Shown here piece by piece: positions 1-64,000 of a DNA stretch of 64,000 nt (its first letter is position 1; the number at the start of each line of letters is the position of its first letter). The stretch is from Thermodesulfobacteriota bacterium (GTDB lineage Bacteria; Desulfobacterota_D; UBA1144; Nemesobacterales; JAJCZQ01), in NCBI GenBank assembly GCA_965203965.1, contig CBDBDR010000015.1:32001-96000 (forward strand), read 5' to 3'. The notes below the pieces were generated by a model. The model saw only the letters and a list, made by a program, of their open reading frames with translations, ran no database searches and was not told where the DNA came from. The position numbers and the translations under genes are program-made.

Positions 1-11600: not shown

Positions 11601-13977
11601 TTCTGTAGAAGCTTACAAGAGGTGACTGCTCTGATACAGTTGTGCTAGGCTCCTGCTGAGGTGATTTAGGACGTATGAGCTGTTCACTGACAGAGGTCAG
11701 CTTGCTCTTGAACTCGGCTACTTGTAGACCAATCTTGATGTTCCGTGCCCTCACAAACAGACTGGGGCTACTGGCTGCCTGTATATCCTGAGTCTTGGGC
11801 TCTCTGTTCTCTGCCTCTTCATCTTGTTCACAATCTTCAGTGGTAGTCTTCAAGTCGCTGTCGGTGGATACGGTCTCATTTTGACTATAAGCAACACTGT
11901 CATCCATCGTGGTGATAGGACCATCTTTCTCTACATCATCTTCCTCCTTATTATCTGTCTCATTTGTCAGTGCAGCTATTTCCTCATCGTTGGGATTTGT
12001 GACAACAAGAGCAGGGAACTCTTGATTATTTTCAGACTGACTCTCCTCCTTTGTATCTTCTGCTGTCAACTCCTCATCGGCCACCACTTTCTCTTCTGGT
12101 TCATCATCTGCAATTGGTTTGATTTCCTCCATTATCGATTCTTCCTTATTGTTTATAACTTCTTCCTCTATCACTTCCCTTTTCTCTTCAACAGGCGAGG
12201 GTTGGGACACATCAATTGGCTCTTCTGCTGGCACAGATAATTTCACTATTTTTCTCTGGTGCCCCTTACACAGCAGGTACACATTCCCGCTGTCAGTAGC
12301 CATGTCTACTATACCCTGTCCAAGCGATATACCACCTATGCAGGTAAGTGACTGTGGCTCTAAGACTAGTACAGTGTTCTCATGTGAAGCAACCACCCAT
12401 TCATCACCAAGTGGCTGAATTGAAGACAGCTGCCATGATGATCGGAGTACAAGAGGAAGAAACACACCACCAAACAGTGGTATGACAGGATGTGAATGAT
12501 CCAAGAGAACATCCTTGTACTTGGCAGTGGACAAGACCTATGAATAGAATAAACACAATGAACAGTGATTGCTGGCACGATTCAATAAAGACTAACACAG
12601 TGCCAACATAATGTTGGTATCAGCTTTTAGAGATCCAATTTGAATGTAAAGCATTATACTAACCTTTCCTTGGTTATCTGTTAGCCATAATCTTAATCCT
12701 GGTCGACCAACTACTGCTTCACCTGAAGATGGTAAAAAACAACCTCCATATTCACCGGGCTTTCTAGGGCGGGAACCAACCTATAGTAAGAGAAGAAGGT
12801 GCTTACTATTGTCAATAAGTAAACATGATTGTCCCTAGTACACATCATTGCACTACTCTCCATGCATGTACTGTTCTGAAATATGGGAATTTTGTAAAAG
12901 ACAATCCCCATTTTGTGTATTGTATTTAGTACCATAAACAAAATCCTTGTGACCAAACTAAACAAAATGAGTCAGGAAGGAATGTGTATCGACAGTATGT
13001 CGATTATGAATTCTTTTTATGTGCTAAAATGTTATCATTCACAAAATATTTCACCAAAATGCTTCAGATAACAACTAACTTGAGTTGAAGCTCCAGTGTC
13101 TGTGTTGACGAGAAGAGGGAGGTTGAGAGTGGAGACTAGAAGATGGGGAGCGGAGTAGCTCAGTGATGTGACCTGAGAGCCACATTCCAGGAGTGGTGAA
13201 ATATCAAGATGAGCCTGAACCAAAACATAGTGGAAAAATAAACAATCAGACAGGTCCTTTCTAAGCTAGTTTTTAAACACCCACACCCACATTTGCATAT
13301 ACTAAATAATGGTTAATATACCTTGTCTTTGTTAAATGCAAACGATAGAAGCTTTCCTGATGCGTAACCAACAAACAATTTATCACCATTGTCATTCCAC
13401 AATATAGCAGTAACTGGACTACTGTCTCTCTCCTTCACATGATGTGACTTGACCTGAATTATGAAGAGGAATGCATAAGGACGTGTAGAAAGTAAATAGC
13501 TAATGAAGAAGACTAAGACAATGCAAGTTAGCTTGAGGAGTAGACATGAATGGTACATGTACTTACATGAGTTCTGTGAATGTCGGTTACAATCAACAAT
13601 CCGTCCGATAAGCCCAAAGCAAAAAAACTATGTGCACTGCACAATCTCACCCTCTTGACAGCTGACCTAGACTCCTTTTATGAGAAGCAAGCAACACATA
13701 AACATATTGCATACACAAGTGGAGACTGGAAATATAATATGCATGCATGTGCACAGGTACATTATAAGGTTACACTCACACTAAGCTCTCTAAGGACCCT
13801 CTTTGCTGCAGTGTCAATTACCCTGACATAGCCCTGTTCAGAGCCAACTGCAAGCAGGTCACCACACGCGTGTAGACACGTGTATTCCACACGCTGTCTG
13901 AAGAGTCCAATCTCACCAGGCAAGAGAGTGTTCACGACCAGTAGCTGGTCTTGCTCGCTGACAACACTTGCCGTCAT
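8623..13977 (-). CDS. TECPR2: Tectonin beta-propeller repeat-containing protein 2 (N-terminal WD40, acidic linker, C-terminal TECPR repeats)
   Basis: N-terminal VEYTCLHACGDLLAVGSEQG and RPGLRLW motifs; long acidic region; repeated VWAxD..YxRxGIT...PxGxxW TECPR motifs in 8623-10450. Confidence 0.85.
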
Positions 13978-14225
13978 TGCTGTTGGATTAGAAAACGAAC
14001 ACAATGACACAATGAGCATGAAAACAAGAGAAGGTAAGAAAGTAGAGGTGAGAAAGACATATAGCTGACCGTGGATGGTGGACGACTTGCTTCTTGGGTA
14101 GGCGTGGCAATCTTATTTTAGAAAGGAGGCGTTACCGAGCTGGCGCATGTGACCGTGTGACCTTAAATCGTTGTCGCATTTGCCAGCTGAGCTCTCAGCT
14201 TGTTCTAGCTGTGAAAGCGAGAGCA

Positions 14226-17200
14226 ATGGCTGGGATCATCCAAGATGACGCTCGGCTTCACCGTCTCTGCCACAATGGGAAAATGGGAGATATTAAAGAT
14301 TACTTGGACGTGATCCCGGAAGAGAACGTTGACGATCGTCTCAACAACAGGCGAGGCGTGTTCGGCTACACTCCATTACACGAAGCAGTCAGTGGCGGAC
14401 ATGATGTGGTGCTAGACTTTTTACTTGGAAAAGGTGGAGACGTGAACTGTCGTGCTAACTCAGGCTACACGCCACTGCACCTCGCTGCTAGCGCCGGACA
14501 CATCAACTGTGTAAAGGCTCTGCTAAAGCATGATGCAAACATCAGTTTCAAGGACGACTATGGAAAAACACCCAAACAGACCGCTGGACTGAGCTCCAAG
14601 AATAACATAGTCAAACTGCTCCGTAGTGAAGGTAAGGGAAAGGGCGAACAAGTTATATATCATAAGCCTGGGCCCGTAATGGATTAAAATCAACAGTACT
14701 CATTGTATCTGCATTAACTGTAAAGGAGCACCTGAGCTGCATAACTAGTAACAGCCATTTTGAAAGCTTTTTCAGTACATTTATAAGCCGACAGTCAAAG
14801 GACTATAAATGAAGACTTTCACAGTGTCACCACCAGGGTTGATAGAGTTGTTTTTGGACAAAAAAAAATAGCTGGTGTGTTTGAAATACCTTCTTGTACT
14901 GAATATGAAACTAGTAACCTAATGTACACATGCTTGTGTGTGTTTTTACCTACTGGTACTGTTTGAGTTTATGGGAGTTATCAGGTAGAGTACCTGCCTT
15001 GGCTAAGACAATAGTCCTAGCTCCAAACTAGCCAGTTTGAAACAATGGGTAGTGTCCCTCCCTCTCTTAAAATAGAACTTAGCAGTTTACACTATGATGC
15101 CATGCTTATAAAATGTGTGTGTAGTAACCACTTTGCCTGCCTTGGCTAAGACTAGCTCCAAACTAGACAATGGGTAGTGTCCCTCCCTCTCTTAAAATAG
15201 AACTTAGCAGTTTACACTATGATGCCATGCTGTCAGAGTTTATCAAATGTGTGTGTTGTAACCACTGATTGTGGTTTGAGATACACACACTGTATCTATT
15301 CCATTTTGCATGTGATTACATCAGAAAGGATGTTTTTTCAACAAACTTTTCATTGTATAATTTCCAATAAAGCGAAACTTTTCATAACAGCAAATCTTTC
15401 ATCCATAATTTATTAATTTTATTCACGTTTTTAACCTTTTTCAGAAATTATCAAGGAGGTAGAGAAAGAGGGTGACAACTTGACTGATCTTTTACGAGTA
15501 AAGAATGAGGAGTTGGAGAAGGACTGCCTCGAGCGAGCTCTCACAGCTGCTGTCACGACTGGTAACCACTTCAATGTGGGCAAGTTGATTGTTAAGGGTG
15601 CCACAAATATCGACAATGCCCTCAAGCAAGCCATCGAAACAAAGAAATACCATGCCACGGCCATGCTTCTTTTGGTTATTGCTGCTATGAAAGGAAATCG
15701 TCAGCTTGTTCTGAAGCTGTTTACTGAGTATTCTGGGGCTGTTGCTCTCCCTGAAGGTGTAGAAATCACTGAAGAGGATATCAAAGAAGTACAGAAAGCT
15801 GTTACATCTGGGCAAGTATCCACAGTCGTACCAATTGAGATAGCTCGAAGAAAGGGTCAGAATAGTGTCCGAGAGGAGCTGCTTCTTCGCACGGATGTGA
15901 AGCAAGATGAAGGCACCGTATATTGGCATGGGCTACGGCTGCTGAATATTGAGCTCTCCTGGATCAGAAAGATTCACTGGGTAAAGAGACTACGTCTTGC
16001 TCGAAATGGATTCCGCTTCATTCCAAGTGAAGTTGGACAATACTTGAAACAGGTAATTATCAATTACTGCCAAGTATTTACTTCTACATAAAACGTAGAT
16101 AATTGCCCAGATATTGGTTGAACTGCTTAGATTCTTGCGATTACGCTAGTACAATTGGCCAAGAAAAATAATGTCACCGCTTGCCATTCCTGTCGGTTTA
16201 CACTAATCCGCTAATTCATACATGTATCTGGCGATAAAGGTAGACAATTCAATGTGGTGTGGTAACGGACTAGGTATGTAAAGACCAAAAAGATTCAATA
16301 AGAGCTTACCTCGGCATTCATGCTTGATCAATACTACTGAAATTATATTAGGGATGATGGCAGTGCATCCCTATGTAAGGATGTATTAGCGTTCAAACGC
16401 TGATATTTCACCTGGTGGTGAATTGTGTATGTCCAGAGACACTTAGATCTGCTCTCTGGCGTTGACCCATCTTTATAGTACCAATGAGATTGTTCAAAAT
16501 TGTTACTAAAGTGATGAACCTGGAAATGGTGAAAATTGACTTTCGTCATCTTCTTTCTTTCTTCAGCACGCCTAGCGCCTTTACTCGAGCAGTGCCCAGC
16601 ATGAAACACCCACGAACAGCCATGAAATTTTGCTGCCAAGTGCCTTTTGAACTTAGTTTTTAGCGAAACAATGATATATATTCAACGATTTTACGATCAC
16701 AATCAGTTGTCAGCTAAGCATTAGACGCCATCTTGTGATATTGCGCAATATGCAATCACGCAAATACTACAACCCCATGTAGAGAGCAGCGCATATTGGA
16801 GTCTGGAGACTTCAATGAACAATTCAGTGAGTAAGATCGTGTAGGACCACCATTTTGCTACTTGCTAGATAGTAGAATAGCCGTACTGAATTTCTAAGCA
16901 ATAGTGGGCGAGGCTTGTATGAAGAGCTTTCATGTGTGGGTGAGCTAGTAGTTTCAGGATTTTGGAGATGCACAGCATAGTTTGGGCTACAAGTTAGAAA
17001 GCAAAGCCATCAACAACAGCAAAAACTAAACCAATGGTGGAAACTAAGAGCATCAATTCATGCATGCATTCTCAGTCAACACCATGCAGCACTCCCGGCC
17101 TATAGCCAGTAAAGCGTGTGTGGAGAGCATAATCAGAGTGAGTAGGCAGGAGTAGGACACTCATGCATTTGATTAGAAATTCCAAATCCACACATGATGG

Positions 17201-20200
17201 CTGTTTCTAAAGGTAGACTAATGAATAGTAGTGATGGCTGACAGTACATGTACGCTGTTTTTATAATGGATGGAACTGGACTTATAAAAGATAAACAGCA
17301 GATTTCTACTATCCCAAAGCGATCTTCCCTGTCTGCTAGTTCGAGTAGATACTGCTAAAGTGAGAAACGAGTAGAATCTGTGATTGTGGGCCATCATACT
17401 GGTTCTCTATGATGCATGTGGCAATCGTCTGTGAGTCATCATGGGTATAGAAAGCGAAATACTGCTTGATTGATTTGCCTATGTGTAGCTTAATCATCTT
17501 GTCAAAAGGATGTGGAAATGAAGACTGATCTGACAAAACTAAAGGCTCGTCTGCACTACAGAACTGGTTCAATGTGCATTAGTTAAAGATCAGATCATAG
17601 TGCATCGATCTGCTTACCACATGTCCGCACTGGTTGCAAATGCTGTTGTCATGTGACGTAAGCAACAGCTCGCTAAACAGCAAGAAAACTGGCCTTGTCA
17701 CATACTAACGCTATTCTAGTGTGTTTCGTGTCCTTTCTTTGCCCGAGCGCCGACCAGAGCTTCCATAGTACTAGTCACACGCCATGTGTTCGAGACCACT
17801 CCCATATCCAATCCAGTTCAAGTCACTTCAATGCACCTCCGTATGTGCACATCGATTCGCGTAGATTCACTTTTGTAAAATTGACGTGTAATGTAGACGG
17901 GATTAAACTACGCATTTTGAATGCGCATTGAACCGCATTAGAGCCCTAGTGCGGACGAGCCTTAACTAATTTGAAGTTTGAATAAGCTGCATTAGTAATT
18001 CATTACCAAAGTCAAGCAAACCATGAAGCACATCAGTTTTTCATTAACATTATTAATTTTCTCTTTTCCAGGTTGTGAAGTTGGATTTACAGCACAATGA
18101 GCTCACAGAAATACCTCGGTGTATCCTTGAGCTGCCTAGTCTAACCGAGCTCATCCTCTCCCACAATCATATTGTGGAATTGCCTGATATACATGAGTGG
18201 TCCGCTGGTCTGACAGTACTAGATTTGGCTTTCAATGAGCTAAGCAACCTCCCTAATACAATCGTAGCTCCCTCCATCAGGACACTGAATATCGGCGGCA
18301 ACAAGTTTCGCTTCGTTCCACTTTGCATCTGCTCCTTTACCAGCCTTCAATATCTTGATCTCAGTGAAAATGTTGATATTCTTTCTCTTCCTGTTGAGAT
18401 GGGTCGACTCTCTAATCTCACCAAGCTAGGACTGGTAGGTCTAAAGGATCTCAGTGATCCTCCACGTAATGTCCAGCGTGATGCAAGAGACTGCGTTCAC
18501 TACCTCAATAGCAAGCTTCGCAGTGCTAAAAAATTTTATCGCATGAAGCTTATGCTTGTTGGCAAGCAAGATCGAGGTAAGACAACTTTGGTAACTCGAC
18601 TGCAAGGCAATGAGATCGTGGGTCCCAACCAGTCTACGGTAGGTGTAGACGTGAGCGAGTGGAATTATGGTGGTATTGGCAAGCGCAAGTTTCAGTTTAG
18701 TATCTGGGACTTTGGTGGTCAAGAAGAATACTATGCTACTCATCAGTGCTTTCTCTCTGAGCGATCTATGTACCTCCTTCTTTTCAACCTCAAGCACGGA
18801 GAAAAAGGAGTCGAGGAGCTCAAACCATGGCTTGACAACATTGTCCTCAGGGCGCCACGTTCCTGTGTCATCATTGTTGGTACTCATCTTGATGAAGTGG
18901 AAGACTCAGAAAGGCCACAGATCGACCAACTTCTCAACAGTGTGGCCACTCTTGCCAGCAGCTATGGCAACAAGCTGCAAGTTCCTGAAGTATTGCCAGT
19001 TGGTCTTGTGAACAGGCTAGAGAACATAGGAGCTCTTCGCGAGGCAATATACTTACATGCTTCCGAGTTTAAGGCTCGAGGAAACCAGCCAATTATGGGA
19101 CAAGAGATTCCTGCTAGCTATTTTCAGCTCAACAAAGAATTGGAGAAGATACAACAACAAGTGAAAGAAAACAAGAGTGAGCCAATCATGCATGCCGAGC
19201 GCTTCAAGGATCTAGTTCAACAGCTGAAGCTCCCTGACATCCACAGCGATGGAGAGCTGCGAACAGCCACCCTCTTCCTCAACGAGGTAGGAACTATTCT
19301 CCACTATGATGATCGTAGCCACAACTTAAATGAGCTATATTTCGTGGATCCTCGTTGGCTTTGCGACATGATGTCAAAAGTTGTCACAGTCAGAGAAAGA
19401 AACAACTTTGTCAAGAATGGAATTCTCCATAGTATGTACATACCATTTCTTTATCGTGACAAACGATTTCCCTGGCAGTACTTTGAGCAGTATGTCACTC
19501 TTCTGGATCGCTTTGAAATAGCTCTTCCTCTCGACAACAAGCGAATACTTATTCCCTCCATGTTGCCCATTGAGCGTCCAAACGATGCTGATCTGTCTAG
19601 TCATCCAGATGGCCCTTACTACATGCGCTACATCACATTTGCTACTACTGTTCCTCCTGGATTCTGGAGCCGACTTATCTCTCGTATCATGCACACTGTG
19701 CCTGAAGTGTGCCATGCTGTTGATGTGAAAGCTGCCATGTCAAGTGATGAGGAGGCTATGGCATATTCTTATCCAGGAACACCAGATAAACCAGGTGACT
19801 TACTTATGGATTCTTCTGAGGCCGTCTCTCCTGCTGGACCTCAATCTCCCAAGCCACAGTCTCCTTTGTCTACTCCTTCTACTCCTTCTACTCCCGGTAG
19901 TCAGCCTACTGTTCACCCACCCCTTGTTTTGCCTAATATCAGTCGCATTATTCATGATGAAGACTTTGGCGATGTCAATCCTGAAGACATCAAACTGGTG
20001 TACTGGAGAGAAGGACTAGTGTATGATGGACCTACAGTTAGTTTTGCTGTGGAGTCACTGACAAGATCAGGGCATAGATCAAAATCTGGTAGACAAGGTG
20101 TGTTATTAAAGGCATCTCCTACTGGGAAAGGCACCAAGACTATCTGCCTCTTGGTCGACTTGGTATTGGCACTTATTCATGACTGGTATCCAGGCCTGAA

Positions 20201-23000
20201 CGAAAGTACCTTTGCCAGTGGATGTGGTGTTGAGCAATGCATCCCTTGCTATGAGTGCCTCAGAGAAAACCATAGTGATCCTTTTGAGTTTGAAATTGAG
20301 CAATCACGTCTACATATAAGTAACAATCAGATGCAGATACGATGTGGATACAACACAAGAGATGATTCAGCCAATCATTTAGTCCAATTAAGTGACATTG
20401 TTCCAGATATGCTCTTGAGAGATCTTGATGCTGTATTTCTCCTTAAGAATTCTGAAATCAAGTATCAAGAAGATGCCAATTCTTTGCTAGGTGAGGGAGG
20501 CTTTGGAAAGGTGTATCGAGGCAAGTGCAGAGATAAGAGTGTTGCTATTAAGAAGTACATAGTGAACAGCAGTCGTCTTGAAGATGCCTTCAGTGAGCTT
20601 CGAGCAGAAGCTCTTGTTCTTCAGAAGTCTCATCATCCGTGTTTAGTGTGTCTTGTGGGAGTCTGTGTTCATCCTATGATGGCACTGGTTCTAGAGGAAG
20701 CTCCCATGGGATCTTTAGAGAAGTACCTCATTAAGAAACCAATACCAATTTCTCGAGTTGTGATCTATCGCATGGCAGCTCAGATTGCAGCTGCACTAAG
20801 GTTTCTTCATAATACGGGGTACATCTTTAGAGATCTGAAAGCAGCAAATGTGCTCGTTTGGTCACTAGAGCCTGAGTCTTTGTGCCACTGCAAGGTAACA
20901 GATTTTGGCATCGCCACGCACCTCTCTCCAGTTGGAGCACTTGGAATTCAAGGAACAAAAGGGTTTATTGCTCCAGAGGTTCTCTACATTGGAAAGAGGA
21001 AGGCTGTCTATACTCACAAGGCTGACATTTTTTCTTTTGCAATGTTGCTGTATCAGATGATTGCTCGTCGCCATCCTTTTCATAATGTACAGCCAGTGAA
21101 GATTGATACGAAGGTTGTGAGTGGAGAGCGTCCGAACATTGTTGATGTCCCTTTCGCTGACACTGGTTACTTTTTCTTGACCTACTTGATGAAGAAATGT
21201 TGGGAAGACAGACCAGAGTTACGACCACAGACCAGTGATATCATCAACAAAGTGTCTGGAATGGTCATGCAGTCAGTGATGGCCATACATTCGGTGAACA
21301 GCCGCTTCTCTGTACGCCGTTGCTGTGCGATTACACCAAGTAACTATGCTCGTGCTAATGTAGGCAACCATCCAAGTGAGCTTTGGGTTTGTTGCGATGG
21401 GGCCGAGGGAGCGGAAGTTAATATCTACAGCACTCGAATGGTGAAGCTGAACAAAAACTTTATCAAAGATAATCAAGTGCAGTGCATGTGCGTGTGTGGA
21501 GACCATGTCTGGGTTGGATCACGAGCTGGCATTGAGTATGGAGTGATTGATATATTCAGCATCACATCACGCGAACTTGTTCACAACATCCGAATGAGAG
21601 AGAATTCAGTCTCCTGTATCACCTGCTCTGACTCAACTGTCTACCTCGGTACACTTGAGGGCTACTGTTTTGCTTTCTGCATGGATATCAAGGCCATTCA
21701 GTCGAATGCTCGTCCACGATATAAGTACATCTCTGAGAATGCAGTGGATGGTATCGCTGTGACTAACAAGCATGTATGGGTGTCTCACACTAAACTGATA
21801 TACTTCCTCAACCTTGAAACACTGCAAATGGAACACTCCTGGCACCGACAAGGGAATCAAGATGAAGGGAATCAAGATGCGTTCATTGGACAACTGTCAT
21901 GTTCAAATGATGGAAAGATCATCTGGAGTGCTCATCTTGGAGGAACAATATTATCTGCTTTTGATGCACACGATGAGACCCACTTGTACGATATCAATAT
22001 CCAGCAAGAGTTCATACGTTTAGTGGGGAAAGGAATCCACTCAGAATATGATATCATAATGACAGCCGTAACTCCAGCACTAGACACAGTGTTTGTGGGC
22101 ATGGCAACAGGTCACATCGTGGTATTCCATGAGCAACTAGTAATGATGATCGCTCGACCATACACAGAGTATGTGAGGTTCCTTTGTCCGATTTTATCAG
22201 AAGGCCCTTGCCAGACAGAAAAGTGCATGGTCTTGGCTGGAGCTAAAGGATTCACCAGCCCTTTACCAGAGTACGATGTTGTTCTTTCTACAGCCGACTC
22301 AGAGGAAGAAAAGGGACATCAATCAGCCGGTGTACTAGTGATGTTTGAAGCTTATCCTGGCCCAATGATAAAGCAGATGAAATGTCTTGAGGATGATGAA
22401 GGAGGCTATTTGTCATCACACACTAATCTCGCCAGAATGATTCGTAGTCAGCACTTCAAAGATGCTACTCATATCCTTGATTTAGCTGGAAAGAGTGAGA
22501 CACTGAGACCAGTTCTACAGAAAACCACCAAAGATTTTGAAGAAAGCGGCATTCGTCACTCTATGCTGACCTCCTCCATAGCTGGCTCTCTTCCCTCTAC
22601 TCCTATCAAACAATCAAATGAAAATTTTGAAGAGAAGAAAATTTCACCACTTCCCTCATCCACCGAGATAGATGGACAACCTCCTTGTAACAAGGAAGAA
22701 ATTATCAAAGAATTGGAATCTCCTCCTCGACCACGAGCAAGAACCAACACGGTTATTCAAGAGACAATGGATGTGGAAGTGCAAGGCCAAGCGGTACGTA
22801 TCTCCTGTCCCAAGCCAGCAACAATGTCAGAAGTTATGAGAGAGCTAGCCATCAATACATCAAAGGAGACAACTCAGAACCATTGTCTTGGGTATAGAGC
22901 TCTAGATTCGGGAATGATGATAAAGGTGCTCGCAGACGATGAACTACAGCAGTATCTCAAAATGGAGTCTCGACCCAGCCTAACCTTGATCCTAAAATAA
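14226..23000 (+). CDS. LRRK1-like Roco kinase copy 1 (ankyrin-LRR-ROC-COR-kinase-WD40, PB1-like tail); exons 14226-14631, 15445-16052, 18072-23000
   Basis: Ankyrin TPLH repeats; LxxLxLxxN LRRs; ROC GKQDRGKTT, WDFGGQ, VGTHLD; kinase GEGGFG, VAIK, FRDLKAAN, DFG, GTKGFIAPE; splice phases consistent. Confidence 0.93.
14994..15231. repeat. Imperfect direct duplication (~95-110 bp) in LRRK intron 1
   Basis: tgccttggctaagac..acaatgggtagtgtccctccctctcttaaaatagaacttagcagtttacactatgatgccatgct occurs at ~14994-15106 and ~15137-15231. Confidence 0.85.
17543..17962. mobile_element. PIF/Harbinger-like MITE
   Basis: 16-bp TIRs aggctcgtctgcacta / tagtgcggacgagcct (1 mismatch), flanked by TAA on both sides. 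Confidence 0.75.
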
Positions 23001-23183
23001 CTATACTAGTGTGTGCTATGTGTATTGCACCTTTTACCAACTAGGACTCTACAATAGACTAATTTGATTTCAGTGTAAATTTGCATGCAGATCATTATTA
23101 TTTCGCGCTTTGGTTCGTCACGTCCACGTGATAGAGATCTCTTCTGGATGTGTCGAGAGTCGAGATTTTAATAGCAGGTGATC

Positions 23184-26100
23184 ATGGCAAGATATTTTAG
23201 CTTCAAGAAAAAAGACAGCAACTCGCTTCAAGGTAAGAAACTCCGCGTCCGTGCTTCTGAATCATTTGCGGCTACGACCTGTACGAGGTTGCCGCTGGAG
23301 CAAATGTACAATGTATTCGAATGGTGGATAGGGCATTATTCATTGCGGTAGGAGGTGGTCGGATTTTTATTTTGGTTTGGTACAGATATTAGCGCCATTA
23401 TTACCCTGGGGTAGGGTTGGGTTTGTCTGTCTGTATGTAGTATGTGTATGTACAAAAAACGTGGCTGTTTATTGCCTTACTGCTCAAAGATTGTCATGAA
23501 ATAGCTCTCAACAGCTTGGTTGTTGAATATTTATTCAACGCTTGCGAAGTCATGCATGAAAGTCTTCTGTCGCGTGCTACGGCCATGCATGTATTCCTAT
23601 TAGCAACATCGCCGATTAGAACATTCCGGTAAGTAGGTGTGCCACAATTGTGAGACGTGGCCAAGCCATTAAATTAAAATCCACCAATAATTATTTTGAC
23701 AAAACGCTAATAATTATACATGTAGTACTTTGCGCCAATATTTTCTGCTATATGGTATGAGATACCTATGTCCATTGCTGTTCCATTTAGCGACTGATTA
23801 GAGCATAATAATTATTAGACCACAGCTAAACAACGCTCACGTGTCTTTGCTCGTCGTTCGTGTTGTTTTTGTTTGCTGTTGCTATGGTCTAAATCAGTTA
23901 GACTGCGCATCCAATCGGATCTACGCGATGTAGATGCCCTCACGCCGTTACCATAGCGCCCTCGCTACACTCGGATGCTATATAGCAACGGCTCTCGGGC
24001 TTCTAAATTGTGTAGATCCTCGGATGCGCTGTCTAACTATTATTTATAATGAGATTTACAGTGAAACCCCTCTTAATTAGCATGGACCGGACTCATCTCT
24101 CTATAATAGCACTTATTATTACTGAACCCCAAATAATGGATACCCTAGCTCTCTAAAATGGACAATATTGTTTGTCCTAATGGTGTCCGCTTTATAGAGG
24201 CTCCACTGTATCGCAAACTTCTGACTTGTTTAACTTTCAGAAATGGTGTTAGTTTTTAAGATTTGGTTTGTTTATAGTTTTAGAATCAGTTCTGTTTTTG
24301 TTTGAGGTTTGGACGTTTATTATGACAAGAAGGTTTTCATAATAAAAGCTTGACTCAATGAATGATTTTATGTAAGTCCACAAAGAAGTCTGTGGAGTAT
24401 GTTAAGCTCCTGTTTGAGCTAATTTATAATTCTTAAAACCTGTATTGGCAAAAGGAAATGCCATTTAGTAAGTTAGTGGTTTTCCAGAAGTAACACAAGT
24501 ATGCAGCAGTCATAGTGCATTGTCTGGTAACAAGGATTAAAACTCACAAGACTGAATAATTATTATTGCACCAAAATTTAAACAGCTTGATGGTAGCCAG
24601 CAAAAGTATCCTGATCTACTTGAGTGCCCGATACTGTTTTGCTTGGCTACTGATGAATATCGAACAAGTCTGAACTTCATGGAATCCTCGAGGACAATTC
24701 ACTACATAGTTAGCAAAATAGCTTTACTCTCTCAGGCCCTAGTAAGACAGTTAGTAGATGAGTACTGTTCGTAATTTTGATGCTAGAATTGGTATGCCAT
24801 TTTCCAGCACAGCGCCCACACATTATGCTCACTGCAGCTACATCCATGGAGGCGCAGCAGAATTCGACTAGATGATAATCATTCAATGACTCAATACAAT
24901 GTTAATGTTGTGACTATGGTTAATCGATAATCAAGGTAGAGGAGCTCCACATTATGACACTGTAAGCGTGGATGCTTTTTACTATGCGAAAACAGTAAAA
25001 TTTCTGTGTTTATTGTAGCAAATTTTTACACTACTGATTTAATAGTGTGTGATAGAAACTTTTCACTAAAATTTTAATCATAGAAAAAATCCAAGAAACA
25101 GAGGATGAGGATCGAATAAAGAATGAGGAATTGGAGAAGGACTGCCTCGAGCGAGCTCTCACAGCTGCTGTCACAACTGGTAACCACTTCAATGTGGGCA
25201 AGTTGATTGTTAAGGGTGCCACAAATATCGACAATGCCCTCAAGCAAGCCATCGAAACAAAGAAATACCATGCCACGGCCATGCTTCTTTTGGTTATTGC
25301 TGCTATGAAAGGGAAATGTCAGCTTGTTCTGAAGCTGTTTACTGAGTATTCTGGGGCTGTTGCTCTCCCTGAAGGTGTAGAAATCACTGAAGAGGATATC
25401 AAAGAAGTACAGAAAGCTGTTACATCTGGGCAAGTATCCACAGTCGTACCAATCGAGATAGCTCGAAGAAAGGGCCAGGATAGTGTCCGAGAGGAGCTGC
25501 TTCTTCACACTGAAGTGAAACAAGATGAAGGCACCGTATATTGGCATGGGCTACGACTGCTGAATATTGAGCTCTCCTGGATCAGAAAGATTCACTGGGT
25601 AAAGAGACTACGTCTTGCTCGAAATGGATTCCGCTTCATTCCAAGTGAAGTCAGACAATATCTAAAACAGGTAATTAGTCAGCATAATATTTTTTCCAAT
25701 TAGAATTAAGGCCTACAAAGTGCATTGAATTCCCTTTGGAGAATTGCTCGTCCAAGGTGAAGTCAATGCGCATTGAGTGCGTTCACAATTTAGTGACAAT
25801 ACAAATAAAGAAACGATTTGAAAAATGAATTAGCCATTACCGCTGTCATGTGACCAAATTTCTCTTGGCGTCCTAGTCACTTCAGTAGCCCATCCAATCA
25901 TCCATGCAGTTGTAGTACCCCTCTAGTCTCTCTGCATGCACTCACGAAGCACATTTTCACGATTTCATGCAAGAGGTGTGACTTCGTTATTGATGAATAA
26001 TAATATGATTTGCTTGAATCGCTTCCAGTCCACTTCCAAACCATCTCCGTACATGGTTTAGCTGAAAGCGCATTGAACTCGAATGCGCATTCAGTGTGAA

Positions 26101-29100
26101 TGATGCAAATCGAATTCAATGTGCATATAATGTACATTGAATTCGCAATTTTGCCATAGTATAATGAAGGGCCTTAAATGGGTGCACACTGCTCACTTCA
26201 TACTTGTTTACTCTTTCCCTATCTAGGTCGTTCTGCTTGATTTACAGCACAATGAGCTGACAGAAATACCTCGTTGTATCCTTGAGCTGCCTAGTCTAAC
26301 CAAACTCATCCTCTCCCACAATCATATTGTGGAATTGCCTGATATACATGAGTGGTCCGCTGGTCTGACAGTACTAGATTTGGCTTTCAATGAGCTAAGT
26401 AACCTCCCTAATACAATCGTAGCTCCCTCCATCAGGACACTGAATATCAGCGGCAACAAATTTCGCTTCGTTCCACTTTGCATCTGCTCGTTTACCAGCC
26501 TTCAATATCTTGATCTCAGTGAAAATGTTCACATTCGCTTTCTTCCTGTTGAAATGGGTCGACTCTCTAATCTTACTAAGCTAGGACTGAAGGGTCTGAA
26601 ATATCTCAGTGATCCTCCACGTAATGTTCAGCGTGATGCAAGAGACTGTGTTTACTACCTCAATAGCAAGCTTCGCAGTGCTAAAAAATTTTATCGCATG
26701 AAGCTTATGCTTATTGGCAAGCAAGATCGAGGTAAGACAACTTTGGTAACTCGACTGCTAGGCAATGAGATCGTGGGTCCCAACCAGTCTACGGTAGGTG
26801 TAGACGTGAGCGAGTGGAATTATGGTGGTATTGGCAAGCGCAAGTTTCAGTTTAGTATCTGGGACTTTGGTGGTCAAGAAGAATACTATGCTACTCATCA
26901 GTGCTTTCTCTCTGAGCGATCTATGTACCTCCTTCTTTTCAACCTCAAGCACGGAGAAAAAGGAGTTGAGGAGCTCAAACCATGGCTTGACAACATTGTC
27001 CTCAGAGCACCACGTTCCTGTGTCATCATTGTTGGTACTCATCTTGATGAAGTGGAAGACTCAGAAAGGCCACAGATCGACCAACTTCTCAACAGTGTGG
27101 CCACTCTTGCCAGCAGCTATGGCAACAAGCTGCAAGTTCCTGAAGTACTGCCTGTTGGTCTTGTGAACAGGCTAGAGAACATAGGATATCTTCGTGAGGC
27201 AATATACTTACATGCTTCTGAGTTTAAGGCTCGAGGAAACCAGCCAATTATGGGACAAGAGATTCCTGCTAGCTATTTTCAGCTCAACAAAGAATTGGAG
27301 AAGATACAACAACAAGTGAAAGAAAACAAGAGTGAGCCAATCATGCATGCCGAGCGCTTCAAGGATCTAGTTCAACAACTGAAGCTCCCTGATATCCACA
27401 GCGATGGAGAGCTGCGAACAGCCACCCTCTTCCTCCATGAGGTAGGAACTATTCTCCACTATGATGATCGAAGTCACAGCTTAAATGAGCTATATTTCGT
27501 GGATCCTTGCTGGCTTTGCGACATGATGTCAAAAGTTGTCAGAAGAAACAACTTTGTCAAGAATGGAATTCTCCATAGTATGTACATACCATTTCTTTAT
27601 CGTGAGAAACAATTTCCCTGGCAGTACTTTGAGCAGTATATCACTCTTCTGGATCGCTTTGAAATAGCTCTTCCACTCGACAACAAGCGAGTACTTATTC
27701 CCTCCATGTTGCCCATTGAGCGTCCAAACGATGCTGATCTATCTAGTCATCCAGATGGCCCTTACTACATGCGCTACATCACGTTTGCTACTACTGTTCC
27801 TCCTGGATTCTGGAGCCGACTTATCTCTCATATCATGCACACTGTGCCTGAAGTGTACCATGCTGTTGATGTGAAAGCTGCCTTATCAAGTGATGAGGAG
27901 GCTATGGCATATTCTTATCCTGGAACACCAGATAAAAAATCAGGCGACTTACTTATGGATTCTTCTGAGGGCGTCTCTTCTGCTGGACTTCAATCTCCCA
28001 AGGCACAGTCTCCTTTGTCTTATCCTTCTACTCCCGGTAGTCAACCTACTGTTCACCCACCCATTGTTTTGCCTAATATCAGTCGCATTATTCATGATGA
28101 AGACTTTGGCGATGTCAATCCCGAAGACATCAAACTGGTGTACTGGAGAGAAGGACTAGTGTATGATGGACCTACAGTTAGTTTTGCTGTGGAGTCACTG
28201 ACAGGATCAGGGCATAGATCAAAATCTGGTAGACAAGGTGTGCTATTAAAGGCATCTCCTACTGGGAAAGGCACCAAGACTATCTGCCTCTTGGTCGACT
28301 TGGTATTGGCACTTATTCATGACTGGTATCCAGGCCTGAACGAAAGTACCTTTGCCGGTGCATGTGGTGTTGAGCAACGCATCCCTTGCTACGAGTGCCT
28401 CAGAGAAAATCATAGTGATCCTTTTGAGTTTGAAATTGAGCAATCACGTCTACATATAAGTAACAATCAGATGCAGATACGATGTGGATACAACACAAGA
28501 GATGATTCAGCCAATCATTTAGTCCAATTAAGTGACATTGTTCCAGATATGCTCTTGAGAGATCTTGATGATGTATTTCTCCTTAAACATTCTGAAATCA
28601 AGTATCAAGAAGATGCCAATTCTTTGCTAGGCGAGGGTGGCTTTGGAAAGGTGTATCGAGGCAAGTGCAGAGATAAGAGTGTTGCTATTAAGAAGTACAT
28701 AGTGAACAGCAATCGTCTTGAAGATGCTTTCAGTGAGCTTCGAGCAGAAGCTCTTGTTCTTCAGAAGTCTCATCATCCGTGTTTAGTGTGTCTTGTGGGA
28801 GTCTGTGTTCATCCTATGATGGCACTGGTTCTAGAAGAAGCTCCCATGGGATCTTTAGAGAAGTACCTCATTAAGAAACCAATACCAATTTCTCGAGTTG
28901 TGATCTATCGCATGGCAGCTCAGATTGCAGCTGCACTAAGGTTTCTTCATAATACAGGGTACATCTATAGAGATCTGAAGGCAGCAAATGTGCTTGTTTG
29001 GTCACTAGAGCCTGAGTCTTTGTGCCACTGCAAGGTAACAGATTTTGGTATCACCACGCATCTCTCTCCAGTTGGAGCACTTGGAATTCAAGGAAACAAA

Positions 29101-30660
29101 TGGTTTATTGCTCCAGAGGTTCTCTACATTGGAAAGAGGAAGGCTGTTTACACTCACAAGGCTGACATATTTTCTTTTGCAATGTTGCTGTATCAGATGA
29201 TTGCTCGTCGCTGTCCTTTTCATAATATACAGCCAGTGAAGATTGATACGAAGGTTGTGAGTGGAGAGCGTCCGAACATTGTTGATGTCCCTTTCGCTGA
29301 CACTGGTTACTTTTTCTTGACCTACTTGATGAAGAAATGCTGGGAAGACAGACCAGAGTTACGACCACAGACCAGTGATATCATCAACAAAGTGTCTGGA
29401 ATGGTCATGCAGTCAGTGATGGCCATACATTCAGTGAACAGTCGCTTCTCCGTACGTAATTGCTGTTGTGCAACATTGTCTTGCAAATCTGCTCAATTCC
29501 ATAGCAGTAGCCAATTCAGCGAGTCTTGCAAATTCAACAGTAGGAGCCTATTGGGTGAGCTTTGGGTTTGTTGTGATGGGACTGAAGGAACAGAATTTAT
29601 CATTTACAGCACTAGAATGGAAAATCTGGGCAAGATACTCATCAAGAACAATCAAGTGCAGTGCATGTGCGTGTGTGGAGACCATGTCTGGGTTGGATCA
29701 CGAGCTGGCATTGAGTACGGAGTGATTGATATATTTTGCAAGACGTCACATGAGCATGTTCATAACATAAAAATGACTAAGTTGGTCTCCTGCATCACCT
29801 GTTCTGACTCAACTGTCTACCTCGGTACACTTGAGGGCTACTGTTTTGCTTTCTGCATGGATATCAAGGCCATTCAGTCGAATGCTCGTCCACGATATAA
29901 GTACATCTCTGAGAATGCAGTAGATGGTATTGCTGTGACTAACAAGCATGTATGGGTGTCTCACACTAAGCTGATATACTTCCTCAACCTTGAAACACTG
30001 CAAATGGAACACTCCTGGCACCGACAAGGGAATCAAGATGCGTTCATTGGACAGCTGTCATGTTCAAATGATGGAAAGATCATCTGGAGTGCTCATCTTG
30101 GAGGAACAATATTATCTGCTTTTGATGCACATGATGAGACCCACTTGTACGATATCAATATCCAGCAAGAGTTCATACGTTTAGTTGGGAAAGGAATCCA
30201 CTCAGAATATGATATCATAATGACAGCCGTAACTCCAGCACTAGACACAGTGTTTGTGGGCATGGCAACAGGTCACATCGTGGTATTCCATGAGCAACTA
30301 GTAATGATGATTGCTCGACCATACACAGAGTATGTGAGGTTCCTTTGTCCGATTTTATCAGAAGGCCCTTGTCAGACAGAAAAATGCATGGTCTTGGCTG
30401 GAGCTAAAGGATTCACCAGCCCTTTACCAGAGTACGATGTTGTTCTTTCTACAGCCGACTCAGAGGAAGAAAAAGGACATCAATCAGCCGGTGTACTAGT
30501 GATGTTTGAAGCTTATCCTGGCCCAATGATAAAGCAGATGAAATGTCTTGAGGATGATGAAGGAGGCTATTTGTCATCACACACTAATCTCGCCAGAATG
30601 ATTCGTAGTCAGCACTTCAAAGATGCTACTCATATCCTTGATTCACCTACGCATGTTTGA
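23184..30660 (+). CDS. LRRK-like Roco kinase copy 2, lacking the ankyrin exon and C-terminal tail; exons 23184-23232, 25084-25670, 26227-30660
   Basis: Exons near-identical to copy 1. A short exon (MARYFSFKKKDSNSLQ, G|gtaag) splices in phase to the 25084 acceptor (EKIQETEDEDRIKNEELEK). The first exon is inferred. Confidence 0.85.
23815..24042. mobile_element. Short non-autonomous element: inverted-repeat pair followed by a long terminal hairpin (Crypton-like, tentative)
   Basis: IR ttagaccacagc (23815) / gctatggtctaa (23881); imperfect palindrome 23896-24038 with centre cctcgctacactcgg; ends tctaactattat. Confidence 0.6.
24059..24208. mobile_element. Tc1/mariner (pogo/Tigger-like) MITE
   Basis: TA-cagtgaaacccctct ... 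agaggctccactg-TA: imperfect TIRs with TA target-site duplication. Confidence 0.7.
25709..26174. mobile_element. Possible degenerate Harbinger-like MITE in the LRRK copy 2 intron
   Basis: aggcc..ggcct ends flanked by TTA/TAA; internal aatgcgcatt motifs shared with the 17543-17962 element. Confidence 0.4.
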
Positions 30661-30901
30661 AGATTAAAGTGCTTACAGATTAATTACATCAATACCTGAA
30701 GAAACTTGCACCATAGTTACAAATATCTTTAATCCTCATTTTAGTTTATTGATCGTCATAATAATTATAATAATGATTTCACAGTATAAACAAATTTGAC
30801 ATAGGTCTTGTGAATAGTTACATGGTATGCAGTTTAGATCAGTAGTTCAGACTTAGTAGTGGTAGTGAGTATTTACAAATTGCATGTAATAAAGTACTTG
30901 T

Positions 30902-33900
30902 TTAGTTATTAATCCTGTCAGCCATCTCATTCTCTTCCATCCGTTTTAGAGCAGCTCTCAACACACTCCATGAGGGCACACCTTTCTGTGATACAGTGTC
31001 TTTCTGTTGCAGCCAAGCTACCAGCATCTTTAACTTGCACTGTGAGATATTTCTATGCTGTTCTTCTGAAATTCTTTCCAATGTGGGATAGTGCAGGCCC
31101 AACTTTAGACCAAGGTTCATCCAGTCATTCAGATCTTCTACAATTTCCAACACATCACACAGATCATTAACAGCTGTGAGTGAAAAAAAAACAGTTTTGT
31201 GATCTAAAGTCTGTTTCAAAACATGACACAGATGCCAGCATTAGACAACAAGGCTTATGACACTGCATGATAAAAATTACAATCTAATCTTAGTATTGAT
31301 CAGCATAATGTTTGTTAGAAGCTAGCACAAGCATCATATTGTAGCCAGGTTTTACTCACAGAGTGTGTCACTGCTAACAGCATCAGGAGCTTCTGGTGGC
31401 TCTATGTCCTCTGCTTTCAGTTCTGCTACTTCCTGTACACACATACATAATACTACTGCACATGTCATTAGCAACAGTGCTCACCAGAGGATTCCTACCG
31501 GCAAATATGCTTTGTTTGTTCAGGCAATCTCTCAGTTCCTTATGGTCTTGTGGTTTCTGCTGGGCCTGTTGGAAGTACCTGAGTACTTCCTGAAAGAGGG
31601 AATCTAGAACAGGTTGGCTAGCCATGGTTTCTTTGAAGAGCTGGCAGACAGATGAGGGTCGTAAGAGATAGTAAGGTTCACAAGATAGAGCATCACTTGT
31701 AAGAAACTTGTTTCTTCCTTCCTTTCGATCCAAAAGAAGCTTATGCTGAAGAAGCATCGACTTTGCTACTGTAGGCATATCAAATAGGTCGATATCAGGC
31801 AAGATGTCAAAGGGATAGCGGTCTAGTAGAGAGGGAGAGATTAGACATTCACATGTGCTCACAACACTGCACAGCTGCTGTTGGAGGTCAAGGATCATCC
31901 TAATGACACTGCTAATGATCTCTGCTGCTTCTGTACTTTTCTCAGACACCAGCACAATAACCCAGCGATTACGATCCACAATCTCTACTACTGTGGACAC
32001 ACCAGAGACGCTCTCCCAGCTAATTCCATTTCTCCACACCATGCATTGTCGCTCAAGACCACGTAGAGAAGAAGAGGGAGAAAGATGCTTACTGGCCAAA
32101 GGAAATGTGAACGCTAGTCGAAGGAGAAGGATATGTAGAAAACGATTACTGAAAAATTGATGAGGGTCACTGCATCCCAAACACCAGCCAAACCTAGGAG
32201 AGAAGAAAATATCAGGTCGATGCTCTTTAACTAAACTTGGGAAAAAGAGATGGCTTGCTCCTAATGGTGATGGTATTAGTGATCCTAAGTTAGTTCCTTG
32301 AAGTGCTGAGGGGTCTACTGGACGACAGAATTCCATGCTCTCAAGACAGCCCACTAGCATCTCTGAACTATACCGAGGGAAAAACTCTTCTAGGGCTGTA
32401 ATAGGTACTATTCCAGTATTGCTGGAGAGAGATCGGCGATACTGCTTAAAATTGTTGGGAGCAAATAGTGTTCCATTGACGTCTCTCAGTAGCGTCTCTT
32501 TCTCTACAACCACCCAGCTAGACTGGGGACGTCCCTGGTTAAGCACAAAGATAATGAGGCCTTTATCACAGAGGAAGGTTAGTGACTCTATCAGTATAGT
32601 AGAGTCAGGAGAAGGAAAATCTTTGTCTGAAGCAAGAGAAGAGGCCAGCTCTTGTACTGTGCAACTTGACTTCCCAAGCTTTGTTCGAAGAAAAGCATAC
32701 AACACATGACAGTACAAACTCATGCTGGGCTGGGATGATAGTATGGCTTGTTGACTGGTTGAGAGGAGAGAACGGAATTGACGTGCCTCTTTGGTTTTTG
32801 ACCATCGGCAATCCATGCTAACAAATCCTCCATATGTCAGCTGCTTCATTCTGCTCTCTGCTATGCTCTCCACTAGTGAGCTCTTCTCCTTGATTTCTCG
32901 TGGTGACTTGACCAGGTCAGCATGGCTGCCAACTATGATGATGTGTGATGATTCTTTGGCTGAGGTGCAGGCATTCTCGATAAAACTCATCCAGTAGTGT
33001 ACAGACTCACTGATCTTCTCCATGCACTGGCTCATATCAACAATATTAACAAAAATAGCAGCAGAATTCTTCATGACACGTTCTAGTACAGCGGCATGAC
33101 TAGAATAGTACTCTTGCTGGCCAGCGAAATCATATAATACCATGTTACCAACCTCCTCCACTTTGCTTTCGATATGAAGAGGTACGATTCCAGCAGTGAG
33201 GCATTCTACATTAGAAACACGACCTGATGATAGAACTGAGAAAAACCCAGCCTCTTTAGCTGTGGCTAAGAGAAGAATAAGCTGAGATATGGTGGTTTTT
33301 CCTGCTCCACTGTATCCAGTTAAGATAACTTTTGTGATAGCGTGTACAGGGAAGTCCCTCTTGTATTGTGGAAATGACTGAAACAGTTTCAGTATATCAT
33401 AACTGTCATCATGTTTACTCGCATAGTCTAGCGGAGTTTTTCCAAACTTGTCCTCGGCCAGAGGGTCTACTTTACCAGTTGACAGTAAGTATAAGATAGT
33501 GTGTGTGCAACCATTGCAACAGGCTCGATGAAGTGGTGTATGACCATTCTTGGTCTTACATGATGGGTCACAGCGTACCTCACTGATGAGATATTGGGTG
33601 ATGTTGAGATGACCAGAATTACAAGCAAAGTGAAGCGGCGTATACTCATCATTGTCTTTAATCATTGGATCACAGTGTTGTTCATTGATTAAGTACCTTG
33701 TTATCTCCAGGTGACCATTGATAGCGGCATAGTGCAGAGGAGTGCTTCCATTAGAGTCCCTAGAATTGGCGTCGCACTTGTAATTGGCTATCAGTTCAAT
33801 GACGAGATTCACCCAGTCGTGGGCAGCTGCCAGGTGGAGCAGGGAGACGAGACTAGCAGCCCACCAAACTACTGGAACATTGATCGTTATCGTTCTGGCG

Positions 33901-34025
33901 CCAGCTGGTTGTCGTGTTTGTGGTAGTAATCGCTCAGCGTCTAGTTTGTTCCCTCGTTGAAAAGCTACAACGCATTCTCTTTCTAATCGTTCTTGTGAAT
34001 GCTGTGATGACGTTGCTGTAGACAT
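30902..34025 (-). CDS. Ankyrin-ROC-COR-Death domain Roco protein (DAPK-like architecture without a kinase); exons 34025-31485, 31432-31360, 31173-30902
   Basis: TPLH ankyrin repeats; ROC GYSGAGKTT, DFAGQ, VGSHAD; COR-like region; in-phase splicing to a Death domain DWMNLGLKLGL..ML.AWLQ..PSWSVLRAAL. Confidence 0.88.
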
Positions 34026-34134
34026 CTAGACAGCTTGTACTTGCTGGGAAGGGAGCTAGCGGGCGTGTAGCTCGGCGGGAGGGGCTTGTGACCGATTCGT
34101 GTACTCGTTCGTGTACGTGACACGTGACATAGAC

Positions 34135-35906
34135 ATGTCGGTAACAACTATCAGTAATTCTAGCGGTCCCTCTCTATCTCCGTCACTTCAGTCGGAGCCT
34201 CTGTTACGGAAATCAAGCTTCCCGATGGGTAAGATGCAGCATGATTATACATGTAATATGTATCGTGCTCCAAGCTGCATGCATGAATGTTTGGTAACAC
34301 CCACTTAATTTTCTGCAGGACTGATGTTGTTCTAGGCTACAAAGACTTAGAAGGTAAATTTGCTCTGCAGTGCAACAACTATAGGTTCTCTTTTTCTCAG
34401 TATACAAGACCAATCCTTTCTACCTGGGATGCAGTGTAGGACGAGTGACCAACCGCACTGCTGGAGCCCAGTTCACGCTGGATGGTAAAACCTACAAATT
34501 GACTGCAAATGCCGGAGACAATCATCTACACGGTGGAATAGATGGATTTAACAAAGTGCATATGCTTTTCTGTTACTCTAATAATTATGATTTTATGTCT
34601 CTTAGGCTGATTGGAAACTGGAGAGTCGCACAGAAACATCGGTTACATACAAACACACTAGTCCAGATGGTGACCAAGGTTACCCAGGTACACTCACGGC
34701 TCATGCTCGCTACTCTCTGTGTGGGTCTAATGACATGTTGGTGGAGTACTGGGCTGAGACTACTGCTCCTACTCCTGTCAATATGACTAACCATAGCTAC
34801 TTTAACCTAACTGGAAAGGTATGTATAAAGGTTTAACTGAGCTACAATGTGTGCAATACTGTTAGGGTACTATAGAGGACCACATACTAACACTGAATGC
34901 TGATACCTACACTCCTCTAGACCCTAAGGATCTAACTGCTACTGGTAAGAACGATAGTGCATAGACATGTGCACCAGTATAATGTGTAATTTGTAGTATT
35001 GGAGCACTTTGTAAAAAGCAAGTTGTGCATAGTAATACCAGGAGCGTATAAGGGGAAGGAGCGTTTAACTGTTGATAACGAAATCTAAAGTCTGCCGCTT
35101 GCGCTCAAAAAGCTTCCTTATAAGGAAGGTTTTTGCTGGCCGCATATGACGGTGATCATGGCTCTGGCTGAATGCTCGCTTGTTTTAGCTGGAAACGGGC
35201 AGGACGAAGCGTGGATGAACATATTATAGGTAGGAAATAGCGAGCAACAATGCACAAAGAAAGGCCCAAGTTCCAAGTAGCAACAGCGCATGGTGGCAGA
35301 CTAGCAGTTGAACGCTCCTTCCTACGCTCCTGGTAATATGTATAGATGTCATGCATTTTTGCAGTGTTTATAGTGGTGTTTGTTGATTCAGGTGAAATTG
35401 CTCGACTGACTGATCCAATTGATTTCCAAAAACCTCGTCGTGTTGGGGAGAAAATGAGTCAGGTTGGAGAGCGAGGCTATGATCACAACTATTGTCTCAA
35501 GAAGACTCCATTGCTTGATGGAGATAAAGATCTTCACTGGGCTGCTACGTATGTGAAATGTGTTATTGAAGTTTCTTCACTCTGCGTTAATACAGGCTCA
35601 AAGATCCCAACTCCGCGCGGTCGCTTCAGATCTTCACTGACCAACCTTGTGTGCAACTGTATGTTGGTGGTTATTTGGATGGAGTAACGCTTGGGAAAGA
35701 TGACTTACCAATACAGCCTCATGCTGGGCTGTGCTTGGAGACGCAGCATCATCCCAATGCAGCCAATGAGGTAACAATAAATCTATATGCAGCAACAACA
35801 CACTATTATTGTTACGATCTCTCTCGCATAGCCTGCTTTTCCAAGCATCATACTCAAACCAGGTGATAAGTACATCAGCAAAACTCTATGGAAGTGGAGC
35901 TGGTAA
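34135..35906 (+). CDS. GALM: Galactose mutarotase (aldose 1-epimerase), multi-exon; apparent frameshift near 34168
   Basis: [52 protein letters not shown]. Confidence 0.9.
35030..35340. mobile_element. MITE-like insertion in a GALM intron
   Basis: Perfect 13-bp IR taccaggagcgta (35036) / tacgctcctggta (35323), extending to gaaggagcgtt / aacgctccttc with an indel; intron is ~450 nt versus a typical ~50. Confidence 0.55.
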
Positions 35907-36051
35907 ACCCAATGACAATAATTATTACATAATGTAAAAGTGTGAATTGACTAAGTCAAGTTTTTAGTGATTCTAATGAACACAAGAGATTATTTGAATT
36001 GCCTGAAGTTAAAAGCCTGTAATAAATTTCAAAATGAACTAAAAAATGTCA

Positions 36052-39000
36052 CTAATACACACTCAAGATGAGAGAGAAGGTGAAAGACAGGCTTTTCATA
36101 TCGATAACCATGTTAGAGCTGAGTTCTGGCCCCACTGCTAGTACTAGTTCCTCCAGACGAGTCTCCAGTAGTTCTCTTTGCTTATCCTCTAACTGGTAGT
36201 TCTCCACTAACTCACGGAAGGGCAGGTATCGCTGATGGTTCAGACAAATGACCACACTCCCAACGTCAACACTGCTGGAACCAGTCAAACGCTCACGACG
36301 TACTCTATCCAGTGACAAGGCATCGCCAGGACAACATTCTTCTTGACAGCATTTTTCTTGACAGCTTTCCTTACTACAACAGGGCTAGACTGAAAAACAT
36401 TAATAAATGTTTTGATCTCCACACTATCTGTCTGATCGGTGGCTGTGTCCTTTTCTTGAGCTTGTCTCCATTTCTCTCTAGCCTCTTCTTGAGCTTTCTT
36501 GACTCCATCCAGTCCACACACCCAATCTGTGACAGTACAAGGACTATAGAAGTCGCCAGGAGTGTAGTTAGCTTTGTAACTGAGCTTGTGATTGCTGCCA
36601 TTCCACCCTTGCAGGTAGTAGTACTTGATGTTGGGGTTGCGTTCACTTAGTTTCTGTGCAAATTCGATCTCCTTTAGAGCAGAGTAGACTCCGAGAGACA
36701 GTTTCTGCATCTCCTTGCTCATAGAATACCACATGTACAGGCTCACCACTCCGTTAGGGACAATATCGATTAGTCCAACAGCAACTAGCTTCCCATCCAG
36801 CCGATACAACTGGTGATGGGTCCCATACTCGATCCCATCAATAGTCTCATTTCTGATCGGGCTATTTACAGTATGCTGTGCATACGAGAACTCTGATTTG
36901 GATGGTTTGTTATGTTTGTGTTGATGGTATTCGTTATAGAGCTCAAACGACTCTCTCACGAACTGGGTAGGGATGGTTTCAATGGTCATACTGTCTGGCA
37001 CTTTCTTGAGCACTTTCCGATAGCTTTTACGGGAACGATGGTTGAACTCTGAGAGGATCACTCTTGTCTCCCAGTCACTGCAATTCAAAGAGTGGTTATA
37101 ACGGAATCGATACATCTTGACAGCTCCTCTGCGGTACCAGCCATTGTCAATGAGACATTGGTATTGGTGAGGGGTAAGACCATGTGGTCTAAAGACTAGC
37201 TCTTCTGAGTGATCATCACTTTCACAATTGCTGCAGCTTGTGTGGTTGTTACCACATAACCTTCCAACACGAAAAAGCGGTTGATCAGGTGACAGGCCTA
37301 GCTTAGAAAGCTGCTGCTTGTCTGTTTCTGAGAGAAAAGGAGCAGATGGATGTTGTGCAACCAGGAACCTCTCGTCATCTTGAGGAAGAAGAGTGAGTGG
37401 AATGCGAGTGATCAACACACTGTCATTATCTATGGGCAAAGGAGCTCCTGAAATTACCTCAGGCCATGTCAGACTGTCCTTCAATGCACTCAATAGTTCT
37501 TCCTCTTTGTCTTGGCTAACAGATAAAGTGAAGAGAGCGCTTTTCTCCAGTAGTGTGACTGCCCATCTTTGGAGGTCAGGATTGGCTCGAGTCAGACGAT
37601 CGTTTTCTATCTTTTTCTGAACACCTCGAACAAAACCAAGTTCTCTCAGTCTCACAGCATTTATGTCTAAATCAACTGCTGCAAGGCTAAGCAAGACCGT
37701 GTAGCCAGCAACTTTGGCATCACCGGTTGAATTGAGTATCTCGTGAGCAGTTCTTAAAACCGGCATTGTCAGCACATAGCACTTATTAACTAGTGCCATG
37801 AAGCCAATCGAGGCTATTAAACCTAGAGACTGCCATACCAGATCCGCAACATTTGCTCTAGTGTGAAGTAGACGAAGGAGAACACTAACAACTCCACACT
37901 CTGCAAACATACGCTTGGCAGAGTCTCCTGATCCAAGAATGCGCAGAACTCGGCAGCAAGCACCAAGAGTAAGAGCATCAGTGTCAACCATGCGTTGATC
38001 AAGAAACGTAAACAATTTCTCATGGAACTTGTCATCCAATATACCTTGTTTATAGCATGGCTATTTAGTGCTACATTGCCGATGGCATGTATTGATGAGC
38101 GAGTGATCTGTGGCTCATAATGACTGCTAACCAATGAGTAGAGTTCTTGCATGTATCCCTGCGAGTAAAGGAGATCAGACAGATTCTTGTCGGCTGTAAG
38201 ACTCAAAACAATTCGACTGAAATGTCCAGCATATTCTGTAGCCTCATTGTCGTCATTAGACGACCGCATACCCACCTGTTGGGCCAGAAGAACAATCATC
38301 GAAGGCAGCTTAGTAATGGCAAAAGATGTAATGTTTTGCAAATATGTATGATACAAACGAATGAGTACAACGACAAGATTAAGAGTGACCGACCGAAGCT
38401 CTCTTTTCAACTTTATTGTTGACAATACATTGACTACCTTGGTATGAAGATCCAAGTCTAGCACTGCTTGAGCCAATTCTTTGCCATTGATGACATGGAT
38501 TACAGAGTGCACTGTAATGACTAGCAGGCGAGTTTCGTGCTGAAGATCGTCAACATCTGAAAAGATCTTAGAAAATATTGTTTCAAGAAATGGTTTATTG
38601 ACAAAGGTTGGTGGTATTCCATTCTTGAAAAGCCGAACAGTGGTGGAATAGATTGCTAAACGATGCTCAGAAGTGACCAATTGATTTTCGAGAAGATTCT
38701 TGATAAAACAGACATGGTTGTTACTGTAAAACTTTTGCTTTAGCTTTTCATTTGCAGAATTAACAGTGAAATGACCGCGAACAAAGAATGGCAAGGAAGC
38801 TAGATCAGGAGGGAATTGTGACGAGACAGAGTCAATGGCAGCACAAGTAGGAAGAATGCATAGAGTGGGCCACTTTTCTGTTGCTTCTTTAAGTCGACCA
38901 ACAATATCATACTGCATCAATAGCTCAATTGTTGGCTGTTCTTTTATATGAGTACACAGCAACGCCAAAAAATTGGCTATTTCCAAAAGAATTTCTTGAT

Positions 39001-40243
39001 TCTCGCTCACTCCATTAGAAACATCTAAGATCCCTAGAATGAGTGTCATTAGTTCTCGACAGTTCAAACTTGCTGGAATAATAGTGGCAGGATATTTCGT
39101 ACAACACAACAGAAGAAACTGGATGACCTGCAATGTAGACCTGTTCTGTTGGACGGCTTGAGCTTGAAGAATGAGAAATATAGCTGACAGCAATGTAGCA
39201 CCATCAAGCTCACTCATGAAAGAAGGCGAATTCTCACACAGTTTCATCATTATCTTCCATATTAGCGACTGACACGCCATAGCCATGGAAAACTTTTGAG
39301 CAGCAAAGAGCAAAAGTAGATGAGAAGATTCTTCAACATACTGATCAGAACTGCTGGGACAAGCTTCAAGAAACTTGATTAAAGCACAAAGCAGCCCGGC
39401 TAATTCTTCTTTCTCCATGACATCGTAGCAGCCAACTAGCATTCTTAGCTTTCTGTGTACGCCATCACTATCAAGCTGTCGAAGGAGTGAGATTGATAGT
39501 CGTAAAGGAAATTGCCTACCACAAGCAATGGCTGGTTGAGTGAGACTACCATAGGTGTCTGTGTCGAATGCCTTGCAGTAAATTGCTGCAAGATTGGACA
39601 CCAGTTCAGGAGAAGAAAAGGATCGTTGAAAACAGACAGAAAGATCGCCTGTCAATTCAATAAGTATAGGTCCTCTAGATGGGTGATCTTTCCAGCTGAA
39701 AGACGAAAGAGCTGAGAGCACAGAAGAGACCACCGGAAAAGTAGTGGAAGGAGAAGAAATTGGGACAAATTTACTAGCAGCCGAATGACATGCTTTTGTA
39801 ACATTAGCAATGACATCATCATTGTGCAGGAACTTTCTGACCACTCTTTCAACAGCCAGCCACAACCTACACAGAAAACATTAATAATAGAGTGTAAATG
39901 TTCTAATTATGAGGTGAAAATTAGTGTCATGCAAATTAACAAAACTGAATCCAGAAAGTGAAAGTCAACGGAAACATTAATTTCTGACCAACCTTACGAA
40001 TGCACCGTGTTTGTAGGATATACTTACCTTGTAAGCTGGAGTGGGGTACATTCCATACTTGTATCCATCAAAATTTCGTTGATAACAGACATGTCAGCAT
40101 CACAATTTGGGTCAGTTCCTGTGATCACGAAATATACAATTTCTAAGTATTCTGGTCTGTTCAAAACAATCCTGACCTGTCGCCATGACACTGTTACATG
40201 AAGACCCGTCTTCTCGCTGAACTACAGATTCACTGGCTCCCAT
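36052..40243 (-). CDS. ARM-repeat + ATE_N/ATE_C arginyltransferase-like fusion (~1,300 aa) with MGASES N-terminus; exons 40243-40177, 40118-40028, 39866-~36052; apparent 1-nt frameshifts at ~38042, ~36329 and ~36094
   Basis: In-phase GT-AG splicing. Long helical ARM-like region (SIHAIGNVAL; ACCRVLRIL..GVVSVLLRLL). ATE_N-like CSNC..LTPHQYQCLIDNGWYRRG. ATE_C near-identical to the copy at 1-935. Confidence 0.78.
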
Positions 40244-40369
40244 CCTGTCGATCACCACAGAATCCGAAAACTCGATCGAACTTCTCGGAAAGATCTCCGT
40301 TCGTAGGCGGGTCCCGAATTGGCATCACGTGGATTTGCCGATCTATCACGTGATATAGCCGCCACAAAG
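40244..40369. promoter_or_regulatory. Bidirectional promoter region (ARM-ATE / SNW1) with two CACGTG E-boxes
   Basis: Divergent ATGs ~126 bp apart; CACGTG at 40326 and 40347; CpG-rich. Confidence 0.6.
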
Positions 40370-43062
40370 ATGTCTCTTTCAAGGTAAGATCCACGAGTAC
40401 AGCTTCTAGAACACACATGAGTCTTATTTCTTTCTTCTTAGCTTGTTGCCCAAGCCGACCCAGCTAGCCTATGACCCATCAGCTGAAACTGGAGGTGGGA
40501 ATGCTTCTTACCAAGTATGTCTTAAAACTCACTATTCTCTGTCAATGTTGATGTGTGTGTATATTAAACAGCCTGTAACTAAAAAAGAGCCACCACCGTA
40601 TGGTAGTCGAAGAGGATGGACTCCACGATCATTAGAGGTTGTGATATATTGTGTGTTGCTTACTCAATCACTCACTGCTGCTGTTAGGATTATGGCGACG
40701 GTGGGGCATTTCCTGAGATACATATAGCTCAATATCCACACAATATGGGCAAGAAAAAGGTGACTTTATTTACAGTAGATTGTAGATCCTCCTACTAAAC
40801 TTCACTATTTGAACCATTTTCATGGCTCTGTGGCCACGGGTTCAGATAAATGAAGCTGTGTATTTCAGCCATACCTTGAGGATGCTGGCGGGCTTTACAT
40901 GTTGGGCTACACAACCCATATGGCCATGGGCGATGCTCTGTATGTTCTTCTGTGTCCAGATTATTGGTGATGATTTTTTGAAAATCTTGCCAGCTTATTG
41001 GCAAACTTCTGGTTATGTGTGAGCAAGCTAAACTAGTTAGCAGAAAGCCAGAAACATATTTACTCACCATGATGAGTATGGCGGCTTCAACCTTCATTAC
41101 GACACCTCTGCTTGGGCTTCATGTCCTTGATGCTTGTAAATCGGATATTGCCCACGCAATAGTGTTATTAATAACATACCCACAAATTTTATTGCTAACA
41201 ATCTAGTTGTAGCAAATTTTTCCTATAGCAATCGTCAGCAGTAGTGCCGTTACAGCTGGATGCCACTGGTAAGCTGAAGTTTGATGCCTTAGCCAGGATT
41301 GGTCAGCGGAAGGATAAGGTAAACTGTTGTTAGACAGAGATATCACTGCCGCCTCCATTGCTACTTGTCTCTAGGTTGTGCATAGCTCACTACAGGCTAT
41401 GGTCCCTGCTAATATCAGTGCCAATGACCCTGGACTAGTTCCTCCTGATGAAGAAGATTTAGAGAAGGTGACAGAAGAGACCAGGCAAGCCCTGGAAAAG
41501 CTGGTACAGAAGAAGGTATCAGCAGCTCAGCCTGTCAAAGCTGCAGAGAAACTGGCACCAGCTCAGTACATTAGGTTAGTATTTTGTTCATGTGATATGC
41601 TACTGCACCATCTCCTGCTCCTTAGGTACACTCCAAGTCAGCAGGGAGCTGCCTACAATTCTGGAGCCAAGCAAAGGGTTATACGTATGGTTGAAGCCCA
41701 GCGTGATCCTATGTCTCCTCCTCGCTTCAAGACCAACACCAAAATCCCTCGTGGTCCTCCCTCTCCACCTGCACCTGTGCTCCACTCACCAACAAGAAAA
41801 GTAGCCATTGCTATACTTGCCTTCGGTACAGTCTCATTATACCACCTTCTTTTAGGTTACAGCCAAGGAGCAGCAAGACTGGAAAATCCCTCCTTGCATT
41901 TCTAACTGGAAGAACAATCGCGGTTACACCATTCCACTGGATAAAAGGCTGGCAGCTGATGGGCGAGGCTTACAGGATCACACTATAAATGACAACTTTG
42001 CAAAACTAGCCCAGGCACTGTACATGGCGGACAGAGAGGCATGACAAAAATAGGCAACTGTGTACTTCTTATTATTGCCCACTCTACAGGCTAGAATTGC
42101 TGTGGAGACTCGTAACCAGCAGGAAAGGAGGTTTGCTCAAAAGACTCAGGAAGGCAAGGAAGCAAAGCTGAGGGAGCTGGCTAGACAAGCCAGAGATCAA
42201 CGAGCGGGCATACGAACAGCTGATGCAGGAGGTGAGAAAGATATAACAAGTGATTTCACCTTGTTGTGATTCACCTTGCTGTGTGCTACCTACAGATGAT
42301 CAAGAGGTAGCTAAAGAGAGAGATCAGTTGAGATATGAGCGACACAAAGAGAGGGAAAGAGATCGCAGAATAGCTCGTGCTCATCCTGATAAGCGGTAGC
42401 TAAAAATATAGATTACTATATTGCATTGTCAATATTTCTCTTCAGGTCTAAGCTAGATCGTAACAAGGACAGAGATATCAGTGAGAAGATTGCTCTTGGA
42501 ATGCCTACTGGGGCTAATTCACAAGAAACCATGTTTGACCAGCGACTATTCAATAAGACACAGGTCAGCAGTCTATACTATCAACTCTACGTCTCTCTCA
42601 TTTGTAATGTTGCTTCAGGGCTTGGACTCGGGCTATGGTCTGGAAGATGATACCTACAATGTGTATGATAAACCATGGCGAGCAGCTGGAGGGGCAGGGC
42701 AAGCTATATACCGCCCTAGTAAGAATATGGACAAGGATATCTATGGTGATGATGTTGAGAAACTTATCAATACTAGCAGGTGAGACAATGTGTTCTCCTT
42801 CTCGATTGTTCTGGTCTTTTTTTAGGTTCCAACCGGACAAGGAATTCTCAGGCACTGATCGTTCTCGTGTGCGTGATGGTCCGGTACAGTTTGAGAAAGA
42901 GGTAGTAGATGAAGATCTGTTTGGACTCAACCAGTTCTTGACTGAAGCCAAGAAGGCAAAGCGTCCGACAGACAGCTCCAGGTGAAATACTTATTGTGTC
43001 GCTGTAATGTCAACATTCTCTATTGCAGGGACAGCTCTCGCTCTAAAAAACCAAAATACTAA
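40370..43062 (+). CDS. SNW1: SNW domain-containing protein 1 (SKIP/Prp45)
   Basis: DYGDGGAFPEIHIAQYP, AQYIRYTP, QRDPMSPPRFK, GPPSPPAPVLHSP, KIPPCISNWKN, DISEKIALG, FDQRLFN. Confidence 0.96.
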
Positions 43063-43340
43063 ACTGTTGCAGTCAATTAATTTTTGTCTCAAACACGACA
43101 TGTTAACTATTATGTCCTCCAATACTGCTGTTTGATAAAAGTGAAATCAAATGTACCATCAAGTAGTTACCCCACCCTTACGTTTCACAACACAACTGAG
43201 CTACAGTGAACTTTTGAACACTTATCATACTCACTGCCAGGTTCACCAAACCTTCGAATCACATGACTAGCTGACAAACACATTAATGAATGATCATAAA
43301 ATTCAACTTCAACAGTTAGTAATTATGCTAGATGAATGAA

Positions 43341-45110
43341 TCATTTGAATATCTTGCCGTCCTGGACTTCTTTGCCACCAAAGTCTCCTTCCCAGAGTAG
43401 GTACTTGTTGATCATTTGACGATGTTCCTCGTTGGCTGGATCCAACTTAGTGAAATCATAGGATGGAGCATCAATGTTCCAATTCTCGTTCAGCTGTGAT
43501 GTAACACAAAATAATGATTGTCTACAATAACAAAACGACTTACAGAAAATGCCAGTTCTTGTCCCCTAAATACCCATATTCCTTCTATTGAAGCATTGTT
43601 GTTTTCACCGAGTATTAGTACGCTGGCAAATGCTGTTTTTCTCAGCTTATCAATTCGCTGAAACATTCCGCTGACAAGGTTACTGCACATAAATATCATC
43701 TTGAGCTCTTCTTTGTATTTGTAGTCTGCTCGCCATATGCTATACCCCTCAGGATCAAAATGCTCCCAGAAGAAAGGAATAGCTTTAGTGGCTGTGTCTT
43801 CATTTGAGTAGCTCCGCTTAAAGTCATCCATGACAAAGGTGCTAAATGAAGAGATAAAATCATTATTTTTAAATAAGAATTATATGTGTATACCTAGGAG
43901 GAAGGTCTGCATAGGGATCTGATTTTGAAGGTTTGGGAGTATCATCTTCCTCCTCAGCAGCAGCAGGAGGTGGAGCAGGTTTTGGCTCTGCTTTTGGTTG
44001 TGCTGGTTTTGGTTTCTGTTGTTGATCTTGTGCAGCTGGCTTTTTCTTATCCTTAGGGAAGAGCTGTTGATATTTCTTGGCTAGGAAATGAAAGATAAAG
44101 TCACTGTTAAGTTCAAAAAAGTATTGTGTCCTACCATCAAACTGTGCCATCTTCTCACATAGTGTTACGTCTCCTAAAACAGATTTGAACTGAGGCTGGT
44201 TGATACACGTGACAAACCATCGATTGACATGTACAAATTCAGCTCTAAATTTTGGTTCTAACACCTATTCAAATAGAGTTCAAAACCGTGATATTAACAA
44301 AACCAGTGCTTACCTGTTGATACAACATAAGAAGATTGCAACAGACTGTAATGTCAGCCAGTGTAACTCTCTCACCGACAAGGAAAGTACGAGTCTCGAG
44401 AGTAGAGTTGAGCACTTTCAGAAGACCCTTGATGCTTTCTTGTGCTTGCCGCGTTGCCTTCAAACACAACAAACAATGGTCATTATCTTTAAAATGTATT
44501 GAAGTACCTCTTTGTTGTACTGTGTGAGACCAAGAGTAGGGAAGACCCAGACACAAGCTTGTGGAAGTATTTCATTATCAGCAAAGTTTATGTACTGTTG
44601 TACTAAAGCAGCATCTCTGTCGGATGTGCCTCTTAGTTCAGGCGATGCAACTAGGTTGACAAGAGGACACAATAGGTGATGGATTGCAACACAGCAGTAT
44701 TATACCATAGTAGGCTATTGCATTGCTTTCATATATTGGTGTTCCATCTGCTGCTTCAAATGCAGGAACCTTTAGTAAAGATATCCAGATTTCACAGACT
44801 GAGAAACAACAAATTACACACCTTTCCCAAGGGAAACTTCGACAAAAATTCGGCAGTTTTATTGGTCTTGCCTAAGACGAAGTCAGGTGGATCACAGACA
44901 CAATTTACTTTAGCCTCGCTGTACTCTGCAGCGATTAGGACCTTGTAGGCACGGAAATTGTCAGGATACGTGTACAGGGTCTGCATCGAGAACAAAGAAG
45001 AATAATGGTCAATAAAACAACGATTCATATGATTGAAATAATAAGGACTGTTGAATATGATGGATTGAAACACACTAAATGGATAAACAACAGTAACTTA
45101 CTCCAGCCAT
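43341..45110 (-). CDS. EEF1G: Translation elongation factor 1-gamma
   Basis: [91 protein letters not shown]. Confidence 0.96.
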
Positions 45111-45197
45111 TGCTGCGCAAAATGTACAATATATGCACACGCTGATTTTTCTCTATACTTTTCACGCATGCGCAGTTCTAACCAAAGCCAAATCAAA

Positions 45198-45974
45198 ATG
45201 GCCGCCATAATTAGACGAATTCGCAACTTTAGAGCTACTTCACTTCAGTATGGCAAGAGTTGGAGCACATCAACTGTTCTCAGAGAGGGCTATAGACATC
45301 TTCACACGTCGAGAGCAACATTTGGAGGTGGAAAGTCATTTGTACATAGAGATACACCTGAGAACAACCCAGACACTCCTTTTGAGTTTACTTCTGAAAA
45401 CATGAAACGTGTGGAAAAGATAATAGCCAACTATCCTGATGGTCACCAAGCGGCTGCTGTTATACCTGTGCTTGATCTTGCTCAGCGTCAGCATGGCTGG
45501 TTGCCGATATCGGCCATGAACAGTGTGGCAGAAATACTCAATATGCCACGAATGCGTGTGTACGAGGTAGCCACATTTTATACTATGTTTAATCGAGATC
45601 CTGTTGGCAAGTACCATGTGCAGATTTGCACTACGACACCATGTATGCTGTGTGACTCTGACGCCATCTTGAATGCTATTCGTAGCAAGCTGGGTATTGA
45701 AGTGGGAGAGACAACCAAGGACGGGTTGTTTACTCTAGGTGAGGTAGAGTGTCTGGGAGCATGCGTGAATGCCCCTATGGTGCAGATTAATGATCACTAC
45801 TATGAGGATTTGGAGCCTCAAGACATCATTGATATTCTTGACGAGTTGAAGGCTGGAAAACAACCCAAACCAGGCCCTCGTAGCTGCCGGCATGCCAGTG
45901 AGCCAATTAGTGGACTAACAAGTTTAACTGGAACTCCTATTGGCCCAGGATATGGTGTCAGAAAGGATCTTTAG
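45198..45974 (+). CDS. NDUFV2: NADH dehydrogenase flavoprotein 2 (complex I 24 kDa subunit), intronless
   Basis: [49 protein letters not shown]; mitochondrial presequence-like N-terminus. Confidence 0.97.
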
Positions 45975-46282
45975 ATATTCACATGACATTGTACAGTACT
46001 TATCCAGCATTACGTATAGTTATTACAGTCATAATAATACATCCTTTTTCCACTGAGCCACGCCCACAATATTGCTGCTTGCGCGTAGTAACGAGCGCGT
46101 CCACTACCCAGCGCGATCTTCAGTGATTATGTTTGGAAGCAAAAGAGCGCTTGCTGAAGGATGTAACATTGTCCACAACGATGATATGTGGTAGGAAAAA
46201 TTATGTCACGATTTTCACGTCACTTGCTTGCATGCTTTTGCAGGAAGGATCACGTGAGTTCGGAGCTGCGCACAGCGCGTAA

Positions 46283-46669
46283 ATGGCCGCACTTATGGGG
46301 TCATATGATCGACCTATGTCAGGAGGTGATCTCAATAAAATGATAATCTTCTCATCTAACCTGTTTTCTCTTCAGGCAAACTGTTCGCTGCAGCTAGAAG
46401 GAACTACACAGCACCACCGGGTCTCGCTTCCCACAGTTCCTCTACATCTCTCCTACACCAATCAGATCAGAGAGACTGAAAGACAAATGAAGATGATGCA
46501 ACGATACAGCCGATACCCACAAACTACAACCGGGGCAGTGGGCTGGGACAAGAGCAAGTTGGGAGAGAAATCTTGGAAATGGTTCGGCAGTCGTAAGAGA
46601 GGCAAACTGAGCATAAGCAAACTTTTAAATCAACCGGAACCAGACCTTATACAGAGAACAATGCCATAA
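46283..46669 (+). CDS. Small hypothetical protein, possibly C20orf85/LLC1-like ciliary protein; 5' structure uncertain
   Basis: YPQTTTGAVGW resembles the PQTTQGFIGW motif of C20orf85; CACGTG at 46251; AATAAA after the stop. Confidence 0.45.
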   Translation: MAALMGSYDRPMSGGDLNKMIIFSSNLFSLQANCSLQLEGTTQHHRVSLPTVPLHLSYTNQIRETERQMKMMQRYSRYPQTTTGAVGWDKSKLGEKSWKWFGSRKRGKLSISKLLNQPEPDLIQRTMP

Positions 46670-46716
46670 TATTGTTGTGGTCAATAAAATAATTTTAATG
46701 CACAGGAACACATCAA

Positions 46717-46740
46717 CACACACACACACACACACACACA
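46717..46740. repeat. (AC)n microsatellite
   Basis: About 12 AC units. Confidence 0.9.
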
Positions 46741-47021
46741 TGATGGTATAATATTATTAACAGAGAAGTGTTATCTCAAAATAAACTTTTCTATGGTCGA
46801 TGTACATTACAGAGAAGGAGCCTCAGCATAGGAAGGAGATCAGGAGAATTGTAGTACCACTCACAAGCCATTTCTTACAATTATAATACAAAGAGAAAGA
46901 AAGTGCTGAGATAGAAAAAGACGCTTGCCAAAGTTATGAAACATCTTGAGCTCAAAACTGCGTGGAGAAAAAAAATTGTAAAAATATACAGCATAAACAT
47001 CACTGTGCTGACTCACTTCAA

Positions 47022-50000
47022 TCACGTCGAAGCTTGTCTACTAGTCTGGTCACTACTGGGGGCTCCCTCAGTTAGGTCCACAAGTAGAGCATCTCCCCCT
47101 CCCTCTGGGCTGAGGAGATCAAGAGGTGTTCGTGACTCTGCTCCTAGGTCAGGTGGAAGGTCATGTGATTGGGCAGCAATATCTGGAGGTGAGGAATTAG
47201 CAGTGAGTTGCGATCCACGAACAGCAGCTGGAGCAAGTGGCTGACTAGTTGAAGAAGACACATCAACTATGTCTGGCAGTTGTTCCGCAGTGCTTCCTAG
47301 AGGTTGCTGGTGACTGCTGCCAGATGAGCCCTCTCCAGATCCTCCTGCTGCGAGCAAATCCAGTTCCATTCCTTCTCCTGGCCGAGGTGAAACAGGAGAC
47401 AAGCTACCATCAGGGCTACTGCAGCCCTCTCGTGGGCTGTGACTTTCACTCTCAGCCTCGTATACAATCAGGGCATCAACAGTCTTCTCCATTTCGGCAG
47501 GAGTGGCCGATCCTTTATCCATCACAGGTGCTCTCTTGAACGGATCTTCCTTCATCATGGCTGCAGCTGTCTCCTCATTATAAACATTATCTAATGATCC
47601 TACTAATGAAGGATCAACCTCCTTTTGCTCATCATCGTCATCATCAACAACTAATAAAGTGATTAAAATCTTTATAATAGCAGTAGCTGGATATTACATA
47701 CCTTCTTGCTGTGGTGGCTTTTGTTGTTGTTGCTCTTCTAGTTGCTGCTGTTGTCGCACTTGATTTTGCTGTTTTTCTCTTTGTTCTTTCTCTTTGTGGT
47801 TGCGTGAACGATAGCCATCCATCTCTGCTAAAAGTTCTCGAATGAGTTGTCGATCACGCTAAACAATGATGATAAAATTTAGATAACTACATTATGATAA
47901 TAAACTTACTACCTGGTCCACTTTGTATGTCTTGGGCATGTCCAGTAACAACAATCTGTGGTTCATGCGAAGGGCAAGCTTTAAAGCCATTAATCCAGCT
48001 ATACGAATGTCATTCTCTCTCAGATCAACATGACTAATAAACTTGCTCTCAGCCAATACCTCTGCCAGTGCTATGGCTCCTAACATTGAGTAGAGTATTA
48101 CCCCTCAATAATCTCCTTTTACACATACCTTCACAGGTAATTCTTGAGCCTGACAAGAACAGTCTGTCTACAGAGCGATTTGCCAACAAACCCAACTTTA
48201 ACATAAACAAGCCATTGTCTCCAAATTTGTTATTGGACACATTCAGTTCTCTCAGTGTACGAGTACAAGGCTGAGGAAGAGTCCATAACATTATTGCATT
48301 GCTGTATAATCAAGGCTTACCAGCATGGCTGATATATGATGTATTCCATCGTGTGTTAGGCTGTTAGTATGAGCAGTTAGCACTTCTAGGCCTTCTTGCT
48401 GTTCTGCTATACCAGCACATATGTACCGAATACCAGGATCCTATGGGAATTCGACAGTATTCTATTACTACACAACTCAGAGTGATACCAGTAATTAATC
48501 TACACATAATAGAGTAGCTCACTACAATGTGCCGACACATACCTGGAGGTTGTTATCACTGACATCCAGTATACGCAATGTCTTGTTAGAGCGTAGTATA
48601 CTGCCGAGATGCTGGCCATCTTCTGGTACAAGATGATTACGAGCAAGATAGAGCTCCTCAAGATTCTCATTAAACTTCATTGCAGCCACTGGAGGAGAGA
48701 TAAGTAACAAGCTACTTGTGTGTAGCATGTGGTTACTCACTCATGATAAATGTTCCTTTTCCTGACAGGTGATTTCCCTCGATCCTAAGAACACGAAGTC
48801 CACAGTTAGCACGTACAGAACGTAGCAGTAGTGTAAGTGTCTGCTCATCTAGTCCACAGTAACTGACATCAATAGTGTGAAGGAATGGACTCTGCAAATA
48901 AGGGAAGGTTAATAAAGACCTTGTGTGCCAACATTCTAACACACAATTGTTCACTAGCTAATGCACTCACTTTTTTCAACGTTCTCCCAATTGTTAACCA
49001 CGCTCGCGGTCTGAGCTTGTTATTGTGAGCCAACAGTACTCTAGTAGCACAGCCATAGAACTCAACCATTTCACACAGCGCAATAATACCCTGCAATAGG
49101 TTATCCAATAGCTAATTATACATACACTAACAAACAGGCTGTACAGAGAATAGTATAAGCACAAACGCACAACATGCATACTCTTGTCGCACACCTCATC
49201 TTCAAGACTGGTTCTCTCTAGTTTAAGAGTGTTTGAATGAATTCTACTTAAAATGGACTCCAACGCCTCACATGATCTATTATCCAGTTTAACACCTAAA
49301 GACAAAAGATAAAAATCGTAAATACAGCAATTTTATTACTTCTTGTAAGGGTAAAGCATAGAGTGTAGACCGTAAATCATGGAGTACTATGCGTTAAAAT
49401 CTCATTAAGTCTTTCATCATGGTCCACTGTGTGAATAAATTGACACTTTAGTGACTGCAAGGTGATGCTTGATAAAATCTCAGTACACAGCTTTTGTAAA
49501 CAGAAGCGATACTGTCAACTAAAAATTATTCCCGGCTATTAATTACCATTACAATATCAACCACAGTCAATTAAGTACACGAGTAAGAACACAAAACACC
49601 GTTCATAGTTGATGGTTACCTGTAAGATCAATCGTATCAATAGGATCATCGAGACTGTACAGACCCTGGGGAAGAGGAGGATAAAACAGTGCTCACAGTA
49701 TGTGTACAACTGATTGCACAAAAATGAAACAGAAATCTCTAGACATAGTAAGCATACCATCATGTGCAATAGACACACACTACCTTGAGCTGATCTAGTA
49801 GTATCTGAATTGGTTTGACTCTGTTCACAACACACTCCCTCTGATAGTGCTCCATCATATCCTTAACTGTCTCATTAGTGTCTGAACAAAATCACAGTGA
49901 GTTTAAACCAGCAGAGAACCACGAATGCACCTTTTCTCCACAGATCTTTGTCGTTAAACTCCACTTCTAGTTGTTCATCTCTGAATTTCACGTGTTTCTT

Positions 50001-50276
50001 GTTTGGGGACTTTGTACGAGCATTTCTCCAAGGAGCCTCATCGTCATCATCATCATCCTCCTCTTCTTTTAAGCAGCCTTCAGTACTGACTCCCACAGCC
50101 ACCACCTCACTCATTGCTGTAACAGCATTACCAACACCCATCATTGTCTGAATAAAGAGAATTTAAAGAAGAGGGTAGCATTAGCAGTAGCTCCACCCTA
50201 CACACCTGAGGCAGTCTAATTGAGGGATCTGGATGTTCACTATCGGTAGAATTTCGTCGGTCATGGTCTCCTCCAT
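47022..50276 (-). CDS. PPP1R37: Protein phosphatase 1 regulatory subunit 37 (RI-type LRR); first exon uncertain
   Basis: RVxF-like KHVKF..DLWRK; IDLTGVKLDNRSCEALESI; LEELYLARNHL; ITCEGAIALAE; VDLRENDIRIAGLMAL. Confidence 0.85.
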
Positions 50277-50627
50277 CTCGTGAGACGATATTTACACTAC
50301 TTGACATTGTATTTACCTGGGAAATGTTTTAATACTAACATCACAGCTTCACAGTCACGTGATCTCATCTCTCACCTGTTAGTGTTTCCCGAGGAAGTAT
50401 CCAGCATATCGTTCAGACCTACTAGCCTCTTCGTCTTCTATCCCTCTCTATACGCGTTTCTGGCTTCAGGCTACAGCCAGCGACAGAACAGCAGGGAAGT
50501 GCTTATTGGTGGAGGCAGAGTTTTGCTTTAGTTATCACGTGCCTGTTTTCCGTCTTTCTCCGTCTACGCAAATCTGAGGGTGGAGTTTGGAGGACCAAAC
50601 ACCGAGGCAAACACACAGCCAACAGAC

Positions 50628-51071
50628 ATGTTCTACAAGTTCAGCCAGGCCTCGAGCAAGCTTCAGGCGACCGAGGCAAGAGCAGCCTATGGTCCTCAGG
50701 TAACTGTAAACACCAAATTTCCGTTTTGTTAGCCATAATATATCCGTTCCCATGTAGAGTTTTGCTCAAACTGCTGCTGTGGCAGAGCCAAAACACATAC
50801 CACCCTACAAACCATCTGGAAGCTTCATGATTGATCGGTCTATCAACAAAGTGAAGCATGTTCAAAAAATCTTTCAAGTATGTGAAGTGTATGTGGTTTG
50901 AACACTCTCTACTCTATTCAGGAGGGTAGTCTTCCAGTACATCTGAGAGGTGGTCCGATGAATATACTAATATATCGCGGTGCTATGATAGGATCTTGTG
51001 TGGGCCTTGGGTTAACCTATTATGCTATATACAGTATGGCTACTGGTCGGATGAAGAAGAAAGAACAATAG
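50628..51071 (+). CDS. COX7A2L: Cytochrome c oxidase subunit 7A-related protein (COX7A2L/SCAF1-like); exons 50628-50700, 50758-50877, 50922-51071 (approx.)
   Basis: Spliced MFYKFSQASSKLQATEARAAYGPQ..NKVKHVQKIFQEGSLPVHLRGGPMNILIYRG.. followed by a TM helix; not called in the ORF track. Confidence 0.8.
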
Positions 51072-51267
51072 AGACATCACTATAGCTATAGCATTGTAAT
51101 TTAGACTGTTGTTACATTACTAGTAGACACCATCACCTGAAACAATGTCCCAATTAACTATCAGCTAAAACCAACGTATTTTGGTGATTTAGCATGTGAT
51201 CCATTGGCATAGCTTCAATGATTTTGTTACCAGTATTTTAAGAGAAATCAATATAATAGTGATACAT

Positions 51268-54200
51268 CTATTGATAACCTAACTCTGGAGGATAAGATGC
51301 AACTGGTATTTTGATCTGAACTGATTTCAATGTTCCAGCTCCCTCCTTAGCCTTCTTAATAGGCTTTTTTACTTGCTTGCTTGTTGCTCTTTTTTTCAGA
51401 GGAGATAATGACATTTTCTTTGCCAGCGATATCTTCACAGGTGATATGGCAATCCTAGGTGTCTTGGTCCGTGGCAATGAAGTATTGTCCACTGACTTCT
51501 CACTTGCTAATCTCTTCCCCAGCTTATTGGACGAATCTTTGCTACTCTCACTACTATCCGTCTGTGATCGCTTTGCCACTTTCCTGGATGATTTCCTTGT
51601 GCTGACAGAGCTCTTTCCCTTGCCACTATATGATGGTCGATACTCTTCTTCCTCTGAATCAGAAGGAAGGAATTCTCCATCTGATGACTGATCATTGTCT
51701 TCATCATTTTCTGACTCACTGTCAGAAAGCTCCTGTACAGGTTCTTCATCAACAATTTCAACTGCTTCTTTTTTCTTTGGCACAGTAGCTTTGCTCTTCT
51801 TATCTTTTGCCTTTACACTAGGCCTCTGTTGTGAAGCAGTTGGTACTTCTTTCTTCTTCTTGACACTCACTACACTGTCAGTGTCTTCACTCTCTTCAGC
51901 CTAAAATTAAGCATAAACTTGAGAGCATAGGAATGTAATATGCCACACACCATTCTAACAGACCCAGACAGCCAGTCTAGTCCCTTACTGTCGGCCTTCA
52001 TTCCTCTTTTTTTCAACTCATCTTCAAACATTTTCTTCATCTTTGAGTAGTCCGGTTTCTGTGAGTACTCGAGGCTATACACATACTTCATGTACTCCTC
52101 CAGGCAACCTGGAGTAGCAGGCCCACCAAAACAGTCTGTCATTAGCTTTTTTATGTTTGACTTGTACCTAGAAAAATGTGAATTCTGTGTGAACAATTAT
52201 GTTGGAGATTTACATTGATTTCTGATTGGCCACTTTTTGTTTGTCAGTCAAACACTTTTCCCAGGGTAGTTGACCAGATGCCCACTGCAGCAAACAGTAT
52301 CCAAGAATCTCTAGATCAGACCTTCTAGAACAGTCTAAAAAGACATAAAAATGAGATATTGCAAAATTTTACAAGCACATCAACATACACGCTCCATTGT
52401 GAGCATCAATGCTAGTGAACTCGATGGTGCCATCATGACAACGACGGCGATCCTCTTCATACTTCTTGTGGTCTCCTTCTGGATTATAGCGATATGCTAA
52501 TCCATAGTCAACCAGGTACACCTGCCAGAGTGATAAAGAAGTAGAATAAGCTTGGTCAAAACACAGTATGTTGAACCTTGTGTGCATTGCGAGGGCCATA
52601 CCCAATGAGAATGTTAGAACCTTTTACATCAGCATGTACATACTCATTTGAATGGAGATACTCTAGAGCTTCAAGCTGAGTAAAAAAGAATGCACCATGT
52701 TACTGCATCATATGATAATGAAACTAACCATTTGCAGACCAATGTAGCACACTGTTTTGACACCGAAGCTTCCTTTGTTCTCCCGAAACAATTTTTCTAC
52801 ATCTTCTCCAAAACGTTCCATCACAAGGAAGCGATATTTTGTGGTCGATTCTTGGTGCAGACCAGATGCAACATAGACAGGCACAGGCAAATATTGTAGC
52901 TTATGATCTCGAATCCAACAAGCAACTATCAGAATAATTGTAGTTATAGTCTAAACAATTAAGAGCTATAAACTTACTCATTTCTTGCTTGGCTGCTCGT
53001 TGATAAAAGGCTAACTCAGAAAATAAAGGACCATTCTCATGAGGTTCCTAACAAGTTATTGATAATTATAATTGTCATTTAAGGGTGGAAATCCCAAACA
53101 TCAGGATTACGAATATTTTGGTTTCTACTGTTAGTTGAAGGCTTGGTCAGTCACACTGATCACCCAAGAAAGTCACCATTCGTTTTGTGGGCGTAGCAAG
53201 CCCCACCCAATGACGAAAAGTTGCGTTTCTTTCCTGAGCATGCCACACTCACACAAAATGTCAGACATAAACTTTGGTACACAAGGAAGAAACGTATGTA
53301 TGGGATTTTGCAAAAAGGTCTCTGTCTGTAAGTTACAGAGGGGCGAATATTTAATGAGAAGACACGATTTCGGCAAAAATCCCCTACCAGCAAGAGCGAT
53401 GGAAGAAGATACATCTCCTTTTGCCAGAGCGCCAAAAAAATGCCACCTGACGCCCTCCCCACAACCCACCCACCCCTATGTGGGTCTCTCGTGATTGCCG
53501 AGTACGAAATAATTTTGTTCCAAATACGGCAAGTGCTATTGGAGTGTGGGTACACCCATTTTCCTTGTAAAACGGGCAAGTAATAGCCAGGACACTGTAG
53601 ATTACATTGTGCAAAGGGCAGCAAGAAAGAATAGTTCGGCTTTTCCTGGCTTAATGCACACCCAGAGGCATTTAAAAATGTTTGCACTGAATGCAGTTCA
53701 AGGGATAAAAATGTACAGCAAGCGCAATTCTGTGCCAGCATAAAATGCCTGGGAATGAGGTACCCGTCTATTAGAGTGAGTGGGTAAATACCCACATCAG
53801 AATACTTTTTCTCACTACACCCAGCATAAACAATCCCTGGACAGAATTTTTCTGAGTAAAAAATTAATAACAAAACTTATGGGATGCAAGACAAAAATCC
53901 TAACATTGAAATATGTCGTATTCTAACACAAATCACAATAAATTTCAAACTAGTAATCATACTTTAAGTAAGCTCAAACATAATTTTAAAGCTAGTGTAA
54001 CACCTTGGTTTATGAACTTACAACTTTAATAACATGTCTTGGATCCTTTGCAGTTTCTTTGCCTTTTAATGTGGCCTGGTATATCTCTCCAAACCCACCC
54101 CTACCCACGGACTTTCCCAGTATCCACTGCTTCTTGAGTAGGTCCGTAAGCACACTTCCAGCTGGAATAGGCTTTGGCATACTTCTTTTGGTAGTCTGCT

Positions 54201-54288
54201 TGAGTACTACGCATGGCTTTTTAGGTGCTGGTTTTGAATCAATCGCACCATCTATTGAAGAATCTTTAGTTGGTCGCTTTCGAGGCAT
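51268..54288 (-). CDS. VRK1: Vaccinia-related kinase 1-like Ser/Thr kinase
   Basis: [76 protein letters not shown]. Confidence 0.92.
53100..53880. mobile_element. Probable repeat/transposon-derived insertion in VRK1 intron 1; ends undefined
   Basis: Intron is ~970 nt versus a typical ~50, with a compositionally distinct interior; no clear TIR pair found. Confidence 0.3.
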
Positions 54289-54498
54289 CGTGTTGCAGTT
54301 GCTAGTACTATAGTATAGTTAGTGGGACTGGTAGTATAGTACTTTGTACCCGCCCTTTCCCGCGCAACGTCAGTTACGTCACCAGGCCAGATCGTATCTC
54401 TTATCTTAGTCTTTACTATCATTCCCATACACAGTATGGGTTGTCATTATAGCACTCAACACACCGTAAAAATATAGACAAGAGTATAGTAACACAGT

Positions 54499-54771
54499 TT
54501 AGACAAAAGCCTTAGTCCATTCGTCCAGGCATCCAAAGCAATCCCTGGCTTGCTTGGCATTAGCCCCACAGGTACTCTTTAGCCAGTCAATGAACAATTC
54601 TTCGTCCTTTTTTAGGATCAAGAATTGACCGAGTAATGTGTACGCCTTGTCAAATCCTTTCTCGGATAGTTTACCACCAAGAACTGGGCCAAGTCCAGCT
54701 ATTTCAGTAACTGGTTTCTCTCCCATTGGTTCAGAGACAAAATTACGGTGCTTCTGTGACGTTGAAGACAT
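54499..54771 (-). CDS. BANF1: Barrier-to-autointegration factor
   Basis: [26 protein letters not shown]-type segment..[37 protein letters not shown]; 90 aa. Confidence 0.97.
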
Positions 54772-54879
54772 ATTCTCTTCAGTACTCTATAAACAAAGCT
54801 TTGTATAGACTGCAGTGACGAGAGAAAAGTGTAGAAATTACAGAGAGAGCCAAAACCAAACCTACCAGTTTTAAGTACT

Positions 54880-55066
54880 TTTCTGCTGCTGCTGCGGCGC
54901 GCCCAAAATAGCATCACGTGAGTTCATCACGTGATCCCCGCATGCATGCATAGCATATGCATAGCGCATGCTACATACTGCACTAGCACTGTGTCGACAT
55001 GTCAGCACTGTGTAGTTAGGTTATAAAATCTCCCACGACGAGTTCATCGCCTGATCACCAACCGAA
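54880..55066. promoter_or_regulatory. Bidirectional promoter region (BANF1 / SDR copy 1) with tandem TCACGTGA and TATAAAA
   Basis: CACGTG at 54915 and 54928; tataaaa at 55022. Confidence 0.55.
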
Positions 55067-56428
55067 ATGGCTACGGCTACCAGCCCTGAATTATGTTTGG
55101 TGACCGGTGCTTCAGGCTACATAGCAGGTCATGTCATCAAGCAACTGCTAGAGCGTGGAGAGGTGCGCGTGCGTGGGACGGTGCGAAGCCTAAAAAATGA
55201 AAAGAACGAAAAACTCCGTAGCCTTGTGCCCGATGCAAAATACCCTCTGGAGCTGGTAGAAGGAGACCTGCTGAATGCCGAGTCCTGGATAGAGGCTGTG
55301 AAAGGATGTTCAAAGGTCTATCATGTCGCATCTCCCTTACCCCGCGGGACTCCAAGGGACGAAAACGAACTTATAACCCCTGCTGTTGAAGGCACCCTAA
55401 ACGTACTCAAGGCGTGCGTTGAAGCTGGGACAGTGAAAAGAGTTGTCCTTACCAGCTCAGTAGCGGCTATATCTAATGGTCTGAATGCAGAAAATGGTCG
55501 CACCTACACATCAGAAGACTGGTCTACGGAGGGAAGTTGCGGTGCCTACGAGAAGAGCAAGTTGCTAGCAGAAAAGGCAGCTTGGGACTTTGTGAAGCAG
55601 TTGGAAGAGGACAAGAAATTTGAACTTGTTGCTATTAACCCTGCAGCCGTTTTTGGGCCTTTTGCCAGTCCTACTTCTGTCAATTCCACTTCAGTCAGCA
55701 TCATAAGTGACATTTTAAACAACAAGTTTGCTGCCTTTCCTCGTGTAAGCATCCCTTCAGTCGATGTCAGAGATGTTGCTAAGGCTCATTTGGCTGCCAT
55801 GGAAAAGCCTGAAGCAGCTGGTAACCGCTTTGTTCTTTATTCCAAGAGTATGTGGATGAGAGATATGGCTGATACTATTGCAGCTGAGTTCAAGCCAATG
55901 GGTTACAAGATTTCTTCAATGAATCTACCCAAGTTTGGATTGTGGATTTTCAAATGGTTTAGTGCTGATGCAAAGATGATGTACCCATTGGTTGACGTAG
56001 AGTACAGCTACGACACAACTAAGCTGAAGGATATATTGGGTATTGAACCAATCGACCTCAATGCTACAATTATCGACACGTGCTATAGCCTCATTGAGTA
56101 TGGTGTGGTTCCCAAGACTGCCAATTACAGGAATCCAAAATCAACTGAAGCAGAAACAGCAAGTGAACAACCAGAGGAAAAACCTAAAGCAGAACCTGCT
56201 ACTGAACCAACCGAAGCCAAAACAGTACAAGAAGAATCTCCTGAAGAGCTTGTTTCAAAGCAGAATGAATCAGAAGTTAAGTCGACTGAAGAGGAGACAC
56301 AAGAAGAAGGTGCTACCAAGCATGATGAACTAACTGAGCCCAAGTCAGCTAAAGAAAAGACACTAGAAACTACTAGTACTGAAGAACCTGCTTCTGAACA
56401 GAAGGAAGAGTCCCCTTCAAAAGAGTAG
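55067..56428 (+). CDS. Extended SDR NAD(P)-dependent reductase (aldehyde reductase/DFR-like) copy 1 with acidic tail
   Basis: LVTGASGYIA, RGTVR, HVASP, AVEGTLNVL, TSS, YEKSK catalytic YxxxK, VDVRDVAKAH. Confidence 0.92.
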   Translation: MATATSPELCLVTGASGYIAGHVIKQLLERGEVRVRGTVRSLKNEKNEKLRSLVPDAKYPLELVEGDLLNAESWIEAVKGCSKVYHVASPLPRGTPRDENELITPAVEGTLNVLKACVEAGTVKRVVLTSSVAAISNGLNAENGRTYTSEDWSTEGSCGAYEKSKLLAEKAAWDFVKQLEEDKKFELVAINPAAVFGPFASPTSVNSTSVSIISDILNNKFAAFPRVSIPSVDVRDVAKAHLAAMEKPEAAGNRFVLYSKSMWMRDMADTIAAEFKPMGYKISSMNLPKFGLWIFKWFSADAKMMYPLVDVEYSYDTTKLKDILGIEPIDLNATIIDTCYSLIEYGVVPKTANYRNPKSTEAETASEQPEEKPKAEPATEPTEAKTVQEESPEELVSKQNESEVKSTEEETQEEGATKHDELTEPKSAKEKTLETTSTEEPASEQKEESPSKE

Positions 56429-56570
56429 ATAAGTTTAGCTTGATGCATTAGTATTAAAAATTATTTTTAGCTTCATTTTTAGTTCAGTTTGTCAAGATCT
56501 TGCACATTATGATAAGAATCCGTGCCCAAAATAACATCACGTGACGTAGAGTGTTGCGCAGCTGCATGGA

Positions 56571-58184
56571 ATGGCTACGGCTACCAGCCCTGAATTATGT
56601 TTAGTGACCGGTGCTTCAGGCTACATAGCAGGTCATGTCATCAAGCAACTGCTAGAGCGTGGAGAGGTGCGCGTGCGTGGGACAGTGCGAAGTCTAAAAA
56701 ATGAAAAGAACGAAAAACTCCGTAGCCTTGTGCCCGATGCAAAATACCCTCTGGAGCTGGTAGAAGGAGACCTGCTGAATGCCGAGTCCTGGATAGAGGC
56801 TGTGAAAGGATGTTCAAAGGTCTATCATGTCGCATCTCCCTTCCCTCGCGGGACTCCAAGGGATGAAAACGAGGTTATAACCCCTGCTGTTGAAGGCACC
56901 CTAAACGTTCTCAAGGCGTGCGCTGAAGCTGGGACAGTGAAAAGAGTCGTTTTTACCAGCTCCATAGCGGCTGTATCTAACGGTATGAATGGAGAAAATG
57001 GTCGCACCTACACATCAGATGACTGGTCTATAGAAGAGAACTGTGGTTCTTATGAGAAGAGCAAATTGTTAGCAGAAAAGGCAGCTTGGGACTTCGTGAA
57101 GCAGTTGGAAGAGGACAAGAAATTTGAACTTGTTGCTATAAACGCTGCAGTTGTTTTTGGGCCTTTTGCCAGTCCTACTTCTGTCAATTCAACTTCAGTC
57201 AGCATCATAAGTGACATTTTAAACAACAAGATTCCTGCCTTTCCTCGTGTAAGCATGCCTTCAGTCGATGTCAGAGATGTTGCTAAGGCTCATTTGGCTG
57301 CCATGGAAAAGCCTGAAGCAGCTGGTAACCGCTTTGTTCTTTATTCCAAGAGTATATGGATGAGAGATATGGCTGATACTATTGCAGCTGAGTTCAAGCC
57401 AATGGGTTACAAGATTTCTTCAATGAATCTACCCAAGTTTGGATTGTGGATTGTCAAATGGTTTAGTGCTGATGCAAAGCAGATGTACCCATTGGTTGAC
57501 AAAGAATTCAGCTACGACACTACTAAGCTGAAGGATATATTGGGTATTGAACCAATCGACCTCAATGCTACAATTATCGACACGTGCTATAGCCTCATTG
57601 AGTATGGTGTGGTTCCCAAGACTGCCAATTACAGGAATCCAAAATCAACTGAAGCAGAAACAGCAATTGAACAACCAGAGGAGACACCTAAAGCAGAACC
57701 TGCTACTGAGCAGAACGAACCAACCAAAGCTGTAACAGCACAAACAGCACAAGAAGAATCTCCTGAAGAACCTGTTTCAAAGCAGAATGAATCAACTGAA
57801 GCTAAGTCGACTGAAGAAGAGACACAAGAAGGTGCTTCCAATCATGATGAGCCCAAATCAACTGAAGTAGAGACACATGAAGAAGGTGCATCCAATCAAG
57901 ATGAACCAACTGAGCCCAAGTCAGTTGAAGAAGAGACACAAGAAGGTGCTTCCAATCATGATGAGCCCAAATCGACTGAAGTAGAGACACAAGAAGAAGG
58001 TGCATCCAATCAGGATGAACCAACTGAGCCCAAGTCAGTTGAAGAAGAGACACAAGAAGGTGCGTCCAAGGAGGATGTACCAACTGAGCCCAAGTCAGTT
58101 GAAGAAGAGACACAAGAAACCACTGAACAACCTGCTTCTAAGCAGGATGAAAAAAAGGAGGAGTCCTCTCCAGAAGAGTATTAA
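56571..58184 (+). CDS. Extended SDR reductase copy 2 (tandem duplicate) with an expanded acidic repeat tail
   Basis: Near-identical to copy 1 over the enzyme domain, with the same motifs. Confidence 0.92.
   Translation: MATATSPELCLVTGASGYIAGHVIKQLLERGEVRVRGTVRSLKNEKNEKLRSLVPDAKYPLELVEGDLLNAESWIEAVKGCSKVYHVASPFPRGTPRDENEVITPAVEGTLNVLKACAEAGTVKRVVFTSSIAAVSNGMNGENGRTYTSDDWSIEENCGSYEKSKLLAEKAAWDFVKQLEEDKKFELVAINAAVVFGPFASPTSVNSTSVSIISDILNNKIPAFPRVSMPSVDVRDVAKAHLAAMEKPEAAGNRFVLYSKSIWMRDMADTIAAEFKPMGYKISSMNLPKFGLWIVKWFSADAKQMYPLVDKEFSYDTTKLKDILGIEPIDLNATIIDTCYSLIEYGVVPKTANYRNPKSTEAETAIEQPEETPKAEPATEQNEPTKAVTAQTAQEESPEEPVSKQNESTEAKSTEEETQEGASNHDEPKSTEVETHEEGASNQDEPTEPKSVEEETQEGASNHDEPKSTEVETQEEGASNQDEPTEPKSVEEETQEGASKEDVPTEPKSVEEETQETTEQPASKQDEKKEESSPEEY
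57790..58120 (+). repeat. Coding tandem repeat of alternating 63-nt and 51-nt units (114-nt higher-order repeat)
   Basis: EPKSTEVETxEEGASNQDEPT alternates with EPKSVEEETQEGASNHD. Confidence 0.85.
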
Positions 58185-58594
58185 ATAATTATTAGGTCAA
58201 CTATTTCTGCAATGTTGTTTTTAGCTTCACTTTTGTCTATGTGATGCGTTGGGTACGGTACGGTACATTGCGTTCGACGTTCTCGTGCACGCGCGCGCAC
58301 ACAATGCACGCGTGATCAGAAGCTAACACGTGACAAAGAACAGCACAGCTGAGTTTGATTTGTTCGTCCCGGCTTGTCTCTGGAGTCTGGACGAAGATCT
58401 TGCGTTACTTTGCGAGGCGCCTCTCTCTCTTGAGAGGGAGAGAGAGTAGGATTCGCTTAACTCATCTCGCTTGTTCACACGATGGATCTGGTATTGCATT
58501 GTTGTTGCGCAATCACTCGTATTTTTATTGAAAACTTTTGCGAGTGAGCAAGTCAGGACGAGCGAACTAGCGTATCAAAAGAGTTGTCAAAATT

Positions 58595-61500
58595 ATGTCT
58601 CGAGCAACGAAAAGAAAGCACGTGGCAAAAGAAGTTATGGAAGATTTGGTGGAGCCCACAGATACCCAAGAAATTGTAAAGGTAGGAGTTATTATCATGT
58701 AGTGACTAGAGTCCAGTTAACATTTTCTATTGGTCCAAGGTTGAGTGTGGGTGTGGTAACAATCTGCACAGGGTCCAAGCATCAGATGGCAGGCAGTTTC
58801 TTGTAAGCATGCCCCGAAAATTTAGGCGTAATGTGTGGATTAAAAAAGGTACAGTTGCATTATGACTAAGAATAAGCACATTTCATTTCAAGTATACTTA
58901 GGTGATTATGTGGTAGTTGAAAGTATTGCTGAAGGACGCAAAGTGCAAGCAGAAATTGTAAACATTCTTTTTCCACAGCAGGTTAAGCACTTGAAGGAGG
59001 AGAACATGTGGTTAGTAAAGTGTACTAAGAGTGTTTACAATGGTCTTTTTTGCTTTGTCTATGCATTTGAGTTGTCTAAAAAGGTATAATGGGTTGCTAC
59101 TTTAAGGTGGACTAATGCGATGTTTAGTTTTATTTTCTTTGCTATACGCACTTGAAGCAGCAAACAGACAGCTGCTACAATGTTGCAGCATCGCTACCTC
59201 ACTAAGAAGCATTTTTGCCATCTGTATTTTGCTTGATATGCATACAGCCACGAGTAAACACAAGCAAATAAATTTTACATACTTGTTTCAATGCTGTGCC
59301 AATCGCTATGCAAGCTTCTTTGTGACTGAACTCTGACGCAAGCATGGGTTTCTCAATCTTCAACTTGGAAGTACTAAAACAGCAAACTTGTATGCACACA
59401 TTTACTGAACCCTACGGTCATCGTTTTTCAAGCTGAGCTATGCGTGTGTGCAAGCATTACAGTTGAATGTCATGCAGTAAAAATTTTATAAATCTGCAAG
59501 ACTATATGAAAACTATAGGTCATAATAGGTTTGCATTCTAAACTTTCAGTAGCATCCATTATTGTTATATCACTGTACGAGTACATGCCATACTCACATT
59601 TATAGCATAGCTACGAGTATTTGACCAATCAGATTGCTCAGTTGCCGGGTTATAATTCTCATATGACCCGCGGGCTTTCATATGACCCGCGGGCTTTCAT
59701 ATTACCTGGCTACAAGTTATTGTGTTATTAATAGAATTCATGATTGATAATACTATTCATAATAACTGCTGTATAAACAAAGTCGGAATACAATGTACAA
59801 CACAGAAAGCAGGTGAATGATGACTGTGGAGATTTGCTGATATGTTTTAGGTACAGTGAACCAAGAGCTAGAAGCCTGCTGCTGCTGATGGTAGGAGCTA
59901 GTAGGGGGTGCAGAGTAGGTAGATAGTGCTGTAACAGAGCTGGATAGTGTCGAAGAGGCAGTGAAGGAGGAGCTGGTTAGTGGTGATGGAAATACTGGAA
60001 CAGTATAATAGTAGATGAGAGAGTGGATTGGAGGCGAAGCTGGAAAAAGCTGGTGGGTGGTGTCAAGGCGGAGGTCAGCGGTAGTAGATGAAAGGGTGGA
60101 GCTCGCAAGGCCTAGGGCTGGGCTAGTATCCGGCGATGGAAGTCACTGAGAGCGAGCTGCGCGATGGTGTTGGTGGTACGTGGTAGCTGCCACTAGCTGG
60201 GATATAAGCTATTGCTGTTGGAAGACTAGCCGTAACTTGTAGAGTAGTTGGGTCAAAAACGTCGTCATCTTGGACAAAAACGCAGCAGCTCTGGACACTC
60301 AAGTCAGCAAGAGAGCGTTCCATTGTAGCTTTTGCGTCGAAAAGTACTGTTGCTATGCTATAAATAACTTAGATACCTCGTCCGCGGGTCATACGTGATT
60401 TATAAACCCTCCGCGGTAAGTAACGACCTCGCTACGCTCGGTCGTCACAACAACCGCGTCGGGTTTATAAATCCCGTATGACCCTCGACTCGGTATCTAA
60501 CTATTATGTATGATATCGCATACAGGTCTTTATGAATAATTATTTATTATAATAGTGCTACTGCACCTGCCACCTTTAAGAGATTATAGTTGCAGAGCAC
60601 CTTAGTGCGAGGCAAATAATCCTGACAGTGTTGGTGTGGTGGAAATCTCAGCTAGCATAATAATTATTTACTTTATATATCCATCACGCCCTGGAATGCA
60701 ATAACTTACCCCCGGGGCCGTTACTGCTACAGTTGTGATGCTGTTCATATTATGAACTTGGAGATATGCCAGATGCAACTCGTGCATGAAACGCGCTGTG
60801 TGGTGAACATGAATGCTAGCTCCTGCTGTACGACGATTGTGTGACAACTGTCGCATAGTCTCGAGTAGTTTGAGTCGAGTCAACGGATTTACCATTTGCC
60901 TGCTGCACAAAGATCATGACATAGCCAAGTCGACTAGTAGAATGTGTAGAAGCTATGCATAGTGAATGACTGTCAAGTGTACTGGGCTTCCGTAGGGTGG
61001 GACCATGTAGATAATATTATCTATGGTGGGATGACGTCGAACAGCTGCAGAACTTTCCAACCACGTGATCTCCCCTGCTACAGTATGGTGTGCCCGGGCG
61101 CCCATGGGGTATTGCCCGGCACCCTCAGGGTAATAAATTGCACGAGGCATTCGTACTGCTAGTTAATGATGAAACTAACCATACATGATAGCAGGAGCCA
61201 CTCCGTATTATCACAATACAATGGTGAAATCCGAACATGGCTGCCATCTGACACAGAAATCTATTGCTAGGATATGTTGCTTATTACTAATACTACTCTT
61301 ATTCTATAGCATGTGCCGCGAAAGGCGAATAGTTGCAAAACTAAACACTGGGCATGGTCAATGCATTTTTCTCCTTTTTGGTCCGTCAATACCCCCTATG
61401 ATACTACCGTACTGACACGTTAGACTCGTGTGCTTATATTTCCACAGCAAAGAAATAATTATGCACATATCAGACAATGATGCGCCTATCGCCTACATGA

Positions 61501-62058
61501 GGATTTTGCTGTTTACAGAGGGGTACATGGTCAATGAGCTCATGATGGGGCTGTTTTTTTTTGGTGTTCAATTTCCACAAGTTTCCGTTCATGAAATTTA
61601 AGTACACACAACAGAAACCAACTCTGCCGTGTCAGTGTTAATTCTGTGGAGTCTTAAAATCTCTAACTTAGCTATAATGTATTGGTTGTGGTTGTCGTCT
61701 CTATTACTTTTATCTTGACTGATAATTATTCTGTGTTGCTGTCCTCGCATACAATTTGCCCAGCAAGCTTGTACACCAGTTCAACATTAACTGCAAAATT
61801 TATCCTAGGCCAGCTGCATTCAATGAACCAAATCACACTTCTCATTCGGCTACTCAATCAGCTCTTGACAACGAGAGAATAACAAAAAGGTACACTAGCA
61901 ATAGTCAATGTTTCTTTTATTTATCTCTCTCTTTATCTAGTACTCAAGAAACTGGTGATAGTAGTGAAGATAGTTCAGATGATGATAGTGATTTGTTTGT
62001 CAACACAAACAGACCTCCGTTGCTTTATGATGACGATGATTCTGATTCCGAAGATTGA
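58595..62058 (+). CDS. EIF1AD: Probable RNA-binding protein EIF1AD, 5 exons with one ~2.8-kb intron
   Basis: [60 protein letters not shown]. Confidence 0.93.
59598..60507. mobile_element. Non-autonomous element with 14-bp IRs plus a long terminal hairpin (Crypton-like, tentative) in the EIF1AD intron
   Basis: atttatagcatagc (59598) / gctatgctataaat (60352); hairpin 60369-60500 with centre cctcgctacgctcgg; ends tctaactattat. Confidence 0.65.
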
Positions 62059-62282
62059 AGTCATTTTTACATGCATCTTTTTATTATAATTATTTCTAAT
62101 GTAATTCTGTTTCTAATACAAAAACGACCCTTACTAATTATTTTGTCCATGCATGCCAAGCGCTACTGCGTGTAGATTCATAATCAAATTACGAAGTGGA
62201 TGACGCATGCATAATACATTTTGTCGACCGCAATAAAATACTGTGCATAGCGCCTTGCAGTAGTTGGCAATTCAGTTGAGCA

Positions 62283-64000
62283 ATGTCTACTGAGGCAGAT
62301 AAAGAGGCTCCAGCTCCTCAAGAGGAGTCCCAGAATAACACAGAAGCTCCTAAGTCCGAGGAACCCCAAACCACCACGGAAGAAATTACAGAGCAACCGG
62401 CTAATGAAGAAGCCCCTGCTGAGGCTGCTGCAGCACCAGCTGATGAAGGGCCACCGATTGTGCTGGTAACTGGCGCGTCTGGTTTCTTGGCGTCGCATAT
62501 TGTTCAACAACTGCTGCAGCAAGGTCGATATCGCGTACGAGGGACCGTGAGAAACAAGGATCGCGAAGACAAAGTCAAGCCACTCAAAGAGCTACCTACT
62601 GCCAATCATCCACTGGAGCTCGTAGCTGCCGATCTAAACAAAGAAGACACGTGGACAGACGCTGTTAAGGGGTGTACATATGTGCTGCACGTAGCGTCGC
62701 CTTATCCTAGGCTGACAAAGCAGCCAAAAAACCCTGATGTAGTCATTCGCCCTGCAGTGGACGGCGCATTGAATGTCCTAAAGGCTTGCGCAGAATCAGG
62801 GTCAGTGAAACGTGTCGTGCTCACTAGCTCTACAATGGCAGTTAGTGGCGGGTTAGGTGGAGAACCAGGCAAGGTGTACACGGAAGAAGATTGGGCTACA
62901 GACGAAAGTTGCAAAGGAGCATACGAGAGAAGCAAGTTTCGAGCCGAAAAAGCTGCCTGGGAATTCGTCGAGAAATTGGAAGCTGGAAAGAAATTTGAGC
63001 TAGTAACAGTGAATCCCAGTGGCATTTTAGGTCCTTTTATCAGTGCTTCATCTGGAGATTCTTCAGCCACGCTTGTAGCTGATGTTCTAACTAACAAGTT
63101 ACCGGGTATACCAAATATCTCTTTTCCAATTGTTGATGTCAGAGATGTTGCTGCGGCTCAACTTGCCGCCATGGAATCACCTGAAGCAGCTGGTAAACGC
63201 TACATTGCCCACAACACGACCCTGCCTTATTCAGAGATTGCTGCTATAATCTCACGAGAATTTAAACCTCAGGGGTACAAGGTCCCCACCAAACCAATAA
63301 AGAAAATTATGCTAGGAGTTTTGAGCAAATTCAACTCGGGGGCAAAGTTTGCAGCTAAAAATGAAGGTAGTGATATACAGATCAGCAACGACAAGATGAA
63401 GAGTCAGCTGGGTATAGAGCCTCGCTCAGCGGAGACAACAATCATAGATCAGTGCTACACCCTGGTTGATCTAGGACTTGTCAAAAGAAAACCTGGATAC
63501 CTCGGACATCCCAACAAACGACCAAAAGAGGAGCCAAAAGCTGCAGATGGAAAAACAGATGAAAAAGCAACTGAAAACTCTAAGACAGAGGAGTTGTCAG
63601 TAGAACCCAAAAACAATGAGACAAAAACAGAGGAGTCAGAGCCAAAAGTAGAGGAACCACCAGCAGAAGAGCCTAAAGTAGAGGAGCCAAAAGCAGAGCC
63701 AGCAGCAGAAGAACCAAAAGCAGAGGAACCACCAGCAGAAGAGCCGAAAGCTGAGGAACCACCAGCAGAAGAGCCAAAAGCAGAGGAGCCACCAGCAGAA
63801 GAGCCGAAAGCTGAGGAGCCACCAGCAGAAGAGCCAAAAGCAGAGGAACCAGCAGCAGAAGAACCAAAAGCAGAGGAGCCACCAGCAGAAGAGCCAAAAG
63901 CTGAGGAGACAGCAGCAGAAGAGCCGAAGGCAGAGGAGCCAGCAGCGGAAGAACCAAAAGTTGAGGAACCAGCAGCAGAAGAGCCAAAAGTTGAGGAGCC
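62283..64000 (+). CDS. Extended SDR reductase copy 3 (more divergent) with an acidic N-terminal extension and a Pro/Ala/Glu repeat tail; runs off the window
   Basis: Open frame from ATG 62283: MSTEADKEAP..VLVTGASGFLASH..RGTVR..HVASP..AYERSK..VDVRDVA; absent from the ORF track because there is no stop in the window. Confidence 0.9.
   Translation, partial: MSTEADKEAPAPQEESQNNTEAPKSEEPQTTTEEITEQPANEEAPAEAAAAPADEGPPIVLVTGASGFLASHIVQQLLQQGRYRVRGTVRNKDREDKVKPLKELPTANHPLELVAADLNKEDTWTDAVKGCTYVLHVASPYPRLTKQPKNPDVVIRPAVDGALNVLKACAESGSVKRVVLTSSTMAVSGGLGGEPGKVYTEEDWATDESCKGAYERSKFRAEKAAWEFVEKLEAGKKFELVTVNPSGILGPFISASSGDSSATLVADVLTNKLPGIPNISFPIVDVRDVAAAQLAAMESPEAAGKRYIAHNTTLPYSEIAAIISREFKPQGYKVPTKPIKKIMLGVLSKFNSGAKFAAKNEGSDIQISNDKMKSQLGIEPRSAETTIIDQCYTLVDLGLVKRKPGYLGHPNKRPKEEPKAADGKTDEKATENSKTEELSVEPKNNETKTEESEPKVEEPPAEEPKVEEPKAEPAAEEPKAEEPPAEEPKAEEPPAEEPKAEEPPAEEPKAEEPPAEEPKAEEPAAEEPKAEEPPAEEPKAEETAAEEPKAEEPAAEEPKVEEPAAEEPKVEE
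63639..64000 (+). repeat. Coding 30-nt minisatellite (EPKAEEPPAE/EPKAEEPAAE), about 12 units, open-ended
   Basis: gagccaaaagcagaggaaccaccagcagaa-like units, in frame with SDR copy 3. Confidence 0.92.

Follow-up and report, generated by a model that had tools for sequence, protein, structure and literature searches.

An armadillo solenoid joined to an ATE1-type transferase module in a widely conserved, apparently undescribed protein family

Introduction

Studies of arginylation and of the Arg/N-degron pathway have, to our knowledge, assumed a single enzyme, one being known in animals. Solved structures of this enzyme, ATE1, include human 8TZV, S. cerevisiae 7TIF/8E3S and K. lactis 7WFX/7WG1, and in the K. 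lactis protein the acidic N-terminus is bound by a basic residue of the GWRRSG motif, R80. A different type of comparison is with Vac8, a fungal armadillo protein, N-myristoylated and palmitoylated, of the vacuole membrane. The parallel is one of analogy only, Vac8 having no enzyme domain and the two proteins of the stretch analysed here having no Cys adjacent to the Gly for palmitoylation. Bacterial Bpt/ATE-type proteins (Pfam ATE_N plus ATE_C, ~250 residues) share a catalytic superfamily with the present family, which is however much nearer to eukaryotic ATE1; no bacterial ATE/Bpt form with a solenoid was seen. In K. lactis Ate1 the arginine pocket consists of S255, S273, E277 and Y289, the acidic residue being essential, and the catalytic pair is Y303-K304 (PMC9351520).

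The protein described here, encoded in a stretch of 64,000 nucleotides that was analysed as a whole (the window), departs from ATE1 in several respects. Eukaryotic ATE1 is a stand-alone protein of ~500 residues, whereas the window protein has ~1,320, with ~860 added N-terminally (armadillo solenoid and linker) together with a Met-Gly start. Human ATE1 residues 102-267 have no counterpart in the family, GWYRRGG and YYLQGWN stand where ATE1 has GWRRSG and YYMGFY, and identity to human ATE1 in structural alignment is only 28%. The reading favored here, to which a probability of about 0.6 is given with the mechanism proposed below and the treatment of the frame breaks as errors included, is that the locus belongs to a conserved eukaryotic family of ~1,250-1,400 residues that is a sister branch of canonical ATE1.

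Gene structure and the N-terminal start

The gene is animal-like and lies on the minus strand (40243-36052), with two small exons leading into one large exon (Table 1). The first-pass annotation had the two small exons in phase and giving an MGASES N-terminus, and this is borne out by the sequence and the exon model, the DNA at 40243 being ATG GGA GCC AGT GAA TCT with A at -3 and G at +4. An in-frame ATG within exon 2 could provide an alternative start that dispenses with the MG exon. By alignment, the helix motif of exon 2 is the counterpart of D-F-x-x-L-x-x-F-V in relatives. The position of intron 2 looks to be conserved family-wide, given that in relatives called as open reading frames the frame runs through an xAG/G acceptor immediately before a conserved LL. 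Minus-strand frames free of stops extend over 39880-37823 (685 aa), 38060-36285 (591 aa) and 36384-36052 (110 aa).

Table 1. Positions in the window of the gene, its parts and its frame breaks, and of the paralogue
Feature	Position	Strand	Basis
Exon 1 (67 nt): start codon, MGASES, N-myristoylation-type start	40177..40243	-	sequence; spliced frame open
Intron 1 (58 nt, GTCAGG...CACAG), weak donor	40119..40176	-	exon model from sequence
Exon 2 (91 nt): short helix motif preceding solenoid	40028..40118	-	sequence; motif aligned in relatives
Intron 2 (160 nt, GTAAGT...GTGTAG), phase 2	39868..40027	-	sequence
Exon 3 (large), first part: armadillo-type solenoid, first ~605 residues	38052..39867	-	translation, AlphaFold, Foldseek
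Frame break 1: run of 3 A; intact P0132 (...SHAIKQGILDD...) needs 4	38049..38051	-	comparison with P0132
Remaining solenoid (canonical ARM repeats) and linker to transferase	37239..38048	-	
ATE_N region: CSNC, GWYRRG, HSLNCS (zinc-site Cys, basic acceptor motif)	37044..37238	-	Pfam 0.0019 (below cut-off), human ATE1 alignment
ATE_C (GNAT-type catalytic core), arginine pocket, catalytic Tyr-Lys	36552..36953	-	Pfam 6.2e-27; genome search agrees on place
Frame break 2: CC; paralogue DNA CCC, P0132 reads ...KNVVPGDAL...	36329..36330	-	comparison with paralogue and P0132
C-terminal domain of ATE module; stop TAG 36052-36054 as assembled	36052..36328	-	translation
Run-length difference 3: AAAA; paralogue AAA, P0132 reads ...DMKACLSPSLSS	36093..36096	-	comparison with paralogue and P0132
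Intact paralogue, last 310 codons	1..935	+	whole gene G000:C15:29141-32935

A paralogue 35 kb away consists of a single 1264-codon frame plus upstream exons beginning MGGLFS, the first of these being equivalent to exon 1 and followed by a 57-nt intron. Over its ATE part the DNA is 60-99% identical to that of the window gene. The MGxxxS start, initially noted for the window gene, proves to be a family trait, being found in six of eight members examined: MGASES in the window, MGGLFS in the paralogue, MGHSQS in loci L004 and L005, MGQNQS in L008 and MGHNQS in P0041. In P0041 the start is within the same open frame as the remaining protein, and its N-terminal region aligns (E 1.4e-8) to the part of L004 that separates the MG exon from the main one. 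A search of L006 and L007 for an MG exon gave none that was convincing. N-myristoylation calls for Met-Gly, then a small residue at position 3 and either Ser or Thr at position 6; the window and paralogue starts fit this pattern, and those of L004, L005 and P0041, with His at position 3, are outside it in its strict form. From sequence, a lipid anchor at Gly2 is predicted and probable.

Frame breaks

As assembled, the large exon is interrupted. A frameshift at ~38042 had been reported, but its actual place is a short distance away, and there are two further run-length differences (Table 1); for the third, the P0132-type reading would put the stop at 36063-36065. P0132 is an intact copy from another assembly of the same sequence, and P0138 is a relative 82% identical. 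An intron as explanation for the break near 38042 was considered and rejected, coding homologous to the paralogue being gapless on both sides and the intact copy differing by one A, and likewise for that near 36330, where such coding is gapless across.

The three single-base breaks are most likely, on sequence comparison, errors in the assembly of a low-coverage host contig within a symbiont assembly, because none of them is present in P0132 and P0138 is also intact. Since the frameshift is probably an assembly error, it needs no biological explanation. Unlikely, though by no means negligible, is that the indels are true mutations which recently inactivated one of two duplicates, making the window copy a broken allele or a pseudogene, with function residing with the paralogue. 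Some weight falls on this reading because three indels in 4 kb, beside the unbroken paralogue and unbroken neighbouring frames of 880-1647 codons, are hard to square with errors that occur uniformly. The region is moreover a duplicated, gene-converting segment, and in a second assembly (91-96% identity) the gene is likewise split up, into fragments of 72, 225 and 407 aa, on a contig of 9.2 kb. However, all three differences are changes in homopolymer length, and apart from them and four clustered substitutions the window gene and P0132 are free of substitutions over the rest of the alignment (~1,250 residues), with the contig of P0132 carrying a paralogue 100% identical to that in the window's assembly. 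Also pertinent, from the perspective of error, are the stop-free state of both halves over 685 and 591 codons, the intactness of the 82% relative, and the confinement of broken versions to small contigs, the intact copies being on large ones.

Transferase module

The motifs CSNC, GWYRRG, HSLNC and YYYLQGWNGSNHKLSYK that had been picked out earlier are all present in the translation. With Pfam, the 591-aa frame matches ATE_C (PF04377) at 6.2e-27 (95.1 bits, cut-off 25), and the same domain scores 82-94 bits in nine of nine relatives, with values of 1e-23 to 1e-27 across all 10 sequences scanned. The outcome for ATE_N (PF04376) is different: the window gene gives 0.0019 (18.8 and 17.9 bits, cut-off 27), the paralogue (P0004) has no match at E <= 0.01, and two of nine proteins (P0100 and P0095) are over the cut-off. 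For the window's genes, the HMMER check that had been proposed gives ATE_C above its cut-off, and ATE_N and the ARM families below theirs. The ATE_N region nonetheless finds its counterpart in residues 19-101 of human ATE1 and falls within the fold match, which extends to the overall ATE1 fold of N-domain, GNAT core and C-terminal domain, with the model aligning to human ATE1 as far as chain residue 518. Among solved structures, that of human ATE1 is the best match by sequence (1.4e-30). ATE_N and ATE_C are directly joined with no long linker, as the first-pass annotation had it, the paralogue matching human ATE1 19-101 and then 268-437, which leaves ~165 human residues without counterpart in its ATE part.

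Conservation was counted over 119 aligned sequences, numbered after the sequence heading alignment A1, and residues were mapped to K. lactis Ate1 by HMMER alignment to 7WFX together with the published assignments (PMC9351520). Of the arginine pocket, S481, S501 and Y523 are present in 119/119 and E505 in 116/119 (the other three having Asp). The catalytic Tyr-Lys, Y536 and K537, is likewise in 119/119, K..YK of the catalytic region having earlier been noted as kept, and W485 is in 118/119. The Arg pair of GWYRRGG is R351 (119/119) and R352 (117/119), a one-residue insertion making alignment of this motif to the GWRRSG of ATE1 ambiguous, and the basic tRNA helix KSYRKVLKK is conserved. The CxxC cysteines are found in 118 and 116 of the 119. 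It had been noted that the CC pair lacks one Cys, and this is true of the window's two genes, which have C-S in its place and hence three Cys, but the loss is local: the first Cys is present in 105/119, the second in 81/119, and Ser is at the second position in 22/119. Metal binding may differ in the window lineage; a near-invariant His (118/119) four residues upstream might replace the missing Cys at the metal site.

These features suggest a module that is catalytically intact, a predicted arginyltransferase. The different donor or acceptor that had been envisaged finds no backing, a changed donor being unsupported because pocket, catalytic Lys, tRNA helix and GWYRRGG are invariant or nearly so. 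It is accordingly improbable that the ATE fold serves another chemistry, be it with another aminoacyl-tRNA, on a side chain, or on a membrane lipid, as with the aminoacyl-phosphatidylglycerol synthases, which share the GNAT fold: the Ser/Ser/Glu/Tyr pocket including its acidic residue is retained in 116-119 and the Arg pair in 117-119 of the sequences, whereas the Leu-transferring bacterial Bpt has hydrophobic residues in the same pocket (PMC9351520). Very improbable is a pseudoenzyme, with the module a non-catalytic binding domain and the protein a pure scaffold; loss of the second CC Cys in the window lineage and the weak ATE_N score against Pfam would fit, but the residues that catalysis and arginine binding are known to require are all conserved without, or almost without, exception in the 119 sequences, and conservation within the protein is highest in the ATE core, where P0132 and P0138 reach 97% over their best block of 100 residues.

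Armadillo solenoid and its linkage to the transferase

The ~900 aa of ARM-like helical sequence claimed for the N-terminal region is an armadillo solenoid, but one of ~810 residues followed by a linker of ~50 and then by a complete ATE1-like module. Structure prediction and Foldseek, which had been advised as a check, agree on its nature: AlphaFold models the first 605 residues as an all-helical solenoid (pLDDT 94.2, pTM 0.90; 93-94 and 0.90-0.92 for the solenoid models overall), a right-handed superhelix of three-helix repeats whose top fold matches are beta-catenin, designed armadillo proteins and axonemal ARM proteins, with Foldseek E of 1e-6 to 4e-7 against beta-catenin and designed ARM proteins. 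Among Pfam ARM families all scores are below cut-off, the best being 34 bits against 79.9 (ARM_ARMC5) and 24.5 against 33 (ARM_PUB). Weak matches at residues ~560-840, depending on the member, are to ARM_ARMC5 (<=34 bits) and ZER1-like_2nd (E ~0.003). Membership of the ARMC5 or ZER1 groups was dropped, scores being far under the cut-offs (79.9 and 27 bits); the resemblance is generic ARM likeness, and the BTB domain and CUL2-box of ARMC5 and ZER1/ZYG11B, armadillo substrate adaptors of degradation, are lacking.

Solenoid and transferase are one protein, not two, because they share single open frames in the paralogue (1264 codons), P0132 (1260 aa) and P0138 (1259 aa), in keeping with the fusion first proposed; single frames across both parts are also present in loci L004, L006 and L008 (1283, 1267 and 1274 codons). 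That gene prediction or assembly has artificially joined two neighbours, as the location of the window's frame break within the solenoid region might hint, is refuted by these six uninterrupted frames; the break, moreover, is not at the domain boundary, the ATE module starting only ~270 codons further downstream.

The intact copies P0132 and P0138 came from a cluster look-up alone. When the N-terminal half was used to look through longer proteins for a close relative of full length, one distant match was all that emerged; a contig scan with P0132 gave 68 pattern matches of which none was confirmed, and a protein language-model atlas had no usable match.

Distribution and phylogeny

The first-pass annotation considered that this could be a lineage-specific branch. 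A search for the architecture elsewhere confirms it but not as private to the organism: 116 full-length relatives (829-1460 aa) were found, all with ATE_C (PF04377), forming ~32 clusters at 50% identity, with tandem pairs on six other contigs. The layout begins with MG, followed by a short Ser/Thr/Pro-rich stretch that is disordered and a small conserved helix, and continues with the superhelix and linker and an ATE1 fold with zinc-site N-domain, GNAT core and C-terminal domain, without the human insert. In a tree with the bacterial ATE-type L009 as outgroup, all 130 long forms are in one clade, separate from ATE1 (137 leaves, support 0.986, stem length 0.57), and a score gap separates long forms from canonical ATE1. 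An ATE_C search of the source assembly, where host DNA amounts to only ~0.48 Mb, gave two matches, the two paralogues. Literature searches found no published description of an ARM-solenoid/ATE1 architecture, as had been anticipated, and the family, while widely conserved, is apparently undescribed.

Proposed function and implications

For a conserved sister family of ATE1, the following sequence of events can be proposed. Gly2 would be myristoylated co-translationally and the enzyme thereby held, perhaps reversibly, at a membrane, while the armadillo groove would bind a partner or client protein, as do the grooves of beta-catenin, importin-alpha or Vac8. The ATE module would bind Arg-tRNA by means of the basic helix and the Ser/Ser/Glu/Tyr pocket, and the invariant Lys would transfer arginine to an acidic N-terminus gripped by the conserved Arg pair.

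The findings suggest that, in addition to the one arginyltransferase known from animals, there is a second enzyme that arginylates proteins. A more tentative extension is that carriers, animals and other eukaryotes, have a second dedicated system in which a lipid-anchored arginyltransferase selects clients at a membrane with its own armadillo scaffold, independently of cytosolic ATE1, and in which divergence of the scaffold following repeated tandem duplication, with gene conversion keeping the catalytic half uniform, diversifies the clients. Within such a system, lipid is a less likely target than membrane-proximal proteins.

From a practical perspective, a record catalogued as a bacterial genome contains host eukaryotic contigs with probable homopolymer errors. 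If the family is active, part of the arginylation in its carriers would be ATE1-independent and spatially restricted, and the family would be a natural example of substrate choice built into an aminoacyl-tRNA transferase.

Gene structure and integrity

The gene of interest, predicted to encode an armadillo solenoid joined to an arginyltransferase of the ATE1 type, is laid out in the table, and every motif quoted for it in the first-pass annotation is present in its translation. Pfam detects ATE_C at 6.2e-27, with ATE_N weak and under the cut-off at 0.0019. Family-wide, relatives recovered as ORF calls read through a pyrimidine tract and AG/G right before a conserved LL at the large-exon start (window 39867/39868); conservation across the family of a phase-2 intron at that position is suggested, with P0008, P0030, P0041, P0047 and P0049 as members that lack it.

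Features of the armadillo-ATE gene (P0132 is its intact counterpart in another assembly)
Feature	Window position	Strand	Detail
Stop-free frame 1	39880-37823	minus	685 codons
Stop-free frame 2	38060-36285	minus	591 codons
Stop-free frame 3	36384-36052	minus	110 codons
Exon 1	from 40243	minus	67 nt; opens ATG GGA GCC AGT GAA TCT
Intron 1	between exons 1 and 2	minus	58 nt; GTCAGG...CACAG
Exon 2	between introns 1 and 2	minus	91 nt
Intron 2	ends before 39867	minus	160 nt; GTAAGT...GTGTAG
Large exon	start 39867	minus	joined in phase to both upstream exons
Frame break 1	38049-38051	minus	AAA vs AAAA in P0132
Frame break 2	36329-36330	minus	CC vs CCC in P0132
Run-length difference 3	36093-36096	minus	AAAA vs AAA in P0132

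That solenoid and transferase belong to a single protein had been proposed from a reading across a frameshift near 38042. A search of the genome brought out a second ATE_C 35 kb away, within an unbroken 1264-codon frame that extends into the window's first 935 bases; this paralogue has the same layout, with its own upstream MGGLFS exon followed by a 57-nt intron. A cluster look-up yielded P0132, an intact 1260-residue version of the gene of interest on a 117,184-base contig, and also the likewise intact relative P0138 (1259 residues, 1.0-Mb contig, 78-97% identity per 100-residue block). At the level of sequence, the unbroken paralogue, P0132 and P0138 establish the fusion as real, so that cDNA is unnecessary for the purpose. 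The scaffold halves of the two paralogues share ~31% protein identity, and their ATE halves are a DNA mosaic of 72-99% identity (window 36083-37402 against 7615-8928 of the paralogue's locus, L003), with blocks 36505-36804 and 36109-36308 at 95-99% and the others at 72-77%, a pattern suggestive of patchy gene conversion limited to the catalytic half.

Comparison of the window with P0132 reveals four substitutions, all within residues 34-53, and none across the other ~1,250 aligned residues, together with three homopolymer length differences. The paralogue carried by P0132's contig matches that of the window at 100% identity. Broken versions of the gene come from small contigs, of 9.2 and 8.2 kb, and intact ones from large contigs. 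The frame breaks would be assembly errors with a probability of roughly three in four; that the gene is instead a broken allele is possible, since nearby long frames of the window show no breaks.

Solenoid and transferase module

Modelled from an alignment of 119 sequences, the first 605 residues are predicted to be helical throughout (pLDDT 94.2, pTM 0.90), and the fold search ranks beta-catenin, designed armadillo proteins and axonemal ARM proteins highest (E 4e-7 to 1e-5), in keeping with the helical, ARM-like N-terminal region perceived earlier; Pfam ARM families match only sub-threshold. By sequence, the closest solved protein to the transferase is human ATE1 (1.4e-30), with yeast enzymes at 7e-9 and 7e-6. 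Because the alignment to human ATE1 takes in residues 19-101 of the chain and resumes at 268-437, the two ATE parts are joined directly, with no long linker, as had been stated.

Key residues were mapped onto the family alignment via a HMMER alignment to K. lactis Ate1, for which PMC9351520 gives S255, S273, E277 and Y289 as the arginine pocket, and also Y303-K304 and W260. In that numbering S255, S273, Y289, Y303 and K304 are conserved in 119/119 sequences, W260 in 118/119 and E277 in 116/119 (the other three having Asp). The basic helix KSYRKVLKK is retained in the family, the Arg pair of GWYRRGG is present in 119/119 and 117/119, and the Cys pair of CxxC in 118/119 and 116/119; the CC pair has its first Cys in 105/119 and its second in 81/119, the window's genes having Ser at the second position. 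With arginine pocket, catalytic residues and basic helix all kept, there is no sign of the different donor that had been entertained, and altered donor chemistry is not supported by these sequences. For the acceptor site, a one-residue insertion prevents residue-by-residue comparison.

The N-terminus

Because most database relatives are ORF calls that start within the large exon, upstream regions were inspected in five metagenome-contig loci. Starts of MGHSQS... (L004 and L005) and MGQNQS... (L008) are present; upstream of L006 and L007 a convincing MG exon was not found. In P0041 an MGHNQS... start is in one open frame with the entire 1385-residue protein, and its residues 24-111 match L004 between MG exon and main exon (E 1.4e-8), a stretch containing the conserved helix D-F-x-x-L-x-x-F-V, which recurs in exon 2 of the gene of interest. 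The MGxxxS start claimed for the gene of interest thus holds, as MG-x-x-x-S, for six of the eight members examined. The myristoylation consensus fits the starts of both window genes and that of L008, which contains Gln, and is a misfit for the three that have His as their third residue.

Host DNA and neighboring genes

The genome record GCA_965203965.1 comprises one 1.51-Mb contig (C17) and 16 small contigs (C1-C16). The former has a bacterial coding density, 0.93 of bases being within frames of at least 100 codons; for 14 of the 16 small contigs the value is just 0.27-0.61, C15, whose positions 32001-96000 are the window, being among them at 0.61. Eukaryotic genes on C15 include those for HSP90, RING/B-box proteins, tectonin-repeat proteins, ankyrin-Roc, LRR-Roc-COR-kinases with an LRRK2-type propeller, SKIP/SNW and the 24-kDa complex-I ferredoxin, a set that looks animal-like. 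Since C15 carries eukaryotic genes at low coding density, the gene of interest sits on eukaryotic host DNA accompanying the bacterial genome record, i.e. host DNA has been filed together with a symbiont genome.

Elsewhere in the window, 15435-23000 and 25056-30660 form a tandem duplication whose unit pairs a small helical ORF with an LRR-Roc-COR-kinase gene (1647 and 1477 codons). Copy two shows small in-frame deletions and an early end, and has no counterpart of the first copy's propeller match. Three tandem NAD-dependent epimerase/reductase-like genes (55055-56428, 56550-58184 and 62280-63998) have long acidic repetitive C-terminal tails with PKAEEP-type and similar repeats.

The family and its spread

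A search with the paralogue returned 116 proteins, 829-1460 residues long; ATE_C is present in every one, and a precomputed ARM_ARMC5 match in 70, counted from the result table. Just one has a name, arginine-tRNA-protein transferase. With the 460-residue ATE part as query, an exhaustive search gave 1953 matches at E <= 0.001, of which the top 32 (E <= 1e-30) are the long armadillo-ATE family; next, from 1e-30 downwards, come canonical proteins about 400-650 residues long. In a FastTree (LG+gamma) phylogeny of a 262-column ATE core from 229 sequences (the 229 of 260 matches that covered the core, 31 partial sequences being left out), rooted on a bacterial homologue from the metagenome contig L009, all 130 long forms are within one 137-leaf clade (support 0.986, stem 0.57), whose other seven leaves are fragments of <900 residues. 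L009 itself encodes at 6626-7834 a short bacterial ATE-type transferase with the acidic arginine-pocket residue kept, and a sigma-54-like ORF is on the same contig. Tandem duplication of family genes is common and recurrent in other genomes, as six other contigs (186595, 228686, 330702, 290264, 166028 and 344798 bases) each hold two members.

ATE1 is the sole known arginylating enzyme of metazoans and fungi according to PMC7779560, and PMC6594445 describes it only with the standard two-domain architecture. In the literature searched no paper on an arginyltransferase-armadillo architecture was found, in line with the earlier remark that no described protein is known to have it; earlier notice is possible because subscription-only papers and InterPro-type architecture annotation were outside the scope of the search. 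The feature is real and its first description correct in essence. The most fitting reading of the protein is as a predicted armadillo-scaffolded arginyltransferase, probably myristoylated, and as a member of a family that is conserved and monophyletic and has so far gone undescribed.
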